Notes under the pieces: generated by a model
Databases searched by the model: none
What the model saw: the letters and a program-made list of their open reading frames with translations, nothing else
Told to the model about the DNA's origin: nothing
In this document: piece after piece, positions 1 to 64,000 of the stretch
How the letters are laid out: each line of letters starts with the position of its first letter
How positions within the stretch are numbered: the stretch's first letter is position 1
IMG/VR virus record: IMGVR_UViG_3300049846_000568
Coordinates: 32,001-96,000 of that record
DNA from: a virus
Reading direction: 5' to 3' (one strand)
Length of the DNA: 64,000 nt
Made by a program: the position numbers and the translations under genes

Positions 1-9
1 AATGAAGCA

Positions 10-228
10 TTGGCTGTATTGTTGACGGGAGAAGACATCCCCAGTCCACATCAGATGGCCCTGACTAGGGTCATCATCGGGTTACTGGAGAAGAACCCAG
101 AGTTCATACGGGCAGTGTACGAGCAGTGTATGTGCTCGTCGGGTTTTCTGGATAGATTTACGAAGGTGCTAGAAGATTTTGGCGCCTTTCAGGCCATAAA
201 CGATGTCGCACTTTACGAGCCGGTATGA
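10..228 (+). CDS. hypothetical protein (72 aa; true start uncertain at window edge)
   Basis: ORF whose stop overlaps the next ATG (ATGA coupling). Confidence 0.5.
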   Translation: MAVLLTGEDIPSPHQMALTRVIIGLLEKNPEFIRAVYEQCMCSSGFLDRFTKVLEDFGAFQAINDVALYEPV

Positions 229-491
229 AGCCAACACCTATAACCGAAATCTTATCTTGGGATAATGACCACTTCAATATGGTCATCTACGGTGCCGAGA
301 TTGAATGGGTCGTAGAACTTCAGGAAAGAATGATAGAGTTCAGCGAGGCTCTATTCACTCCTGGTTCTATAGAATCCTACCGAAGAGATAGATACGATTT
401 GCACGATTTGTGTGTGGTTCGTCTTCGCGCCATAAGGAAAGTCCTACATGGCTACCACCCAGATGATGACGTAAAGGCAGTGAGTGCTTAA
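225..491 (+). CDS. hypothetical protein (88 aa)
   Basis: Coupled to flanking ORFs in a tightly packed plus-strand run. Confidence 0.65.
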   Translation: MKPTPITEILSWDNDHFNMVIYGAEIEWVVELQERMIEFSEALFTPGSIESYRRDRYDLHDLCVVRLRAIRKVLHGYHPDDDVKAVSA

Positions 492-687
492 GTACACCAT
501 CGAAGTAGAGCTTGAAGCCGATGATGAGAACATCACCGCCGCTGTTGTTTCGAGCTTCTACATCAAGATGCTTGAAGCCTTAGCCCTGCAAGGGTGTACA
601 AATCTCACGGCTTCCCTAAATGGCAATGGACTGCCAGACCCAATCGAAATAGAACACAATCCAGTTAATTTCGAGTGGGGAAACTAG
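484..687 (+). CDS. hypothetical protein (67 aa)
   Basis: GTG start overlapping the previous stop. Confidence 0.6.
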   Translation: MLKYTIEVELEADDENITAAVVSSFYIKMLEALALQGCTNLTASLNGNGLPDPIEIEHNPVNFEWGN

Positions 688-719
688 TACTATGTATGAC
701 ATGAGCTTTTGGAGGTTTC

Positions 720-893
720 ATGTCAGACAGGTACGACTTCCTTCGTCTTAGGGTAGAAGAATACTTCGACGTAGTGCTTCATGTCTTTGAGGCTAGTAAG
801 CATGATTTCACGGGCTGCCGCAGATGCTTTCTGCCTGAGCGCCATCCAGTTCACTTAGAGGTACAAGATGGCAGGGCAGGGCGCACGGAATAG
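720..893 (+). CDS. small hypothetical protein (57 aa, MSDRYDFLRL..., CxxC/His motif); not in ORF track
   Basis: GGAGG at 711-715, ATG at 720, TAG at 891-893; fills the gap. Confidence 0.6.
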   Translation: MSDRYDFLRLRVEEYFDVVLHVFEASKHDFTGCRRCFLPERHPVHLEVQDGRAGRTE

Positions 894-1233
894 ACGCAAG
901 ATCCAGCGAGCCAAAGAGCGCGACCAACAGCGTCGTCCTTATGGCAGACAGAATCTTGAGGCCCGGTATGCCCAGGTTGGCGGGAAGCACTTCTACATCT
1001 GGGGAGAAACAGCTACATTCAAGTCTCTTAGAAGGTCCCAACCTTTGGGGCCTTTTTGTTATGTGCGCATGGCTTCTGAGATGGTGTTCGTTAACAAGAC
1101 GCCATTCAGCGAAGAGAGTATTGCTGCTTGGTACGACGAAGACAGGGGGATGTGGATAATTAACCACAGAGACGCTGACCCACGCGGCTACTACGAGGTG
1201 TTGTTTTCAGTTGAGCCACCAAAAACCCAATAG
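868..1233 (+). CDS. hypothetical protein (121 aa, basic N-terminus)
   Basis: GAGG upstream of ATG; packed operon. Confidence 0.65.
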   Translation: MAGQGARNRRKIQRAKERDQQRRPYGRQNLEARYAQVGGKHFYIWGETATFKSLRRSQPLGPFCYVRMASEMVFVNKTPFSEESIAAWYDEDRGMWIINHRDADPRGYYEVLFSVEPPKTQ

Positions 1234-1777
1234 GGTTTATCTATGGAATAGCAACGTAGATAACCCTACTCCTCCACCAGACCCCAACGCCAACCAGTAC
1301 ACCCCTAAGCCAGAAGAGATTGTGTTTGAGTGCGCCCCTGAGGCCGCAAATCTGGTCACCTCTGAGGTTGCTGGTAAGGCCAAGATTCACGCCCCCGTCA
1401 TCGACTTTGACATCCCCATCATGGCTGTGCCTTCCTCTCAAATGGGGCACTGGCACCTCTACATTGATGGAGAGTGTTCAGATGAAATGCACTTTGAAAT
1501 CCTCGACACCCTCGCAAAAGCAGGATTCGTAGAGGAGGGTTATGCCAAGGCTTCCAGAACCAAGGGTTACAGCGCTGTGCGCCCCCCTGGTGTCAAGAAG
1601 CCTAACGCAGATGAAAGCGTAGCTACTCTCCGCATGGCGCATGCCATGACATTGTCAGAAGTGTTCCTATTAGAATGCAAGCTACAAGACGCGTTGAAGC
1701 GTATAGAAGAGCTTGAAGCAGAGAATCAAAAACTCACCTCGGCACTCGACAGTGCCCAAGCACACTCTTGGACTTAA
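1211..1777 (+). CDS. hypothetical phage protein (188 aa; DFD and GHWHLYID motifs, C-terminal coiled coil)
   Basis: Long ORF; DxD plus His motif loosely resembles primase/polymerase-like folds, not assigned. Confidence 0.65.
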   Translation: MSHQKPNRVYLWNSNVDNPTPPPDPNANQYTPKPEEIVFECAPEAANLVTSEVAGKAKIHAPVIDFDIPIMAVPSSQMGHWHLYIDGECSDEMHFEILDTLAKAGFVEEGYAKASRTKGYSAVRPPGVKKPNADESVATLRMAHAMTLSEVFLLECKLQDALKRIEELEAENQKLTSALDSAQAHSWT

Positions 1778-1780
1778 CCT

Positions 1781-2089
1781 ATGACTACTAAGCGACAGCA
1801 GCGAATGGATAATAAGTACCGGGGACAGCTTCTCTGCGAGAACTGCAACCGTTGGACCTCCGTTCCTATGGACGTATGGCGCGAGGCGCTTAAGAACTAC
1901 CGTGAACGGGGTACCCAGTACATCTGTCTGTGCGATCGCAGAACCTGTAAGATGACCCGTCCAGAAGGCCTTCTGGATAGGCTAAGTCCTCGGCAGAGAG
2001 ACAACATCATCTATGCCACGAATTACAACTCTTCGTCCCAAAAGGATCAAGAGAATCCACGTAAACAAGCACATAATCTCTTCGAATAA
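1781..2089 (+). CDS. Cys-rich (Zn-finger-like) hypothetical protein
   Basis: CENC ... CLCDRRTC. Confidence 0.55.
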   Translation: MTTKRQQRMDNKYRGQLLCENCNRWTSVPMDVWREALKNYRERGTQYICLCDRRTCKMTRPEGLLDRLSPRQRDNIIYATNYNSSSQKDQENPRKQAHNLFE

Positions 2090-2288
2090 GAAGAACAACC
2101 AACACGAACCTCCCCTTAGGGTGAAGACTTCCGACGGAAACTATGCCGGACACAGGATAGACATCCTAGATGAGGAGGGTGAGGTCATTGCTTACGTGGT
2201 TTACTCTAAGGGCAATCCCTTGTCTTGCGGGGCGGAGGTGTGGATAGAAACACACAACGAAGTAAGAGTAAGGGAAGAAGATGCCTGA
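2013..2288 (+). CDS. conserved-type hypothetical phage protein (RIHVN...PLSCGAEVWIET)
   Basis: ORF overlapping the next start; motif style common in phage small proteins. Confidence 0.65.
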   Translation: MPRITTLRPKRIKRIHVNKHIISSNKKNNQHEPPLRVKTSDGNYAGHRIDILDEEGEVIAYVVYSKGNPLSCGAEVWIETHNEVRVREEDA

Positions 2289-2940
2289 ACGTAAGACCAT
2301 TCTTGAGGGCGTCGTCGGCTCTCAGGCATATGGTCTTGCCACGGAGAGTAGCGACGTTGATCTCCGTGGAGTGTTCGTATATCCGCTTAAGGATATACTA
2401 AGCATTCGCAACCTAGAAGAAACCATAGACTCCCACGAACCAGACGTAACACTACACGAGCTTGTCAAGTTCTGTAGATTGGCGGCCCAGGGCAATCCAA
2501 ATATCTTGGAGCTTCTATGGCTGAACAATTACACTACCCTCACCGACGAGGGTATGATGCTAATTGGTATCCGCCACGCCTTTTTCTCACAGCGTGTGAG
2601 AGAACGCTACATCGGTTACGCATTGAGTCAGGCGAGACGTCTTGTAAGCCGAGGAAACTTTGACTCGGACCTCAAGAAGCGCCGCGCAAAGCATGCCCGT
2701 CATTGTTTTAGACTAATGATACAGGGCAAGGAAATTCTCTCCACCGGCACACTGACAGTTGATTGCAGTGAATACCGGGATATGCTATTCAGTGTTGGGG
2801 ATCTCAGCGACGAAGAGATCCTTGATCTGTTTAATCGTTACCATCAGGAACTAGAGTCTTTGGAATCTTTCCTACCTCTAGAGCCTGATTATCAGATCAT
2901 AAACGACGCATTGTATAGTATTCGGATGATGAACAAGTAA
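2281..2940 (+). CDS. Pol-beta superfamily nucleotidyltransferase (YcgL/RlaP-like)
   Basis: GSQAYGLATESSDVDLRGVF (GS..DxD), KFCRLAAQGNPNILELLW, KHARHCFRL. Confidence 0.85.
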   Translation: MPERKTILEGVVGSQAYGLATESSDVDLRGVFVYPLKDILSIRNLEETIDSHEPDVTLHELVKFCRLAAQGNPNILELLWLNNYTTLTDEGMMLIGIRHAFFSQRVRERYIGYALSQARRLVSRGNFDSDLKKRRAKHARHCFRLMIQGKEILSTGTLTVDCSEYRDMLFSVGDLSDEEILDLFNRYHQELESLESFLPLEPDYQIINDALYSIRMMNK

Positions 2941-3752
2941 TGAGCCATTTTGCAGTATGGGTTGTTGGCGACAACGTTGACGAACAACTCGCACCATATG
3001 ATGAGGGTCTTCATATCGAACCCTACAAGGAGTATTGGAACGGCAAACAAGAAGAAACGGTCATCAGACTCCTTGGTAAGGATAACGAAGAGTTCGTTAA
3101 GGAACTAGAGACAAAAACATCCAACGCCGAGCGTTGGAGTTTCATGGTCAATACATGGAACGAACACTACGAGATCCAGCCGGGCGACAGCGAGTACCTC
3201 TACTTCGATGAGTTCGGCATCTACGCAATGTCCACCTATAACCCAGACTCCAAGTGGGATTGGTATCAGATTGGTGGACGTTGGGCCGGAGAATTCAAGG
3301 CTAAGGATGGCTTTGAACATCTAGGAATTGTGGGCGAAAAGTCGTGGGGCATGGAGGACGAAGATCCATATGCCAACAACTACTTCGATGGACTGCCATT
3401 CGCCGCGATAGACTTCGACGCAATGATCACCTACCGGGTTAACCGAGCTGGCCAGCTTTGGGATGAGTGGCATGAGAAGGATGCCCTAGGAGAGAAGCAG
3501 CTTCCTAAGAGTTGGGCGCTAGGCGCCGATCCCGAGGAAACTAAAGAGGAATACCTAGAGCGTGTGCAGAAGACCTGCATTACCCCATTTGCCATGTGCG
3601 TAGACGGTACTTGGTATGAGAAGGGTAAGATGGGTTGGTTCGGCGTGTCAACCGACGAAGTAAGTCAGGATGACTGGGTAAAGTTCGTCCACAAAACGCT
3701 TAACGAGCTAGATGGCAACACCATGGTTACCATGGTAGATTGCCACATCTAA
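2940..3752 (+). CDS. conserved hypothetical phage protein (NPDSKWDWYQIGGRW ... VDCHI)
   Basis: 270-aa ORF coupled to previous stop (TAATG). Confidence 0.8.
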   Translation: MSHFAVWVVGDNVDEQLAPYDEGLHIEPYKEYWNGKQEETVIRLLGKDNEEFVKELETKTSNAERWSFMVNTWNEHYEIQPGDSEYLYFDEFGIYAMSTYNPDSKWDWYQIGGRWAGEFKAKDGFEHLGIVGEKSWGMEDEDPYANNYFDGLPFAAIDFDAMITYRVNRAGQLWDEWHEKDALGEKQLPKSWALGADPEETKEEYLERVQKTCITPFAMCVDGTWYEKGKMGWFGVSTDEVSQDDWVKFVHKTLNELDGNTMVTMVDCHI

Positions 3753-3753
3753 A

Positions 3754-3942
3754 ATGACGCAGATATCAAACATCAAACTCTTCAAAGAAGAGGTAAAGGA
3801 GCACGCAAGGGTACTTAGGGAACTCATCGAAAGAGAGGACTATGAACCCGGCAAAGATCCTGAATACGATTCAGCGGTAGAGGAGATGGCTCTAGGCTTG
3901 TGCGACATGGTGGCAATCCTAGAGAAGTTTGGCGTCATATAA
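3754..3942 (+). CDS. hypothetical protein (62 aa)
   Basis: Last ORF before the terminator. Confidence 0.6.
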   Translation: MTQISNIKLFKEEVKEHARVLRELIEREDYEPGKDPEYDSAVEEMALGLCDMVAILEKFGVI

Positions 3943-3982
3943 GAGAAGCCCTTGGGTATTAAATACCCTTGGGCTTTCTCTT
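3941..3982. terminator. probable bidirectional intrinsic terminator
   Basis: AAGAGAAGCCC-TT-GGGTATT/AATACCC-TT-GGGCTTTCTCTT inverted repeat between convergent genes. Confidence 0.75.
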
Positions 3983-3995
3983 TACTTCTTTCACT

Positions 3996-4016
3996 ATCGT
4001 CCTTAGATCAGGCGCT
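3996..4016. repeat. 21-bp direct repeat copy 1 (ATCGTCCTTAGATCAGGCGCT)
   Basis: 20/21 identical to 4735-4755; contains the hydrolase stop codon. Confidence 0.9.
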
Positions 4017-4736
4017 TAAATGATCGTTTAATACTTTGGCAAGTAGTCCAGCATCCCTCATACTTATAGCGGATGTACCATGATCACCAGAAACTGACTG
4101 AAGTACCACGTTCTTCTTTGCGGCCATCCTACCAGAATGGAACCTATCCACCCTATCGTCGTGGCCATATAAAATCTCGATCTTCGTCCTACTCTTAGTC
4201 ATGTTGAGGTTGAGTAGATCGTGGTATACCGTCTCTGACGGGTCACACCATTTGAGCATGTATAAGTTGCCGTGCGCTATACATTCAATGCCGGGCTTTA
4301 GTAGTGTCTGCGGATTGATGGCTATAACGCTGTCTGCGCCTAGTAACACCCCATAGAGTATAGCCGAGTATCCACCCGCTGACGCGCCAACTGTGATCAA
4401 ACGCTGCGGGCTGAGGTCATCTATGATCCTATGTAGGGCCGCCAATGTCGTGCGTACGTTTGTCGAAACGCCGCGAACACCATTCAGAAACCAGACCTGA
4501 TAGTAGTCCCTAAGCTGAATAAGGTTTACACCATACCTCTCTGGTAGGTGACCAAACGAATAAATGGCCTCCCCATCTGGCGTCTTACCAACGCCACTGA
4601 AAGAAATAACAAGGGAGTCAGACCCAGTGCTATGAACAACATAGTCTGGCGACTCCCCGTCTAAACGTCTACCTTGAAACCCATGTGGCATGGGCATGTT
4701 TTCGTTTATGTCTCCCTCGTAATAGGGGATTTCCAT
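4008..4736 (-). CDS. alpha/beta hydrolase (esterase or acetyltransferase-like)
   Basis: Nucleophile elbow GASAG, downstream Asp and GDHG His. Confidence 0.8.
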   Translation of the reverse strand: MEIPYYEGDINENMPMPHGFQGRRLDGESPDYVVHSTGSDSLVISFSGVGKTPDGEAIYSFGHLPERYGVNLIQLRDYYQVWFLNGVRGVSTNVRTTLAALHRIIDDLSPQRLITVGASAGGYSAILYGVLLGADSVIAINPQTLLKPGIECIAHGNLYMLKWCDPSETVYHDLLNLNMTKSRTKIEILYGHDDRVDRFHSGRMAAKKNVVLQSVSGDHGTSAISMRDAGLLAKVLNDHLSA

Positions 4737-4755
4737 CGTCCCTAGATCAGGCGCT
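4735..4755. repeat. 21-bp direct repeat copy 2 (ATCGTCCCTAGATCAGGCGCT)
   Basis: Spans the endolysin-stop to hydrolase-start junction. Confidence 0.9.
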
Positions 4756-5665
4756 ATCGTACGTGTGGTAGACGATGCCAGTATGCGTCGAGGGCGTTGT
4801 CTCCCGCGGCCATCTGACGAACAAAGCCTGGCTTTAGATGCCCATCAGCATAGAGCTGGGAAAGATCTTCTGGGCTAGGGATGAGACGGAAGTACTCTGT
4901 TACCTTGTTAATTGTCGCAGGGCGAGGTGTACCGTTGGCGTCTTCCACCTCGGCGTTTGCAACGTATCCGGAACATAGCATCCATAGTTCGGTGCTATTA
5001 GGGAACTTGTAAACTGCTTTCATTGGGTTTGTAACCTCCGGTTTTGGTGCTGTGGTTGGTGGCTTTGTGCCTATAAATGTGTTTGCGTGTTCGATTACTC
5101 TTGCGATATTTAGCTTGCCTGGATCCCAGTGATCGTTTTCCGGTACGTGCTGATGACCACATACGCCATTGAACGAATTCCACTGATCTGGCTTAAACCT
5201 CTGGAAGCCACTAGAGGAGGCGATAAGGCCATCTCCAGAGCCATAGAACTTAGGGTAGTTGTTAATGTCTACTGGGACACCAGCGTTTACAACGTCTGCA
5301 ATGAAGCTACCAATAAACTTGAGCCAATCATCTGACCAGGTATGTGTTTCTGCGGCCCTACCAACAATCTCAACCTGTATAGCATGAGCCCTATTTGTTT
5401 CTACGCCACCAGGAGCATTGAAGAGCGCTGCGGCGGAGTATGTTAGCGGTATATACTGGACCTTCCTCTTGGAGGACGGCTCAATCGCAAAGTGGGGAGT
5501 GGAGCATGGTCGTCCCGCAAAGAAGCCATTGAGAGTGTCCATGGACCCTTGACCGCTCTCTGTCGTGTGTAGTACTATTCTCCACGGAACCGAATTCTGA
5601 TACGTATTCGGGCCAGTGCAACCCAAGATTGGGTACTTTTCATACCCATCTAACCAATCTTTCAT
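4754..5665 (-). CDS. endolysin, N-acetylmuramoyl-L-alanine amidase (Amidase_2-type)
   Basis: IVLHTTE, PHF, IQVEIVG, GHQHVPENDHWDPG Zn-amidase motifs; Pro/Thr linker then C-terminal domain. Confidence 0.85.
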   Translation of the reverse strand: MKDWLDGYEKYPILGCTGPNTYQNSVPWRIVLHTTESGQGSMDTLNGFFAGRPCSTPHFAIEPSSKRKVQYIPLTYSAAALFNAPGGVETNRAHAIQVEIVGRAAETHTWSDDWLKFIGSFIADVVNAGVPVDINNYPKFYGSGDGLIASSSGFQRFKPDQWNSFNGVCGHQHVPENDHWDPGKLNIARVIEHANTFIGTKPPTTAPKPEVTNPMKAVYKFPNSTELWMLCSGYVANAEVEDANGTPRPATINKVTEYFRLIPSPEDLSQLYADGHLKPGFVRQMAAGDNALDAYWHRLPHVR

Positions 5666-5701
5666 GAAGATTATCCTTCCTTATGCTCGATTCATTTCAT
5701 A

Positions 5702-5707
5702 TAGTAA
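5702..5707 (-). promoter_or_regulatory. TTACTA candidate phage late promoter upstream of endolysin
   Basis: Same motif upstream of other late-type genes (7829, 34801, variant 60372). Confidence 0.4.
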
Positions 5708-5716
5708 CCGCAATCC

Positions 5717-5725
5717 TGCTATAAT
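5717..5725 (+). promoter_or_regulatory. extended -10 promoter TGcTATAAT; probable leaderless transcript
   Basis: TATAAT 5720-5725, ATG at 5732, no Shine-Dalgarno. Confidence 0.7.
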
Positions 5726-5731
5726 CTACTC

Positions 5732-6511
5732 ATGACTAGATCACTAAACCACAACGAACCTATTGTGCTGGGCCTTTGCGGCCTTGCTGGCACTGGGAAA
5801 ACCAGTACTGCCAGGTCCATTGTTCCGGCCGATATTGTAAGGGAAGTAAAGAACCGCGAAGACGAGATCCTTTACATCATTGACCATCTTGTGCTAGCCA
5901 CACCGCTATACGAGATGGCCTCAATTAGACTTAAGACAGAGGGCGACCTAAGTAGGGATCGGATCCTATTTGGGATTCACGATGTCCTGCTTGACCTGTT
6001 TAGTCACAGCCCTCTTTATGGTGCCCCACCTTATGATGAGCTTGTTGCCGTCGTACATACAATTGCATCCATGCCAATTGAAATGGACACAAAGCCACGA
6101 AGCTTTATGCAGGACGTGGGCACGGTGTGCAGGAGCTATGACCCCGACTGCTTTGTGAAGTGGATCAAGAGACGCATCAATGGTTCCGCCATCAGCCACA
6201 TCGCGCAAGACATACAGCCGATCTATATAGTTTCTGATGTCAGATTCGACAACGAAGCCCGTATGGTGAAGTCGTTCTCGAACGGCCTACTTGTTTGCTT
6301 TGAAGCAGATGAGGAAACAAGGCAGAATCGCATTGAGCTAAGAGATGGCGTGCGCTTGACCGAAGATCAGTTAAGTCACGAATCTGAGCAGATGGAGATA
6401 GATCCGTCACTAATCGATTTAAGAATTGATACGACAGAACTAACACAGAAACAGCAGGCTGAGGAAACTCAGAATGCTTTGATCAAAACATTTGACCTAT
6501 ACCCATTCTAA
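5732..6511 (+). CDS. deoxynucleoside monophosphate kinase
   Basis: P-loop GLAGTGKT, RSFMQDVGT, VSDVRFDNE, HESE. Confidence 0.85.
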   Translation: MTRSLNHNEPIVLGLCGLAGTGKTSTARSIVPADIVREVKNREDEILYIIDHLVLATPLYEMASIRLKTEGDLSRDRILFGIHDVLLDLFSHSPLYGAPPYDELVAVVHTIASMPIEMDTKPRSFMQDVGTVCRSYDPDCFVKWIKRRINGSAISHIAQDIQPIYIVSDVRFDNEARMVKSFSNGLLVCFEADEETRQNRIELRDGVRLTEDQLSHESEQMEIDPSLIDLRIDTTELTQKQQAEETQNALIKTFDLYPF

Positions 6512-6523
6512 GGAGTATCTAAT

Positions 6524-6844
6524 TTGGCAACAGTACCAAGAGATATGGACGACGAAGTCGCCCCACTCGCTGAAGTAGTAGAGAGAGCATTAAGCACTAT
6601 TGCCATTACTACAGAACCAGTAGTAATCATTGGCGTTAACCGTAAGGTAAACATCGGCAACTATGAGAACATTGATGTTTACGCCGGATTAGCACTCCCA
6701 ATTCCCGGTGCCTCGGTGGAGAGGTTGGATGAGCTGCGGGAAACGGTAGAGCAGGTGGCAGATGAAGGAATGAAGATCGCGGCTGCCGAAACCTATAAGC
6801 GATACGCCTCCATCAAAGAGCTAATTACAGGACAAGCGTCATAA
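6524..6844 (+). CDS. hypothetical protein (106 aa; RKVNIGNYENIDV)
   Basis: AAGGAG RBS, TTG start. Confidence 0.75.
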   Translation: MATVPRDMDDEVAPLAEVVERALSTIAITTEPVVIIGVNRKVNIGNYENIDVYAGLALPIPGASVERLDELRETVEQVADEGMKIAAAETYKRYASIKELITGQAS

Positions 6845-6847
6845 AAT

Positions 6848-6882
6848 GACGAAGCCCCCGCTAAGGCGGGGGTTTTGTCTTT
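6848..6882. terminator. intrinsic terminator between convergent genes
   Basis: AAGCCCCCGC-TAAG-GCGGGGGTTTT hairpin with T-rich tail. Confidence 0.85.
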
Positions 6883-7590
6883 CTAGGCTACTTGTGTGAG
6901 TGCTCCCACAAAACCTTTCAGTTCTCCGTTTTCAACTATAGGAGTCGACCTTGCTACGACTGCCTTTTCTTTGCCAGATCTATCATGCACTCTAAAGCGG
7001 TAGTAAAATCCTGTCTTGTTTGTCACCGCTGCGTGTGTGGCCTCCAATAGGCCCATGAGATCGTCCTGATTTACGAACTCCACCCACTTATTTTCCATGG
7101 CTTCGTGGTATGCGATGCCAAAGAGTTTTAGGTATGCGTCGTTAACATATACCACATCGGCCTTAGAGTCCAGCTCAAACCATGCGAGCTGTGGATCTGA
7201 GGCCGTTAGTGCATCTACGACTGCCTTGTTCTTGATTACTGCATCAAAGATGAAATCTATTTTGTCCCTGATATGCTTCATAGAGCTTTGGTAATCTGCT
7301 CTGATCTCTTCCAATTGAGTAGAACGATCTGCAAAGGACTGCTTTAGCTCTGCGGTATCACCAGCCAGCTTGTCTACGGCATCGCGCATAGATGAGCCAC
7401 CATTGTTTTGGAACTGCTGCTTGATGGGATCTAGCTGGTCACGAATTGCGTTCCTCATGACATAGCGCAAAACTACGCCAAGGGTCATCAAAGCAATGAT
7501 GATGGGCCAAGCATTAGCTAGCTCTCCACCAAAGTCCTCTAACCAGTCGGGAACTACATCCGCCGCCAAGATGAATAGATAAGGGTGCAT
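6883..7590 (-). CDS. single-TM membrane protein with coiled coil and C-terminal PAS domain
   Basis: TM WPIIIALMTLGVVL; NNGGSSMRDAVD; PAS signature YVNDAYLKLFG..W..FVNQDD..RFRV..G..ARSTPI..NG...GFVG. Confidence 0.8.
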   Translation of the reverse strand: MHPYLFILAADVVPDWLEDFGGELANAWPIIIALMTLGVVLRYVMRNAIRDQLDPIKQQFQNNGGSSMRDAVDKLAGDTAELKQSFADRSTQLEEIRADYQSSMKHIRDKIDFIFDAVIKNKAVVDALTASDPQLAWFELDSKADVVYVNDAYLKLFGIAYHEAMENKWVEFVNQDDLMGLLEATHAAVTNKTGFYYRFRVHDRSGKEKAVVARSTPIVENGELKGFVGALTQVA

Positions 7591-7607
7591 TGATTTCTCC
7601 GGTGAGT

Positions 7608-7820
7608 CTAATCATAGAAGTCGGTATAGTACGATACAAACTCACTAACATCTTGGTCTGCGTTATCAACCTCTTTTTGTGCCGCAAATGTGGCCTCATC
7701 AAACCAGGATATCTCAATGCCGTCACCACTATCTCGGTGAGGCCCCGGGTGCCCACTGCTCCTGTTGCATATGGAGCCTGACAACAAATCCACTGCTCCA
7801 CAAACTTCTCGTACTATCAT
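7608..7820 (-). CDS. small hypothetical protein (70 aa)
   Basis: ORF between candidate promoter and PAS gene. Confidence 0.55.
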   Translation of the reverse strand: MIVREVCGAVDLLSGSICNRSSGHPGPHRDSGDGIEISWFDEATFAAQKEVDNADQDVSEFVSYYTDFYD

Positions 7821-7828
7821 ATCTATCC

Positions 7829-7834
7829 TAGTAA
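7829..7834 (-). promoter_or_regulatory. TTACTA candidate late promoter, 8 nt before ATG 7820
   Basis: Recurrent motif; overlaps the U-tract of the upstream terminator. Confidence 0.4.
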
Positions 7835-7867
7835 AAAGAAAAGCCCCCTAGTACAATACTAGGGGGC
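7833..7867 (-). terminator. intrinsic terminator (minus strand)
   Basis: Perfect 11-bp stem GCCCCCTAGTA/TACTAGGGGGC followed by TTTTCTTTTT. Confidence 0.9.
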
Positions 7868-7883
7868 AAGATTCGTCTTGATT

Positions 7884-8099
7884 CTACTGATTGCTAGAAC
7901 CTAGCACGTTGCTAGCTGACCTGTATACTGTATGGGCTGGGCTCGGTAGTACGTTTATGGAGCCGCTAGTAAGTGTCGGGGCGGTTAGGCCAATACTGTT
8001 TGTTGTGTATGTCCACCCCGGATTAGGGTTGGTAGCCCCAATAATCTTAGTAGTAACCGTCGTATCTTTGACGGCGGTAGTATCCAGGTCAAACCCTAG
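7884..8099 (-). CDS. putative -1 frameshift extension (71 aa, Thr/Ser-rich) of the 8096-8305 protein
   Basis: Open -1 frame with no ATG, entered at C_CCT_TTC, ending 16 nt before the terminator stem. Confidence 0.6.
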   Translation of the reverse strand, partial: LGFDLDTTAVKDTTVTTKIIGATNPNPGWTYTTNSIGLTAPTLTSGSINVLPSPAHTVYRSASNVLGSSNQ

Positions 8100-8305
8100 A
8101 AAGGGCGCACCACCAACTCTACACGATCAAGAGCATCGAGGTACTCTTCGTCAATCTGTCGCGCGGCAATCAGTAGAGCGGTATCCTCATCGGATGCCAG
8201 CACTGTCTGAACCTCAACAATAAGCTCGGAACGAGCACCGTTCTCTGCCTGCTTCTCGGTTGGGTGCAGAATTGCTGCATACTGAAATAGTCTACTCTGT
8301 GTCAT
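8096..8305 (-). CDS. small phage protein ending in VRPF (69 aa)
   Basis: GAGGAG RBS before ATG 8305 (MTQSRLFQYAAILHP...). Confidence 0.8.
   Translation of the reverse strand: MTQSRLFQYAAILHPTEKQAENGARSELIVEVQTVLASDEDTALLIAARQIDEEYLDALDRVELVVRPF
8099..8105 (-). other. -1 programmed frameshift slippery heptamer C_CCU_UUC
   Basis: X_XXY_YYZ in the correct phase, directly followed by UAG. Confidence 0.65.
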
Positions 8306-8336
8306 TTCTTCTCCTCGTTTGGTTGAGGCCAACAAT

Positions 8337-9158
8337 CTACCACATCTCCATATCTGCGTCAAATGATTCCTTGATCTTTTCACGCAATCTATTGAAGTGT
8401 TCTCTTACCGTATTGGGATGTTCGGTTACCTTACGTGCGATATCGCTAGCGCGCATACCGTCAACATAACGCCACTTAAGGAGCTGACGTTCCTGGATTG
8501 TTAGAGTATCGAATGGTGGGTATGCTGTATCCCCTAAGACCCAATACTCATCAATCTCATCAGGACCAAGAGTCTCCTCGGGGGATGGCTCGGGTGGTGC
8601 AGGGAATCCGGGGTAGAATTCCTCTATCTCATCAGACATAGCATCCTGATCCTGTAGGGGGAACGTTTTACGGCCCAACTGGTCAATGAGGAAAGTGTCC
8701 ACATTGCGCTTTAGTAGGTAGTAGAAGTAGCTGTAGATGTAGCCGCTGAACGGTACCCAGCCACCCCTTTTCGATTCGCGCCTCTTGTAGATAGAGATAC
8801 AATAAAGGAATGTCATCTGCACAGTCTGGCGAACATCGTCCTCATCGCCATAGCGCCGGGCCATACCTTGAATCCTCTGCATGATCTCGGCTACGTGCCT
8901 ACGGCCACCGTCGTTTAGCTTGTTGCGTAGGAGATGGAAACGAACAACGGGATCTTTAACAAACAACGAGATGAACTTGCGCATGTCGTAGTTGTTTACG
9001 TCGTACACGCCGTAATATAGCAATGAAACATACTTGGACAAGAACGGCTCAAACTTCTGCAGTAATTGTGCCTGGACTTTTTGATCGCCAGCCTTAGCCC
9101 TCTCCAGAAGCTCTTGAATTTCGTCCTCTGGAATCGTGTAATAGTCTTTAGTACCCAT
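8337..9158 (-). CDS. phage sigma-70 family RNA polymerase sigma factor
   Basis: LLERAKAGD...LLQKFEPF, DDVRQ...F..YIY (region 2) and LTIQERQLLKWRYVDGMRASDIA..HPNTVREH (region 4 HTH). Confidence 0.85.
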   Translation of the reverse strand: MGTKDYYTIPEDEIQELLERAKAGDQKVQAQLLQKFEPFLSKYVSLLYYGVYDVNNYDMRKFISLFVKDPVVRFHLLRNKLNDGGRRHVAEIMQRIQGMARRYGDEDDVRQTVQMTFLYCISIYKRRESKRGGWVPFSGYIYSYFYYLLKRNVDTFLIDQLGRKTFPLQDQDAMSDEIEEFYPGFPAPPEPSPEETLGPDEIDEYWVLGDTAYPPFDTLTIQERQLLKWRYVDGMRASDIARKVTEHPNTVREHFNRLREKIKESFDADMEMW

Positions 9159-9161
9159 AAC

Positions 9162-9596
9162 CTACTCCCAATTCTTAAGCTTATCTTTGTACTCTTTAAC
9201 AAGGTCGTCGTAGTAAGCAAGTATTGGGATGTTGAGTTCCTGGTAGAACTTAGTTGCCGCGTTGTTAGCGTTCTTCGTGATGACCTTCAGTTTTGCGAAC
9301 TCTTCTGGATAACGTTTCTTGAAACGCCTGATCTTCGTTTTGTCTTGGGGCTTTAGATACCCTTTTACCTCTATCCAAAAGTAGTCAGATTTCTTACCCT
9401 TCCAGACTTTCATGTCCGGCGTGTAGCCACGAGTGCCACGCTTGATGTCTTCAAAGTAGAATATCTCAGGTTCATACTCCCACTTGTACTTCTGCTTGTT
9501 AAGCCATAGGAGTACGTTGTTCTCCCACGAACTACGCACAGATACTCCAAGGTGTTCTCTGTACCCTTGATGTGAATTCTGGTAATTCCTACGCAT
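9162..9596 (-). CDS. PD-(D/E)xK endonuclease (restriction-like or resolvase-like)
   Basis: RSSWE..WEYEP..YTPD..IEVKG; start moved to ATG 9596 (AGGAG 7 nt upstream). Confidence 0.8.
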   Translation of the reverse strand: MRRNYQNSHQGYREHLGVSVRSSWENNVLLWLNKQKYKWEYEPEIFYFEDIKRGTRGYTPDMKVWKGKKSDYFWIEVKGYLKPQDKTKIRRFKKRYPEEFAKLKVITKNANNAATKFYQELNIPILAYYDDLVKEYKDKLKNWE

Positions 9597-9627
9597 AAGC
9601 ATACTCCTATATAGCCTTATGGTATAT

Positions 9628-9656
9628 AGAGTACCATACCAAAAAAAGTTCGTCAA
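9628..9656 (-). promoter_or_regulatory. sigma70/SigA-type promoter TTGACG-17-TACTCT with extended TG
   Basis: Faces the endonuclease-sigma-RPF gene run. Confidence 0.7.
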
Positions 9657-9660
9657 ATAC

Positions 9661-9689
9661 TTGACATGGGTATTCTGCGGTGATAATGT
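9661..9689 (+). promoter_or_regulatory. sigma70/SigA-type promoter TTGACA-17-TAATGT with extended TG; leaderless
   Basis: Perfect -35; ATG 7 nt after the -10. Confidence 0.75.
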
Positions 9690-9696
9690 ATCGGCC

Positions 9697-9924
9697 ATGA
9701 AGAACATTAACAACAACACAAACGCAAACCTAACAGCCGCCATTGAGAACCTGAACGAGGCACTTCTAGACTCAGTCTATTGTGGCCTACTAGATGCAGG
9801 TTACACACCAGGCGAGGCTTACGAGTCTACCTTTGGTACCGGCGCAGTCGCTCTAGTGAGCAGCGTGTCCGGCGACGAGGTTGACGTATCCAACGACGAG
9901 GGTCCTATCTGGGGCGCCTTTTAG
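9697..9924 (+). CDS. small acidic hypothetical protein (75 aa, leaderless)
   Basis: ATG at predicted transcription start; only credible plus-strand gene after 6.9 kb. Confidence 0.65.
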   Translation: MKNINNNTNANLTAAIENLNEALLDSVYCGLLDAGYTPGEAYESTFGTGAVALVSSVSGDEVDVSNDEGPIWGAF

Positions 9925-10693
9925 CCCCAGTAGGACAAACACCGGACTTAGCATGGTCGCAGAAGGAGCAGATTGATTTGTCCGAGGTTGTCTTAAAGTG
10001 CTTTTTATAGATAATCTCATTGACTAAGTCCAACAACCTAGATTCAACGGCTTCAAGGTCACCATCTGTAAAGAGGTGGCCTTTTTGCCGTCCGGACTTT
10101 AGGTAATACAACTCTGCGTAGACATCCTTATCGGGGTAGAACTTCTTCATCGCCAATGCATAGATGCCCAACTGTAGGTCATCCGGTACATTCTTCGCTG
10201 CGACCTCACGACTACCAGACTTGTAGTCTGTGATGTAGAGGGTGTTGTTGCTAATGTCAACGCGGTCGATGTAGCCCCTCAGCAGTGCGGAACCAACCAC
10301 AATCTCAAACCCCATCTCCTTAGCGATGATGGGGAACGCTTCACCATGATGCTTGTCCAAGAAATCTTCCAGGATCTTGAAGCCAATCTCGATGTAGCGA
10401 TCAGAGATTATCTTGTCTGGGTCGTAGCTGTCGCGCTGCTTGAGGAACTCATCAATGTACTCTTCTCCTCGGCTTTTATCTACGGGCTGATCAGGCTCTA
10501 GTAGGTTCTCCAAGACTGCGTGAATGATGTTACCAAGCTTGGCGGCCTCGCCAAAGAGGCTCTCTTCCTTTTGGATATAGGAATAGAAGTACATGGCCTC
10601 GCACATCTTGTATGTGTTCAGCCTTGAATAACTAAGTGGCGTCAAACTCAGACGTTCCAAATCAGTTAATTCGTCAAGCAGTCTTACTGTCAT
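9905..10693 (-). CDS. RecB/Cas4-like PD-(D/E)xK exonuclease
   Basis: LSYSRLNTYKMC, GNIIH, GYIDRVD, DYKSG, QLGIY, CSFC...C. Confidence 0.9.
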   Translation of the reverse strand: MTVRLLDELTDLERLSLTPLSYSRLNTYKMCEAMYFYSYIQKEESLFGEAAKLGNIIHAVLENLLEPDQPVDKSRGEEYIDEFLKQRDSYDPDKIISDRYIEIGFKILEDFLDKHHGEAFPIIAKEMGFEIVVGSALLRGYIDRVDISNNTLYITDYKSGSREVAAKNVPDDLQLGIYALAMKKFYPDKDVYAELYYLKSGRQKGHLFTDGDLEAVESRLLDLVNEIIYKKHFKTTSDKSICSFCDHAKSGVCPTGAKRRPR

Positions 10694-11049
10694 TATTCTC
10701 CTAGTAGGTACTTTGTTGCTTGGGGGTTCCTTCTTAGCGTATCTAAGAGAGTGGAGCCTATATGCATGATCATCTTTTCTTCTGTTTCATTACCAAATTC
10801 ATTCGAACCACCAGTAATGTAGAAGATGTAGTGTAGAATTTCGTGAAGCAGGGTGTCGGCTTTTGAGTCGTCTCCCTGTTCTGGAGCTATCAATATCTGC
10901 TGTAACTCAGGAGAACAAAACCCGACCGCTTCGGTTATGTCGTTCTCCACACGAGCCTTATGCATGGGGGCATCTTTGTATAGGATCTTTACGTCATACG
11001 GACCGATCTTCATCCTTGTCGGTTTCGGGGTCTTCTTGCTCTTCGACAT
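10693..11049 (-). CDS. HExxH metallopeptidase-like phage protein
   Basis: DTLLHEILH ... EE. Confidence 0.75.
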   Translation of the reverse strand: MSKSKKTPKPTRMKIGPYDVKILYKDAPMHKARVENDITEAVGFCSPELQQILIAPEQGDDSKADTLLHEILHYIFYITGGSNEFGNETEEKMIMHIGSTLLDTLRRNPQATKYLLGE

Positions 11050-11140
11050 GCTCTAAAAACTCCTTGGTCTTAGGATTGAATAGTCCGCCGTCTTTAGCGA
11101 CGAATCCGGTCTCACCGATCTCCATGAAATCATCATCCAT
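10994..11140 (-). CDS. small acidic hypothetical protein (48 aa, MDDDFMEIGETGF...); not in ORF track
   Basis: AAGGAG RBS; fills the gap. Confidence 0.5.
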   Translation of the reverse strand: MDDDFMEIGETGFVAKDGGLFNPKTKEFLEHVEEQEDPETDKDEDRSV

Positions 11141-11309
11141 CTTTCAGCTCCTTCAAAGCCCAACCATAAAGGTCATCAATTAACTCCACCAAGTCACTCA
11201 TCTCTTCTTCCTTAAACCACAAGCCCATAACGCCGTTCTGTAGCCAGATACGACCATCGTCATAGTACTCGATAAGAACTTGGTTGTTCTTGTATTGTTC
11301 TTTAGCCAT
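11133..11309 (-). CDS. hypothetical protein (58 aa, MAKEQYKNN...)
   Basis: Start reassigned to ATG overlapping the upstream gene end. Confidence 0.6.
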   Translation of the reverse strand: MAKEQYKNNQVLIEYYDDGRIWLQNGVMGLWFKEEEMSDLVELIDDLYGWALKELKDG

Positions 11310-11724
11310 TGTTGCGCTTCTGGCTCCACCACTTATCGGTAGAGGTGCCGTCATTGAACTGAATTGGATCCCAATCTGGGTCACCAATACGCTCTCTCGT
11401 GTCTGCCAGATAGCTGTTCCAGTCGGCCTCATCCTGTGAGATGTTGTCGTACTTAACAACGGCGGCAAACGGATCAGACTGCATACGGACAACGACGAGC
11501 TGGCCCTCCTGGGTAACCCACTGCAGGATCCCCTGAGCGCAACGGCAGTAATCGTCGGCGTGTGGCACTCTGCAGCCAGCCTTGTCTAGCCTGCCACTGC
11601 ATTTCTCGCCACAATTGTACCTATCCTTGTTAGAGCAGCGACCACAAGATGTGCAGTACTTCCAGCAGTGCCTTTCTGTTGGATCCCTGTATGTCCCCGG
11701 CGGGGCACTCATTGGCTTACCCAT
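11302..11724 (-). CDS. Cys-rich hypothetical protein (140 aa)
   Basis: Nine Cys in N-terminal half; coupled to dnaE end. Confidence 0.7.
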   Translation of the reverse strand: MGKPMSAPPGTYRDPTERHCWKYCTSCGRCSNKDRYNCGEKCSGRLDKAGCRVPHADDYCRCAQGILQWVTQEGQLVVVRMQSDPFAAVVKYDNISQDEADWNSYLADTRERIGDPDWDPIQFNDGTSTDKWWSQKRNNG

Positions 11725-14700
11725 TCAAAACCTCATTCAAACTTACGATCTGTTCTAGTGTTTCTCTTATGCTGTAGGATGTGGCCTTCTTGAATCTGAA
11801 TGTCACATCATGATTGCCCTCTCGCATCGTGACATAGACTGGAGAGGTACCGTTTACCCTTCCAATTATATCATTTAGACGTTCTATTTGCTTAGGCGTT
11901 AGCCTGCTTTCTGTCTTAAGCATGATGGGAGGGCCTGCGTTGATTGCCGAATCGCTCAACTTTGTGAAGCCGTTGAAAGCCAGCTTAACAAAGACGTTCT
12001 CACCATCCTCGTCAGTCTCTCGCATAACTCGACCTGACATGATTCCGATGTGCCCCTCTACAAGATCACTAGTATCTACCTTGTCGATCATGCCGGGAAA
12101 CACGAGGGATGTGATGTCACCCGTGAGATCCTCGAAGCTCATGATGATCATCTGCTTATTGGCTTTGGTTACCTTCTTCTGGACGTTCGTGATAATGCCG
12201 CCCAACCTTACCGGCTCACTAGCCGTGTAGGTCATTAGGTCGGCAATTTCATGCGACACATCCTTCTCTAGATAGGGCCAGATATCGCTTAGCGGATGCT
12301 CCGTAACATAGAGTCCAATCTCTTTCTTTTCTTCCTCAAGAATCTCTAGCATATCCTCTCTACCGACTTCGGATTCTGGGTCAAACCAGACCAATGTGTC
12401 TAGAGCGCCAGATCTCGTAAGGTGTTCGATAGCCGCCTTGTTTAGCACGGCTTTGTCAGCGTGGCGCAGGAAGCCATACAGCGTGCCGAAACCATCTTCT
12501 GGCCTGCTTGCTAGCAGTGGGTCAACAATCTTGTCGCCAAGGCCATCAATAGCCGATAGACCGAAGACGATCTGCCCACTGTCGTTCACTGTAAACTCTG
12601 ACTCAGAGATATCTACCGATGGAGGAAGGACCTCAATACCCATCTTGCGGCAGTGGTTGAGGTACTGCGCCAACCTGGGTTTCTTGTTGGCGGTAGAAGT
12701 CAAGCATGCTGCCATATACTCGGCGGGGTAGTGTGTACGTAGCCATGCGGTCACATAAGACACCATTCCATATGATGCGGCGTGGGCCTTGTTGAAGCCA
12801 TAACCGGCAAAGTACTCAATATCGGAATAGATCTTGTTGCTGATCTTCTCTTCGATATCGTTATCTTTGGCGTCGCTTACGAACTTTTCTCTGTACTTAC
12901 CTACCTTCTCCATCAATTTCTTACCAATGACTTTGCGCAAGTCGTCAGCCTGGTCTGCACCCCAACCGGTAACTGCCCTAGTGGCGTTAAGTACATCCTC
13001 CTGGTAGAGCATGATGCCATACGACTGGTCGAGCACGTTCTCTAGGATGGGGTGAGGATAGGCTACAGGCTCACGCCCATGCTTGCGGTTGATATACATC
13101 TTGTCCATGCCGGAACCCATAGGACCAGGACGATAAAGGGACACAATAGCCATCAGGTCGTCAACAGATGATGGTCGCACTGCTGCGGTCATCTCCTGCA
13201 TGCCTGGTGACTCCATCTGAAACACACCCATCGTGTCGCCACGAGACAGTTCCGCAAATACATCCTCATCGTCTAGCGGCAGGTTGTCTGGATCAATGTC
13301 GATGCCCGAATTCTCTTTAATGGCCTTCACAGTCATATCAATGACGCCAAGGTTTCGCAGTGCGAGGCAGTCAACCTTCAGCATGCCGACCTCTTCTAGG
13401 CGTCTCATGTCCCACTGGCTTACGAGCGGTGTATTCTCACCCTTCTGCATGACGGGAACGTAGTCTGTCAACGGACCAGGAGCGATGACAACACCAGCAG
13501 CGTGGATACCGGTCTGCCTAAAGACGCCCTCTAGACCTCTTGCCGAGTCGATGATGTCTCTCGCGTCTGCGTCACCGTCATATAGGGCCTTCAACTCGGG
13601 AGTGATGCTGAGGGACTCTTCTAGCGACTTTGACACACCAAGAACTGGAGGGGGCATGAGTTTGGAGATTCGATCAGCCAACTCATACTCATACCCAAGC
13701 ACTCTGGCGGCATCTCGTACGGCAGCGCGAGCGCCAACAGTTGAGAATGTGGCGATCTGACAGACCCTATCCTCACCGTACTTGTCGCGAGCGTATTGAA
13801 TTACCTTGTCTCTGTAACGGTCATCGAAGTCCAAGTCGATATCTGGCATAGACTTTCGCCCTTCCACCAGGAATCGCTCGAAGATGAGACCAAACTTGAT
13901 CGGGTCCAAGTTGGTGATCTTAAGTGCATATGACAGGATACTTCCTGCCGCCGATCCTCGGCCAAACCCTACACGAATGCCGTTGTTCTTAGCCCACCTA
14001 ACAAGGTCGCCCACTACGAGGAAGTACTCGATAAAGCCCATTCGCTTTACTACGCCCAACTCATGGTTGGCACGGTCAATTACCTCTTGCGGAAGAGGAT
14101 CACCGTAACGGTCCTTAAGTCCTTCCCATAGCTGTTCCTCTAGAAACTCATCAGGAGTCTTTTCCTTTGGAACGTCTGGGAACTTAGGGAAGTGAAACTC
14201 CCCAAACTCTAGCGCGACGTCGACCATATCTGCTAGGTCGCATGTGTTTTGTAGCCACTCTGGCTCAAACTTCTTCAACATCTCATCATAGGAGTGCAGG
14301 AAGAAACCATCGCCCTCAAACTTGAATCGCTTCTCATCAGCGAAGGTGGCCTTAGTGCCAGCGCAAAGCATAACGTCGTGGCTATGTGCATCTTCCTTGA
14401 GCACGTAGTGGCAGTCGCCTGTGGCTACTACCTTGGCCCCGATCATCTTTGCGATCTTGAGAGTATCTTCCTTGACGCGGCGCTGCTCTTCAATGCCGTG
14501 ATCCTGGATCTCGATGAAGTAATTGTCTTTGCCGACGATCTCCTGCATGGTTGACGCATGCTGAAGTGCTGCGTCGAAATCGCCACGCAAGAGAGCCTGC
14601 TGTACCGCACCACCAAGGCAGCCGCTAAGTACGATGATGCCCTCAGCGTGTTGTGAGATAAGGTCTAGATCAAGACGGGGCTTTACAAAGTAGCCCTCTG

Positions 14701-15061
14701 TGTAGGCACGTGAGGAAAGCTTGATCAGATTCCTGTAGCCCGCTGCATTCTGTGCAATGACGCCAAGATGGTACGGGCCTCGCTGATCCCACTCGTTGCG
14801 TGCAGGACCGGAGCGCTCTTCCTCATCTCTGTCGAACCTAGACTTACGAGCCTGGTATGCCTCTAGGCCAAGGATGGGCTTGATGTCGTGTTCCCTGCAG
14901 TGCTCGTAATGGTCTAACCAGCCATGAATATTGCCGTGATCCGTAATCGACAAAGCGCCCATCTGTAGTTCTTTGGCGCGCTTTGCGTATCGCTCTGTTG
15001 TGCCATGTCCGTCAAGCAGACTGAAGGTTGTGTGGTTGTGTAGATTAACCCAATTCTTCAT
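11717..15061 (-). CDS. dnaE: DNA polymerase III alpha subunit (family C)
   Basis: PHP HNHTTFSLLDG/ITDHG, GRGSAAGS, FERFL, SMPDIDLDF, FNKAHA, OB fold; no intein. Confidence 0.97.
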   Translation of the reverse strand: MKNWVNLHNHTTFSLLDGHGTTERYAKRAKELQMGALSITDHGNIHGWLDHYEHCREHDIKPILGLEAYQARKSRFDRDEEERSGPARNEWDQRGPYHLGVIAQNAAGYRNLIKLSSRAYTEGYFVKPRLDLDLISQHAEGIIVLSGCLGGAVQQALLRGDFDAALQHASTMQEIVGKDNYFIEIQDHGIEEQRRVKEDTLKIAKMIGAKVVATGDCHYVLKEDAHSHDVMLCAGTKATFADEKRFKFEGDGFFLHSYDEMLKKFEPEWLQNTCDLADMVDVALEFGEFHFPKFPDVPKEKTPDEFLEEQLWEGLKDRYGDPLPQEVIDRANHELGVVKRMGFIEYFLVVGDLVRWAKNNGIRVGFGRGSAAGSILSYALKITNLDPIKFGLIFERFLVEGRKSMPDIDLDFDDRYRDKVIQYARDKYGEDRVCQIATFSTVGARAAVRDAARVLGYEYELADRISKLMPPPVLGVSKSLEESLSITPELKALYDGDADARDIIDSARGLEGVFRQTGIHAAGVVIAPGPLTDYVPVMQKGENTPLVSQWDMRRLEEVGMLKVDCLALRNLGVIDMTVKAIKENSGIDIDPDNLPLDDEDVFAELSRGDTMGVFQMESPGMQEMTAAVRPSSVDDLMAIVSLYRPGPMGSGMDKMYINRKHGREPVAYPHPILENVLDQSYGIMLYQEDVLNATRAVTGWGADQADDLRKVIGKKLMEKVGKYREKFVSDAKDNDIEEKISNKIYSDIEYFAGYGFNKAHAASYGMVSYVTAWLRTHYPAEYMAACLTSTANKKPRLAQYLNHCRKMGIEVLPPSVDISESEFTVNDSGQIVFGLSAIDGLGDKIVDPLLASRPEDGFGTLYGFLRHADKAVLNKAAIEHLTRSGALDTLVWFDPESEVGREDMLEILEEEKKEIGLYVTEHPLSDIWPYLEKDVSHEIADLMTYTASEPVRLGGIITNVQKKVTKANKQMIIMSFEDLTGDITSLVFPGMIDKVDTSDLVEGHIGIMSGRVMRETDEDGENVFVKLAFNGFTKLSDSAINAGPPIMLKTESRLTPKQIERLNDIIGRVNGTSPVYVTMREGNHDVTFRFKKATSYSIRETLEQIVSLNEVLNG

Positions 15062-15077
15062 TAAAGTTCTCAGACCC

Positions 15078-15293
15078 CTAAGCAGACCTTTCTATCTCTA
15101 GTTCTTTCCAGCCAGGAGATTCCAGCATAAGAACTCTGAGATCGGTAACCTCAATATCTTCGTCTTCGAAAAGCTCCTTAATGTAATCAGTTACCTGACT
15201 AATAGACTCCTCAAAGTAATACCATCCCTTAACTGGCTTATCGTCCTCGTCGTTCTTATTGACTACAAAAAATTCTACCTTATAGATTCTCAC
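15078..15293 (-). CDS. hypothetical protein (VRIYKVEFF...)
   Basis: GGAGG then GTG at 15293. Confidence 0.6.
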   Translation of the reverse strand: MRIYKVEFFVVNKNDEDDKPVKGWYYFEESISQVTDYIKELFEDEDIEVTDLRVLMLESPGWKELEIERSA

Positions 15294-15466
15294 GATACCT
15301 CCACTACGTCCCATTCATCAAACTCCGGCGTTGCCAGCACTGCCAGCACGCTAATACCTTCCTCTTGCACGAAACGAGAAAGTACCGCTCTTACGTCTCG
15401 GGCCTTTTCGATGTAATAGTCAGTGCGCTGACCATCAATCATCAATTCGATTTTGTATACTCTCAT
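15290..15466 (-). CDS. hypothetical protein (58 aa, MRVYKIELM...); not in ORF track
   Basis: Fills the gap; GTGA coupling; resembles the downstream gene. Confidence 0.6.
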   Translation of the reverse strand: MRVYKIELMIDGQRTDYYIEKARDVRAVLSRFVQEEGISVLAVLATPEFDEWDVVEVS

Positions 15467-15686
15467 GGTTCACTTTCCATTTGCGCCAATGCTGGAACGA
15501 TATCACAGCATAGACTGTAGTGTTGATCATAACGGGAACACTGTGGATGAACAGACCATACGGGAACCATAGGGCCCAAACCAGGGCACTGATCAGCCAC
15601 CCAACTCTATACCTACCAGATAGATAAAGGGCTAGCCAACCAATTAACATAGCCGCCCAGCCCAATATCTCAACCCAATCAACCAT
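15435..15686 (-). CDS. three-TM membrane protein (PnuC/SemiSWEET-like)
   Basis: Three hydrophobic helices, GW...W..YG...N...W pattern. Confidence 0.6.
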   Translation of the reverse strand: MVDWVEILGWAAMLIGWLALYLSGRYRVGWLISALVWALWFPYGLFIHSVPVMINTTVYAVISFQHWRKWKVNHESIQNRIDD

Positions 15687-15918
15687 CTTGACTCTTAGAT
15701 GTCCACTTTGGATTATCTGTTCGATAGAACCCACCACCTTTTAAGATCGTACCAGAAAACGAATAAACCCTCTTGAACTTACCATGACACATGGAGTTAC
15801 CTGAAGCTTCATCGTAGGGCTCACCACCGGCATGGTGGTCGATCTTTACAAATAGATCTGGCTCATCGAATTCCACAGTGAACTGACAGTCACTGCAGCG
15901 ATAATCATATTTAGGCAT
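15679..15918 (-). CDS. FmdB-like zinc ribbon protein
   Basis: MPKYDYRCSDC ... KRVYS...KGGGFYRTD. Confidence 0.8.
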   Translation of the reverse strand: MPKYDYRCSDCQFTVEFDEPDLFVKIDHHAGGEPYDEASGNSMCHGKFKRVYSFSGTILKGGGFYRTDNPKWTSKSQDG

Positions 15919-16150
15919 CGTCGTCCCCGGTAGACGGAGGATGGTAGATCCCACGCTCCACATCCTTGTTGTTCAGGAAGTTTTCGCGATTGCGGCGATG
16001 ACGATCTTCCTCGCCAACGTGGCGAATAACCTGAACTACGCCTCCACAAAACTTGCATGGCGGCTCATTAAATGGCGAGCGCTCCATGTATGCTGCTGGC
16101 TGATCAGAATGGCATTCTGTACAAACGCCAACATAAAATGATTCATCCAT
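15911..16150 (-). CDS. zinc-ribbon hypothetical protein
   Basis: CTEC ... CKFC. Confidence 0.7.
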   Translation of the reverse strand: MDESFYVGVCTECHSDQPAAYMERSPFNEPPCKFCGGVVQVIRHVGEEDRHRRNRENFLNNKDVERGIYHPPSTGDDDA

Positions 16151-16181
16151 AACTATTCCTAACTTTCTTGATGTATTTCAA

Positions 16182-17408
16182 CTAATTCCTAACCGACTTG
16201 TATGCAAATCGAACTGGACTAGGCTTGGATTCTTCGTCAGACTCAATCCAACTATCACCCACCTTAACCCATTTCTTACGTGGCTCCAAATTACAGTTGC
16301 CACATCCAATACCGGCGGCGTTTGCCCGCTCGCAAGAGAATGGACGGCCACCGATACCCATCTCCCTACGCCTAATCCAGTCGTCAACATGCGCCTGACT
16401 CTTCTCAAAGTTGTAGTCGCTACAGTTAGACAAGATGGCGTGCAGATACTCTAGTGCCTCATCTGTATAGGAGAGGATTGAGCATAGGAACAGGCGCTCT
16501 TCGTGCTCTAGATGATGCTTTGTTTCAGCCTTCTTCCAGAGTTCGTAGATTGCCTTGCAGTTGTCGAATAAATCCACCGGGTCAAACTGTCGCTGCATGT
16601 CGCCAACACCGCGCAGCATCGTGCTGCCGTGCTTGTTGAAGCGCTCTAGCATGTCTTCGGTGGTGTACTTCTTCGGGAGCTTCGCCTCTTCAAACTTATA
16701 GGTATACTCCCTGTACCATTCGTTTGCTGCTAGGTTGAAGGTTTGTTCAGGTACCTCATAGTCTGCTGGTCCAGTGGCGATTTGCTGAATTCGCTCCACT
16801 GGCAGTCCCAACTCTTCGTAGGAAAGTTCTCGTTTATAGAGTCCCGTAGATTGATGTACCGTGTTGGGGAGGCGCCACATCCTTCGAAGGTCATAGACTT
16901 GGAAGTCGAGGTATTCCAAATCAAACTTTGCTTTAAGGTCGCCAGCAATGTGTCTAAATATTGCTGGGAGTTCATTTGATCCGGTAATACCGAGGGCAAG
17001 AGCTTCAAGTTCAACATGGAAGCCCTTCTTCCCAGTGAAGTAAATTCGTACAGCGTCTCTGGGTATGAACGACAGAAAGAACTCAGCCAAGATGAGAGTT
17101 TCTCGTCTGGATCGTTCAATGTCGTCCGAATCGATATCGAAGTATAAAGACCCGAGACGTACAGCGCGATTGAGATCTGTACTGTCGTAGTTGAAGACCG
17201 ATGTATAGATACCCAGTCTTTGATGTTTGTTAGCGTATTCCTCAATGTCTTTCCATTCATAGATACGAGGAAGAGATGGCTTGCCGTCACCCTGACGTAC
17301 CATCTCTCTCATAACTTTCCAGTTACCGTCTTTATCCTGACGCCATCTAGCTGCCTCTATGTACTTCCACCTGTTGGAGTACTTCTCGGGATCGTCTGGC
17401 AATCTCAT
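16182..17408 (-). CDS. archaeo-eukaryotic primase (AEP) fused to a PriL-like Cys domain
   Basis: LYFDID, FTGKKGFHV, RLPNT; C-terminal C...HEERLFL...PFSC..C..C. Confidence 0.85.
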   Translation of the reverse strand: MRLPDDPEKYSNRWKYIEAARWRQDKDGNWKVMREMVRQGDGKPSLPRIYEWKDIEEYANKHQRLGIYTSVFNYDSTDLNRAVRLGSLYFDIDSDDIERSRRETLILAEFFLSFIPRDAVRIYFTGKKGFHVELEALALGITGSNELPAIFRHIAGDLKAKFDLEYLDFQVYDLRRMWRLPNTVHQSTGLYKRELSYEELGLPVERIQQIATGPADYEVPEQTFNLAANEWYREYTYKFEEAKLPKKYTTEDMLERFNKHGSTMLRGVGDMQRQFDPVDLFDNCKAIYELWKKAETKHHLEHEERLFLCSILSYTDEALEYLHAILSNCSDYNFEKSQAHVDDWIRRREMGIGGRPFSCERANAAGIGCGNCNLEPRKKWVKVGDSWIESDEESKPSPVRFAYKSVRN

Positions 17409-17540
17409 AAAGGTCTACTTCCTGCCTCACTACCTACCTCCCAAAGAGGCTCAGCTGGTAGCATTAGATCTTCACCGTTAGATCGGTGATATGTCACATG
17501 CACCAACAAAACATTGAGCCGGTCTCTAATCCACTTACGC

Positions 17541-17738
17541 CTAGCGATACGTTCTTTTGCTGTTAAGGTATCGTTTTGCGAGTTGTGGCCAACTTCCACT
17601 TGTCTTACACTCCTTACAAAGGTATCCCCAATACACCTTACTGTTAGATACGTAGGTGTTGTAGGCGTACAAATCAGCGCCGCACTCTTCGCATTCGACG
17701 CGAGTATTCCAAACTCTATCTTTCTCGTTCTCTGCCAT
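17541..17738 (-). CDS. small zinc-ribbon protein
   Basis: CEEC ... CKEC. Confidence 0.55.
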   Translation of the reverse strand: MAENEKDRVWNTRVECEECGADLYAYNTYVSNSKVYWGYLCKECKTSGSWPQLAKRYLNSKRTYR

Positions 17739-18378
17739 ACTTAATGTTGTCCAGATTTGCTGCTGTTAGGTTGGCTAGATGCACGATCATATCACTTGTG
17801 GTCATTGGAATCGTCTCCGGAACCGGAGAACCAATGCCAAGATGTACCCTTACTAGACGGAGGATCTGCTCGATCACATCATCCTTAAGGTACATCACAC
17901 TAGACTGACTCTCATCACCAAAGATCTTATCGTCATCACGAACGGCCCTCACAAAAGCGCCCACAGTATAGGGGTGCATGGGGTCAAAGAACAATTCATC
18001 ATCCTCTGATCTTAAATGAATCGCCTTAGTCGTATCATGCAGAATGCATGCGGCGATGATCATATCACGTTCGTCAGTATCAACGCAATAAGCTTCACAC
18101 AAAAGTTTGGCTGCCCTTACAACCCTCTTTGTGTGGAGTAGTAGTCCTCCAGCCGTGTACTCGTCGTCAGGGTGGGTACCGATCATATTGTCGGAGGGTG
18201 CATACCAAAACTCATCAGCCTTTAGAAGCACTGAGCGCACAAAATACTGGACGGATTGATTCTGTATTTCCTCAATCTCATCCAGCAATGGGCGAAGAAC
18301 TTCGTTCTCCTGCAAGAACTCTGTCTCGTGTATGTCTTTTAGCACGAATTCATCTAGTAGTCTATCTGCGTTCGGCAT
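17716..18378 (-). CDS. HD-domain phosphohydrolase-like protein (YhaM-like)
   Basis: APS...H..GGLLLHTKRV, ILHD, VHLG, IVHLAN. Confidence 0.8.
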   Translation of the reverse strand: MPNADRLLDEFVLKDIHETEFLQENEVLRPLLDEIEEIQNQSVQYFVRSVLLKADEFWYAPSDNMIGTHPDDEYTAGGLLLHTKRVVRAAKLLCEAYCVDTDERDMIIAACILHDTTKAIHLRSEDDELFFDPMHPYTVGAFVRAVRDDDKIFGDESQSSVMYLKDDVIEQILRLVRVHLGIGSPVPETIPMTTSDMIVHLANLTAANLDNIKYGRERER

Positions 18379-18523
18379 GTGCGGCCTCTCGGTTCTTGTA
18401 TACGTCTGCCATCTTGTCTACCGCTAAGGATAAGAACTCGTGGGGATCCACCCCAAGGCGCTCACAGAGTTCTACTATCTTCTGCGAGCGATCCTCGTCA
18501 AATAGGAACCCTATTCGTCCCAT
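18362..18523 (-). CDS. small putative ribbon-helix-helix protein (53 aa, MGRIGFLFDEDR...); not in ORF track
   Basis: Fills the gap; alternating beta strand then two helices. Confidence 0.5.
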   Translation of the reverse strand: MGRIGFLFDEDRSQKIVELCERLGVDPHEFLSLAVDKMADVYKNREAAHAERR

Positions 18524-19332
18524 CCTGCGCGCCTTATCTCAAGCATCTTTTCTGTCAAGGTAAATTCTCGACAAGGCGCATCAAAGGGGCAGCTCCTACA
18601 GTAGTTGGTAAGGCCTCTACGCGGTACGAAAACCTGAGTTCCTGCCGCTTCCTCTAGCCAATAATGGAGAGAGTTGACATCTACCGTTGGCACGTCGACA
18701 GGGTGGAACCCAAACTTACCGGGCGAAACAATATCGTAATACCCATAACGCACGTTCATTTTGCGATTGTCATTGCGATAATCAAACGCCATACGAAGGG
18801 CAGCGAAATCCATCATTAGCGAACTTGCCGGTATCCTCTTGGTATTAGTAACCCATTTAATGACCGTAAACATGCCCTTCTTATCCCTCAATACGAGGTC
18901 AAAACTACCGATTAGGCGGATGTCGTGGCCAACCGGGACAACAAAATCCTCGTTGATCAACACGGGGTCGTTATGTGTATCCTCTGCAAACTCCTCATAG
19001 AAGCGGAGTAGTGATCTTGTAGCTTCTGAACTATAGCTAGCCAGATTACCGTGAATGATCTCATGCTGCTCCACCGCAAGATCGTAAGCCGTCATATCCT
19101 TGGGGAACCAATGCTTCTCCCAACGGTTTAGGATGGCGGATACAGATGGGATAATGCCCGACTGTTTCTTGTAGAAGAAGAAGGACAGAATCCTTTTCAT
19201 CGTGTTCTCAAACCTTATGGACAACTCGTCAGCCCTATTGACAGGCTCATACATCTCCTGAAGATGGCGGAAATCGTATAAGAGAGCACAAGTTTGGAAG
19301 TCCTTCAGTGCATCAATGTGAATGTCTATCAT
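18511..19332 (-). CDS. degenerate RecB/Cas4-like protein
   Basis: FQTC, GSFDLVL, CRSCPFDAPC; DxK motif replaced by KWV. Confidence 0.7.
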   Translation of the reverse strand: MIDIHIDALKDFQTCALLYDFRHLQEMYEPVNRADELSIRFENTMKRILSFFFYKKQSGIIPSVSAILNRWEKHWFPKDMTAYDLAVEQHEIIHGNLASYSSEATRSLLRFYEEFAEDTHNDPVLINEDFVVPVGHDIRLIGSFDLVLRDKKGMFTVIKWVTNTKRIPASSLMMDFAALRMAFDYRNDNRKMNVRYGYYDIVSPGKFGFHPVDVPTVDVNSLHYWLEEAAGTQVFVPRRGLTNYCRSCPFDAPCREFTLTEKMLEIRRAGWDE

Positions 19333-20789
19333 AGGTTAAAATCGTCTCCGAATACATCTAGCTCTTCTAGATAGTCGTTGTCGTATAGAGCCTGATCAAC
19401 CTGTTCAAACTCCTCATACGATTTCGTCTCATCATTATACATCACAAGTGGGGGGTCATACGTAAATGTTGAACCAGTAATTCGGTTCTTTGGAATCTGT
19501 AACTGCATGAGGAACTCGTCTTCCGAGTCGTCCCCACTCAGTAACTTCTTCTCCGTAATGAAGGTGATAACAGAGCACTTCTGCACGATGCTGATAGAGC
19601 CGCCAACATCCTGCTGCTCAATCAGTTCTCGCTTCTCCTTCATTGCGTTAACGTTCTGCTGTGCGGTCAGGATAAACACTGCATTCATATCCTTCGCCAG
19701 CTTCTCTAGACGAATCATCATACGCTCATACTGCTCCCAGCGTGGACCGCCACCACGACCAAGCATTGACTGGATGGTGTCGATGATTACCACATCTGGA
19801 ATCCTAGCGTTGTGACCCATGACATCGCGCAGCCATAGTTCAAGATCATCGTAGTAAGAACTGTCTGGACTGTGGCGGATCATCATTCGATCGCCCCATT
19901 CATTCAGTTTCTCCTTGAAAACCTCAAGGCGATATTCTTTTTCCTCTGGTGTCCACAACCTTGAATGGGCATAGACGTTCTCCTTGATGATCTGGGTCAT
20001 CAGGATGCGCTCCCAATGGGCTTGGGCTTCCTCGTAATTCACGTAGCATACGGTGTAGCCGGAGTCTAGCCAGTGATTGGCGAGGATCTTAGAGAACGTA
20101 CTCTTACCCTTACCGGATGGAGCGACAATGGCGTGTACCGCGCCCCTGAAATAGCCCCCCTCTTCGGTATACCCGAGAGCCCTATTGTAGGAAGGGAAGG
20201 GAGTAGAGAGGAAATCTGGCACATCCATCAGAGACTCTGCCCTAGCTGCGATGTCGTCTCCTGTGACCACTACATCCAGCGGATTGTAGTCTAGATTGCT
20301 CTCTAATGAGCGAATCTGATCTGTTAGCTGTAGGATCTTCTCGACTTCTTCATCTGTCTTGTGGCCCTTTTTGGCCAGCAGGCTCTGAAGCGTCTGCATG
20401 TTGTTCAGCTGCTTGCGCTGATTGGCGCGGTAGCGTAAAACCTTAATGACAGAATCGACAGTGGTGAGATCCAGACTCATCACAGTATCTACAAAGTAGG
20501 TGATCGGACCCATGCCGCCGAGAGCATCAACGATGTCTGTCTCTGTCTGAACCCACGCCTTCCAGGCAATGGGGTCAATTGGGTCTAAGCCAGTCTTCTC
20601 GTAGAAGTGAAGGAATGCCTTGTAGAACTCATGGATTCCTGTATCGCCGTGAATCGCGCCAACATAATCTGGTGGGAGTTCATCAGCGAATCTCTCAATT
20701 GCACCCTCTTCCTTAAATGCTAGGGCAAAAACCTGGTATTCCAGGGGTGTTACTTCTTCCTCAATCTCTAGTTCTAGACTAGCCGTCAC
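19329..20789 (-). CDS. DnaB-like (SF4) replicative helicase
   Basis: Walker A APSGKGKS, YEE, VIIDTIQ, LAKDMN..TAQQN, KNR. Confidence 0.9.
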   Translation of the reverse strand: MTASLELEIEEEVTPLEYQVFALAFKEEGAIERFADELPPDYVGAIHGDTGIHEFYKAFLHFYEKTGLDPIDPIAWKAWVQTETDIVDALGGMGPITYFVDTVMSLDLTTVDSVIKVLRYRANQRKQLNNMQTLQSLLAKKGHKTDEEVEKILQLTDQIRSLESNLDYNPLDVVVTGDDIAARAESLMDVPDFLSTPFPSYNRALGYTEEGGYFRGAVHAIVAPSGKGKSTFSKILANHWLDSGYTVCYVNYEEAQAHWERILMTQIIKENVYAHSRLWTPEEKEYRLEVFKEKLNEWGDRMMIRHSPDSSYYDDLELWLRDVMGHNARIPDVVIIDTIQSMLGRGGGPRWEQYERMMIRLEKLAKDMNAVFILTAQQNVNAMKEKRELIEQQDVGGSISIVQKCSVITFITEKKLLSGDDSEDEFLMQLQIPKNRITGSTFTYDPPLVMYNDETKSYEEFEQVDQALYDNDYLEELDVFGDDFNL

Positions 20790-21408
20790 GCCTCTTCCTC
20801 TTTAGCTCTCTGTAGCGCTTCTTTCGATACTCTCTATCAGACTCTTTACGCTTCTCGTAGTAAGCGTTTCCCTTGTAGCGGCTCTCTCGTTTCTCTTTGA
20901 CATAGGGGGTGCTGTTTAGAGCGCCTACTATTCTCTCAAATACAGCCTCCTGTGTCAACTTATCTGTGAACCTAAATACAACAAGCGCAATACCTTGCTC
21001 TTTGCACAGTTCTATCTTGCGCTCGTCACGCTTCTGTGCGTCGAGGAAGTCCTGACGATCCTTGAAGAACAGGTTAGAGTAGAAGAAGTGCTGCCTACCG
21101 TGATACTCGATGCCTAGCTTATACTGTGGCAGGTAGATATCTAGACGTAGCTTCTCCCCAACTTGATATTCGTTGATGATCTCAGCCTTAGGGATGAGTT
21201 GCCTAACAATCTTTGTAAGTGCAGCCTGTCCGCGTGAAACCTTGCGACCCCTACTGGCAACCCAATCAAGACCTAGAGCCTTAATGCGTCGATTAAGTTC
21301 AGCTATTGTAATCCCCAACTCATCAGCGATTTCCGGATACGAGACATTGCTGTCAAAGATCCGATCTTTGATGATCGCATCCTTGTCCCAAAACTCATCG
21401 TCCTTCAT
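20779..21408 (-). CDS. HTH plus Vsr/DUF559-like endonuclease
   Basis: SYPEIADELGIT HTH; RLDIYLP...IEYHGRQH...RDERK. Confidence 0.75.
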   Translation of the reverse strand: MKDDEFWDKDAIIKDRIFDSNVSYPEIADELGITIAELNRRIKALGLDWVASRGRKVSRGQAALTKIVRQLIPKAEIINEYQVGEKLRLDIYLPQYKLGIEYHGRQHFFYSNLFFKDRQDFLDAQKRDERKIELCKEQGIALVVFRFTDKLTQEAVFERIVGALNSTPYVKEKRESRYKGNAYYEKRKESDREYRKKRYRELKRKRRDG

Positions 21409-21416
21409 AAGGACTC

Positions 21417-22202
21417 CTAACTGTATGGTGGTGAAATGATTAGGTGCTGTAGCTGGTCTTGATTCTCTTGAACCCACCTAGGGTAAAAGTAGTTGATGGG
21501 AGTATACCTTAACGGGAACCTGTCAAATGGGTCGATGCCGTTCTTAGCGCATCTGTGCATGTGCGATGCAGCCTTAAATTCCTCTGTGTTCATCTCAGTG
21601 TGAGCAAAGGATTCAATTTTCTTGCGCGCTCTTTCTTGATCTCCCAAGAACGAGAAGTGCCACCCACCAATATTGTGCCCAACTATCGGAAGGTTTGCTG
21701 CTCTTAATTCCTGCGGCGAAGGGCCATTCTGTAGGTCGCCATTCAGAACCGCAACCGGACGAGCACCCTGGTTACAGTGTTTCGGCACTTGCCAGTTAAG
21801 ATTCCAGAAATACTGCACATTGTCAATACGAACCGGAAAATTCTGAAGCCATCTCTTAGCCCCTAAAACTGTGGGGCTAACAATTTCGTCAGCGTCTGAG
21901 ATTAGAATGGTAGCGTCGCTTGGGGCCCACTCAACGGCGCTCCTAATAGCGTTGCGCTGATAATACTCTCGTTCCCATGGTGTCATATCCTGACTCGGAA
22001 AACTGATTTGATAACGGAGAATCTTATGTCTCCATTTGTCAACCCAATTCGGTAGATCGTCAAAGTAAAATGGCTTGGGCAGACCGGTAAATGTTTGGTC
22101 TGCCTCTACCACCACAAACTCGTCTACCACATCACCAAGCTCTTCAAGGCGAATCCTAAGAACGTCAGTCTCATTGTAGTATGTGAATGCGTCAACTATC
22201 AC
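21417..22202 (-). CDS. GT17-family glycosyltransferase (beta-1,4-GlcNAc transferase-like)
   Basis: DAFTYYNETDVLRIRLEEL..VDEFVVVEA..TFTG..KP, REYYQRN, SDADEI, GWHFSF. Confidence 0.85.
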   Translation of the reverse strand: MIVDAFTYYNETDVLRIRLEELGDVVDEFVVVEADQTFTGLPKPFYFDDLPNWVDKWRHKILRYQISFPSQDMTPWEREYYQRNAIRSAVEWAPSDATILISDADEIVSPTVLGAKRWLQNFPVRIDNVQYFWNLNWQVPKHCNQGARPVAVLNGDLQNGPSPQELRAANLPIVGHNIGGWHFSFLGDQERARKKIESFAHTEMNTEEFKAASHMHRCAKNGIDPFDRFPLRYTPINYFYPRWVQENQDQLQHLIISPPYS

Positions 22203-22702
22203 TTTTCAAACACCACCACTTCTTCGTGCGCCAACATTGCATACGAACGAAATAGATCCTCTGCGTGATAGTTTCTACTGAAGACATCAAACAAACCCGA
22301 CGCCCAAAAGGCTGGATTCACAAGCACGATGACGCCACCACGCTTCATAAGTTCGTATATCTGATGACTTAATTGTTCTGGCGAACCAAAGTTAATGGGA
22401 TGGGCGTAGTTCACCGACACAAACGTGTCACAATAATCGTGACCAAAGTAGCTGTCGTTGATCTCTGGTAGCCAGCTAAAACTATGCTCGTATGGACTAT
22501 CGCCTTCACCATAGTAAAGATGCCAAGATTCCACACCAAACTCAGGATCACGAAGAACGGGTACAAGGTCGTAATCGTCCCCATAATAAATGAGTGGACT
22601 GCGTGGGTCTACAACATCCTTTAGGATGTGTGCAAAGAATCGCCAGTTAAAGCTTGACTCCCTCGCAGCGTAGCCAGCCCCAATCGCTTCCTCTCTTGAC
22701 AT
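22199..22702 (-). CDS. divergent methyltransferase-like protein
   Basis: CDTFVSV...IYELMKRGGVIVL resembles class I MTase C-half; motif I degenerate. Confidence 0.45.
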   Translation of the reverse strand: MSREEAIGAGYAARESSFNWRFFAHILKDVVDPRSPLIYYGDDYDLVPVLRDPEFGVESWHLYYGEGDSPYEHSFSWLPEINDSYFGHDYCDTFVSVNYAHPINFGSPEQLSHQIYELMKRGGVIVLVNPAFWASGLFDVFSRNYHAEDLFRSYAMLAHEEVVVFEK

Positions 22703-23180
22703 CTACTACCTCCAAACCAGCCTGCTCAAAGAAGTGAGGCAGGGTCAAATGCGTGATTCCCGCAAAGTGAATATCGTATGGGTTCAACTGCTCAGCGAAG
22801 AAGATCTGCTGCATTGCTAGATGGTTCTCTAACGTCTCTGTAGCAAGTAGCTGAGCGCAGGCTGCCGCAAAGTCGGGCGCCTCAATAACCATTGTACCAC
22901 CAGGCTTTAGAATTCGCGCCCATTCCTTGATGACATCACCAGTTTTACGCCAGGAGAAGTGCTCGATTGCCTCACTAGAGAACACAAGATCAGCGAAGTT
23001 GTCGGCAATCTGTAGGTTCTCGGCGTCACACACAACATCAACCGGCATGCGCCTCTTGGCTACTGGATCCCATAGCGGAAACTCGTCAATGTCCACATGA
23101 ATCCAGTCTTCACCGACCCATGTCCTTGTGCCAATTACAACCTTAACACCATCGCTCTGTGGGATGGTTTCAAGTCTCAT
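22647..23180 (-). CDS. class I SAM-dependent methyltransferase
   Basis: WIHVDI, CDAENL, DLVFSSEAIEHF, RILKPGG..IEAPD. Confidence 0.85.
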   Translation of the reverse strand: MRLETIPQSDGVKVVIGTRTWVGEDWIHVDIDEFPLWDPVAKRRMPVDVVCDAENLQIADNFADLVFSSEAIEHFSWRKTGDVIKEWARILKPGGTMVIEAPDFAAACAQLLATETLENHLAMQQIFFAEQLNPYDIHFAGITHLTLPHFFEQAGLEVVDVKRGSDWGWLRCEGVKL

Positions 23181-23358
23181 ATCTGTTTTCCCATTCTTCC
23201 TTTGTTGCACAGTCCCAATGTAGGCCTTCACGCCACCCACACTCTTTGTGTGGACAATTGTGAAGCCATATCCAGGAATCGTCTATCTCTAGCTCATCAA
23301 ATTCTACTTCCGACCCACACCATGGGCATGGATCGCAGCATTTGTACGTGAACGTCAT
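23170..23358 (-). CDS. small Cys-rich protein
   Basis: CPWC ... CPHKEC. Confidence 0.55.
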   Translation of the reverse strand: MTFTYKCCDPCPWCGSEVEFDELEIDDSWIWLHNCPHKECGWREGLHWDCATKEEWENRYET

Positions 23359-23783
23359 CAGCAGAACGTCAATCTCTCTTCGGGATAATTACTTACCGCA
23401 CTTACTCCCTGCTTAGCGCCATATTCGCTGAGAGTCCAAACCTTATCTGTGCCAGCGAAAGTGATATTGACTGGTTCCACTTCGTCAAGTAAGGACTGCA
23501 GTGTTCTCCGCATTGTCTCAACATTAAACTTATCGTAGTCCTGTGGCTTTTTATCACCAAGCAGGGTCGATACCTTGTGGTACAGTACGTGAATTTCGTC
23601 CTCACGTCGTTTCAATGCACCCTTGTAGTTCAGGATGTCGTTATCGTAATCGCGCAGAAGATCATACGCCGCCTGCTTGGCCTCTCGTGCGTTGGCCAAC
23701 TCCTCTTTTAGTCTCTCATTTTCCTCTAAGATTTCACCCAAACTCGAAAGAGCAGCGATTACACTATCAACTTCAATATCCAT
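23358..23783 (-). CDS. coiled-coil hypothetical protein
   Basis: Heptad-rich; coupled at both ends. Confidence 0.65.
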   Translation of the reverse strand: MDIEVDSVIAALSSLGEILEENERLKEELANAREAKQAAYDLLRDYDNDILNYKGALKRREDEIHVLYHKVSTLLGDKKPQDYDKFNVETMRRTLQSLLDEVEPVNITFAGTDKVWTLSEYGAKQGVSAVSNYPEERLTFC

Positions 23784-24646
23784 TAGATGATTCTTCCTCG
23801 ATACAAGTGTTGCCACCTTGGCACCTTAATGAGGTCTACCTCACGGCCAAGGCCTGCGATGTATACTGTCTCAGGCTCTTCGTTGAGCCCCTGTAGCTCA
23901 GGCTGCAGATGATACCACTCTTCCATGTACAATGCAACTGGTGGCCAATCTTCATAACGAATCACATTAGGTGAATGGTAGTGTGTCTGCCCACTGAAGT
24001 ACTTGTTCCACTTGTTTACCCAATTGATAACGCCCTGATTGATGCGCTCCTGTGCTGCTGGGTTGCGCGTGCTTGACGCGTCGTGGCGCACGTGTACTTC
24101 TGGTGCCGCGGCCATTCTCCAACCACCAAGACGTAGCCTGGTCTGGAAATCTACCTCTTCCTGATGGCCAATCTCTGTGTCGAAACCACCGATCTCCTTG
24201 TAGCGCTGACGGTTCAGCATCCAACAGAACCCCACACCCCAAAGGATCTCGGCGTAACGTGGACGTTGAATCATATACGATCCACCATTGGGGAACACCA
24301 TGGCGAGTTCGTGATTGGCCTCTAGATAGAGTGCCAACTTCTCATCCCAGCCATGTGTTTGTACGTAGGCGTCGTTGTCGATGTATCCTACGTTGTTTGT
24401 TTCGGCCCACTCTAGAATCTGATTGACCGCCCCAGCATATCCCAGGTTCTCATCAAGGAACCGTGGGATGATGCGGGAGTCCTGGTCTGCGTGCTTGCTA
24501 ATGACTTCCTTCACCAGAGGATCAGGAGAGTTGTTATCAACAACAAGGCAGCGCCACTCAGATGTAGAGAGGTGCCTTAGGGCGCTGAGCGCCCTGTCCA
24601 GCTTATCGGGATTCTGATACGAGGCTGTGCCAAGATCAATCCTCAT
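23783..24646 (-). CDS. GT2-family glycosyltransferase
   Basis: VVDNNSPD, ENLGYAGAVN, YIDND, IGGFD, EEVDF. Confidence 0.9.
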   Translation of the reverse strand: MRIDLGTASYQNPDKLDRALSALRHLSTSEWRCLVVDNNSPDPLVKEVISKHADQDSRIIPRFLDENLGYAGAVNQILEWAETNNVGYIDNDAYVQTHGWDEKLALYLEANHELAMVFPNGGSYMIQRPRYAEILWGVGFCWMLNRQRYKEIGGFDTEIGHQEEVDFQTRLRLGGWRMAAAPEVHVRHDASSTRNPAAQERINQGVINWVNKWNKYFSGQTHYHSPNVIRYEDWPPVALYMEEWYHLQPELQGLNEEPETVYIAGLGREVDLIKVPRWQHLYRGRII

Positions 24647-25377
24647 TACGGCTTCCTCCACCATCCATTGTCGTTGTTCTTGAATCCAATTGATTCTAGC
24701 AGGGGAATCCAGTCATGCTCAAATCGGTTGTTAACCGAGAGGTGCATTGGGATACTGTTGCCGTGCTCTTCGTCGCCAATTGCAAAGGCGTTCTGCGCCA
24801 TGAACTGGCCATTCTTCTTCAATGCCTTGAAGACTGCGTTTGCCCAATCCTCTACATTGACAAGATGCTCGAAGAAGTCCAGTGCCACTACGGCATCAAA
24901 CTTACGAGAGCCAAGATCTGGATTCCAGTCAGGCGTAAAGAGTGTTGCGACCTCTACGTTGTACTTGTTGAAGAGGAACTGTGCGAATGCTGCCGTGCGG
25001 CCACCCTCAAGGTCGTTATAGGTTGGACTTAGTCCCTCCTGCGCACAACGGATTGAGAGATCACCCACGCCATCACCAAGAATCAGCACGTTCTTCTTTT
25101 TGTTGGCAGAAAGGTACTGTGCGATACCGTCGCACATGCCGCTATAGTTGAAGCCAGGCTCTAGATGGTATGCGCTAAGCTCCCAAATGTAGGCTTCTGT
25201 ATTGCGGTACCAGTTAAGTAGTGACTCGGGGTCATTGACGTCTGCGCCAGCAGCGAAGAAATCCTCCGCCACCATTCTATGGTTCTCGTGAAACCCCTTG
25301 GCAAGGCGCCCGAAGACTGGCTCCGGATCCGTACCAAAGAACTCGATTAGATCCCATGCTCTTTGTTCTAGATTCAT
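24646..25377 (-). CDS. class I SAM-dependent methyltransferase
   Basis: VLILGDGVGD motif I, FDAVVALDFFEHL, LKKNG. Confidence 0.85.
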   Translation of the reverse strand: MNLEQRAWDLIEFFGTDPEPVFGRLAKGFHENHRMVAEDFFAAGADVNDPESLLNWYRNTEAYIWELSAYHLEPGFNYSGMCDGIAQYLSANKKKNVLILGDGVGDLSIRCAQEGLSPTYNDLEGGRTAAFAQFLFNKYNVEVATLFTPDWNPDLGSRKFDAVVALDFFEHLVNVEDWANAVFKALKKNGQFMAQNAFAIGDEEHGNSIPMHLSVNNRFEHDWIPLLESIGFKNNDNGWWRKP

Positions 25378-26243
25378 TTCTGTAGTCTACTCCATTCAAT
25401 AAAGGATGAGATTAGCCCATCCTCATATTCCATACCGTATCGTGAGCCAATTTGCCACGTCGTATCACGTGGACGGGGAGCTATACCCTCAAAGTATTCG
25501 TGTGAGATAGGCTGAATATCAGCTTCAATTATCCCATGTGTGTGATATTTAAGATCCGCCGCCACCCTAAACCTGGAGACCGTAATCGGGATACCAATAT
25601 GAATTGGCCAACTACCGGGATTCATAGCCTCGTCCCACAGTCGATATGCGGCGTCCTTGGCGAACACGGGTGAGAAAAACCTGTCATCAACCTGCAGCTG
25701 CTTTGGGTTCTCAATCATATGCTCTAGCGGATTCTTACGGCCAATATCCTGAAATGGACGAACACCAAGCACAAATGTCAATCTTGCGATGCTTGACCGC
25801 ACGCCAAGAATTTCCTTGACGGCTAGTTCGGCGGCGTACTTTTGCTTACCGTATTCGGTAATTGGATCGGGCTCACTTAATGCGTCGTAGGGTGGGTTTT
25901 CACCAGAGAATACCCCTTGACTACTAACCTGAATCATGTGCGCATCGTTTTGCTTGCACCAGTTAGCAATCACCTTAGGGATGTTGACGTTGATATTCTC
26001 ATACTTACCAGGATTACCCTCTACTACGTCAACCCTATTCTCGCCAGCCAGATTCACTACCACATCGGGGTGAAACAAACGCAAATGCTCAAGGAGGTCT
26101 TTTGTGTTCTCCATGTCTAGAGCATCGTATTCGGGATGGGGTGTACGGCGAACAAAACTAGCCACCACATTATCTGGCTTTGTCAGGATCATGTGCTGCC
26201 CGACGACGCCGCCCGCCCCAAAAACTAAAACTCTACGAGCCAT
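25374..26243 (-). CDS. RmlD-like NDP-4-keto-6-deoxyhexose reductase (extended SDR)
   Basis: GAGGVVG, PDVVVNLAG, QVSS..VFSG, YGKQK. Confidence 0.85.
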   Translation of the reverse strand: MARRVLVFGAGGVVGQHMILTKPDNVVASFVRRTPHPEYDALDMENTKDLLEHLRLFHPDVVVNLAGENRVDVVEGNPGKYENINVNIPKVIANWCKQNDAHMIQVSSQGVFSGENPPYDALSEPDPITEYGKQKYAAELAVKEILGVRSSIARLTFVLGVRPFQDIGRKNPLEHMIENPKQLQVDDRFFSPVFAKDAAYRLWDEAMNPGSWPIHIGIPITVSRFRVAADLKYHTHGIIEADIQPISHEYFEGIAPRPRDTTWQIGSRYGMEYEDGLISSFIEWSRLQK

Positions 26244-26931
26244 AATTCCAAAGCTCCAGGGTAGGATTAGGGTCGATAATTGACTCCAAGTGTGCACGGG
26301 CGTGGAAATCTCCACCGTCCAGGTTCATATACCGCTCGTACTTGGCCTGCTTGTCCTCGTCCCTCACGTAGCCGAGGTGCTGCATGATGAGCCCGGAGTC
26401 TAGTAGATAGCGACCACGACGCATGAGTGTCTGTACGTAATTGGGTTCTGATCCACAGGCTAGCCTGCGGTCAACGAACTGACCACCAAGGAAGTAGCGG
26501 AACATGCGCGAACTATTTGTTGGCGCCCATGCCTTATCTACGCGGAAATGTGTCTCATTCCACATGTGGAAGAACTTAATGTTGATGACGTCCACATCTG
26601 AGCGACGCATTAGTTCGCGGATATCTACGTTAGGACGTTCTGCCCAAAGCTTCTCGTCACAATCAATTGCAAGAATCCAATCACCAATCTCTGCGTGGTT
26701 TGAGAGGTTCTTCCACGAAGAGTTTCGCAGGACTCCCTCATGCGTACCAAACATGGGCTCTGGCATTCTATATACATTGGCGCCACATGATGCGGCAATC
26801 TCTGCCGTATCGTCATCCGAGCAGTCATCTGTAAAGACGATCTCGTCAGCGATATGGCCAAGGTGTTCTAGAACCTCTTTTAGATAGCGGCCCGACTCAT
26901 TACGTCCGACCATATTAGCTACAAGCTTCAT
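26233..26931 (-). CDS. GT2-family glycosyltransferase
   Basis: RNE...YL, DDCSDDDT, WILAIDCDE, HLGY. Confidence 0.85.
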   Translation of the reverse strand: MKLVANMVGRNESGRYLKEVLEHLGHIADEIVFTDDCSDDDTAEIAASCGANVYRMPEPMFGTHEGVLRNSSWKNLSNHAEIGDWILAIDCDEKLWAERPNVDIRELMRRSDVDVINIKFFHMWNETHFRVDKAWAPTNSSRMFRYFLGGQFVDRRLACGSEPNYVQTLMRRGRYLLDSGLIMQHLGYVRDEDKQAKYERYMNLDGGDFHARAHLESIIDPNPTLELWNYGS

Positions 26932-27098
26932 TTCTTGTTTTCCTCTACATACACAATAACTGGGGATGTTACCTGTTTTACTTCTTTTGGGTTTACCTCT
27001 TCGTCGTCCACCATACGCTGTGCCTCAGTCTTGTTTGGTGCGTCGAATTCATATACATGAGAGTATAGCACATCTGCATATATCTTGTAGTGCGGCAT
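26928..27098 (-). CDS. small hypothetical protein
   Basis: Coupled ORF MPHYKIYA... Confidence 0.55.
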   Translation of the reverse strand: MPHYKIYADVLYSHVYEFDAPNKTEAQRMVDDEEVNPKEVKQVTSPVIVYVEENKK

Positions 27099-27349
27099 TA
27101 GGCGCTCCCAAAGATAATACACTCCAAGTGCGCTACAGCTACAGCGGCCACCTGCACTAGCTCGTCAACAAGATCGCCCTGATCCTTGTCTCCAAAGTGT
27201 GAACGAAGTACCTCTTGTGCCGCCTCACCAAATTCTTCAGCGAGAACAGTGATCCACTCTACGTTTGAGTGACTCTGCTCGCCCCATTTAGCTAACTGGC
27301 GCTCACGTTCAGCCGCTACCATTTCCAAAACCACATCTGTATTAGTCAT
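27098..27349 (-). CDS. MazG-like nucleotide pyrophosphohydrolase
   Basis: ERERQ..KWG, LAEEFGEAA, DELVQVAAVAV. Confidence 0.8.
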   Translation of the reverse strand: MTNTDVVLEMVAAERERQLAKWGEQSHSNVEWITVLAEEFGEAAQEVLRSHFGDKDQGDLVDELVQVAAVAVAHLECIIFGSA

Positions 27350-28178
27350 GCTCAATTCCTAACATGTCACAAGCCCGACGGAAGAGCGATTGACTCTCCT
27401 GCCAATACTTGTCTGCTTCACTTCCCTTACTGTGCGACGCATGCCAACTATGCCCGATAGAGATACGACCATCATAGTAGACACCGTATCCACGATGCCT
27501 AGCAAAGTAGGCGCAGAATGTCTCTTCGTAATAGTGCTTGGTTGGAAGGAAGGGTCCTAGATGGGCTGTTCTCTCCCTCGGAATCGAACCCTCCTCTACA
27601 AACAAGTCGACTACCTTAAGGTAATCTTCATCCGAAGCCAGAGCTTCCCACGTACTACGTCTCACAAAGAAGGCTGAACCTGAAACTGTCACCATCTCAA
27701 CCTTATCCCTGAACTGGATATCGTGTGGATCGTCCATGTGCCAGCCACGGTGTTTTGGTGCGGTGTTTGTCCCGCCAATACCCGCATGCGTAATCCTGCC
27801 GCGCTCATCGCGCTGTTTTGGTCCAAGGATATGAACATTGGGATCATCCTCAAACGACTTGGCGATAGCCATGACATCCGAAGTTGTCATCCAGACATCA
27901 GAATTGAGCAGGCCGATGATATCACCGGTACCCTGTGACGCAAGCTTATTGCATGCCGCAGCGTACCCCACGTTCTCGTCCAGATACCAATCAATATACG
28001 TTGACGGTATCGGGAAGTTGTAGCCGGTTAAATAATCTGGGCTGTCATCTTCTGACCCATTATCTGCCACATAGGCTTTCCATGGTGGGTTATCCGGCAT
28101 GTCGGAATTCAGGGTCAGCAGGAACCTGTCCAGCTGCTTCACCGTGTTATAGTTCACGATGCATAGATCTACGTTCAC
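27342..28178 (-). CDS. GT2-family glycosyltransferase (WbbL/rhamnosyltransferase-like motif set)
   Basis: IVNYNT, DNGSED, NVGYAAACN, LLNSD, VSGSAFFVRR, YYEET. Confidence 0.9.
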   Translation of the reverse strand: MNVDLCIVNYNTVKQLDRFLLTLNSDMPDNPPWKAYVADNGSEDDSPDYLTGYNFPIPSTYIDWYLDENVGYAAACNKLASQGTGDIIGLLNSDVWMTTSDVMAIAKSFEDDPNVHILGPKQRDERGRITHAGIGGTNTAPKHRGWHMDDPHDIQFRDKVEMVTVSGSAFFVRRSTWEALASDEDYLKVVDLFVEEGSIPRERTAHLGPFLPTKHYYEETFCAYFARHRGYGVYYDGRISIGHSWHASHSKGSEADKYWQESQSLFRRACDMLGIEHD

Positions 28179-28293
28179 TTATCACTACCTCAAATGCGTA
28201 TTCTGGATCAAGTCCACATTCTACCAAACACAGGAAGTCTTTGCAGACGTCCACGATTTCTTCGTTAACTACCCACTCCGATATTCGATTCAT
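28147..28293 (-). CDS. small hypothetical protein (48 aa)
   Basis: Fills the gap; start uncertain. Confidence 0.4.
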   Translation of the reverse strand: MNRISEWVVNEEIVDVCKDFLCLVECGLDPEYAFEVVISERRSMHREL

Positions 28294-28549
28294 CAACTGG
28301 AGTAAGCTCAATTGGTTCGTCGTCTTGTTCTCGTACTCCATATATCTTGACGTCAATCCCTTTAGGGAGGATGATGATCTGCTTGTTGACGTGCTCAAAT
28401 GCGCGATTAAGCTGATCTATCTGTTCATTGTCTAGCGGGAGATCGACATCCACAAGCATAAACTCGCTCCACTCTTTAGCGTGGAAGATGTCAATGACAG
28501 TTTCTTTGCCGTGCTCCTCATAGACATACAGCTTTACTTTAGATTTCAT
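28265..28549 (-). CDS. hypothetical protein
   Basis: Coupled ORF in operon. Confidence 0.65.
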   Translation of the reverse strand: MKSKVKLYVYEEHGKETVIDIFHAKEWSEFMLVDVDLPLDNEQIDQLNRAFEHVNKQIIILPKGIDVKIYGVREQDDEPIELTPVDESNIGVGS

Positions 28550-28757
28550 CCTCAAACTCTTCGGTGAACTGGTTATCCTGGTACTGGACCGCGATGGTAT
28601 CTGCGATATAGTTCCAACCGTCTGCCTCTTCGGTGCCCTCCCTATGCTGTAGGGCCAACTCCCTAAAGACGCTTACTAGGTAAGACCACGTATCAACGTC
28701 CAACACCACAAAGGATTCCCCTTCATATAGGGTCACCTTTCTTCTACTCCTGCTCAT
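28539..28757 (-). CDS. hypothetical protein
   Basis: Coupled ORF in operon. Confidence 0.65.
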   Translation of the reverse strand: MSRSRRKVTLYEGESFVVLDVDTWSYLVSVFRELALQHREGTEEADGWNYIADTIAVQYQDNQFTEEFEDEI

Positions 28758-28992
28758 TCTTTTCCTTCTTTTTGTGAGCCTTTAATTCCGCTGCCTCTAC
28801 TTCTTCCTGTGGAAGCCTTCGCCAAACAAGCATCTTGTTGTCTGGCTCTACCGTCACGTAGTAGACGCGCTTGTCTGCTAGCGTGAACCCCTCAGGAGGC
28901 GGAGTACTGAGGGCGATATCCTTGCTTGCACAACCATATACTTGTGGGTCGTGCTCGTATACAATCAAGTAGTTTACCTTACCTGCTGGCAT
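28744..28992 (-). CDS. hypothetical protein
   Basis: Coupled ORF in operon. Confidence 0.65.
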   Translation of the reverse strand: MPAGKVNYLIVYEHDPQVYGCASKDIALSTPPPEGFTLADKRVYYVTVEPDNKMLVWRRLPQEEVEAAELKAHKKKEKNEQE

Positions 28993-29423
28993 AGAGTTAT
29001 ACCGTTATCCTTCATGAACTTTTCTACTCTTTCCCAGTCCTTATAGCTGGGATCGACAACATAGTGTACTTCCTCAACCGTGCTGTTCACTATCAACTTA
29101 GCGCAAGTATAGCATGGTGGTCCGTTGACAAACAGGATCTTGGGATCAGCTACGCAATTCAGGAATGCGTTTTGTTCTGCGTGAATTGCAATGCAATTAT
29201 CATAGTTAGAGCCCGATGGTGAGTTCTCTAGGAACCTAGGACACCCACCATCCTCACAATGCTCCATACCACTAGGACCACCGTTGTATCCCACACCAAC
29301 AACGCGATGACGGCCATCTAAGAGAACCGCCATATACCTACGCTTACCACACGTCGAGAAGATCTTCGCTCCAGCGATACAGAACTCCATATACTGGAGT
29401 CTCTTGTTAAGAGATAGCGACAA
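28974..29423 (-). CDS. dCMP deaminase (ComEB-like)
   Basis: STC, GYNG, HAEQNA, PCYTC. Confidence 0.9.
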   Translation of the reverse strand: MSLSLNKRLQYMEFCIAGAKIFSTCGKRRYMAVLLDGRHRVVGVGYNGGPSGMEHCEDGGCPRFLENSPSGSNYDNCIAIHAEQNAFLNCVADPKILFVNGPPCYTCAKLIVNSTVEEVHYVVDPSYKDWERVEKFMKDNGITLCQQVR

Positions 29424-29586
29424 GGCTGATCACCGCCAATGGTAAAAGTACGAGTGCGATGTAGATAAACTGTACTCTGCGCTCATCATGGGCTCTGGCA
29501 ATCAAGGTGATTACCCAAAGGAAAATGTACGCAATAACCACAGCGAGGACAGGCTGCCACCATGCTGTGATAGCGGCTATTACCAT
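29407..29586 (-). CDS. small two-TM membrane protein (59 aa, MVIAAITAWW...); not in ORF track
   Basis: Fills the gap; two hydrophobic segments. Confidence 0.6.
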   Translation of the reverse strand: MVIAAITAWWQPVLAVVIAYIFLWVITLIARAHDERRVQFIYIALVLLPLAVISLVAIS

Positions 29587-30299
29587 GTCTTACCCTTCAT
29601 AAGCTCGTTGATTGTCACTGGGAATCGTGGCTGTACAAGTCTATAGATAGCCCGTGCGTAGTCCTGAATCTCCTTCTGTGCGTCATCTTCTAGGCGCTGA
29701 GCCAAGAAGAAGCATACAGACTGTAGACTTGCGGACCAACGATAGTTGGTGTATAGCGCATAGGCGGGGAGAAATAGGCGGGCCATCTCCGGCGCCACAC
29801 CAAGCTCCATAGCCCATGCGTATAGGTTGGCGGACTTTACAATGTGCTCCTGTAAAGCAGTTGTAACCTGTGTGCCCTCCCAAGGGCCAATTGGTCCCCC
29901 AGAACCCTGCTTACGATTGTCTGGCGCGCTTCTCCACTCATCTGAGGCTGGCTCATAGAACTCTGGCTCCATTGTCACATAGCGACGAGAAGCCTCGTTC
30001 CAGCCATCCATAGTGTGGTCCGATCCAACAATGTACTTCCAATGCTGGCGAGCAACTAGTAATGGTGCCTTAAACTCGAAAGTCATAAAGGCGTGGCGGA
30101 AAGGGCTCATGTGGCCTTCACGAATCAGAAAAGACAGAAGCCTAGCATCATTTGGGCCAAACTCATCACTCTCCTTTGCAAAGGATGCACGGGCGGCATT
30201 CACAACACTAAGGTCCGAACCCATCACATCTATAAGACGAACATACCCCTTATCAAGTACCGGGATATGTGATTCTCTCTTGTCAAATCCAGTTAACAT
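29580..30299 (-). CDS. thyX: FAD-dependent thymidylate synthase
   Basis: VVNAARAS, GHMSPF, ARQ, NEASRRY, KQGS, PEMARLFLP, AQKEI. Confidence 0.95.
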   Translation of the reverse strand: MLTGFDKRESHIPVLDKGYVRLIDVMGSDLSVVNAARASFAKESDEFGPNDARLLSFLIREGHMSPFRHAFMTFEFKAPLLVARQHWKYIVGSDHTMDGWNEASRRYVTMEPEFYEPASDEWRSAPDNRKQGSGGPIGPWEGTQVTTALQEHIVKSANLYAWAMELGVAPEMARLFLPAYALYTNYRWSASLQSVCFFLAQRLEDDAQKEIQDYARAIYRLVQPRFPVTINELMKGKTW

Positions 30300-30301
30300 T
30301 T

Positions 30302-30634
30302 CTACTCTTCTTCGTCGTCCTCGTCATCTTCGATGACAATGCTCTTTTCGAAATCATCTTCAAACACATGTATCAAGTCCCCCGCTATATCACACATCTG
30401 ACGCATCAACATGATGCTTGCGGGGGATAGATAGCCACTTTCTTCTACTACTTCATCTTCATCTTCGTCTTCAACGAGAGGGCATTCTACCATGTTTGCG
30501 GCGTACCTTGCAATTTCATCTAGGGCACTGGTGATAAGAGACATAGTAAGGACCAACTCTTCTAAGGTTGGCTGTTCCTGCTCGCCCATATCATTCTGAT
30601 TCATGATAGATTCAAACTGCTCGTCTTCGTTCAT
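30302..30634 (-). CDS. very acidic hypothetical protein
   Basis: Asp/Glu-rich 110-aa ORF. Confidence 0.7.
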   Translation of the reverse strand: MNEDEQFESIMNQNDMGEQEQPTLEELVLTMSLITSALDEIARYAANMVECPLVEDEDEDEVVEESGYLSPASIMLMRQMCDIAGDLIHVFEDDFEKSIVIEDDEDDEEE

Positions 30635-30635
30635 C

Positions 30636-32666
30636 TTACGCCTTTAGAGGAATCTCACATACATCATTAGCGCAGAACTTCTCACCCTCGGCGTCTAGCG
30701 CTGCGCCGTTGTATAGATCGTCCCACAGGATACCAAGTACGTTGCCGGTCTTGGTTTCCCACACATCCTCTGGAATGCGCTCGTAAGGCATCTGTGCGTA
30801 AGCCCCACCCTCTTCCAGCAGTGGAAGCATGCTGATGGACTTTAGCTGCCCATCAAAGGTGCGTAGAAGCGCACCAATCTGGTCCTTCTCATCATCCTGG
30901 AATGTGATGGTAACGGAAACCTGGTTGTCTGCCCAATAACGCTGTGCTAGAACAGCAAGGTTTGCCTTTTCCCACATAGAAACCTCGCGCTCTGTACGAA
31001 CCTGCGGACCTCTCGTTGGTAGCTCAACCACCATCGTGTTCTTGGGATCCATAACGTCGGGTTCGACGTGGTATCCAGCCATCTCAAGCGCACTCAGCAG
31101 TGGATCGTTGACTGCCAGTCTCATACGGCGAATATAAACATCTGCCGTAGGCCAGTGTACGCCTGGGGTTACCCCAAACAGTAGTGAAACGGTCCCAGAT
31201 GGCTTAACAGAGGTTGTCTTGATAGACTCGCGCACACCAAGCCAATCAGAGTATACGCGGTCATAACGTTGAACCTCATCATAGCCGCTGTTTAGCCATG
31301 TGCGTAGGTCTGTTTGACCGTGGCGCTCAGTGAATTGTGCGACACCCGAGACAGAGCAACCGATACGACGGTTACGCTGCATGATGGAGTTTGTCTCTGG
31401 CCAATGAGTCGGCAGTAGCGTAACAGACTTGGCATACAGATAAGCGACCTTGATGGTCCTCTTGTAGTCATCGAGCGTCTCGTGCTTAATGGGGAAGGTC
31501 TCAACCAGAGTGCAGCATTCAAAGGACTCTAGTGTCTGCTCACCGCATGGATTTGTGCCAGCAGCACGGTAATCGCGGTTATTCGGGGGATCAATTAGGC
31601 GACCATACTTACGGCATAGGTCCAGATAGATCAACCCTGGTTCACCATTGGCGGCGATACGCTCAGCAAGGTGGTCATAGTTGCCGCCTACCTCTGCGAA
31701 AACAGAGTTGTTTGATGTAAAGCCCCAACCATTGGGACCCATACGCTCAGGGTTGACCTCCCAATTCTTGAGATCAAGAAAGTCCTTATCATCTGCCGCG
31801 CCGAGGGCAATCTCCGCAGAACGACGTACATTACCAGCAACAACACACTTGCCGACAAGGTTCATCACATCAACAATATCTGTCGACGTAATGAAATCTC
31901 CCGCACGGCCACCCAAGATTTCACGAAGCTTTTCGTGCAGATCCTTTAACGGGGCATAGCCTGCTGCAATGCCTCCGAAACCCTTAATCGGCTCTCCAGC
32001 CTTGCGGATAAGGGAGTAGTCGAACTCGTAAGTGGGACGACCGGCAAAGAAGTAGCTCTCCAATAGAAGGGCCAGAGACTGACACCATCCCTCGCGAGAA
32101 TCGTCAATTGTGAATACCTCAACCTCATCTGTTGGCTGATGAAGCTGCAACTTACCGGAGCCCTTAGTGTCGAAACCAACGCCAACACCAAGCATCGACA
32201 TCTCCATGAGGCGCACAAATGGAAGGGTGGCCTCGTTGATGCTGCGTGACGACAGGTGCTCGGTAGAAATAAACGCGCAGTTCTGTAGGGCAGCTGAGTT
32301 CTTCTGCCCATTAACGAACTCGGTGCCCATCATCCATAGGCCACGACCAGGTGGTGTCCACTTACCAACGAACAGGCGCTCATAAGCGTCCTTTGCTGTT
32401 GCCTGCGCCTTGTTCTCGTTCCATGGCAGGCGATTACTCTTACACCAATCCTTCTGGATGGAGAACATGCCCTCAATAACGCGGCGGCATGTCTCCCACC
32501 AACGCTCTTTACTGCCGTCCTCCTTGCGTCTGCTGTACTTGGTGAGGAATGTTAGCTCCCCTAGATAGTTGCCCCCTCCAATCGGAAATCCCCAAGGCAC
32601 TTGCCTTGTCTTGTATGTGTCGATGAAGTCTTCTGGCAGATTAAAGGATAGATAATTCTCTGGCAT
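30636..32666 (-). CDS. nrdJ: class II (adenosylcobalamin-dependent) ribonucleotide reductase, monomeric RTPR-type
   Basis: PPGRGLW, LQNC, GVGVGFD, GNVRRSAE, TNPCGE, KPSGTVS, C-terminal CANDVC. Confidence 0.95.
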   Translation of the reverse strand: MPENYLSFNLPEDFIDTYKTRQVPWGFPIGGGNYLGELTFLTKYSRRKEDGSKERWWETCRRVIEGMFSIQKDWCKSNRLPWNENKAQATAKDAYERLFVGKWTPPGRGLWMMGTEFVNGQKNSAALQNCAFISTEHLSSRSINEATLPFVRLMEMSMLGVGVGFDTKGSGKLQLHQPTDEVEVFTIDDSREGWCQSLALLLESYFFAGRPTYEFDYSLIRKAGEPIKGFGGIAAGYAPLKDLHEKLREILGGRAGDFITSTDIVDVMNLVGKCVVAGNVRRSAEIALGAADDKDFLDLKNWEVNPERMGPNGWGFTSNNSVFAEVGGNYDHLAERIAANGEPGLIYLDLCRKYGRLIDPPNNRDYRAAGTNPCGEQTLESFECCTLVETFPIKHETLDDYKRTIKVAYLYAKSVTLLPTHWPETNSIMQRNRRIGCSVSGVAQFTERHGQTDLRTWLNSGYDEVQRYDRVYSDWLGVRESIKTTSVKPSGTVSLLFGVTPGVHWPTADVYIRRMRLAVNDPLLSALEMAGYHVEPDVMDPKNTMVVELPTRGPQVRTEREVSMWEKANLAVLAQRYWADNQVSVTITFQDDEKDQIGALLRTFDGQLKSISMLPLLEEGGAYAQMPYERIPEDVWETKTGNVLGILWDDLYNGAALDAEGEKFCANDVCEIPLKA

Positions 32667-32679
32667 TGTGTGGTTTCTC

Positions 32680-33339
32680 CTACACCTTTCTAATTTGCTT
32701 CACAAGTTTAGGATTGGTCTTCTTAAGTTCTTGTCGCTTGATCTTCACTACTTGATCTACGGAGTAGATGTCAAAGATCAATCGCTCGAAAAAGTAGTTC
32801 GACCTCCAGTTTAGCACTTTCTTGCCTACAGAGGACTCGTGCTTCTGGAAGATAGAACAAATAACGGCGCCACCATAGGTGTATACAAGGCGCTTAAACG
32901 ACTGCTCGATTCGCTGCTTGTTTTCCTCCGTTATATCGCCACTGCGCTCTGCTTCACTGAAGAGCCAATTGAATGCCTGTCTAGTAATAGGGGAATAATC
33001 GATTGGGTCTATGATACCCAGGCTTTGACATTGATTTCTCCACTTAGCGATCTGCAGGTCTCGCTCCATTGTTTCATCGAGTAGCGCTTCCCAATCTCGC
33101 TCACCATACTGTCGAAACGACTTACACCAGAAAAGCAAATTCTCTGGTGGATCCGGTACCTTATACCGATCGTATAGTGGTAGTAGTGTAGCGCATGCGA
33201 CCGACCTACGAAGGTCTTCCTTGGCTTGTTCTGGTGAAGCGTTCTTTGCTAGCTGCTTGTACCTCTCAGTAATGTGTCTCTCCCAGTCGGATTCACCGAC
33301 ATATAAACTCAGATATCTTGCTGCGTCTTTCGTCTTCAT
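32680..33339 (-). CDS. hypothetical protein (219 aa, helical)
   Basis: First ORF after the 33451-33479 promoter. Confidence 0.75.
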   Translation of the reverse strand: MKTKDAARYLSLYVGESDWERHITERYKQLAKNASPEQAKEDLRRSVACATLLPLYDRYKVPDPPENLLFWCKSFRQYGERDWEALLDETMERDLQIAKWRNQCQSLGIIDPIDYSPITRQAFNWLFSEAERSGDITEENKQRIEQSFKRLVYTYGGAVICSIFQKHESSVGKKVLNWRSNYFFERLIFDIYSVDQVVKIKRQELKKTNPKLVKQIRKV

Positions 33340-33373
33340 CTCTAAACCTATATATCCGATGCCCAGAGAGTAA

Positions 33374-33408
33374 GATGCGGCCCTACCCGCATGAGATAGA
33401 GCCGCATC
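33374..33408 (-). promoter_or_regulatory. strong hairpin in the 5' leader (terminator or attenuator candidate)
   Basis: GATGCGGCTCTATC...GGTAGGGCCGCATC stem on minus strand. Confidence 0.55.
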
Positions 33409-33450
33409 GAACCATTCGTTTTTTAAGCCTCCGAGCCGTGTGTGTCGTAC

Positions 33451-33479
33451 ACTATAGCACGACGCGGAGTATGTGTCTA
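33451..33479 (-). promoter_or_regulatory. SigA-type promoter TAGACA-17-TATAGT with extended TG
   Basis: Heads the long replication/nucleotide/glycan operon. Confidence 0.7.
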
Positions 33480-33494
33480 ATCGTATTGGAAGTT

Positions 33495-33800
33495 TTACAG
33501 CCTAAAACCTACGTTATCGGTCTTGTCTGCAACCTTATCGGCTGCGCCTGTGGGCTTCCATAGGCCAGTGTATAGGCCGATTGATACGATGAAGTTCTGT
33601 ACACCCAAGTACAAAGTCTGAACGTCGAAAACGCCCAGCTGGTTAACTGCCTGTGTTACCATTGCTGTGGCACCAGCTAGCACTGCTAGCAGGATACCCT
33701 TCTTTGAAGAATCGGTCTCCTTACGCGTCACCAATGCTACCAAAAATGGTAGAACTGTTGCCACCAGAAGATTAAGTAGTCCCATGTCTATCTGCATCAT
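33495..33800 (-). CDS. holin-like membrane protein
   Basis: About three TMs, LPFLVALVT, GLWKPTG C-terminus typical of actinophage holins. Confidence 0.65.
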   Translation of the reverse strand: MMQIDMGLLNLLVATVLPFLVALVTRKETDSSKKGILLAVLAGATAMVTQAVNQLGVFDVQTLYLGVQNFIVSIGLYTGLWKPTGAADKVADKTDNVGFRL

Positions 33801-34083
33801 TAACTCCTGTTATTTTCTGTACCGCTACCGCCCCTGCAGCAATGATGTTGAAGGGGTCCAACCAAGGAAGGAAATTGCCTGCAAAGAGGTGCTTCGTAGT
33901 GAAGCCCCACGCCGCAATCACGGTCCATCTATGAACCGGGTGGCGTAGGGCCTCTCTCCAAACCTCTGTCATCGGTTTGTTACCCTTCAAAAGAAGAGCT
34001 ATGTCAACTACAAACACATAACCTGCTAAGCCCGCCCAGGCAATAACTGCTGGCTCAATTCTCCGGGGCGAATCCTTAGCCAC
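33772..34083 (-). CDS. small membrane protein
   Basis: AWAGLAGYVFVVD ... HP..RW...W....HL. Confidence 0.65.
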   Translation of the reverse strand: MAKDSPRRIEPAVIAWAGLAGYVFVVDIALLLKGNKPMTEVWREALRHPVHRWTVIAAWGFTTKHLFAGNFLPWLDPFNIIAAGAVAVQKITGVNDADRHGTT

Positions 34084-34091
34084 CGTATTTC

Positions 34092-34709
34092 CTATACGTC
34101 GAGTGCCTTAGCGGATGTTACGCCACGCCACTCGTTGACCCTGTTCTTGCCATACTCGTGATCGAAGTCGGTTGGGTATGCCTGTGTTGTCTCGCCCAGG
34201 CTTACAGTTGTGACACCCTTGTATACATATGGATCGAAGTAGCCAAAGGAGGCGGCTGTACCAGTCGCATCAATTGCGCGAATTGCGTGACCTGGATCGT
34301 CCAATCTACGCTGACGATCTGTATCGTCGTATGGGTCGATGAGCGAGTAATCCGTCGCACGAGGCTCGTGGCCGTAGCTCGATCCAAATACTAGGTTGTT
34401 GCCCGCTGCCTTGTTTTCTAGTGGGCGATAACGCATGCCGTCGATACGGACGCCACTACCGGCGTCGCGCAGGCTACGAATCCTGCTCTCGCTATCGTCG
34501 CCATTGTAATAACGTGTCAGATTAAGGCCATGTGGATGATAGCCGTCGCCTGGTGTGTGTGGGGTGGCCGGAATACCGTCGAGCACATGACTTGGGTTCA
34601 TGAGTGACCAGTTAGAGTACTCTTCAACCTCGTTAGTGTATGTGTTGATGTTCTGATCGGCGTCGCGGCCCTTCAGAACTGGTCTCTTGCCACTGTAGAA
34701 TAGTGCCAT
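34092..34709 (-). CDS. hypothetical (probably virion) protein, 205 aa
   Basis: GGGGAG RBS before ATG 34709; preceded by structured leader. Confidence 0.75.
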   Translation of the reverse strand: MALFYSGKRPVLKGRDADQNINTYTNEVEEYSNWSLMNPSHVLDGIPATPHTPGDGYHPHGLNLTRYYNGDDSESRIRSLRDAGSGVRIDGMRYRPLENKAAGNNLVFGSSYGHEPRATDYSLIDPYDDTDRQRRLDDPGHAIRAIDATGTAASFGYFDPYVYKGVTTVSLGETTQAYPTDFDHEYGKNRVNEWRGVTSAKALDV

Positions 34710-34737
34710 GAATGATCTCCCCTTCAATAAATGAGGT

Positions 34738-34792
34738 GAGGGTACAACGTAACTAGGTCCTAAGGTGGGCCTTTCGGCCCTTCTGTACCCTC
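34738..34792 (-). ncRNA. candidate structured cis-regulatory leader RNA
   Basis: 9-bp closing stem GAGGGTACA/TGTACCCTC enclosing a GGGCC-GAAA-GGCCC hairpin. Confidence 0.45.
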
Positions 34793-34800
34793 TGTATAAC

Positions 34801-34806
34801 TAGTAA
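34801..34806 (-). promoter_or_regulatory. TTACTA candidate late promoter
   Basis: 8 nt upstream of the structured leader. Confidence 0.4.
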
Positions 34807-34825
34807 CGAGCGATTACGGCTATAG

Positions 34826-36082
34826 CTAGTTGGTGTACTCGATATTTAGGCCAGATAGAACTGGCGTTGCTCCACCATCGCTCTTAGATAGAGTGACTTC
34901 AATCCAAACCTTCTTTGAGTTCGGAACTGCAGTAGTTGTATAAATGCCGATATCTTCCGCCACTTCCCATATAACCCTATATGAGAAGACATCTGGAAGC
35001 TCACCCTCTAGAATGTTCCAAATCTCAGGGGTAACATTGGTTACGCTAGAGATTGTCTGTCCATCAGGGGCGTCGAAACGAATGATCGTCCTACCAGTAT
35101 CAGCAAACTTATCGTACCGAGCATCCAGCTTAGATAGGCCATACGAATAAACATACTTGTTATCTTCCAACATATATGTCTGCTGACGAAGCTTGATCTT
35201 GATACCCGTAATAGCTGTTGGATTAAAGTAGAAGATCTTAGGCCCGGAGTTGTTGATCTCATCACCGGTCCAACCACCAGGTGGAACCCACCCAATCGCC
35301 CTTGTATTACCGTCATACATGGCGTCGTTGTTTAGTGGAATATACGAATCGGTTGTGTTAAGTGCCACATCAAAGTTTGTGGTGTACTCTACATCAACAA
35401 TGTCGCAGCCCATGGTTGGGAATGGGTGTAGAATGATGCAGTTTGTATTGTCGTTAACGGTCATATCGGTTGGGAATCGCACATGCAAAATCACTTCAGC
35501 GCCGTTAACGTTAGGCGCATCGACCACCACGTTACGCTCCCATACGGTGCCAACCTGCTGCAGCACAGCATTGTAAACATCTGAGGTGTTCAGTCTTGCC
35601 GCAACCGAATCAGCGGTATTAGATACACCCTGGGCGAGAGCTTCGAATGTTGACGGGATTACATACGTTCCGTCAGCATTTTGCATCTTCAGCTTAGAGA
35701 ACGATGAAGAGGCGTTCTTAGGAAGCGTAATGATGCTGTACTGCCCATCCCAGCTGCACTCTGCGTCAGTTGATACCGCAAAATCTGTCGTTGAAAAACG
35801 ATCTACATCAATCTGATCTGGATCGCCAAACGTTAGAATTGTGTCGCCAGCTTCAAGAGCGGCGATGCGGCTCGTGAGATCGTCTAGGACCTTGGCAATA
35901 GACAACTCTTCCTTGAAAATGCGCTGACGAAGCAGGCGAAGCTCCTCATCTGTAATACCCAACCTGTTGACAAGGGTCATTAGATCCTTATAGAGGTTCT
36001 CGATACGCTCGTTGTACTTGTCACTTGTTGTAGGGCCGCGCCACTGTGCGTACTCCTGCTTTGAATACAAAGCCTCACTCAT
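34826..36082 (-). CDS. tail/baseplate structural protein (418 aa)
   Basis: N-terminal coiled coil, beta-rich body, C-terminal TPxL motif shared with neighbours. Confidence 0.7.
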   Translation of the reverse strand: MSEALYSKQEYAQWRGPTTSDKYNERIENLYKDLMTLVNRLGITDEELRLLRQRIFKEELSIAKVLDDLTSRIAALEAGDTILTFGDPDQIDVDRFSTTDFAVSTDAECSWDGQYSIITLPKNASSSFSKLKMQNADGTYVIPSTFEALAQGVSNTADSVAARLNTSDVYNAVLQQVGTVWERNVVVDAPNVNGAEVILHVRFPTDMTVNDNTNCIILHPFPTMGCDIVDVEYTTNFDVALNTTDSYIPLNNDAMYDGNTRAIGWVPPGGWTGDEINNSGPKIFYFNPTAITGIKIKLRQQTYMLEDNKYVYSYGLSKLDARYDKFADTGRTIIRFDAPDGQTISSVTNVTPEIWNILEGELPDVFSYRVIWEVAEDIGIYTTTAVPNSKKVWIEVTLSKSDGGATPVLSGLNIEYTN

Positions 36083-36092
36083 ATTACATCCT

Positions 36093-36425
36093 TTAGATAG
36101 CTAGGTCCTCAAGTCTCTTAACTCTGATTCGCATACGCTCAACCTGAGCGGCGATCTCGTCAAGGCCAAGGAGTACAAGATCTTGATCACCAGCGTCGGT
36201 CTCATACTGAACACCATCCACCGCTCCACCATTAACAATGGTATCAGATACCTCGTCTAAAAGCTCGTCCATATTGTCTAGCTTGTAATCGCTGTTCTTG
36301 ATATCGAAATAGTACTGACCTATTTCCTGGTTGATCTTTAGACTTTCGCGCACACCCTTGTAACGATGACGCCACCTAACAAAGTTTGGTTGATAGATCT
36401 TAGTTGTATCAGTGTACAGAATCAT
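36093..36425 (-). CDS. small structural protein (about 110 aa)
   Basis: N-terminal motif resembles that of the 418-aa neighbour. Confidence 0.65.
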   Translation of the reverse strand: MILYTDTTKIYQPNFVRWRHRYKGVRESLKINQEIGQYYFDIKNSDYKLDNMDELLDEVSDTIVNGGAVDGVQYETDAGDQDLVLLGLDEIAAQVERMRIRVKRLEDLAI

Positions 36426-39400
36426 TACACAATCCACCAGTTAGTACCGTCAGACACAAACGAGAACGCTGCGTATGGTGTTGACCAGGTCTTCTGCGAA
36501 GGGGTGGCGGCGTTGTCGATATTGCCACTATAGCAGTCAACAATAACAGAATTGGCGTCTGCGGTGATCTTCTTAACCGTGTACATCCTACCCTCATATA
36601 GTGAAGGGTCTGGAAGAATAATGCTCTTACCCGTAGATGTCGTATCGACTAGAATGATAGACTCAGAGATATCTACAACATACTCAGAAGGTGTTGCGGC
36701 GTCTGCGGTTACAGTTGTGATGGGGTTGCGAAGAGCCCTGGTAGAGATATCGACACCAGTTCCCCATCCATCCCCATCCTTATTGTATGGACCGAAAAGC
36801 GTGACCGTGCTTGGATCCAAACCGTTGTCGACATAATAGTTTCCGTACTCACTGTCAAGTTGGAATGCCCCATCCCTGAAATCGGCCCAACGCGCGCCGT
36901 TGTAGTCGTCGTTGATCTGAGTATGTAGAGCAATGCCGTGTGAATTGCCGGTTAGATATGTGGCGTCGGTCGCCGTCGTCATTAGACTGCCGTTCAAATA
37001 GAAGCTGAAACTTGGACCGTCCATTGAAACAGACACTACCGTACCCACAGCGTTGGTACCCAGGAAAGTCTTTAAGGTTGTAAAGGTTCCGTTCACACAC
37101 TTAGAAAAAGCCCAAGCACCATAACTGACGGAAGCAAGAAGTGCATAGAAGTTGTCTGGGTCTTGATACCTCAAAACAAGACCCTGCCAATTCTCGGCTA
37201 CGCCACTACCATCGTCGCCAAACTTTGTACCAACCGCAACATCTGGGGAACCTAGGTTACGGACAACAAGATTCTGCTTACAGTTATACGTAGCAATATT
37301 GGGCGAAATTGTGGTACCGTACTTGAAATTATCGAGTCTCGTTGTTGTGGTGATGGTCTGGTTTGGGCCACCAATACCTATATACTTTGCATTGGCGTTG
37401 GTGTGCTGCAGTACAGCATCCACAATGGTGTATGTATAGGTAGCACGGAGGCCATATGCCACAATCTTTGTGCCGTCATGCACTTGATAGAAGCGCATAA
37501 CATCGTCGTCCCCGACTTCAACACGAATGCCGTAACCAGCACCAGTAAGTACGTCTGTCTCAGCGGCTGCGCTTACTCGGGTAATTACGCCACCAACACA
37601 CTTGTATACAGCATAGCCGCCAAAGGTTGTATTTGGAACCACCATAAGCCAGTTGTTTGCGTCTTGGCAGCGAACAATAATGCCAAGATCGGCGGCGAGA
37701 GACGAAGTGTGGGCGGCGAACAATATCTGAGCGCAGTGAGTTGTGGAGTTAGCATCACGAATAAGCATGTTCTTGTTGCTAGCGCCATTTGCTGTTAGGT
37801 AAAGCTGCTCGCCGTTAATACCCCAAGTACCAGACGTCTGTGTCCAACCGTTATCTACTACACTGGTCGAATCATCGCGATCAAACTCATCAACAAAGTC
37901 TGGGTTTGTAAACTTCGTGCTTACAAGATATGCCTGACCATAATCGTCAATACCCCAACCACCGGTTACTGGTGTCCATCCAGTACCGCCAATATCTGTG
38001 GCGTCGGCGGCTCTTTCAAAATCGTCTGTGATAATTAGAGGATCGCCAGCGCCAGAGTCCCATACGGGCAGGTCAACCTTTGGGGTAACCTCGTCTGACC
38101 AAAAGCCAAGCAGGTTGCGACTTGAGACACCCTCATTGAGGGCGGCTACAATTTCCTCTAACGTTGTCTCAGCAATAACCTTTGCGCCCTCTGCGTTAGG
38201 GTGCAAACCATCCTTAGAGAACCACTTAGCGTTGCTGTTTACTGTCCAAGTAGCCGTAGTACCGCCAAGAGGCGTATCGTTGTCAACCAAACGTACTGTT
38301 GGATCATTAAACCAGTCAACAACAGTCTGAATCCAATCGTTAATGATGTCGTGTACGTCGGGATCTTGTAGGGCGGCCCAGACCCATGAACCGTTTGGTG
38401 GCTGAATCATATTGGAGACCAAAACAAGCGGTGGTTCGTCCGCTTCAATCTGCCAATAATCAAACTTCAGCGTTGCATCACCCTGTGGTACGGTGCCAAC
38501 AACGGCTCCAGTATAGCGAATTTCAATCTCGTGCTGCTCGACCAAGCTTGTTGTCGTTAAGGATGAATCCCTGCCGCTTGTCCCACTCGTGGTTGGAACG
38601 GTAGGAATCCACATACGGTAAATCATTCCCGTTTTCTGATGATAGGTCTGACCAGAACTGGTTGAATAGTTTGTGCCAAACGCTGTACCGTATGCCGCGC
38701 CGCGGCCATTGTTCAGCGTGCCGTGATAAACGCCGTCAAGGTAGATATCGGCGGTGGCGCCTTCGTACCCACCAATGAAACCAAGATCTACCCATACACC
38801 ATCCTGGTAGCGACCCATATCGCTTGGGGTGGTAATGGTTACCTTTGCACCTGGAGAGTTGGTGTAATGGAACCCCGTACCCGAACCCCAGGGATCGCCG
38901 CCAATACTTTCATATGTCCTAGCGGTCCAGCTTCCGGTGTACGCTATCGTTGTTGTGTCTGTGTTCTCGTAGACAGAAGCCGCCCTATACCTAGCAATGA
39001 CGGTCTTATAGGCCTCTTTAAAGGTCCATTCATCCCAGTTATCCGTGCGATAAAACACTGTTGCGTCATTTGTGCCCCACATGGTGAAGACAATGCCCGC
39101 GTCCGCCACACGTGGAGCATCTACAATACCGGGGTTAACGTTCTGAAGAACTGTTTGATAAGTACATGTGCCGTCGTGCCAACGAATCACACCACCAGAA
39201 ATAGCAATATTCTGCACCTGTGTGGGAAGAAGGCCTAGCATAGCCTTGATACGCGCACCGGTGCACTGATTGGCTGCTACACCGATACCGTTTGGGTCCA
39301 TATAAGAATGGCCCGCAATTTTAAGAGATGATACCTGTGGAGGAGTTGGCCCCTGGCTTGTAATCTGCTCGAAGTTTGCGCTATTGAATGAGGTACCGCT

Positions 39401-39700
39401 CGTATGAGCGGTTGTTACCTGATAGGTGTAGCCACGATACCTAACGAGATCGTTTAGGGCATACTCGGTCCCTGCGGCCCAAGTACCAACGGGATTCAGG
39501 TGGGTTTTTGCCGCTTCCGCATCGAGGCGCGACGAGACACTAGCGTGACCACCACTGGGTGTCGCGCCCAGTTCAAGCTCAATCGCCTCAATTGCATCGT
39601 TTGCGTCGGCGTGGATCTGCGCATGGCTGGGGCTATCTTGTGTCTGTGAACTTAGCGGATTGTAGAGTGTATCAAAATCCTCGGGGTAATTAGTGGCCAC
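36425..39700 (-). CDS. tail fibre/receptor-binding protein with CBM-like, SGNH esterase and lectin-like domains
   Basis: WAAGTEYALNDLVRY CBM; GHS, SG, GTND, DGLHPN; repeated DxFxR..W..WGI domains; SDGTNWW end. Confidence 0.8.
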   Translation of the reverse strand: MATNYPEDFDTLYNPLSSQTQDSPSHAQIHADANDAIEAIELELGATPSGGHASVSSRLDAEAAKTHLNPVGTWAAGTEYALNDLVRYRGYTYQVTTAHTSGTSFNSANFEQITSQGPTPPQVSSLKIAGHSYMDPNGIGVAANQCTGARIKAMLGLLPTQVQNIAISGGVIRWHDGTCTYQTVLQNVNPGIVDAPRVADAGIVFTMWGTNDATVFYRTDNWDEWTFKEAYKTVIARYRAASVYENTDTTTIAYTGSWTARTYESIGGDPWGSGTGFHYTNSPGAKVTITTPSDMGRYQDGVWVDLGFIGGYEGATADIYLDGVYHGTLNNGRGAAYGTAFGTNYSTSSGQTYHQKTGMIYRMWIPTVPTTSGTSGRDSSLTTTSLVEQHEIEIRYTGAVVGTVPQGDATLKFDYWQIEADEPPLVLVSNMIQPPNGSWVWAALQDPDVHDIINDWIQTVVDWFNDPTVRLVDNDTPLGGTTATWTVNSNAKWFSKDGLHPNAEGAKVIAETTLEEIVAALNEGVSSRNLLGFWSDEVTPKVDLPVWDSGAGDPLIITDDFERAADATDIGGTGWTPVTGGWGIDDYGQAYLVSTKFTNPDFVDEFDRDDSTSVVDNGWTQTSGTWGINGEQLYLTANGASNKNMLIRDANSTTHCAQILFAAHTSSLAADLGIIVRCQDANNWLMVVPNTTFGGYAVYKCVGGVITRVSAAAETDVLTGAGYGIRVEVGDDDVMRFYQVHDGTKIVAYGLRATYTYTIVDAVLQHTNANAKYIGIGGPNQTITTTTRLDNFKYGTTISPNIATYNCKQNLVVRNLGSPDVAVGTKFGDDGSGVAENWQGLVLRYQDPDNFYALLASVSYGAWAFSKCVNGTFTTLKTFLGTNAVGTVVSVSMDGPSFSFYLNGSLMTTATDATYLTGNSHGIALHTQINDDYNGARWADFRDGAFQLDSEYGNYYVDNGLDPSTVTLFGPYNKDGDGWGTGVDISTRALRNPITTVTADAATPSEYVVDISESIILVDTTSTGKSIILPDPSLYEGRMYTVKKITADANSVIVDCYSGNIDNAATPSQKTWSTPYAAFSFVSDGTNWWIV

Positions 39701-39715
39701 TACGGTCTTCTCCAG

Positions 39716-41998
39716 CTATTGGGCGTACAGGAATCTCACTCTATAGAGATCAAGAGAGGGGGTGACGTGGGGATTCTCGACGGATCTCTGAAGGTCTGCT
39801 TTCACCCTAATCGCTGAAGGGCCAGCGTTCGTGGACTTAGCGTACTTGAACCTAAAGTTATCCGTGGGCTGTCTCCTTGAGATGATCTCCTTCTTGTTCT
39901 CCCCTACTTCTCGTATAGTAAACGAGAAAGGCGTGTTTACTTCATTGTATTGCATATGGAAAAAGTCGACATAAGTCCAGGTAGCGAGCTTAACTGTGCC
40001 GAAATCGTCAAGATTGCTATCTTCCATTAACAGTAGTTTGCCGTCGTAAACCTGAGGTACATCATCTGTGGCTTCAGGAATAGTGACCAGCAGTACAATA
40101 TGGTTCAATCCCTCTACAAACTTCCACGGAATAGCAAGAAAGTCAGTCCCAACATCTAGTACACCGATCTCACGACCATTGAGATAAACCTTAACGTCCC
40201 AATCTTTTGCGTTGGCGTCTGCTTTGCGGAAGTTTCGAATGAATAACTCAGTGGCTGCGCCCGTCTCTAGGTATGTCTCTACATAAACATAGCGATCGCT
40301 CTCACCAATAACGCTACCATCAAGGATGCCCTTGCCTTCATCTATACGCATGTAGATTTCGGATGCTGTTGAGGCACCACTGATGTAGTCGGTCCAAAAA
40401 GTTAGATCATTGTCTGCAGTAGAGGAGGATGCGACGTGGAGAATGCGCGCTGTATTCACACCCTCCTCTAGGACTGCGGATGAAGGAATGATATCATCGC
40501 TGAATTCGGCTAGACGCCAAATATCCGTACCCTGAATGATATTCGGGTTTGGATTTAACTGCGATGGCTCTGTCCCCTCAGCATTCTGGGGAAGGATGAG
40601 CTGAAGTTCCCCATTCTGAGGACTGGATGTGATGCTAACTACTGATGTTCTGGCGCCACCAAAGCGCACAATGGAATCTGGAGACCTATCCACCTTTTCG
40701 ATGGGCTTAATCTTCTTCCATTCAAAGTCGCCAATACCGGGATCGGCGCTGTCTATATCTGCCGCCACCCAATACGTAATTGACGTATCGGTGGGCACTG
40801 TTGCGTTCGCTAACAAACTAACCGCGTCGATGACGTGTTCTCCGTCAACCTCCGTCGGCAGGGAGAGAGCCTTTGAAACGAGGATAGCCTCTTGATCATA
40901 CACGTGCTGAGTAAAGACGATGTCTTTGGCGCCAAAGATGTAACGATAAACCGTTGTACCGGAAGCGGTACGAATTGAATAGTCGGGCGTATTCTTGCGC
41001 AGGAAGAACGATACATGTGTTGATTTTCTGAGATTGTCCGCAAAGACCATCTTGCTGGCGGAAGTGACGATCTTATTGTCAAAGTCGTCACCCTTAAAGC
41101 CCATAGCCGCTAAAGAGGCGTCGTTGAATTCGGGAGGGATCGAAATGGTTCTCTGACTAATGGTACGACCCTCAGGCTCCCCAGCAGATAAGTCCTTTGT
41201 AGTCGATAACCTTGTATCGTATGTTCGAACCATCGTTTGCACAGGTTCAACGCCCCAGGGATCAAACTCGATTCTAGAGATATAGGCGGGTGTGTCCTGC
41301 GTACCAACTGGCACGGTAAAGACCACAATAACTTCCGCCTGGGTGTTAGACTCTACTTCTACCCCCCATATAGTGTTGTCCAAGCCGTCGAGAGCATTCT
41401 CGAATGGGGAAAGAACCTTGTACTGGGCCCTGCTGCCATTTATGGATGCCGTCAAATTGATGTTATTGCCGATCTGGTTAATTGGGACCGGTCTCGTAAG
41501 GTGGCTATTAGCCGGGATTGTCACCTTTCCAGCAGCGGTATCTACAAGAGCTGTAGTCAGGGACAAGTCTATATTCTCTAGGTTGTCAAAAGTATCCGAC
41601 AACGCCATAAAGTAGCCATCAGCATTGAAGAGTGTGAATAGGTAGTCGTCAATCTGAGACATAAGCGCCCGTCTACGAAGGCGCAATCTCTCTAAGCTAC
41701 TCTGCAAAACCGATGTGGTCATCATGATATCGCGAATCTGCTCAAGGGCGGCTTCATACGCTACAGATAGATTGTGCTGCATGCCGAATAGTGCGGCGTT
41801 CATGTAGTCTACATTTGATCTCTGTCCGTCTGACGCAAAACCTTGAAGCGGCTTAAGTGGTGTGCCCGGGGGATACTTGGAAAAGTATCTGGATACCTCA
41901 GTCAAAATATCCGACAATCGCGGTTTCTCACCAGAGGCATAGAATGACCTGGTAACTTCCTCAAACAGTCTGCGACGCTGAATACCTGAAATGCTCAT
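39716..41998 (-). CDS. tail/baseplate structural protein (760 aa)
   Basis: Position; shared terminal motifs with paralogous neighbours. Confidence 0.7.
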   Translation of the reverse strand: MSISGIQRRRLFEEVTRSFYASGEKPRLSDILTEVSRYFSKYPPGTPLKPLQGFASDGQRSNVDYMNAALFGMQHNLSVAYEAALEQIRDIMMTTSVLQSSLERLRLRRRALMSQIDDYLFTLFNADGYFMALSDTFDNLENIDLSLTTALVDTAAGKVTIPANSHLTRPVPINQIGNNINLTASINGSRAQYKVLSPFENALDGLDNTIWGVEVESNTQAEVIVVFTVPVGTQDTPAYISRIEFDPWGVEPVQTMVRTYDTRLSTTKDLSAGEPEGRTISQRTISIPPEFNDASLAAMGFKGDDFDNKIVTSASKMVFADNLRKSTHVSFFLRKNTPDYSIRTASGTTVYRYIFGAKDIVFTQHVYDQEAILVSKALSLPTEVDGEHVIDAVSLLANATVPTDTSITYWVAADIDSADPGIGDFEWKKIKPIEKVDRSPDSIVRFGGARTSVVSITSSPQNGELQLILPQNAEGTEPSQLNPNPNIIQGTDIWRLAEFSDDIIPSSAVLEEGVNTARILHVASSSTADNDLTFWTDYISGASTASEIYMRIDEGKGILDGSVIGESDRYVYVETYLETGAATELFIRNFRKADANAKDWDVKVYLNGREIGVLDVGTDFLAIPWKFVEGLNHIVLLVTIPEATDDVPQVYDGKLLLMEDSNLDDFGTVKLATWTYVDFFHMQYNEVNTPFSFTIREVGENKKEIISRRQPTDNFRFKYAKSTNAGPSAIRVKADLQRSVENPHVTPSLDLYRVRFLYAQ

Positions 41999-44052
41999 TA
42001 GCGCTTTCTCACTTTAAGTTTGTACCACTTAACAACTGGGGTGGACGAGGCGTTGAGGTCCGAACCTGTAGATGCCGTGTTTGCGTCGGTCGTTGTGGAT
42101 GCTGGACGAGACAGCTCAATCTTGAGCCTCACCGAATTTACGGTGCTATTAACGTTGTAGTACCCGACCCCAGTTTCGTGAAACTCCTCTGGCAGAGGAT
42201 CGTTGAAAGCAACGATCTCTGGAATTCCCAAGAAGTCATCCTGGATTCTGGAGATTGGGAACCAGTTAATCCCATCGTCTGGGGAAACAAAGAATTTGAC
42301 CCAGAGCTGCCCATCAGACGTTGGGAACGAGGATGGAATGTCGATGTCTGCTTCAAGAGAAACGCGATCAACAATGCCATTAATCTTGAACGGTTTTGAG
42401 ACAATAACACCAACTGGCTTATATAGTACCTCGTCAATGGTCACATCGCGCACTCCAATAGCCCATCTTTTACCCTGGAATGCTTCAACCTTCTTAACAA
42501 GATCGCCGTTTGAAGAGTATCGCGGGTCATTGTATTGAGCGGGATTGACCACGGTCGGGATTGGGCCCTCTTTACGCTCGCCGCCAACCTCTATCTCCGT
42601 AATGCCGCCACCACCACTGCCACCACCAAGGCCAATTTCGACATTGACATTGTCGCCGCGGAACTTTCTTTGAATCCTCTTCTTCGTTTCCCAGTAAACG
42701 TGCCCGACAACACAATCTACTGGGTACTTCTGACGAATCTGGAATCGAATATACTTCACGGTACGTTCGGAGAATACCCACACCCCACTACCAACCACAG
42801 AATTGTCTGCGATACGTGCGGTTTCTAGGTTCTTCTCATTTGCGATCCACATATTCGTAGGGTTCAACTGTATCCAAGTGCTACCGTCTTCTGACGTTTC
42901 TACCTTTTCAACGAGAATTGGATAATTCTTGTTGTCGGTAAGAGCATATGGTACTAGCGTAATGGTGTTGATCTTTCGCAGCTCTTGAAGTTCAACCTGA
43001 AAATCAAGCTTCAAAACACCGGCGTCATTGCCAGGAATGTAGCGATAATTCCCGCCGAAAAGCGTAAGGAGGGCTTTAGGCCCTGGATTCGAAGCGATAT
43101 CAACCGGTTGACCACCAAACTCCTTGAAAACAGGTTTCTTGCCGCCGGGAGCCCCGAGTTTAACGCTCTGCTCGAGACTAAAGCCTGGTCCAGTCGCCCA
43201 GTCAACCTGGACCTCCTTAGATGGATCGGCGGGGTCTGGCTTCCTGTAGGTGAAGTTAAAGCCTTCAGCTTTAATGCGATCTTCTGGATCCACCATATAG
43301 TATTCGTACTCGATCCAAGTAGTCGGATCTTGATCAATAGTCGAATCTAGTCTCGCATGACGATCATCCTGACCAAGGAATGTGAGATCCTGCTGCGCTT
43401 CTTTGTCGTCATAATATGCGGCGGCGGAGTTAAAGCTGCGAGGATCAATTTCCTGATTGTTACCAAGAAAACCGTTTGACGAATCAAGAATAGTCACCTT
43501 AGCTTTACTCAGAATCTTCTCTGCGTCGCTGGTCGCCTTGCTTAAGGTTAAAAAGCCGGGATACTGAATAATTGCCTTTGTATCCACCGGCGTCTTTGCA
43601 TTGTCAACTTGGTCTTCGTTTAGGAAATAGTCACCAAATATGATGACATCATTATCCTGCGCGCTAGAGTAAAGCTGTAGGGTCTTTAGTTTGTTTGACG
43701 CCTGGGCATTTTGTCGCTGCGCCTTTAAGATCTCAGTGTTCACATAGTTGAACAAGAAAATAGCGCCGGCTCTAGCATAGTCTGTCTGCTCGGTCAGAAT
43801 GTTGATGTCATCCTGCATCTGCTTGAACATGCGATTCATCTTCTCTGCCAGTACAGGTTCACCCTCTACAAATGGGTCAAACTCAAATAGCGGCTGTCCA
43901 AGTCCGTTCAAGAATGTGGTAAGAGCAGACTTGAGTTCGCGTGCGACATCGTCTGGAGACTTGAATTCCTTACTAAGATACTTGTTCTGTAGATCGCGAA
44001 TAAGGGATACGGCCTGGGACTGAATTAGTGTTGTTGGAGCTAACTGCGTCAT
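41998..44052 (-). CDS. tail/baseplate structural protein (684 aa)
   Basis: Position; shared terminal motifs; discoidin-like stretch ETSEDGSTW...VKYIRF. Confidence 0.7.
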   Translation of the reverse strand: MTQLAPTTLIQSQAVSLIRDLQNKYLSKEFKSPDDVARELKSALTTFLNGLGQPLFEFDPFVEGEPVLAEKMNRMFKQMQDDINILTEQTDYARAGAIFLFNYVNTEILKAQRQNAQASNKLKTLQLYSSAQDNDVIIFGDYFLNEDQVDNAKTPVDTKAIIQYPGFLTLSKATSDAEKILSKAKVTILDSSNGFLGNNQEIDPRSFNSAAAYYDDKEAQQDLTFLGQDDRHARLDSTIDQDPTTWIEYEYYMVDPEDRIKAEGFNFTYRKPDPADPSKEVQVDWATGPGFSLEQSVKLGAPGGKKPVFKEFGGQPVDIASNPGPKALLTLFGGNYRYIPGNDAGVLKLDFQVELQELRKINTITLVPYALTDNKNYPILVEKVETSEDGSTWIQLNPTNMWIANEKNLETARIADNSVVGSGVWVFSERTVKYIRFQIRQKYPVDCVVGHVYWETKKRIQRKFRGDNVNVEIGLGGGSGGGGITEIEVGGERKEGPIPTVVNPAQYNDPRYSSNGDLVKKVEAFQGKRWAIGVRDVTIDEVLYKPVGVIVSKPFKINGIVDRVSLEADIDIPSSFPTSDGQLWVKFFVSPDDGINWFPISRIQDDFLGIPEIVAFNDPLPEEFHETGVGYYNVNSTVNSVRLKIELSRPASTTTDANTASTGSDLNASSTPVVKWYKLKVRKR

Positions 44053-46568
44053 TATAGATTCCTCTTTGCGTCAGCCTTCTTTGTCTTGGCCTTAATCTGG
44101 TAATAGTCAACACGGGGGGTAGCGTATTCCGTGCTATTACATCTTAGCACGACTCTGACACGCACGTCGCTAGGCTGGAACTGATAGAACACTCTAAATG
44201 GGCTTGAAACGATTTTGTTGAACATCAGATTCTTGCCAGAATGGATAAACTGGTAGTTTGCGTTACCGGAATCCAGAACCGCTTGTGTACCGTCCTTATA
44301 GTTTGTCAAGTTGTATGCTACAGTGCCATCCTCAAACCTGACAACGATTGGGCTATAGCCGCTTAATCCTGTGGTGGAGCTGTATGTAGCCGCATCCACT
44401 TGCGTGTAATCGATGTATGGGCTGTGCTTAAGCGCCACAATAAGTTGGTTACCAGAATCTTCATAGCCTTCTCCAGCACCGTCTGCGTCAAATGAGGAGA
44501 CGAGTGGTGGAGCTTTCGATGGATCAAGTGGAGTAAACTCTAAAGTGGTAAAGTCACGTGAAGGTGTGTAGTCAACGGTGATAATGTCTGATGAACCATA
44601 ATCGTGCACCGGGATCATTAGAGCGTCGAAAGAAAGACCCTTTTGCGAATCCTTACGCCTCGCTATCTTGTTGATCTCGTACTCCTTCTTATGGTAGCCG
44701 TTGATATACACCTTGATTGGGGCGTCAATCTTAGCTGTAAACCGCAGCTTGCATAAGCCGTCAGTGTCCGGAAATAGGCGCTCGCCTACAATCTCTGTCG
44801 TATCAATCGGTAAGATGGGCATCCAGTCATCTTCACGAATGGGCTTCGATACATTGCTCACAGAATATTCAATCGACGTAATACGATCTGTATCCTTATC
44901 CGTGTCTGTGAGTTTGACGTTTGTGTAGTCAGACTTGATGCGCACCGCACCAATATCGCCGGGGGCCTCAAAACGCTTAGAAACAAAGACCGCCCTATCC
45001 CTCATTTGGGAAATGCCAACGAAGACATTCCTAATACCCAGTTTATATACGTACGGCATGGATGAGGAGCCCTCACCAACAGCCTGAGTGGCTTCTGTTG
45101 TCGGCGCCATAATTGGGTCAGTATGATCGCGAGACGTCCTAATGTTGGCCGTTGACCCAGCACCTGCGGCCTTAACCATCTGCTGTGTGTTGAGAATGTT
45201 TGCCCAAATCACCTCTGAATTAGAGATATCTTTAAGCACGTCGTTCATTAGGGTTGTAGCCCAGTCTACGTTCTTCCATGCCTTAACGTTGTCCTGATAA
45301 GACGAACGATCGAGCGCCGATTGCCTGAACGAGAAAGAACCCCAATTCTTCCTGTAATCTGAACGAGGAAGACTTGTTGCGAAGGGAGAATTCTTGCGAC
45401 CAAGCTTATTCTTGTCCTCAAGATACATAAGCATGCGTTGATCCCACCAACCCCTAGAGGACTTTGATCCAGTCAATGGCTTGATTTGCGAAGCTCGTGC
45501 CTTATCGTCCGGAACGGTGTTCTTGCTGATCAGCTCATCAAAGATGATCTTATTCTGCGCCTCTGCTGCGTATGCGCGATCCAATACGCGCCTATATGTG
45601 GGCTGGCGAACATAAAGCCGGAATCGCGATACAACCGAAGTCTTGAAGTTTACGTTTGTGGGTCCGGTGATATTGGTTGGCTGATCCCATACTTTCTCAT
45701 ACGTTGAGTCGTCACTATCCTTGTATGTGCGAACCTCACTTAGCATCAAACCCCAGTCGGAGAATGGCACTACGGTAATGGTGTCAATTGGAATCGGAGA
45801 TGCGAGCGTGAATTCAAGTATAAACTGAGCCCCGTTGATATCTCCGGTAGAGTTCTCTTCGTACCCCTCCATTTGACCGCGAATAAGGGCTTGGCTCTTT
45901 ACTGATACCTTCCAACCGTTGTCTACGCGTGGTTGCACAATGTTTTTTAGTGACGCAAAGTCCGCCGACGATAGCATTGAAGTGATGTTTGACTTAAGTA
46001 GAGTCACATTGGCGATTGGTAAATGCCTGTAATTAGAACTCGACATATCGAGTACGCCCGTATTTACATCAATATTGGCGAAATCATCAACCTCGAATAC
46101 CTTACCGTTCCTGTCGGGAATGCGGTTCATCTCAATTTCACGGCCGCGCTCATCGCTGAATGGTTCCAAGAATGCGTAGTCGTATGCGCCATTATCAGAG
46201 ATCAGAAACGCATAGTTCTGTACAGCCTTCTCAAGGGCGGCAAGTTCATCCTCAAGTGCCTTAATGTCTGCGGACAACACATCCACATAGTTGTCTAATA
46301 GAAGCGAGATTGCGTTGGAGCGACCAAAGATATCGCTTACGAGCAGGTCCATCTCCCTGAATCTTTCGGTTATAGATGAACCAGATACGATGTCAGTACT
46401 CTTTACTGGGGCGAGTTGCAGTTTTCCAAGTGCAATGTTCTTGTCCAGCTTCTCCTTAATGGCAGCAAACTGTTCCTTCTCAATTTTGGCATTGGACAAC
46501 ATGAATGTAGCCTTGCGGGCCCCTTCTGGGGATAGGCTTCTCACAAAGTCGTCAAGGAAATACCTCAA
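44052..46568 (-). CDS. tail/baseplate structural protein (838 aa)
   Basis: Position; shared terminal motifs. Confidence 0.7.
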   Translation of the reverse strand: MRYFLDDFVRSLSPEGARKATFMLSNAKIEKEQFAAIKEKLDKNIALGKLQLAPVKSTDIVSGSSITERFREMDLLVSDIFGRSNAISLLLDNYVDVLSADIKALEDELAALEKAVQNYAFLISDNGAYDYAFLEPFSDERGREIEMNRIPDRNGKVFEVDDFANIDVNTGVLDMSSSNYRHLPIANVTLLKSNITSMLSSADFASLKNIVQPRVDNGWKVSVKSQALIRGQMEGYEENSTGDINGAQFILEFTLASPIPIDTITVVPFSDWGLMLSEVRTYKDSDDSTYEKVWDQPTNITGPTNVNFKTSVVSRFRLYVRQPTYRRVLDRAYAAEAQNKIIFDELISKNTVPDDKARASQIKPLTGSKSSRGWWDQRMLMYLEDKNKLGRKNSPFATSLPRSDYRKNWGSFSFRQSALDRSSYQDNVKAWKNVDWATTLMNDVLKDISNSEVIWANILNTQQMVKAAGAGSTANIRTSRDHTDPIMAPTTEATQAVGEGSSSMPYVYKLGIRNVFVGISQMRDRAVFVSKRFEAPGDIGAVRIKSDYTNVKLTDTDKDTDRITSIEYSVSNVSKPIREDDWMPILPIDTTEIVGERLFPDTDGLCKLRFTAKIDAPIKVYINGYHKKEYEINKIARRKDSQKGLSFDALMIPVHDYGSSDIITVDYTPSRDFTTLEFTPLDPSKAPPLVSSFDADGAGEGYEDSGNQLIVALKHSPYIDYTQVDAATYSSTTGLSGYSPIVVRFEDGTVAYNLTNYKDGTQAVLDSGNANYQFIHSGKNLMFNKIVSSPFRVFYQFQPSDVRVRVVLRCNSTEYATPRVDYYQIKAKTKKADAKRNL

Positions 46569-49500
46569 TTACCACTCCTTGCCTTCAAGGTCTTCAATCC
46601 TGAACTGAACACCGACAGTAATGTTGCGTCGAATGGTGTCAATGACATCCTGCTTGTTGGGGAACTGATCCTTGAGTTCCGCGGGTAGGCGGATAAGGAT
46701 GAAGCCGCCCTTCTGGTATGTCATACCAGTTGCATTAGTAACGTCCCAATAGGCGTTACTTTCCGAAATCAACTGCTCTATCTCCTGCAGTGTTGCGGTG
46801 TCCTTTGCGCCACCACCCCTACGCCTCGTGTCGAGCATGACGAGATCGTTGATGTCTAAAGTAGAGGTGATATAAACCACAGCAAGTTGAACTGCTAGCG
46901 GATTGTAATCTGGGTCCAGCCTATTGAAGATAGATGGGTCAAGGGTCCAGCTAAGTGTTGTAGTACGAACCGAATCCGAGATAATCCTGTTTTCTTCATC
47001 CTTAACGAACTGTGGCAATGCGTAGACATAGATGGGCTTACCTACTAGGTCCCTATTGTGTCCCGGATACGGGTTTAGATTAAGCTGATTGCCGTCTGCG
47101 TATGTCAAGTAGTAGTTAAGTCTCGCGGTTGTGTAATCGACCTTAACGAGTGCAGGGTCGGTTGAATCTAGTGGGCTCACCAGTTCGATCTCACCAGTAG
47201 AGATGTTATAGTCTGCAATATCTTCCCAAGTCAAGGCTGTCCAGCTATCGTTGATGGATGCTCTCGTTGAGACCGTGAAGACGGGGCGTCGCGGATCCGC
47301 TGCCGTCCCATAAGAAGACACCACCGTAGGGACGGTCACCATATGTATTGGGGCTTGACGAACCTGAATCTTTGTGTCCGTTACGATAACGGGGGATTCA
47401 TCTTTTACGTCGATAAATGGGCGACCATAGATAATTGACCAAGATCCAGACTTAGCCTCCGGTACAGCATAGAATGCCTTCACGATGGTTCCGGCGTAGC
47501 CCTCAAGCCACGCATTTGTTGTTGGCAAATCATTAACGGCAGGGACTGCTATTGGCCGAATGAACGATCCAGTCTTAACTGGAAGACCCCACATATCGTG
47601 TGGCCCAAGATTGGCCGAAAGTGGCTCCACCTTGATTTGGGACCCTGGACTTGTGCAGATGCCGTAGACAGGCATTGCCAACCTATAGGGGAGCAGCGGG
47701 CCGCCATCTGCTGGAAGGTCCGCTTTCTTGTCCACCTCGTAGTCTGTAATAGCTGCAACAAAAACGTTTTCTGGACCCCTTGAGATCCATTCTAGGTAAG
47801 TCATCTCTGGTTTACCTTCTTGACTCAGGATGAACTCCTGATTCTTGATATCATAGAACCCAACCATAACCTCTGGATCCACATCAAGAGCAGAAAGAGA
47901 AATGGTTGCGTAATGACGCTGCGCCTCTCGTGGACCTACGGCGGTAGGCATCTCTGGGAATCCAAATGGTTTTCCACTGGCATTGCAGAACAACTTCAAA
48001 CCATCTACCTTGGTAATCCAACCACTTTCTTTGACGGGGTTAATACGCCCATGCTCGTCCTTGGAGTAGTACGTGTAACCCGCTACTCGATATACGTCGG
48101 CTGTTGGTGTAGTTGATACTGCTGGGTTTGACGTTGTCCTACCAATATACGGACCCGACTTATAGTTGGTGCCGCTTTGATTGTGTACACGTAGATTACG
48201 CAGCGTCAAAATACCGCTATGACTAATCGAGGCGACGATGTCGCTTGGTAAGTTTGTGGTAACGTTAGACCAATTGACGTTACTTAGTGTTCCGTTGCCC
48301 GTGTAGTTTGGCGTCAACGCAATAACCACGTCCCTACCGGTTGTTACTACGGCTGAACCACTGCGCTCTAAAGCGATGTTAGTCTGTGAATAGTATGACT
48401 GGTCTGTGTGGATTTGAATATCAGATACACCAAACTGCAGAATACGGCCAATACCAGTTGGAGTATCCTGCCCAAGACGAACCATTACAGTATCACCGTA
48501 AACGGGATTGAATGGCACGAAATAGGGCTCCCCATGCGCCACCCTTGCGTTAACCGGTACATTGACGTAGCCTGTTGGGAAATTCGCCAACCCACTACCC
48601 ACAAAACCGTTATAGCCCGGGAGGTTAGATGCCGTATGCACGCTGAGGGCTTCGAAAAGCATGCTCCCACCAAGAGACCCTTGAGCGCCTTCGACATGAG
48701 GGATGAGGGTTACGCCCCAGATTTTGGCGCTTCTGTTAAGAGATATCTGAATGATGTCCCAAATGTAGTTTGGCGTATTTGCGCCACCATAGTTGGATCG
48801 CTTCGACCAGGTGAATGTTGAGTTTCCGTCAGAAATACCGGAACGGCTCATCTGAAACAGGGGACTCTGGAAGAAAGTTGTATTTGGACTGGCAAGCGCG
48901 TTGTCTGGGATAGCGTCTGGGTAAACCCAATCTTCAATATAGGACCCGAACGCTCCATAATAGTCACTCTGTAGACGTAGGATCTGACTACCCATCATCG
49001 AGAGCATCTCGGCGTCTAGCGCGCCGTCTTGTTCAAGTGCGCCAAACGTAGACTGAAATCTAAGAACCGCATCGTGCGTTACGTTGCCCCAGTAACCATC
49101 TGTTGGCACATATGGGCCCGACATATAACCCCAGAAGATAAAGTAGTTAAGAGCGGTCTGCATCCAATAGACCACCTTACCCCAATCTCCTCGATTTAGC
49201 CTGAAGAAGGCTGCGTAGCTAGGGTAGTTATGGTTTGAGTGTGCGTTGTAGTAGTTCGCTGCAGCGAATGTATCAATTCCGTATGGATGCCTTACGCCAA
49301 AGTCGAATGGCATGTAGCTTGTAAAGGTTGTGCCAGAACCACTGCTAGCCCAAGTTTCGGTACGCCTATCTACAATATTGATTGTTTCGACGGCCGTTCC
49401 AGTGGCGGTCCATGTAACCGTTTTGGTGTCTAAGTCCTGTGCGGTGTCAGCATACTTTACGTCAACGCGCATACCATATGGTTTGGGTGGGTATGTTCTT

Positions 49501-51857
49501 GATATATACTGTCCGTTTACGTAGTTACCCGGAGTCAGGCGCTCCCTAACAACATGTGGACCAATCTCTCTCGGCACTGTAAACTTGGGCGTATATTCCT
49601 CGGTCCAAACATACGGTGGCTCATTCTCGTCAAGCTCGGCCGAATCTACATGCTCTACGCTAGAGTTTGTAACCTCAATAGAGTAGACGCGGCTTGAGTT
49701 CACGACCTTACGCAAATCCTCTTCACTCATACTCTCTTCAATAAGCTGCTTAACAGTCTTGGCTACGGTCTTACCGTTGTCTCCGGGTACCTCTAGCCTA
49801 CGCTGCCATACAACTGTTGGATCTGATCGGCTCTTAATACGCTCAACAAACTGATTACGTTCAATCTCACTCTGAGAGAGGATATCGTTAGCGCCATCTG
49901 CGGTGTTGTTGTTGATAACCCAGGATGGACGCCATGGAGATGAGAACGACCAACTACTGCTTAGCGTAAACTCATCACTATCATCAAGGGCACGGCCCTT
50001 CATAGCGTATAGGCAGATGTTGTACAGGAGCTTGTATGCGCCCTCTTGCGCCCAGGCACTCGCCATTTCAGCATAATCCTCTGGGGTACCGGCGTCGTAC
50101 GCTGTATCACCAAGGTTTAAACTAACGAGCTGCCCAGTAGTTGGATGTGCCAAATAGTTTGTGGCGATATCGACGGTGTCAATAATGACCGAACCACCGG
50201 AACTGAATTCCCGACGAATCATTACAGGCTTGTATGTGGTGTCTGCGGAGCTTCTAGCCTTCAGAATTGTCTCGTAGTATGTTGGATTGCTGTAGATGTA
50301 GTGAGATGCCCTATCTCCATTGCTGGACCAAACGGCCATCACATTAACTAGCGCCGGATGAAGAGAATTGTACTCGTCACCAGAGCCATCATTGAAGTCC
50401 CAACCGCCAAGCTGTGTGTCGGCATCGAAAAAGATGTCTGTCGTATTCGAAACAGTAAGTGTGCCAAGAGCCGCATAGTCGTCATTTGCCCCAGGGTAAT
50501 TGACAATAGATCCGTCATATGGGTCTACGAAGCTTGTAAAAGTGCAGCCCAAACCCTGTGGAAGTGAACGTGTTCCGCACTCGATAATGAGAGTGCCGCC
50601 AAGCTGACGCGTAAAGTAATCAATCTTATTTAGGTAGGGTGTGAAATCAAACTCATATGTCTCAGGATGCCAGACAAGGATGTCGAACTCCTGCAGTTGC
50701 GACATGGTGATTGTGTCGAAGTTGACATTCCAATATGTTGCGCTTGTCTTTTCGATTGCACCAGATGGGTTTGCTTTGTTGAGCTTCTCTGTAACTGGAT
50801 TGATGAACTGTAAATTGCCGGCGTTGTAATCACTGACACTCATGTTGTAGAAGACGTACGGAGCAATGGCTCTAGTTCCAGCGGTCCAATTTGGGTTTGT
50901 CCAGTTTGTGCTAACGGTACCGCAGCGAATAACCTGCTTTGATCTTGTAGGGTCGATTCTAACCTTCTCGGTAAAATCGCACGTTACGCGCCACCTAAAG
51001 AGCTGGAACAATCTAGGATCGTTAACCGCTTTCTTGGGCACATATACCTTGTAGCCATCGGCGGCGGCCGTCTTGATGCCAAGGAGTTGCTCTTTTTGAT
51101 TGGTCGGCTTTGTACTGTAAATTCGCTTGAATCTATTGGCCGGGTCGAAGACATCGCTCTCTTCTGGCACATACTGGTAGTAGTGTAGCGGATTTAGTAC
51201 TTCTCTATGATTGATGTTCTGGTTCTTAAACTGCCCATTTGTATCAATCTCTACCTTATTGTACTGAAGGTATAAATTCTCAGCCGTATCCGTATCAACG
51301 TAGGCGTAGACCCTGTAGGCGGTCTGGGCTTCTTCTGCCTCTTCAACCGCTCTCGCCACAGCGATTCTATACTTTGGCTTACCAGTCTCGTCTGTGTATT
51401 CCTTGCCGTTGTTGTCAACAACCTTTACGTTAGGAATGGTGAGAGGGTGGACCGTATCAAAAGACGAGTAACCCTTAATGTCTATGTGGAAGTACCGGCT
51501 TACGTGCACGTAGGGAAGGATTGACTCAGCCGTGTATTCGTTACCGGGACGAAGTTCAAAATCCTCATTGATACTGAACACATCAGCGACGGATGGATAT
51601 TCGTCAAAGATGGCCTGATTACCAAACTCATCCTGCAGAATACCGAGTTCGTCTGCGTACATGAGCTTACATGCGCCAAGCGTACCAGTTGTGTTTTCGG
51701 GCGTAATATTCGATGTATCGATGATGATCAGATTGTTCTCCGGGTTAAGAGCGGGGGCCTTAACCCAAGACAGATTTACATCACCATCAGGAACACGGAC
51801 ACCCCTACGAATGGCCTTTTCGTTACCCGCAGTAGATTGGTTGCGAAATCTGTCCAT
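46569..51857 (-). CDS. large tail/baseplate protein (1762 aa) with internal peptidoglycan-binding domain
   Basis: LNRGDWG..V..MQTAL...DGYWG..T..AV..FQ...DG PG_binding_1 signature; DTRRRGGG. Confidence 0.75.
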   Translation of the reverse strand: MDRFRNQSTAGNEKAIRRGVRVPDGDVNLSWVKAPALNPENNLIIIDTSNITPENTTGTLGACKLMYADELGILQDEFGNQAIFDEYPSVADVFSINEDFELRPGNEYTAESILPYVHVSRYFHIDIKGYSSFDTVHPLTIPNVKVVDNNGKEYTDETGKPKYRIAVARAVEEAEEAQTAYRVYAYVDTDTAENLYLQYNKVEIDTNGQFKNQNINHREVLNPLHYYQYVPEESDVFDPANRFKRIYSTKPTNQKEQLLGIKTAAADGYKVYVPKKAVNDPRLFQLFRWRVTCDFTEKVRIDPTRSKQVIRCGTVSTNWTNPNWTAGTRAIAPYVFYNMSVSDYNAGNLQFINPVTEKLNKANPSGAIEKTSATYWNVNFDTITMSQLQEFDILVWHPETYEFDFTPYLNKIDYFTRQLGGTLIIECGTRSLPQGLGCTFTSFVDPYDGSIVNYPGANDDYAALGTLTVSNTTDIFFDADTQLGGWDFNDGSGDEYNSLHPALVNVMAVWSSNGDRASHYIYSNPTYYETILKARSSADTTYKPVMIRREFSSGGSVIIDTVDIATNYLAHPTTGQLVSLNLGDTAYDAGTPEDYAEMASAWAQEGAYKLLYNICLYAMKGRALDDSDEFTLSSSWSFSSPWRPSWVINNNTADGANDILSQSEIERNQFVERIKSRSDPTVVWQRRLEVPGDNGKTVAKTVKQLIEESMSEEDLRKVVNSSRVYSIEVTNSSVEHVDSAELDENEPPYVWTEEYTPKFTVPREIGPHVVRERLTPGNYVNGQYISRTYPPKPYGMRVDVKYADTAQDLDTKTVTWTATGTAVETINIVDRRTETWASSGSGTTFTSYMPFDFGVRHPYGIDTFAAANYYNAHSNHNYPSYAAFFRLNRGDWGKVVYWMQTALNYFIFWGYMSGPYVPTDGYWGNVTHDAVLRFQSTFGALEQDGALDAEMLSMMGSQILRLQSDYYGAFGSYIEDWVYPDAIPDNALASPNTTFFQSPLFQMSRSGISDGNSTFTWSKRSNYGGANTPNYIWDIIQISLNRSAKIWGVTLIPHVEGAQGSLGGSMLFEALSVHTASNLPGYNGFVGSGLANFPTGYVNVPVNARVAHGEPYFVPFNPVYGDTVMVRLGQDTPTGIGRILQFGVSDIQIHTDQSYYSQTNIALERSGSAVVTTGRDVVIALTPNYTGNGTLSNVNWSNVTTNLPSDIVASISHSGILTLRNLRVHNQSGTNYKSGPYIGRTTSNPAVSTTPTADVYRVAGYTYYSKDEHGRINPVKESGWITKVDGLKLFCNASGKPFGFPEMPTAVGPREAQRHYATISLSALDVDPEVMVGFYDIKNQEFILSQEGKPEMTYLEWISRGPENVFVAAITDYEVDKKADLPADGGPLLPYRLAMPVYGICTSPGSQIKVEPLSANLGPHDMWGLPVKTGSFIRPIAVPAVNDLPTTNAWLEGYAGTIVKAFYAVPEAKSGSWSIIYGRPFIDVKDESPVIVTDTKIQVRQAPIHMVTVPTVVSSYGTAADPRRPVFTVSTRASINDSWTALTWEDIADYNISTGEIELVSPLDSTDPALVKVDYTTARLNYYLTYADGNQLNLNPYPGHNRDLVGKPIYVYALPQFVKDEENRIISDSVRTTTLSWTLDPSIFNRLDPDYNPLAVQLAVVYITSTLDINDLVMLDTRRRGGGAKDTATLQEIEQLISESNAYWDVTNATGMTYQKGGFILIRLPAELKDQFPNKQDVIDTIRRNITVGVQFRIEDLEGKEW

Positions 51858-51860
51858 GTA

Positions 51861-54800
51861 CTAAAACTCCCTATAATCGGGGCGTGCTTCTGTTAGGTCG
51901 TTCACTGATGTGGGCGTTCTCAATGGTCCCAGTGCGCCGAGCTGATACTGGCGATATCTATCGACCGCATACCAATCAGATGGGTTAACTTCCCATGTTA
52001 CTGGTGTCGCTGGCGCGAGTGGTGTAGCCTCATCGTAGAAGGTTGGCCAAGCGTAGGTACCGTTGGGGGCCAAATCTGGAATGGTCTCTGTTCTCTCACT
52101 GAACTGAACGGCGTTGCGGGGTAGACCATTAAGGTTTTCGACTCCATGAATCGAATCGATATACTCAACCCAGAACACAACATCGCCAGTCAAGCTCCAG
52201 TCTGGTGTTGCCGGGTCATTCCAGCCACCCGGAGTGGCGCCATACCCATCAATACTGCCATAAGCCCTGACATTGTCTATAGTAATCCCATCATCGGTTA
52301 TAGCAAACCCGTGATCAGAAGCCGATACATTTCCTGCTTGCACCGTCCAAGAATCCACCAATACACCATTGATATACCACTCTATTGACGTGCCCTCAAA
52401 CACTGCCCTAACAGTATCCCCGTCCGCATATGGGACTCCTGTATCGTTAAATACAACCGGACCGCCACCGTCTACCTCGAATACTTGCCAGTTGGCACCG
52501 TATCCACTAGCTACACCAATACCGAGATACTGATTGGAATTCAGGTAACGGACATACATGAGATCGCCGCTACCGCCTACAGTACCGCCAGAGAATGTCC
52601 AAGTTGATTCTACCGAACCATCAGCCTCACAGGTGGCAAATGCCTGACCTCCACCCGATGCTGGGAAGGTCTCCACCTTGTTGTTGTACACCCTAAAAAT
52701 TGAGGGACCAAAACCACTCCACGGTCCACCAAGCTCGGCGTTGTGGTTCTGGAGATCTTTATTGTTGATGTCGGTGAAAGTATCAATCAAAACGGGAGAA
52801 TGATACGACATGTTTGGTGATGCTGTCTCACTCTCTAGGGCCACCATCCAATAACCTGGAGACCATGGCGTAGCGGCCATAAATGGTCCTACGTTGAAGA
52901 CACCGTTTTCATCGGCCACAACTCGACCAGCCTCATTGTCCCAACCGGGAGACGCCGCGGCAGTTTCGTACTGGGTCGTCCAAACATCCTTCATATAGCG
53001 GCCCTTACGCCAATAAACTACGGCATAAGGTACTGGTGTATGTGAATCATCTTCAACTCGACCATATAGCTCAACACTAGAATTGCCGTCAGCGGGAATC
53101 TGCTGAACATTTGGCACTGCTGCAAGTGTATAGGTTGGCGTCGCCTTTGGAGTAATGTGGTAGTTCACAGTTGCCGACGCATCACCCGATACTGTCACCA
53201 TACCGGAGAGGTCCGTGTTTGTGCTGGCCGATAGAAGCTTAACCACAGCAAAACCGTCATCATTTGTTGTTACGGTTGTATAATCAAGCGTACCAAATGT
53301 GGTGCCGAGATTGAATGTGGCGTTGGGCTTTGGATTGCCATGAATATCTAACGACAGAAGCGTAACTATCAAGTAGTCTTGACCATCAGCGATAATGCTT
53401 GATGGGCTAATCCTTACCTCAACCTTATCCAAATCATACTCATTGTGGGAGATATAGATAAAGCCCTCATCAAGTACTGTATAGAAGGTGCTCAACGGAA
53501 GCTGGACCGGTGTAGCTGGATCGAACTTTGAGATCTCGTAGTTAATCGAAACCTCAGCGGGCAGTTCCTGATCAAACACCAATCGAGTCTTATTTTGGTT
53601 ATCTACATCCACATATTCGTGATCTGCGTAGAACGAGCGACTGACCTTGTAAGTCAACTCATATTCATGATCAACGTTTGTATTGTCTGATGTAGTAATT
53701 GCGTTAGTTTCCGTAAAGGTGGCTGCTGCTACTGTTTCGCCAGTATTAAGGTTGGTTACTGATATGTCGTAAATATCTTCATAAGCAGCATATAGGACCG
53801 TTGAACCTGTACCATAGACCGTTTGAGTGGTGTATTGGGTAAATCCTGGTGTCGCCTCGTCCCAAAAGGCGACCTGCCTATACTCCCTAGGTGTCAGCTC
53901 GTTTGTCTTAACGATGATTGGGGCACCCTGGCGAGCAACCCTTGAAAGGATCTTCGCGTCTGATGTAATTGTCGCTGTCTCTTCGGATGGCGTAGCATAG
54001 AAGTAGTATTCGTCGTTACGATCGTAGAACCACCCAGAATGAACCTGCGGATACCACTGCTCTGGGATATTTGGGTTCAATCTTGCGCGAACCACAAATG
54101 GTCCATACGAATATACGCCCCCATCTAGTGTTTCATCTACGGCGTTAGCGGGGTACGTAACTGCGGTGCCGTCATCGAATGATGGTTGCACTGTGTTAGA
54201 GTCGAGCCATACAATTACCCGACCATTGTCAATTGACTCCACGCCAATCCAAGTTACAACGTAATCTTCCGTATTTGGAATGCCGAAGTCATCCCTACTA
54301 ACCGTCATCGTCTCTAGATTATAGTTTGAGTTCCCTGGTTGTGGAGCAATTCCATTACGCCATGGGCCATTCTCGTCAACGACACCACTAAAGGTGTTTA
54401 GGCAGTCATACTCAAATAGCTCCCAGTACGGGCAGTTGGCTACGGGGTAAAGAGCACCAACTGGTGTGGCGTTTTCGTCAACAGCCTCAAACACAAACTC
54501 TGCAGTATCTGCCGTAAATGTCTTTTGTCCGTTAGTCCAAGTCGAAGACCCATTACAACGAACATACTCTGCGGGGATGAACAGGCCTGAACCGTCTACA
54601 TCTGTTGTGTAGCCACCATAGCTATTGTTATCGTCTGCGTCTGTTGTAACAATCTGAACCTTATAGGTACGGAGTCCGGTCTCGTATGGGTGCCAAATTA
54701 TTGCTGGTACAGGAATGGTAAAGCTTTGTAGTCCTTGGTCCGGAAGTGCCCCATTGATAGATACGGTATAGCGGTGCTTATCTGAGACCCACGTATCAGT

Positions 54801-56897
54801 GGAAGAAGCCGTTTCCTTGCTCTCCATTGAAATCGACACCGGGTGGAATGCAGAGATAAGGGGGGTAGAACCACCATCAATCGTAATTGGTGTGGCGCCG
54901 TCTGCGTATTCTAGCAGGGATGTTGTATCGCCACTAAACCAAGCGGTGTAGGTATCGCTCGATGGCATATACGCATAGTATGGCGAGCCGCCGTTGTAGT
55001 GCCAGTTGCCATTATAGATCTTGCAGCTTGTGATGTCCGCCCAAGTAAAACTATAGCTTGAGCTTACCGTATGTTCGCCACCGGTAGAGTCAACCCAAAT
55101 CATCCCAGGGACACTCTGTCCGTCCTGAGTCATGAAGAAGTGCTCAACTACGCTATTTGTAGTAGGTGTTGCGGACTGCTCACCGTTATTTGTTGTGAGC
55201 GAGAAAATGTGACGAAGAGTTCCCTTGCCAGTAACAGCAAGCTCGATGGTAAAGTATGCGGTTGTATCCGGGTTCTCGTACTTAGTGTAAGGTACTTCAC
55301 CCCAAATATTAACGTCAAAGGTGATCTTACGAAACTCGTCGCGTGTCTGCTTCCTGCGACCACGCAGCTTTACGTGTCCCGTAAACTCTCTAGCACCTGT
55401 TACCTCATCTGGGCGATAGACATATAGATCGTTACCGTCACCAATACCAGACTGCGTATCATCATCATCAAGTGGAGTAGCATCATATCTGCGCGCTAGT
55501 TCGGAATAACCTTCGCCTTCCTGTCCACCAGCATCCCATGTAATGTTGCCCCAAACAAAGTTGCCCCACGTACTTGGATACTCTTTGGCCAAGGATTGAA
55601 TTAAGTTGATGAACTTCTGTGTCGGCACGCCGTCAAGGCCAACAAAGTCTGTATGATTCTCCAGGTCATCAATCTCATACACCTCAGGAGTTGCCCCTGG
55701 GAAGTAAGAATCCGGTGTGGAGTCTACAGGATCCTGGAAGTACTGCCACAAACTAAGCTCTCGCCTAAGGGCCAACTTGAACGCCTCTACACCAACACCT
55801 GGCTTGTTGATAAACACATCAAGAATACGACCCTTGAAGTATTCGTTTGTCTCAAGATGGAGTCTACTAAGGTCTACCTTTAGGCCAAACTCGTCAAACC
55901 AGTTCCAGATATGGTGTGGCGATGCAGTATAGGCACTGTAGTTGATGAGGATTTCATCATAGTTCTTGTTGAGGAAGATGACGTCCTCAACATCGTCATG
56001 CCAAAAACCATATTCGTCATCTGTAAGATCGTAGAAGTCTTCCAAATTAGAACAACGAGACAGTTCAACACCATCACCACTAATCTGGTAAACGGCATTT
56101 GGCACGTCTGCAATGATGTAGATCCAAGCCTTCTGGTTTACGTCTGCCGTGTTGATAAACTGCTGAGCGTAGACGTAAGCTATATCATCTCGAAGGTCAT
56201 CTAACCACTCGCCAGCAACTGCACTAAGCAGCATGCCGGATAGCGAGGTTGGGGTGGCCAGTTCAGGTGTTGCGGGATCTTCGTTCTCAATCTCGCGAAC
56301 GGCCATCCACTCAGGAAACTTGTTCTGAATATCACGAACAGACTTGTAGGAAGGCTTGCCCTGAAGCGGTTCGCCAATCCTGACCCTAATGATAAGTTCG
56401 ACATCCGCTGACGAAAAGTCCTGATCACTACTAAGGCGAAGAACTACCCTACCATAACGATATGAGGATACCTCACCAATGTAATCAAGGTTTGTAACGC
56501 CAGCCTTAAATGCCCACTCATCGGGAAACTGCGCCGTAGCATCATCTATCGTATACAGGTCAAGAGCGCAGTTAACATCCGCTACACCGTTCAGTGTGGA
56601 AAAAGTAATGTCATAGTCTACAACATCAATACGACCAGATTGGTCAATAAACCTGTCATTGTCGATGATACCAATCTCTGTCTCTGTGGCGGAGAGCTGG
56701 TCATAGCCGACATATGTGTTATTACCTAAGCTGTCAAGACCGTAATTAGACTTAATTGTAGAGTAGTTGCGGTAAGATGGCGTCGCCATCTCGGATGCGG
56801 CACTCTGGTTATCGTAGAAATCGATGATACCAGAAGTCCAAGTGTTATCACTTTTTGTAAAGTCTTCTGTAACAAGTCTTAGGTAATAGGTCTTCAA
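51861..56897 (-). CDS. large baseplate/tail protein (1678 aa) with Ig-like and lectin-like domains and 17 ATP tripeptides
   Basis: DEFGLKVDLSRLHLETNEYFKGRILDV wedge-like motif; IIADGQD..D.HGNP and IPADG..D.S.TPVP Big_1-like repeats. Confidence 0.8.
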   Translation of the reverse strand: MKTYYLRLVTEDFTKSDNTWTSGIIDFYDNQSAASEMATPSYRNYSTIKSNYGLDSLGNNTYVGYDQLSATETEIGIIDNDRFIDQSGRIDVVDYDITFSTLNGVADVNCALDLYTIDDATAQFPDEWAFKAGVTNLDYIGEVSSYRYGRVVLRLSSDQDFSSADVELIIRVRIGEPLQGKPSYKSVRDIQNKFPEWMAVREIENEDPATPELATPTSLSGMLLSAVAGEWLDDLRDDIAYVYAQQFINTADVNQKAWIYIIADVPNAVYQISGDGVELSRCSNLEDFYDLTDDEYGFWHDDVEDVIFLNKNYDEILINYSAYTASPHHIWNWFDEFGLKVDLSRLHLETNEYFKGRILDVFINKPGVGVEAFKLALRRELSLWQYFQDPVDSTPDSYFPGATPEVYEIDDLENHTDFVGLDGVPTQKFINLIQSLAKEYPSTWGNFVWGNITWDAGGQEGEGYSELARRYDATPLDDDDTQSGIGDGNDLYVYRPDEVTGAREFTGHVKLRGRRKQTRDEFRKITFDVNIWGEVPYTKYENPDTTAYFTIELAVTGKGTLRHIFSLTTNNGEQSATPTTNSVVEHFFMTQDGQSVPGMIWVDSTGGEHTVSSSYSFTWADITSCKIYNGNWHYNGGSPYYAYMPSSDTYTAWFSGDTTSLLEYADGATPITIDGGSTPLISAFHPVSISMESKETASSTDTWVSDKHRYTVSINGALPDQGLQSFTIPVPAIIWHPYETGLRTYKVQIVTTDADDNNSYGGYTTDVDGSGLFIPAEYVRCNGSSTWTNGQKTFTADTAEFVFEAVDENATPVGALYPVANCPYWELFEYDCLNTFSGVVDENGPWRNGIAPQPGNSNYNLETMTVSRDDFGIPNTEDYVVTWIGVESIDNGRVIVWLDSNTVQPSFDDGTAVTYPANAVDETLDGGVYSYGPFVVRARLNPNIPEQWYPQVHSGWFYDRNDEYYFYATPSEETATITSDAKILSRVARQGAPIIVKTNELTPREYRQVAFWDEATPGFTQYTTQTVYGTGSTVLYAAYEDIYDISVTNLNTGETVAAATFTETNAITTSDNTNVDHEYELTYKVSRSFYADHEYVDVDNQNKTRLVFDQELPAEVSINYEISKFDPATPVQLPLSTFYTVLDEGFIYISHNEYDLDKVEVRISPSSIIADGQDYLIVTLLSLDIHGNPKPNATFNLGTTFGTLDYTTVTTNDDGFAVVKLLSASTNTDLSGMVTVSGDASATVNYHITPKATPTYTLAAVPNVQQIPADGNSSVELYGRVEDDSHTPVPYAVVYWRKGRYMKDVWTTQYETAAASPGWDNEAGRVVADENGVFNVGPFMAATPWSPGYWMVALESETASPNMSYHSPVLIDTFTDINNKDLQNHNAELGGPWSGFGPSIFRVYNNKVETFPASGGGQAFATCEADGSVESTWTFSGGTVGGSGDLMYVRYLNSNQYLGIGVASGYGANWQVFEVDGGGPVVFNDTGVPYADGDTVRAVFEGTSIEWYINGVLVDSWTVQAGNVSASDHGFAITDDGITIDNVRAYGSIDGYGATPGGWNDPATPDWSLTGDVVFWVEYIDSIHGVENLNGLPRNAVQFSERTETIPDLAPNGTYAWPTFYDEATPLAPATPVTWEVNPSDWYAVDRYRQYQLGALGPLRTPTSVNDLTEARPDYREF

Positions 56898-56907
56898 CTT
56901 CTACCCT

Positions 56908-58095
56908 TTAGTTGTCTAAGTAGATCGTGTGCTCCGAAGTTACTCCGTGAACTGGATGGACGAACTGCAAGTGCTGAGATGGTCTGCCCATAACGGCAAG
57001 GGTCTCTTGCGCATAAGTGTTGTAACTTTCGGGCGACCCACTGATCCTGAGGATTGAGCTACCAAGAGTCATCTTGCAGTTCTGGTGATAATGCCCCATG
57101 AATACGTCACCGAAAGGTTCGGGCACTGCGCCATCCTTCCAACCCATTACCTTCTTGTAGTAGGTGTGGCTAGACGTAGGAGGAGGTAGCTGGTCTCCGT
57201 GTATTAGTAACGTGCCATACTCGCCAATGGTATCAACAGCGTAGAAATTGCTTTCGCCATGACCATCTGGGATATCAAAGGTTACTCTTGGCTCATTTGC
57301 AAACATGTGCTCCACAATCTTGTAGAGCAGTCTGTCCATATTTGTCTCAGAGTTGTACTCTCTCCTACTGCGGCCACCAATTGATCCATGGTTGCCAATT
57401 ACGCCAACAAAGTGAACGTGCTCAAACTCCTGTAGAAGTCTGAGAATCATGTCTCGGATAATCTCCGGACCATTTACACCCACCTGCTTATACAGGCTTG
57501 AATCGATTAGGTGTGACTGACCAGAGAAGATATCCTCACCCTCAACAATGTCACCAATAAACCAAAGGTGGATATCTCTTACGGGATGATCTGCCCTCTG
57601 AACATTTGTTACCTCAATAATTCTCTCTGTATACTTAGCAATTCTCTCGCGGCATACTTCTGAGTTGTAGGTAGGGGTAACCTTGCCTAGCTGCCAGTCA
57701 GCGCAAACGGCTACTGCTGTTTCCTCGTCTCCACCAGAATAGCGAATCTTTGGCGGATCAACCTGAGGCGGGCGGATCTTCTCTACAGCCTCCTTCATAG
57801 CATCGTACACGGCGTCAACAGCGTGATGCTTGATGATCTTGTGCTTGTCTGCCAATCGGGCGAGACGAACTACCTCTTTACGAAGGAAGATGACTTCCTC
57901 TTCAAGATCTAGGTCGTCTAGACTATATGCTGGGGCCACGCTTTTAGCGACAGCTTCAGCAACATCTTGAGTCCAAGCTCTACGCTTCGCTTCATTCTCC
58001 GCGTTTCGCTTACATCTAGGACCGCAATACTTTTGATTGTGTACTACCGGCTCAAAAGTGTTGCTGCAATCTGGTCCAGCGCATTCTCTATCCAT
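56908..58095 (-). CDS. calcineurin-like metallophosphoesterase with N-terminal Zn finger
   Basis: DWQLG, GDIVEG, GNHG, HGD, GHYH; CAGPDC...YCGPRC. Confidence 0.85.
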   Translation of the reverse strand: MDRECAGPDCSNTFEPVVHNQKYCGPRCKRNAENEAKRRAWTQDVAEAVAKSVAPAYSLDDLDLEEEVIFLRKEVVRLARLADKHKIIKHHAVDAVYDAMKEAVEKIRPPQVDPPKIRYSGGDEETAVAVCADWQLGKVTPTYNSEVCRERIAKYTERIIEVTNVQRADHPVRDIHLWFIGDIVEGEDIFSGQSHLIDSSLYKQVGVNGPEIIRDMILRLLQEFEHVHFVGVIGNHGSIGGRSRREYNSETNMDRLLYKIVEHMFANEPRVTFDIPDGHGESNFYAVDTIGEYGTLLIHGDQLPPPTSSHTYYKKVMGWKDGAVPEPFGDVFMGHYHQNCKMTLGSSILRISGSPESYNTYAQETLAVMGRPSQHLQFVHPVHGVTSEHTIYLDN

Positions 58096-58107
58096 AAACC
58101 TTCTTCT

Positions 58108-59247
58108 TTATGAGGCTATCTGTATTGTGATGCTACCAGGGATTACCTGCTCGTCGTCTTTGACTACGTAGTTCCTACGAATTGTCTCAACGCCGCGCGG
58201 TGCGAATCTATTGATACGCACGTCCTGGATAGCGGATGATGTGTCCATGATCGCCTGGATGAGTCTATTATACACCAAAGTATCGCCCGGAAGAAGCGAA
58301 TTGATGTAACGCATCACTGAAACTCTGACCATGTCTGCTAGGTTGTCTTCAACAACCGAAGATCCTAGCACAATCGATACTGAGATATCAACCAGGATCG
58401 TGCTCGGTTCCTTAACAATCATTCGTACGCCAACTGGCCGTACTTGGTCCATCGCAACTTTAGCCGAGGCGTAGACACCCACCGATGAGGTCGGGTTCTC
58501 CGCGATTACAAGAGCTTCAAAGGTTCCCATACCATAAGGAGCCTGGCGAATCTTCACATCGCGTACACCATTGACATTTAGGGCGGCGAACCTAACTGCA
58601 TCTGAAGTTCCGGAACTTGCTACACGGATAGCCTTAACTAGTCGTACTCGGAAGTTTTGATCGCTCTCATATCCAGGCTGTGGAGCAATAGCCTTAGGGT
58701 TTGTACAGTTTACCGTAGTACCTGGAGGAGAGGTAAAGTTATGGGTAGTCAGCGTATTAGCGGCGGCGCTGAACATCCCGTCGCTGAAACTTGGACGAAT
58801 CGAAGCAAAGACCTTTGTACGGCCCGCCTGAATGATCGCCTCGGCCGTTGTATCGAACGCGAGCTGCCTACCAATGAACGAATCTATTCCCGTATATACC
58901 CGAGTTCCTGAAGGAATGACAATATCGGAACCATAAGGCGTATCAATGTAGAAATAAAACGCTCCAAGCTGCGCATTAACGGCAGCCATATCCGATAAAG
59001 TACGGCGTCTAATGCCATAGAGTTCCCCCAAAAGATCTAATGATCTACCTGTAGCGGTAGAAATAACAGACTGAGCAAGGTTGTACTCTAAGGCATCATA
59101 CATGTCGCCCAACTGCTCACTAATGGCCTCGGTAAATGCCCGTGCTACAGAACCTGGACTAGTAGAAGTGATGGGAGTATCCTTCTCAAGCCGCCAAAGG
59201 GCCTCTCTCAAGATCTCTGCTCGTCTCTTTCTAGCATAAATTGCCAT
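58108..59247 (-). CDS. baseplate J-like wedge protein
   Basis: PGSVAR, STATGRSLDLLG..GI.R, IPSGT, ESDQNFRVR, V.GVRDV, RPVG. Confidence 0.9.
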   Translation of the reverse strand: MAIYARKRRAEILREALWRLEKDTPITSTSPGSVARAFTEAISEQLGDMYDALEYNLAQSVISTATGRSLDLLGELYGIRRRTLSDMAAVNAQLGAFYFYIDTPYGSDIVIPSGTRVYTGIDSFIGRQLAFDTTAEAIIQAGRTKVFASIRPSFSDGMFSAAANTLTTHNFTSPPGTTVNCTNPKAIAPQPGYESDQNFRVRLVKAIRVASSGTSDAVRFAALNVNGVRDVKIRQAPYGMGTFEALVIAENPTSSVGVYASAKVAMDQVRPVGVRMIVKEPSTILVDISVSIVLGSSVVEDNLADMVRVSVMRYINSLLPGDTLVYNRLIQAIMDTSSAIQDVRINRFAPRGVETIRRNYVVKDDEQVIPGSITIQIAS

Positions 59248-59627
59248 TACTGAACCCCTAAGTCTTGCTCTACGGATAGGATCAGCTGACTGCGTGATCC
59301 ACTTTCAATGAAGATATCAAATCTAATCGTTTGTGGACCGGTCGGCACTGCGTTGATCCTGATCGGCTTACCAATAAATCGTCCCTCCCTATTGAGAGCC
59401 TCCTCTATCAATGCCGCCCCATACTGTCCTGTAGCCTCTGTTTGGGGCATGCCGAAGAGCTGCGAAAGCTCCGTACCCAGTGTGGGATATAGTACAAAGT
59501 CAGCGGGCTCTGTCTTCACGCGTATATAAGCCTGCTGTGCGTCGTCTCGCCACGGTGATTCCGTTATCGCAATATCGCCAGAAGGGCTCACCTTAATGTC
59601 CCCATCTTCAGAGAAATACCAATCCAT
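59247..59627 (-). CDS. gp25-like baseplate wedge/sheath initiator
   Basis: GDIAI, RVKTEP.D..LYP.LG..L..G, I.EAL; adjacent to baseplate J. Confidence 0.75.
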   Translation of the reverse strand: MDWYFSEDGDIKVSPSGDIAITESPWRDDAQQAYIRVKTEPADFVLYPTLGTELSQLFGMPQTEATGQYGAALIEEALNREGRFIGKPIRINAVPTGPQTIRFDIFIESGSRSQLILSVEQDLGVQ

Positions 59628-59986
59628 TATACCTCTTCCTCCAGGAAGTCATCAAAGCCTCTAAAGATGCCAACGCCCTCTTCGGGGTCGTATTCGTAGA
59701 AAGCAGGCTCAGTAAACTTAGTAGCACGATCGTTGAAGGTTCGCTTGTTCCAAACCAGTCCACCATGATCCTTGGTTAGGAACTTGATCTTATCAGCAAC
59801 AAATGTGATGCTGCGGTTTTGTGGGTGCAGGATGATAGCCAAACCCTCACCAGCTACAATCTCAACGTCACCAGAGTCCGTCAACCTAACAAAAGCGTTT
59901 GTGAACTGATGCGTAATGCCCACCTCCGTGGGACTATACCGCTCATGCTCTGCGATCTTGAATGTAGGTCTTTCAATCCTGTCCAT
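59627..59986 (-). CDS. baseplate-associated protein (possible spike beta-strand portion)
   Basis: Beta-rich FVRLTDSGDVEIVAG..IILHP..SITF; position. Confidence 0.55.
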   Translation of the reverse strand: MDRIERPTFKIAEHERYSPTEVGITHQFTNAFVRLTDSGDVEIVAGEGLAIILHPQNRSITFVADKIKFLTKDHGGLVWNKRTFNDRATKFTEPAFYEYDPEEGVGIFRGFDDFLEEEV

Positions 59987-59994
59987 TACACATC

Positions 59995-60366
59995 CTACAT
60001 ATTGAGGTAAAACTGGGATACGCCGCTTCTTGCATCTGTGTGACGATAGTAGTCTCTCTTCTGGTACAGATGATTAAAGAAGTGCGTGATGACGGGTCGC
60101 GACTCATTCCTTGAGCTTAGAAAAGTGACAAAACAGGGTCTGCCTGGCTCCGGTGCCGCCATTTGTAGCCCCATATATGTCGGGCAGGGGACCTTATCTA
60201 GAATCTGTTGAATACCATCAGAATCTGGGGCAGACAAGATAACAGTGGCGGTATTGTTATTGGGATCATAGGAACTAATGATACCATAACGCGGAACCGG
60301 CGACCCCATATGCCGCTGGGCGGCCTTGTCGTCAATATACTTGTCGAACTTAGGATAGTTTGCCAT
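59995..60366 (-). CDS. baseplate spike OB-fold-like protein
   Basis: GIISSYDPNNNTATV...VPCP...PEPG..C.V.F...P.I. Confidence 0.65.
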   Translation of the reverse strand: MANYPKFDKYIDDKAAQRHMGSPVPRYGIISSYDPNNNTATVILSAPDSDGIQQILDKVPCPTYMGLQMAAPEPGRPCFVTFLSSRNESRPVITHFFNHLYQKRDYYRHTDARSGVSQFYLNM

Positions 60367-60377
60367 CTATATAGTAC

Positions 60378-61241
60378 CTACTTAATCTGTATATGCACGT
60401 GGTTAGGATTGTCTGGAAAGTCGTAGACATTCTTACCGTTTGCTGGCGGTAGTGGAGTGCTTCTGGTTCCTCGCCCAAAGCCAATACTCCAGGATGTGTC
60501 CATCATATCAATAACGGCAGAAACTAGTTTGTTTGCTAGTTCGTCACTGCCATTCGTCTGCTTATGGTCAATGTAATCGATGTCGATACAGAATCCCGCG
60601 CCATGAGATGTTGGACTCTCTGGACGGATAAAGGAACTGATCTGAATTGGGAACTGATCTGCTGCACCAACAACTAATCCGAGAAGGCGAACATCTACTT
60701 CGGTCTTACCCATACTGAGGGGGACTGAACCACCATTAGCGAGTGTTTCGAATTGGCCACGTGGATTACCTGGGTCAAACGTAATGTTGGGATGGGTGAT
60801 AATCTTCTGAGCAAGGTCCTGAACCTTACCAGAAACGAACTTTCCTGTTCCACCTACATACGTTCCGGTAGGTTGGGTAGACGAAGCCGAAGTATATGCT
60901 GTTGATGCGATATTCCCAGCCTTGGATGGATCAGGGTCGGCATAAACGACATCATATGGATTAAGCTTGTCGTCTCGCCTCGTGAACAAGGTTTCCTGCC
61001 CCATTGCCCCGAGCTCCTTGCTGAGCTCCTGATTAAATGCGTCATATGTGGCACCGGTGGGCTTATATAGGGCGACACCCTGGAGAGCATCGGAGATGCT
61101 ATATGTAGTCATGGCTAGAATAGGCTCACTGCTCTGTGATTGTGTGGTCTTCAGTGGAGTTCTACCTCCCTGATTTTCTACCTGCGCTTTTGCAAAAGTC
61201 TTTGCGTCTTTGAAGTCGCCCAAAGAATAATTGAAACCCAT
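60378..61241 (-). CDS. baseplate-associated protein: shared N-domain plus Zn-peptidase (M15/LAS-type)
   Basis: ISSFIRP...SHGAGFCIDI (HxxxxxxD) and NHVHI (HxH). Confidence 0.75.
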   Translation of the reverse strand: MGFNYSLGDFKDAKTFAKAQVENQGGRTPLKTTQSQSSEPILAMTTYSISDALQGVALYKPTGATYDAFNQELSKELGAMGQETLFTRRDDKLNPYDVVYADPDPSKAGNIASTAYTSASSTQPTGTYVGGTGKFVSGKVQDLAQKIITHPNITFDPGNPRGQFETLANGGSVPLSMGKTEVDVRLLGLVVGAADQFPIQISSFIRPESPTSHGAGFCIDIDYIDHKQTNGSDELANKLVSAVIDMMDTSWSIGFGRGTRSTPLPPANGKNVYDFPDNPNHVHIQIK

Positions 61242-62143
61242 TATGAAGTACCCCCTCTAACTTTGTTCACCGCATCTATTGCAGCGGGTAGGTATTTCCG
61301 TACGTCCAAATCTGGTCTGCTACCGTCCGCAGAAGTGCCATCGGGATTGGTTGCCCAAGGTCTTAAGTTTGTGCCGCCTTTAGACAAGAAATACATAGCT
61401 TTGGCGTTAGTCCAAGGATCGGTAAGGTCCCTAGCACGCCATTCTGTCAGATACTGCGGTAGCATGGCGCCATCAATGACATTGAACTGCCAAAGACCCC
61501 AAGAATTATCCCCTGTTGAGGCATTACCATTATGCGCTTGAGAGTTACCTGAGGACTCACGCTGAGAAATCGCAACAAACAAGGCAGCTCTGTTCGGATC
61601 AGTAATGCCAACGGACAAAACCAGATCAGCTCTCTGCTCCATTGTTAGTTGACCGGCTGGCCAGGACTTGCCAGGTGGCGGAGTAAAGACCTCTGTGCCG
61701 GGACCGGGATTCGGGTTAATGCTAGTACCGGCGCCACCCCCCTCAACTGATGGAGCTGCAGGACCACTTGATCCGGGTGGCATTGAGGAGCTTCCATCCT
61801 GTAGGGTGATGCTGCCAAGCGTAGATGGATCTGGATCTCTCACGAAAACATCATAAGGAGTAAGCTTGTTGTCTCTAAGTTCCCACCGAGCCTCAAGCCC
61901 CATATCACCAAGTTCCTTACTTAACTCCTGATTAAACGCGTCATAGGTTACGGCGGGATGCTTGTAAAGAGCCATGCCCTGCATGGCATCAGAGATGCCA
62001 TAGGTGGTCATAGCCAAGACTGGCTCATCACTCTTAGATTGGGTGGTGTGGAGACCTTTCATGACCCCCTGTTGTTCGACCTGGGCCTTAACAAAGGTTT
62101 TGCTGTCTTTTATGTCTCCAAACTTGAAATTTACGTCGCCCAT
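61241..62143 (-). CDS. baseplate-associated protein: shared N-domain plus lysozyme-like/lytic transglycosylase
   Basis: AISQRESSGN..AHN...SWGLWQFN...DPWTNAKA...PW. Confidence 0.85.
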   Translation of the reverse strand: MGDVNFKFGDIKDSKTFVKAQVEQQGVMKGLHTTQSKSDEPVLAMTTYGISDAMQGMALYKHPAVTYDAFNQELSKELGDMGLEARWELRDNKLTPYDVFVRDPDPSTLGSITLQDGSSSMPPGSSGPAAPSVEGGGAGTSINPNPGPGTEVFTPPPGKSWPAGQLTMEQRADLVLSVGITDPNRAALFVAISQRESSGNSQAHNGNASTGDNSWGLWQFNVIDGAMLPQYLTEWRARDLTDPWTNAKAMYFLSKGGTNLRPWATNPDGTSADGSRPDLDVRKYLPAAIDAVNKVRGGTS

Positions 62144-63999
62144 TATTTCGGTCCAAGGATTGCGCCTCTATCGAGATCGTTTAGAGTTAACTTTGTGGTG
62201 TCGACATCTGCGTAGCCGGCCATAATCATCTGCCAGTTAGCGGTGTATGGCAGGCCGTTGTCGAGATATCCATCCCAAGCTGCAGCCGGAACTGGAGATG
62301 GCTTCCAGCCACCATTACCGTCTGGTATACGCCCCGCCTGAGCCATCAGAACTTCTTCCCTTGATACGTCGGGGGCATCGGGGGCGTTGTGGAATACCAC
62401 GGCCAGCTCACGACCCCAGTGCTCTTGCGGCCTCGACTTCAGTTGGCGCACCACCACAACAGTACCCACCGGTATGATAGACTCCAGGTATTCTTTGGCT
62501 CTAAGGCCAATGTCGTCTTCTGGGACATATTCTGGGTTCTGGTGATTCGCAAGCTCGGGGGCTCGAACACCAGAAAGACGGAAGCTCAATTCGACATTTG
62601 CCCCATTGGCGGCTAGATCGCCACCAACAACAATGCCGTTAAGGGTATCGCCGTCTTCTACCTTTGTTACACGCATAAGAGAAACAATATACTGCTCATC
62701 AAGCATTGGGCCGTCAGGGGATAGACCTGCGATATCTAGGATATGACCCTGAGTTTGTGCAACCCACCAACTCGTCTGCTTATATGCTAGAGCAGTATCT
62801 ACCTCATTCCAGCCTAGATTGCTTAGCAGTTCATTAACCGTAATGCGGCCGTCAGTATCGACGCGAATACCTAAGATGTTGGGGAGCAGCTCTATTGTAT
62901 GGAAGCGACCAACCGCAACACCTTGAGCATATGATAGTCCGGCGTCCATGGGCTGACCATCCTTTGTAAGGTACTGGATATAGCAGCCGTGTTGATCTAG
63001 GAGGTTGTCCTTTACCCAGCTCCAAATATCCCAACCAAGATCCTTGAGAAGTCCAATACCAGGAATATTGCCAGCCTGTAAAGCTAGAAGATCCGTATTG
63101 TTCGGATTACCACCCTGAGGCCCGAGGGGCAATCCACCCTTCTGCTGATCCGCTGCTTCGCCCTGGCTCTTAACTTCTTCAAGAAGCTTCATACGATCTG
63201 CTTCTGTCTGATATAGACCTGTCGCCTTTGCCGCAACGAAATCCTTAACAATTGCATTTGCGCCACCATCATACACGGTGTGCCCAATCATTGGGACCGA
63301 GAGCATTTGTGCAAGGTCTGCTGTTGTGATCCAATCACGAGTTCTAAGGATGCTTGTATCGTCTGCAAAAACGCCCATGTGGTGCCGTGTATCGTCGCGA
63401 ATGTTCTTCGCACCAAACAATGCCGTAATCCACTTCGTAAACGTCCATCGAGCTGGGTCGTTGATTGTAACAAGCGCATTTGGTGTGATGGCGGTTATGA
63501 ATCCCTCTTCCGGAGTGAAGTGGTGTGTAACAGCCTCAACCTCAACAAGACCATACATGCGCTCGTAAACGTCTGCGATATAAACCAAGTCGTGAGCCCT
63601 AATGTCTGGATCTCCCAGCACGAAGATCTCACCCTGGTAGATATCTTTCAGGCTCTCCTTCAAATGCCACAACGCAATACGCTTAGACAGTAGCTCATCT
63701 GAAGATCCTTGAGCTGCCTTACTATAGCCTCTCAGCGTTTCGATTGGATTCATTAGTGGGTGAAGGAACGAAAAGAAGCCCTCACCATTTGCGTTATCCC
63801 AATAGATACCAGTCTCAACGGCCTTCTCGTTCTGAAGGTTAGACTGAATACCCTTGTCAAAGTACACGGTTACTGGATACTTACCATCAGAACTTGCCGT
63901 AACGACTGTAGATACACCATTTAGATTTTCCTGAATACCGTTGCCAAGGATGTGTTGGAATGAATCGATATAATGCAGCCTCTGGAACGGTTCGCGAAT
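62143..63999 (-). CDS. large tail/baseplate hub-like protein, 5'-truncated by window edge, with C-terminal thermonuclease-like domain
   Basis: Frame open from 63999 (IREPFQRLHY...); YQGEIFVLGDPDIRAHDLVYI..MYG.VEV.AVTHHF hub motif; VEDGDT, RLSGVRAPE, WGRELA, MAGYA. Confidence 0.8.
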   Translation of the reverse strand: MREPFQRLHYIDSFQHILGNGIQENLNGVSTVVTASSDGKYPVTVYFDKGIQSNLQNEKAVETGIYWDNANGEGFFSFLHPLMNPIETLRGYSKAAQGSSDELLSKRIALWHLKESLKDIYQGEIFVLGDPDIRAHDLVYIADVYERMYGLVEVEAVTHHFTPEEGFITAITPNALVTINDPARWTFTKWITALFGAKNIRDDTRHHMGVFADDTSILRTRDWITTADLAQMLSVPMIGHTVYDGGANAIVKDFVAAKATGLYQTEADRMKLLEEVKSQGEAADQQKGGLPLGPQGGNPNNTDLLALQAGNIPGIGLLKDLGWDIWSWVKDNLLDQHGCYIQYLTKDGQPMDAGLSYAQGVAVGRFHTIELLPNILGIRVDTDGRITVNELLSNLGWNEVDTALAYKQTSWWVAQTQGHILDIAGLSPDGPMLDEQYIVSLMRVTKVEDGDTLNGIVVGGDLAANGANVELSFRLSGVRAPELANHQNPEYVPEDDIGLRAKEYLESIIPVGTVVVVRQLKSRPQEHWGRELAVVFHNAPDAPDVSREEVLMAQAGRIPDGNGGWKPSPVPAAAWDGYLDNGLPYTANWQMIMAGYADVDTTKLTLNDLDRGAILGPK

Positions 64000-64000
64000 C

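Follow-up and report, generated by a model that had tools for sequence, protein, structure and literature searches.

The window analysed here, a stretch of 64,000 nt, is part of a 145.8-kb IMG/VR virus record and carries an operon in which genes for DnaE, a PD-(D/E)XK nuclease, an endonuclease I-like protein and a sigma factor are followed by a small gene and an intrinsic terminator (Table 1). The small gene lies on the minus strand, starts with an ATG at 8305–8303 and has GTG GTG CGC CCT TTC as its last codons, after which comes TAG. An earlier note, made from the letters of the DNA, had described a 69-aa gene that ends in CGC CCT TTC TAG, with a phased C_CCU_UUC heptamer against the stop codon, and had pointed out that both tRNAs could re-pair on synonymous codons (CCC and UUU) in the −1 frame. 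Both statements hold when read off the sequence: a −1 slip on the heptamer would change CCT to CCC and TTC to TTT, and both tRNAs would be able to re-pair. The −1 frame of 71 codons, described in the same note as free of ATG and closed by a TGA a few codons upstream, is likewise present. We place this TGA 9 codons upstream of the junction, the first codon of the extension is CTA (8099–8097), and within the extension frame of the window there is no ATG and the earliest GTG or TTG is codon 64 of 71. The terminator also lies where it had been described, its GC-rich 11-bp hairpin with a T-run beginning at 7867, 16 nt beyond the stop codon of the extension. The sigma-70-like promoter ahead of the small gene amounts to no more than agreement with a consensus, and such matches are no commoner in the region than the shuffled expectation.

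Table 1 Features of the small gene, its junction and its flanks in the window
Feature	Position	Strand	Basis
Match to a sigma-70-like promoter, TTGACG-17-TAGATT with TG, in the last part (3′) of the sigma-factor gene and immediately ahead of the small gene	8334..8362	−	Consensus scan
Shine–Dalgarno sequence GAGGAG, 5 nt ahead of the ATG	8311..8316	−	Sequence reading
0-frame ORF, 69 codons: short isoform, globular N-domain of the 'FQYA...VRPF' family	8099..8305	−	ORF reading, profile search, AF2 model
Slippery heptamer C_CCT_TTC, X_XXY_YYZ in phase: proposed −1 shift site	8099..8105	−	Sequence, conservation
0-frame stop codon TAG, adjoining the heptamer	8096..8098	−	Sequence
−1-frame extension, 71 codons: Thr/Ser/Asn/Gly-rich linker and C-terminal motif; long isoform 69 + 71 = 140 aa	7887..8099	−	Frame reading, codon usage, homologous extensions in about 80 loci
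Predicted 6-bp hairpin GCCGUC/GACGGU, 23 nt after the heptamer: weak candidate stimulator, not significant alone	8056..8075	−	Folding
Conserved C-terminal motif of the extension, AHTVYRSASNVL	7902..7937	−	Comparison of extensions
Stop codon TAG of the −1-frame extension	7884..7886	−	Sequence
Intrinsic terminator: 11-bp stem (7 GC pairs), 3-nt loop, T-run	7833..7867	−	Sequence scan

Codon usage was scored by a log-likelihood trained on the long ORFs of the window. The extension frame scored +0.17 per codon and the other two frames −0.56 and −0.52; on the same scale real genes in the window scored 0.32 ± 0.09 and off-frames −0.55 ± 0.20. An X_XXY_YYZ heptamer against the stop codon was found in none of the 64 other ORFs of at least 100 aa in the window. 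The length of a −1 frame past a stop codon is uninformative in this window, because neighbouring genes often overlap in that frame. The +1 frame at the junction closes after 2 codons and UUC is unable to re-pair forward (UCU), so this junction is no prfB-like +1 site.

A word-indexed protein search with the 69-aa protein found four homologues of 46–86% identity, and a profile search of 1.84 billion cluster representatives yielded 750 at E ≤ 1e-3, 235 of them at E ≤ 1e-10. The family comprises 750 clusters at 50% identity; among the best 150 of the 750 representatives, RPF forms the C terminus of 115, and F is the last residue of 132. Its members come from soil, groundwater, sludge, freshwater and marine samples and include a 735-kb megaphage. 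Locus DNA was taken from assemblies, IMG/VR and metagenomes, the domain was placed by HMM, and 82 distinct loci were analysed. Pfam, PHROGs and NCBIfam hold no family for either half of the window protein, nor for 56 family members. No match was returned by blastn of the region against GenBank phages or by scans of viral contigs with either half as a single protein, alignment-based scans being needed there, and a profile search of PDB sequences gave chance-level matches only. The sole tblastn match among cultured and GenBank phages was the unannotated 735-kb megaphage record LR756501/LR756503, whose −1 ORF is 188 codons long and lacks the C-terminal motif. A scan of species genomes returned three MAG contigs only, which carry no host information, and our literature search found no paper on this gene family. 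Current gene callers and databases overlook the family entirely, and the roughly 200-nt 'gaps' after its genes are coding.

The homologues fall mostly into a −1 class, which accounts for 68 of the 82 loci and in which the called stop codon directly follows the conserved Phe codon in every case (68/68). A perfect, phased X_XXY_YYZ heptamer lies against the stop in 66 of these 68 loci, as CGC CCT TTY or as AGA/CGA AAT TTT; in the remaining two (L037 and L060) the first X of the heptamer is missing. The −1 ORF runs for 46–188 codons in the complete loci of this class, and the +1 frame there is typically closed within a few codons. The same split recurs in close relatives from independent sequencing runs, namely L002 and L003–L008, the latter on 8 contigs. 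A comparison of this kind had been suggested in the earlier note, which asked whether homologues keep C_CCT_TT(C/T) and an open −1 frame, and the answer from these loci is that they do: the Pro of the −1 sites is encoded by CCT in 56 of 56 loci, as against 25% elsewhere in the same genes, and the Arg that precedes it by CGC in 54 of 56, as against 29% elsewhere in the same genes. The codons of the site are therefore near-invariant although synonymous sites elsewhere are saturated. In a clade in which Pro has given way to Asn, the site reads AGA or CGA and then AAT TTT in 12 of 12 loci, which rebuilds the heptamer as A_AAT_TTT. In step with this replacement the Arg codon has A in place of C at its third base, which keeps X_XXY. 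Such covariation between the Arg codon and its neighbour is a prediction of tandem tRNA re-pairing, and our analysis knows of no other explanation for it. The stop codon of the −1 class is spread evenly over TAG, TAA and TGA. When all heptamers were measured in E. coli, H_HH.U_UU.Y was among the most efficient −1 motifs and C_CC.U_UU.C was a high-level site (Sharma et al. 2014; PMC4066793); both heptamers of the present family, C_CCU_UUC and A_AAU_UUU, fall in the H_HH.U_UU.Y class (PMC4066793).

The RNA downstream of the heptamer folds better than expected in the −1 class. Over the 50 nt after the heptamer the mean z relative to shuffled sequences was −1.60 (n = 63), with 41% of loci at z ≤ −2, whereas control stretches gave −0.47 (110 nt downstream) and +0.08 (upstream; Wilcoxon p 1.5e-5 and 3e-8, respectively, versus the −1 class). 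In loci with z ≤ −1.5 the first paired base mostly lies 2–8 nt past the heptamer, most commonly at 5. After the heptamer of the window the predicted structure is modest, consisting of the 6-bp hairpin in Table 1 and a possible long-range stem from 10 nt, with z between −1.0 and −1.4. RNAalifold found no consensus structure for the A_AAT_TTT clade, in which MAFFT misaligned the 3′ arms; folds of the individual sequences do show hairpins. In the +1 class, described below, there is no folding signal after the site (z 0.03, n = 11). Such a contrast would follow from the use of a downstream stimulator by −1 members and of slow termination at UGA by +1 members.

The +1 class comprises 12 loci, in which the junction reads CGN CCC TTT TGA (11 loci) or CGT CCG TTT TAG (one locus), the stop codon thus being TGA in 11 of 12. 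The third base of the Arg codon is unrestricted here (T, G, A or C), the −1 frame is soon closed, and it is the +1 frame that stays open, for 52–114 codons, the first of which is GAN and adjoins the U of the stop codon. These extensions bear the same terminal motif as the others and have no start codon at their beginning. Judged by its sequence, the +1 site has the geometry of prfB: the P-site tRNA-Phe could shift from UUU to the overlapping UUU, with UGA in the A site.

Other members join the domain, a Ser/Thr-rich tail and the motif in a single reading frame. At least 7 such natural fusions occur among the best 150 cluster representatives, and in the three that were checked in DNA the heptamer is gone, the junctions reading CGG TGT TTT AGC, AGA AAC TTT GTA and GCG CCT TTT AGT in genes that recur on 12, 5 and 2 contigs, respectively. 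The fusions show that the two parts work as one polypeptide. A tree of the N-domain, poorly resolved because the alignment is short, requires at least 4 origins of the +1 state and at least 3 of the fused state. Several origins of each fit one-base indels in the C/T run that toggle the junction between the −1, +1 and in-frame states, and such repeated switching at one junction shows the tailed form to be a selected product.

The extensions differ in length and in sequence but are rich in Ser, Thr, Asn and Gly. Towards their end they share a motif with the consensus (P)-A-T-Y-x-(S/T/N)-A-(S/A)-x-(V/L/I), located 7–19 residues from the C terminus, which is common to −1, +1 and fused members (TVYRSASNVL in the window) and is kept down to 36% identity of the N-domain. 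Among close relatives the substitutions in the linker show no third-position excess, a sign of weak constraint on its sequence. Their indels come in multiples of 3, a sign that the frame is maintained. As far as these comparisons go, only frame, composition and the terminal motif are conserved in the linker region. In an AlphaFold2 model of the fused homologue P0101 the N-domain has a pLDDT of about 97, and the tail has a pLDDT of about 50 and no secondary structure. The model agrees with the low-complexity, disordered tail that the earlier note had envisaged, and the tail is probably a disordered linker bearing a short linear motif. The motif itself may serve as a docking peptide for a partner.

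The 69-aa protein was modelled by AF2 with a pLDDT of 92.5 and a β-α-β-α-α-β topology. Foldseek searches of this model against PDB and BFVD returned nothing at E ≤ 0.001, and VIA-align against 48,000 chains gave generic small α/β matches only (PurS, the best, at Z 6.6; PaaB; eL20; T7 Gp2 at Z 3.8), all below the level that the tool itself calls meaningful. The top rows of the fold searches contain no capsid or tail-tube protein, and 69 residues are far too few for an HK97 fold. In the ESM Atlas the matches were hypothetical viral clusters from within the family, together with a weak structural likeness to YdfE_N (TM 0.67 over 56 residues), which we regard as a lead only.

The neighbours of the gene vary between phages and belong mostly to replication, recombination and transcription modules; in other loci they include RecA/MazG, a clamp loader, a helicase, a topoisomerase, RecE-like and Sak4-like proteins, GroEL, QueC and, once, a terminase. 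A reading of the gene as a tail assembly chaperone was considered and rejected: its place is not between the genes for the major tail and tape-measure proteins, and neither the window protein nor the 56 family members have a tail-chaperone match in Pfam or PHROGs. The absence of a tail-chaperone position, and the place after a sigma factor, had been stated from the sequence before our analysis and agree with the DnaE, nuclease and sigma-factor neighbours. With low confidence, we suggest that the protein is a small hub or adaptor, and that the tail added by frameshifting tethers it to a partner through the terminal motif.

Together, these observations make it very probable that a programmed −1 frameshift at C_CCU_UUC produces a 140-aa isoform beside the 69-aa form. 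Two isoforms of these sizes, arising by a −1 shift, had been proposed in the earlier note, and the proposal now finds support in the conservation of the heptamer, the codon covariation, the shared motif and the fusions. One start codon would give rise to two proteins. Most ribosomes would end at the TAG (8098–8096) and release the 69-residue globular α/β domain, and a fraction would move back one nucleotide on C_CCU_UUC, with tRNA-Pro re-pairing from CCU to CCC and tRNA-Phe from UUC to UUU. The shifted ribosomes would then read CUA (Leu) and continue through the 71 codons to yield the 140-residue protein. Across the family, one-base indels in the C/T run would set the state of the junction: −1 (C_CCU_UUY or A_AAU_UUU and a stop codon, often with a hairpin 2–8 nt downstream), +1 (CCC_UUU_UGA, prfB-like, without a hairpin) or a plain in-frame fusion. 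The sequence and its comparison with relatives establish the heptamer, the open and conserved alternative frame, the covariation of codons, the existence of fused forms and the enrichment of structure downstream. That ribosomes do shift at this site is an inference, as are the efficiency of the shift, its timing, whether during translocation or with the stop codon in the A site, and the role of the tail.

We consider it very unlikely that there are two separate genes, an incidental heptamer and a downstream ORF translated alone, whether from a non-canonical start or by termination–reinitiation coupling. In favour of this arrangement, an ATG, GTG or TTG occurs among the first 5 codons of 18 of the 59 complete −1 extensions, although several are a TTG forced by TTT TGA at the junction. 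An ATG at or near the junction occurs only in L009 and L010 (codon 1) and in L102 (5 codons upstream). In L009 and L010, which are distant relatives, the TTG ATG of the −1 ORF overlaps the stop codon and a gene caller annotated a 53-aa gene there, so coupled re-initiation could contribute in these two loci. However, 27 of the 59 extensions have no ATG, GTG or TTG within the first 20 codons, and the window has no start before codon 64 of 71. Separate genes would also leave unexplained the strict choice of CGC CCT or AGA AAT, which is relaxed in +1 and fused members, and they sit badly with the fusions, which join both parts as one polypeptide, and with the +1 extensions, which begin with GAN after the U of UGA and not with a start codon. 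To transcriptional slippage, in which RNA polymerase would add or drop a base in the C/T run and thereby generate some in-frame mRNAs, we give a similarly slight chance. Many members do contain a T5 run (CCT TTT TAR), and one-base changes there separate the −1, +1 and fused states. But known transcriptional slippage sites need about 8–9 identical bases or more, and the runs of the window are only C3 and T3. Selection on the base before CCT, and the A_AAT_TTT variant, fit tRNA re-pairing and not polymerase slippage, and a hairpin 2–8 nt downstream is a hallmark of ribosomal −1 frameshifting.

That an ancestral 140-aa gene was split in this contig by a one-base indel, through gene breakage or an assembly error, is highly improbable. 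A single indel would give the same picture, and in-frame versions do exist in other phages, but about 80 independent assemblies, drawn from various samples and habitats, show the same split. A random break would account neither for the selection on the heptamer codons nor for the position of the stop, which is invariably right behind the heptamer. The open frame might, lastly, be a product of chance in a non-coding 3′ UTR before the terminator, a view that could appeal to the low-complexity, fast-evolving linker without third-position bias and to the antisense ORF at 7891–8223 (+), which is also open. That ORF, however, has a codon score like the antisense of real genes and not like coding sequence, and codon usage is coding-like in the extension frame only; the retention of the motif to 36% N-domain identity and the indels in multiples of three also stand against chance. 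The conserved arrangement, the shared motif and the codon usage effectively refute this explanation, whose probability we put close to nil.

Returning to the programmed frameshift, we can offer a broader but doubtful reading of its use. The three-state junction may act as a dial that sets the ratio of tail-less to tailed forms of a small hub protein that large environmental phages encode in their replication/transcription module, and the tail motif (P)ATYxSASx(V/L/I) may be a new short linear docking motif, or a target of modification or glycosylation, for a host or phage machine; this combination is possible, although we would not expect it to hold in full. Such a use of the tail would be comparable to that of the C-terminal tails of SSB and T4 gp33/gp55. 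For phage biology, the conserved tail motif is flagged here as one whose partner is worth seeking. Well-supported programmed frameshifts are few in bacteria and phages outside tail chaperones, capsid and tail proteins, dnaX and insertion sequences, and a large family is added here. Codon constraint and downstream RNA structure are not alike in the −1, +1 and in-frame versions, and the family thereby offers a natural setting in which to study what determines the direction and the efficiency of slippage beside a stop codon.

Programmed frameshifts at the 3′ end of a gene are known to extend phage proteins in T7 gene 10A/10B (−1) and in Listeria phage PSA cps/tsh (+1). The major head protein of Lactobacillus phage A2 provides a further case, a −1 3′-terminal frameshift with a C-terminal extension (as cited in PMC10885494). 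The present gene resembles these three in that the slip would occur at the last codons, one start would give short and long isoforms with a common N-terminal body, and the extension is encoded in the gap ahead of the next signal. It differs from them, as capsid or tail structural proteins, in being a 69-aa protein encoded amid genes for replication and transcription; it is unrelated to them in sequence and has no capsid or tail fold among its generic fold matches, and its extension is predicted to be a disordered linker with a short terminal motif.

In the tail assembly chaperone family the type of shift varies between members, as it does in the present family. Lambda gpG/gpGT is made by a conserved −1 frameshift of the tail assembly chaperone (Levin, Hendrix and Casjens 1993; Xu, Hendrix and Duda 2004; both as cited in PMC10885494). 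A conserved −1 shift near the end of a small phage gene would be common to lambda and the present gene, the lambda products being made in a fixed ratio, whereas the present gene has as its neighbours a sigma factor, DnaE, nucleases, RecA, a clamp loader, a helicase and a topoisomerase. With E. coli dnaX (τ/γ) the gene would share a −1 slip on X_XXY_YYZ in the bacterial style, and it shares an association with replication. The dnaX shift, which is stimulated by a downstream stem–loop, truncates the product at an early stop, whereas the shift proposed here extends it; and dnaX combines A_AAA_AAG with a Shine–Dalgarno-like element 10 nt upstream, whereas we saw no conserved element of this kind in the present family.

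The prfB gene for RF2 uses a +1 frameshift at CUU_UGA (PMC12421855; PMC10885494). Like it, the +1 subclass, which consists of relatives of the window gene only, has a P-site codon able to re-pair forward and UGA in the A site (CCC_UUU_UGA, with UGA in 11 of 12). Unlike prfB, it involves no autoregulation of a release factor and has no Shine–Dalgarno-like element 3 nt upstream, and its shift would add a C-terminal extension, whereas that of prfB gives access to the main body of the protein. The mechanism predicted for the window gene is of the standard bacterial type, a −1 programmed frameshift where a phage gene ends. The novelty lies in the gene family and its non-structural context, in the natural series of −1, +1 and in-frame states that a single junction displays, and in the tail, predicted to be disordered, that bears a conserved terminal motif.

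Opposite the extension, the 71-codon −1 frame that follows the small gene's stop, and the small gene's 3′ end lies an antisense open reading frame of 110 codons. This frame is most likely an artefact, because its codon usage resembles that of the antisense of real genes. Just downstream of the small gene is a gene for a PAS-domain protein of 235 aa (confident match, E 4e-10). At a homologous locus, L010 (696-2534), precomputed Pfam hits indicate that the neighbouring RecA gene of this related phage contains an intein with an HNH endonuclease; the RecA of L009, a close relative of L010, has no intein.

The phage of the window carries at least 18 tRNA genes. Its tRNA-Phe(GAA) and tRNA-Pro(UGG) are the tRNAs of both heptamer codons, and its tRNA-Leu(UAG) is the tRNA for CUA, the codon that is read first after a −1 slip. 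This match of the phage tRNA set to the heptamer codons and CUA may be a coincidence.

Coordinates of the features, neighbouring genes and homologous loci (L-numbers)
Feature	Location	Strand	Junction or remark
PAS-domain protein	6883-7590	-	
Antisense ORF	7891-8223	+	
tRNA-Phe(GAA)	L111:19678-19752		G000:C1, upstream of window
tRNA-Pro(UGG)	L112:610-686		G000:C1, upstream of window
tRNA-Leu(UAG)	L112:377-451		G000:C1, upstream of window
Megaphage homologue	L023:3001-3770 (LR756501.1)		CGC CCT TTT TAA
Extra-codon relative	L087:~1120-1360		CCC TTT CGT TGA
Extra-codon relative	L100:~1620-1820		CCC TTT TGC TAG
+1 relatives	L040, L042, L045, L052-L055, L062, L072, L084, L099, L103		CCC TTT TGA, once CCG TTT TAG

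In the Asn clade, the −1-class relatives in which Asn replaces Pro, a hairpin is predicted about 5 nt past the A_AAT_TTT heptamer (L013-L020). Its outer stem is kept despite differing bases (CTCCATC/GGTGGAG, CTCCATTA/TAATGGAG and CTCCTG/CAGGAG), which suggests, at the level of sequence, that the base changes are compensatory. Among GenBank phage records, a homologue was present solely in that of a 735-kb uncultured megaphage, which is unannotated. The −1 frame at this locus has 188 open codons, the 51st of which is an ATG, lacks the terminal motif (the C-terminal consensus of the extension, (P)ATYx(S/T/N)A(S/A)x(V/L/I)) and may continue into the next gene.

In two relatives, L087 and L100, one additional codon separates the stop from the conserved Phe, the last residue of the N-domain. 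The +1 frame is long and open in both and encodes a Thr-rich tail, in which no clear terminal motif was found; slippage in these two may occur at CCC_U, at a distance from the stop. The loci tabulated as +1 relatives encode their homologous extension in the +1 frame, without a start codon, and show no hairpin downstream. Judged from their sequences, these relatives appear to be a prfB-like +1 frameshift version of the window's small gene.

What the first reader, a model, noticed from the sequence alone, without database searches (positions are those of the whole stretch)
51861..56897. Seventeen dispersed Ala-Thr-Pro tripeptides in one virion protein: candidate sequon of a phage protein-modification system
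Seen: ATP occurs 17 times in this 1678-aa protein (EMATPS, DPATPELATPT, GATPE, DATPL, SATPT, GATPI, NATPV, YATPS, EATPG, PATPV, KATPT, AATPW, GATPG, PATPD, EATPLAPATPV), plus 3 ASP and 2 STP; 17 of 23 TP dipeptides follow Ala. A rough composition estimate predicts about one. I found none in the neighbouring 1762-aa protein or in DnaE, and three in the tail fibre. Codons differ (GCG ACG CCA, GCA ACA CCT, GCC ACC CCA) and flanks are unrelated, so selection is on the peptide, not a DNA repeat. Inference: a convergently gained recognition motif in surface loops, most simply the Thr O-glycosylation site for the phage GT/methyltransferase cluster at 21.4-28.2 kb, giving a glycan-shielded baseplate. 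Alternatives are Pro-directed phosphorylation (the gene just upstream is a metallophosphoesterase) or docking sites for a decoration protein.
Basis: partly seen in the sequence, partly recalled or inferred. Interest (0 to 1): 0.9.

Follow-up and report, generated by a model that had tools for sequence, protein, structure and literature searches.

The report
Ala-Thr-Pro tag on phage baseplate protein
A giant baseplate protein of an uncultured jumbo phage, and about 130 relatives, carries 8-21 scattered Ala-Thr-Pro tripeptides where chance predicts fewer than one, and the one tag-less relative whose genome could be read also lacks the phage's sugar-transferase genes, so the tripeptide is probably a sugar-attachment signal.

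Summary
The 1678-aa protein (51861-56897, minus strand) has 17 Ala-Thr-Pro (ATP) against 0.58 expected (Poisson p about 1e-19). They are in frame, use 12 codon combinations, and the other 165 ORFs of the 146-kb contig show no enrichment.

ATP richness is a family trait: about 130 full-length homologues from jumbo-phage contigs have a median of 13. Some sites are nearly invariant and many are lineage-specific. All sites modelled with confidence lie in loops or linkers.

Six homologues have 0-1 ATP, through at least three independent erasures that leave the flanks intact. So the fold does not need the motif, and a trans-acting reader is implied.

The best candidate reader is a soluble 278-aa GT2 glycosyltransferase (27342-28178). 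It is present in 38 of 40 ATP-rich IMG/VR records; the two misses are truncated contigs. The whole glycosyltransferase/methyltransferase (GT/MT) cluster is absent from the otherwise syntenic interval of the only ATP-less phage that could be read.

My reading is an O-glycosylation sequon (confidence about 0.5). No chemistry was tested, and the genomic contrast rests on one lineage. The upstream 395-aa gene does not track the motif.

Two other readings of this stretch in the scan noted the same motif, and another note reports ATP in other virion proteins.

The parts
51861..56897 (-). Giant baseplate-module protein (1678 aa) carrying 17 Ala-Thr-Pro motifs. Layout: N-terminal beta domain, helical region (phrog_21059, aa 226-385), beta-rich middle, Big_1/invasin Ig-like domain (aa 1159-1247), a further beta domain, an insertion of about 190 aa special to this phage (about aa 1365-1560), and a conserved C-terminal tail.
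   Evidence: It lies two genes downstream of Baseplate_J (58108-59247), separated by the 395-aa gene.
27342..28178 (-). Soluble GT2-family glycosyltransferase (278 aa), the candidate reader or initiating transferase for the ATP motif. It is a core gene of the ATP-rich phages.
   Evidence: Pfam PF00535 at 1.9e-14. No hydrophobic segment (maximum KD19 of 1.07). Orthologues of 52-59% identity in 38 of 40 ATP-rich IMG/VR records and 7 of 7 records at least 90% complete. Syntenic about 19-24 kb downstream of the target. No tblastn hit in the ATP-less phage loci.
21417..26315 (-). Variable accessory sugar genes: GT17-like (21417-22202), methyltransferase (22647-23240), GT2 (23783-24664), methyltransferase (24646-25377), RmlD-like reductase (25374-26315). 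These are candidate glycan-elaborating enzymes.
   Evidence: Pfam and NCBIfam hits. Patchy conservation among G001, G003 and G005. None found in the ATP-less phage loci.

Best explanation
Ala-Thr-Pro is a short acceptor motif (sequon) displayed many times in surface loops and inter-domain linkers of the outer baseplate protein. In the infected cell a phage-encoded soluble glycosyltransferase, most likely the conserved 278-aa GT2 at 27342-28178, recognises A-T-P and attaches a sugar to the threonine hydroxyl. The variable neighbouring GT, methyltransferase and RmlD-like enzymes would then extend and methylate the glycan, so the assembled baseplate carries about 10-20 glycans per subunit. Shown: the enrichment, its peptide-level nature, its family-wide conservation with turnover, its loop location in the models, repeated complete erasure in some lineages, and the co-occurrence or co-absence with the GT cluster. 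Inferred: that the modification is glycosylation, that Thr is the attachment site, that GT2-278 is the initiating enzyme, and what the glycans do (shielding, stability or adhesion).
For: (1) Enrichment of about 25-30 fold is confined to this protein family. Of about 128 full-length homologues the median is 13 ATP against about 0.5 expected. The giant neighbouring proteins in 80 related loci have 0-2 and no excess over permuted tripeptides.
(2) The centre is a hydroxyl residue with strict context. Of 2806 xTP tripeptides, 1791 are ATP and 402 STP. Of AxP, 1791 are ATP and 212 ASP. Lys and Arg are strongly depleted at positions -1 to -3.
(3) 86 alignment column clusters carry ATP: a few are nearly invariant and 36 are singletons or doubletons. 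This is the turnover expected of a linear motif.
(4) In the AF2 models all 17 sites fall outside regular helices and long strands. They lie in loops, in linkers flanking the Big_1 domain, or in low-confidence segments; one forms a 3-residue bridge.
(5) The distribution is bimodal. Six full-length homologues have 0-1 ATP and no substitute motif. They are scattered in the trees, giving at least 3 Fitch losses and up to 5 lineages. The motif is erased inside conserved flanks, for example DPATPVDLPLNP against DPAKPIDIPLNP and FDETATPISLSL against FDETAESVSLSL.
(6) GT2-278 is present in 38 of 40 ATP-rich records, and both misses are contigs that end before the site.
(7) In the ATP-less P0060 phage the region from baseplate to DnaB is syntenic. 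The interval between the 82-aa gene and DnaB holds a Dam methyltransferase and homing endonucleases, but no GT, MT or RmlD gene.
(8) The closest GT-positive relative found by DnaB identity (62%) has a GT2-278 orthologue (43%, E 1e-71) at that site, and its target has 10 ATP.
(9) GT2 includes protein O-glycosyltransferases: the profile gave a weak hit to Listeria GmaR, E 0.012.
Against: No chemical evidence of any modification exists. The genome-level contrast rests on one ATP-less lineage, and only about 50 kb of that phage was read, so the GTs could lie elsewhere in it. GT2-278 sits among nucleotide-metabolism genes and could instead modify DNA or a host polymer. Its acceptor half (aa 116-278) has no characterised relative. 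A distant homologue (37% identity) in phage GX15bay is not accompanied by ATP enrichment. Ser does not substitute freely for Thr (ASP is not enriched), and Thr is often replaced by Asp or Glu at orthologous sites. Both observations would also fit a structural or binding role. Enrichment in other virion proteins is weak, apart from a roughly 260-aa protein encoded next to the major head protein.
Confidence: 0.5

Rival explanations
1. ATP is a docking motif bound non-catalytically by another protein, such as an assembly chaperone, a decoration or fibre protein, or a host factor. It is lost wherever that partner is lost or the host changes. The co-absence of the GT cluster in one phage would then be coincidence.
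For: The on/off pattern, loop location and turnover fit a binding motif as well as a sequon. Only one protein family is strongly enriched. Thr to Asp or Glu replacements are common.
Against: Within about 50 kb of conserved synteny, GT2-278 is the only gene conserved in all four compared ATP-rich genomes that has no counterpart in the ATP-less phage. ThyX gave no tblastn hit either, but a Thy1-family gene is annotated in that interval. No candidate partner varies with the motif in the 10-kb flanks of the six ATP-less loci. Ten to twenty copies of a three-residue site is unusual for stoichiometric docking.
Confidence: 0.17
2. ATP marks a different modification, such as Pro-directed phosphorylation, prolyl hydroxylation, or modification by a host enzyme.
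For: A hydroxyl residue followed by Pro is the classic context of Pro-directed kinases. Asp or Glu often replaces Thr at orthologous sites, and ADP, AEP and AEx variants occur. Independent losses could reflect host switches.
Against: No Pkinase-family gene is conserved in five genomes; there is one sub-threshold hit in G001 only. 2OG oxygenases are absent from G000, G001 and G003. The upstream 395-aa phosphoesterase-like gene is present in ATP-less phages and absent from ATP-rich G001. Host enzymes could not be tested because the host is unknown.
Confidence: 0.13
3. ATP is an intrinsic structural element of this fold, such as a turn, strand-start or helix N-cap (Thr as N-cap, Pro at N1), with no reader. 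The enrichment would reflect many similar domain boundaries.
For: Several sites precede a helix or a strand or flank the Big_1 domain. Ser, Thr, Asp and Asn alternate at some sites as capping residues do. A few sites are nearly invariant.
Against: Full-length homologues of 35-58% identity keep the domain order and flanking sequence while losing essentially every ATP. Many sites are lineage-specific. The neighbouring giant beta-rich proteins (about 1,800-2,100 aa in the related loci) have no excess. Ala at -1 is not explained by capping rules.
Confidence: 0.1

Closest known systems
Mycobacteriophage virion glycosylation (Freeman et al. 2023, as cited in PMC12619734)
   Same: Phage-encoded glycosyltransferases are reported to decorate the phage's own virion proteins with glycans that act as a shield.
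   Different: In that system the glycans are described at the C-termini of the capsid and tail-tube subunits. Here the candidate sites are 8-21 dispersed internal A-T-P tripeptides in a baseplate protein of an unrelated jumbo-phage lineage. The primary paper could not be read.
HMW1 adhesin with its dedicated cytoplasmic glycosyltransferase HMW1C/NGT (own knowledge; references listed in PMC12645811)
   Same: One soluble cytoplasmic transferase modifies one very large surface protein at dozens of copies of a three-residue sequon before export or assembly.
   Different: That system is N-linked on Asn in N-X-S/T and uses a GT41 enzyme. Here the acceptor is presumably Thr and the enzyme is a GT2.
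Mucin-type polypeptide GalNAc-transferases (GT27, GT-A fold; own knowledge)
   Same: GT-A-fold enzymes that prefer Thr over Ser and favour Pro next to the acceptor in exposed, unstructured segments.
   Different: They are eukaryotic, Golgi-resident, carry a lectin domain and have no strict sequon. No sequence relationship beyond the generic GT-A nucleotide-binding half was seen.
Bacterial O-glycosylation systems (PglL, PglS, TfpO; Bacteroidota D-(S/T)-(A/I/L/V/M/T); review PMC12645811 and own knowledge)
   Same: O-linked glycans on Ser or Thr in Ala/Pro-rich, disordered, acidic contexts.
   Different: Those systems transfer en bloc in the periplasm through membrane oligosaccharyltransferases, and most have no defined sequon. 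Here the candidate enzyme is soluble and the motif is a strict tripeptide.
Bacillus phage 0305phi8-36 ORF162 and Moorella phage MTATph1 CDS0049/0050
   Same: The closest cultured-phage homologues of the N-terminal and middle regions, at 23-27% identity, annotated as virion structural proteins.
   Different: The Moorella homologues have 0 ATP. No GT2-278 homologue is found in these phages.

Membership tests
Phage-encoded virion glycosylation system (mycobacteriophage type) | Phage genome encodes glycosyltransferases | tested here: met
   PF00535 twice, PF04724, an RmlD-like gene and two methyltransferases at 21.4-28.2 kb.
Phage-encoded virion glycosylation system (mycobacteriophage type) | Glycans demonstrated on virion proteins by mass spectrometry or staining | not testable with these tools
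   Uncultured phage; no proteomic data.
Phage-encoded virion glycosylation system (mycobacteriophage type) | Acceptor sites at the C-termini of capsid and tail-tube subunits | tested here: not met
   The sites are dispersed internal tripeptides in a baseplate protein. The major head protein region was not enriched.
Sequon-directed modification (general definition) | Short motif enriched far above composition and permutation controls | tested here: met
   17 against 0.58 expected; family-wide ATP 791 against 7-15 for the non-overlapping permutations.
Sequon-directed modification (general definition) | Motif presence co-varies with presence of the modifying enzyme | tested here: inconclusive
   38 of 40 IMG/VR records, plus G000 and the P0097 phage, are GT-positive and ATP-rich. 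One ATP-less phage is GT-negative at the syntenic site. Only one independent loss could be examined, and its genome is incomplete.
Sequon-directed modification (general definition) | Sites are solvent-exposed | tested here: inconclusive
   All sites lie in loops, linkers or low-confidence segments by DSSP on the AF2 models.
GT2 protein O-glycosyltransferases (for example GmaR) | GT2 catalytic domain, soluble | tested here: met
   PF00535; no transmembrane segment.
GT2 protein O-glycosyltransferases (for example GmaR) | Specific similarity to a proven protein O-GT beyond the nucleotide-binding half | tested here: not met
   PDB profile hits cover only positions 2-131. GmaR scores E 0.012, and chondroitin synthase is the best hit.
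Pro-directed phosphorylation substrate | A cognate Ser/Thr kinase conserved with the motif | tested here: not met
   No PF00069 match over threshold in G000, G001, G002, G003 or G005. Host kinases were not testable.
Big_1 / invasin-intimin Ig-like domain proteins | Big_1 / Invasin_D3 domain | tested here: met
   PF02369 at 5.6e-09 and PF09134 at 2.1e-08 for aa 1158-1247. Foldseek hits to intimin and invasin at E 2e-8. This names one domain only, not the protein's function.

The most novel reading that the evidence does not exclude
A widespread lineage of uncultured jumbo phages carries a self-contained cytoplasmic O-glycosylation system with a strict three-residue sequon (Ala-Thr-Pro). The sequon is read by a small soluble GT2 whose acceptor domain has no characterised relative. 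The phage uses it to coat its outer baseplate protein, and a probable head-decoration protein, with 10-20 glycans per chain. Some lineages have discarded the enzyme and the sequons together.
Probability: 0.4. Interest if true: 0.85.

Novelty: new variant of a known kind. Interest (0 to 1): 0.75.

Why it matters
Defined O-glycosylation sequons are rare in bacteria and unknown in phages. According to the review read here, most bacterial O-systems have no sequon, and the phage glycosylation cited in what I read concerns C-terminal tails of mycobacteriophage capsid and tail-tube proteins.

A three-residue tag read by a 278-aa soluble enzyme would be directly testable in E. coli and potentially useful for glyco-engineering. 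It would also show that large environmental phages build glycan coats on their host-contact apparatus, which bears on host recognition, resistance to proteases and defence evasion.

Independently of mechanism, the family gives a clean natural experiment of motif gain, maintenance and wholesale erasure.

Tried and rejected
- **DNA-level repeat or motif:** rejected. 17 of 19 GCNACNCC matches are in frame, with 12 codon combinations.
- **Compositional artefact:** rejected by shuffles and permutation controls.
- **Substitute motif in ATP-less homologues:** none found.
- **Link to the upstream 395-aa phosphoesterase or exonuclease-like gene (phrog_284):** rejected by presence/absence.
- **Avoidance of ATP in neighbouring proteins:** not seen (49 observed against 57.5 expected).
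- **Conserved ATP in the 418-aa family:** not seen; the site is mostly GTP.
- **Fold search of the N half against PDB:** no meaningful match.
- **More ATP-less genomes:** IMG/VR scans with P0060, P0098 and an ATP-less alignment found no close relatives. The metagenome scan gave 7 loci, none close to P0098 (at most 39% identity); their ATP content was not counted. The P0098 contig (84 kb) has no retrievable DNA. Homologue searches with the 418-aa protein and DnaB did not list a protein from it. The genome search cannot read Logan records.
- **GX15bay phage with a 37% GT2 homologue:** no ATP enrichment, which is uninformative at that distance.
- **Freeman et al. 2023:** could not be read.
Full report
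**The observation**

The ORF at 51861-56897 on the minus strand starts with TTG and encodes 1678 aa. Homologues begin with the same MKxYYLRL N-terminus.

Composition predicts 0.58 ATP. 20,000 shuffles gave a mean of 0.59 and never more than 5. The Poisson p is 1.6e-19.

At DNA level, 17 of the 19 GCNACNCC matches on the sense strand are in the reading frame, and they use 12 different codon triplets. The pattern is about 12 times denser in frame than in the rest of the window. The signal is therefore on the peptide.

The contig that holds the window is a 145.8-kb virus record. Its other 165 ORFs contain 15 ATP against 10.8 expected.

**What the protein is**

It lies in a baseplate module. Baseplate_J (58108-59247) and small wedge-like genes are upstream. 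A 1762-aa protein with a peptidoglycan-binding domain and further large virion proteins are downstream.

Pfam recognises only a Big_1/Invasin_D3 domain at aa 1159-1247, and PHROGs a 'virion structural protein' region at aa 226-385. The nearest cultured-phage relatives are Moorella phage MTATph1 and Bacillus phage 0305phi8-36 types, at 23-27% identity over part of the length.

AlphaFold2 models were built in two halves from 59-sequence alignments:
- The N half has mean pLDDT 83. It shows an N-terminal beta domain, a helical region and beta-rich domains.
- The C half has mean pLDDT 75. It shows a string of Ig-like sandwiches that match intimin and invasin.

Residues about 1365-1560 are an insertion absent from most homologues and are modelled poorly.

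**The motif is a family property**

Two database searches returned about 130 full-length homologues, mostly on contigs of 150-255 kb. Nearly all have 8-21 ATP (median 13) against about 0.5 expected.

In 80 IMG/VR loci every orthologue is ATP-rich (4-19 copies, the lowest counts in orthologues cut by a contig end), whereas the adjacent giant proteins have 0-2. Across those loci the neighbours show no excess or deficit: ATP 49, expected 57.5, permuted tripeptides 47-62. The targets have ATP 791 against 7-15 for the non-overlapping permutations.

Over 1789 instances the motif has these properties:
- TP is preceded by Ala in 64% and by Ser in 14% of cases.
- A-x-P is Thr eight times more often than Ser.
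- Lys and Arg are nearly excluded from positions -1 to -3.
- Aromatic, then acidic, then Gly or Pro residues are favoured upstream.

In a 46-sequence alignment some sites are almost invariant: Q403 in 45 of 46, Q1129 in 43 of 46, Q215 in 33 of 46, Q474 in 31 of 46. In total, 86 column clusters carry ATP in at least one sequence, and 36 of those in only one or two. Ancient sites and continuing gain and loss therefore coexist.

**Location of the sites**

By DSSP on the models, the sites lie as follows:
- in long ordered loops (38)
- just before helices (214, 402)
- between strands (576, 668, 810, 968, 1015, 1342)
- in the linkers on either side of the Big_1 domain (1128, 1252)
- in the C-terminal coil (1624, 1630)
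- in low-confidence segments (473, 1554, 1563)

**Natural knock-outs**

Six full-length homologues have 0 or 1 ATP: P0113, P0116, P0112, P0060, P0098 and P0101. They have normal Ala, Thr and Pro content and no replacement motif.

Their nearest relatives are ATP-rich; for example P0055 is 58% identical to P0060 and has 14 ATP. They are dispersed in two domain trees. Fitch parsimony gives 3 losses in the central-region tree, and P0112 and P0116 are additional lineages in the N-terminal tree.

Pairwise alignments show the motif removed inside conserved flanks, by different substitutions in different lineages:
- P0060: ATP changed to AEP, AKP and DTP.
- P0098: ATP changed to AES, ARD and AYP.

The fold therefore does not need the motif. 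The all-or-none pattern points to a trans-acting factor that is sometimes lost.

**The candidate factor**

It comprises a GT17-like gene, two GT2 genes, two methyltransferases and an RmlD-like reductase.

I compared G000 with three complete relatives, G001, G003 and G005. Most of the cluster is patchy, but the 278-aa GT2 at 27342-28178 is conserved in all three and lies syntenically about 19-24 kb downstream of the target. It has no hydrophobic segment and carries conserved GT-A motifs.

A search of 40 IMG/VR records that carry ATP-rich orthologues found it in 38, at 42-59% identity, including 7 of 7 records at least 90% complete. The two misses are contigs that end before the syntenic position.

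For the ATP-less P0060 phage I walked along its contigs (L081, L120-L122). From the baseplate to DnaB the gene order matches G000, and flanking genes are recognisably orthologous: the 418-aa, 219-aa, dCMP-deaminase-like and 82-aa genes, and DnaB at 52%. The interval that holds the GT cluster in G000 contains only small ORFs, a Dam-type DNA methyltransferase and two homing-endonuclease-like genes. None of the G000 cluster proteins gives a tblastn hit.

Among the DnaB homologues listed, the nearest one checked outside the P0060-like group (62% identity, contig of 78.7 kb) comes from a phage with a GT2-278 orthologue (43%, E 1e-71) at that same site. Its target is P0097, with 10 ATP.

In summary, 40 GT-positive phages are ATP-rich and the single GT-negative interval belongs to an ATP-less phage. 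This is suggestive and not conclusive. It rests on one independent event, and only about 50 kb of that genome was seen.

**Other candidate readers**

- The upstream 395-aa gene (phrog_284, exonuclease/phosphoesterase-like) has sequence orthologues in the ATP-less P0060, P0113 and P0101 loci. Genes of similar length sit at the same position in the P0112 and P0098 loci. It has no orthologue in ATP-rich G001. It is unrelated to the motif.
- No protein-kinase family gene is conserved.
- 2OG oxygenases are not conserved.
It targets amines and could not be examined in the ATP-less phage.

**Beyond this protein**

In complete genomes a protein of about 260 aa, encoded directly after the major head protein, keeps an ATP near its C-terminus in all four genomes and a second ATP in three. 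G001 has a 1618-aa fibre-like protein with 11 ATP. Proteome-wide enrichment outside these proteins is weak, at 1.3-2.4 fold.

**Interpretation**

The best reading is a sequon for O-glycosylation of Thr by a phage-encoded soluble GT2, with variable elaborating enzymes. It works like the HMW1/HMW1C arrangement of one dedicated cytoplasmic transferase and one giant surface protein with many sequons. Its Thr-Pro preference resembles that of GT-A GalNAc-transferases. It is a member of neither family.

It differs from the reported mycobacteriophage virion glycosylation in target protein, site architecture and phage lineage. I give this reading 0.5.

The rivals are a non-catalytic docking motif (0.17), another modification or a host reader (0.13), and an intrinsic structural element (0.1). 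GT2-278 may yet prove to modify DNA or a host polymer, since its acceptor half has no characterised relative. Also, a 37%-identical GT2 in phage GX15bay comes without ATP enrichment.

Noticed in passing
G000 contig 129539-130327 (window coordinate 97539-98327, outside the window); locus L159:540-1328: A 262-aa protein encoded directly after the major head protein (phrog_3922) keeps an ATP near its C-terminus in all four compared genomes and a second ATP in three. It may be a head-decoration protein carrying the same tag.
   Followed up: partly
G001 (L096) 202772-207628 and 200988-202760: A 1618-aa fibre-like protein with an FN3-type N-terminus has 11 ATP (p 1.5e-9). The adjacent 590-aa fibre protein has 3 ATP inside a repeated G/A-ATP-S/R unit. 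These are specific to this relative.
   Followed up: no
window 52200-52800 (about aa 1365-1560 of the target): An insertion of about 190 aa is present in this phage and absent from most homologues, which cover only 81% of the query. It is modelled at pLDDT below 50, and ATP sites sit at its C-terminal boundary (1554, 1563).
   Followed up: no
L121:12859-19239 (ATP-less P0060 phage): The interval that replaces the GT cluster is crowded with mobile nucleases (Endonuclease_7, HNH_3, two HNH/homing-endonuclease-like ORFs) and a Dam-type D12 methyltransferase. A LAGLIDADG gene lies nearby. This suggests the cluster was displaced in a region of high turnover.
   Followed up: partly
window 30636-32666: The RNR-like 676-aa gene is only 26% identical to the RNR at the same position in the ATP-less phage and has no orthologue in G001. 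The nucleotide-metabolism genes at this locus are exchanged among relatives.
   Followed up: no
window 46569-51857: The 1762-aa neighbour carries a PG_binding_1 domain (aa 896-955) and a weak endolysin PHROG hit, so it is probably a virion-associated cell-wall-binding or lytic protein. Its orthologues average 0.18 ATP.
   Followed up: no
MK557849.1 (L132) 7105-18249: The unrelated 52-kb phage GX15bay has a GT2-278 homologue (37% identity) heading a seven-gene cluster annotated with GT, rhamnosyltransferase and methyltransferase genes, next to its terminase. Its proteins show no ATP enrichment.
   Followed up: yes
A possible link to virion modification was not examined.
   Followed up: no
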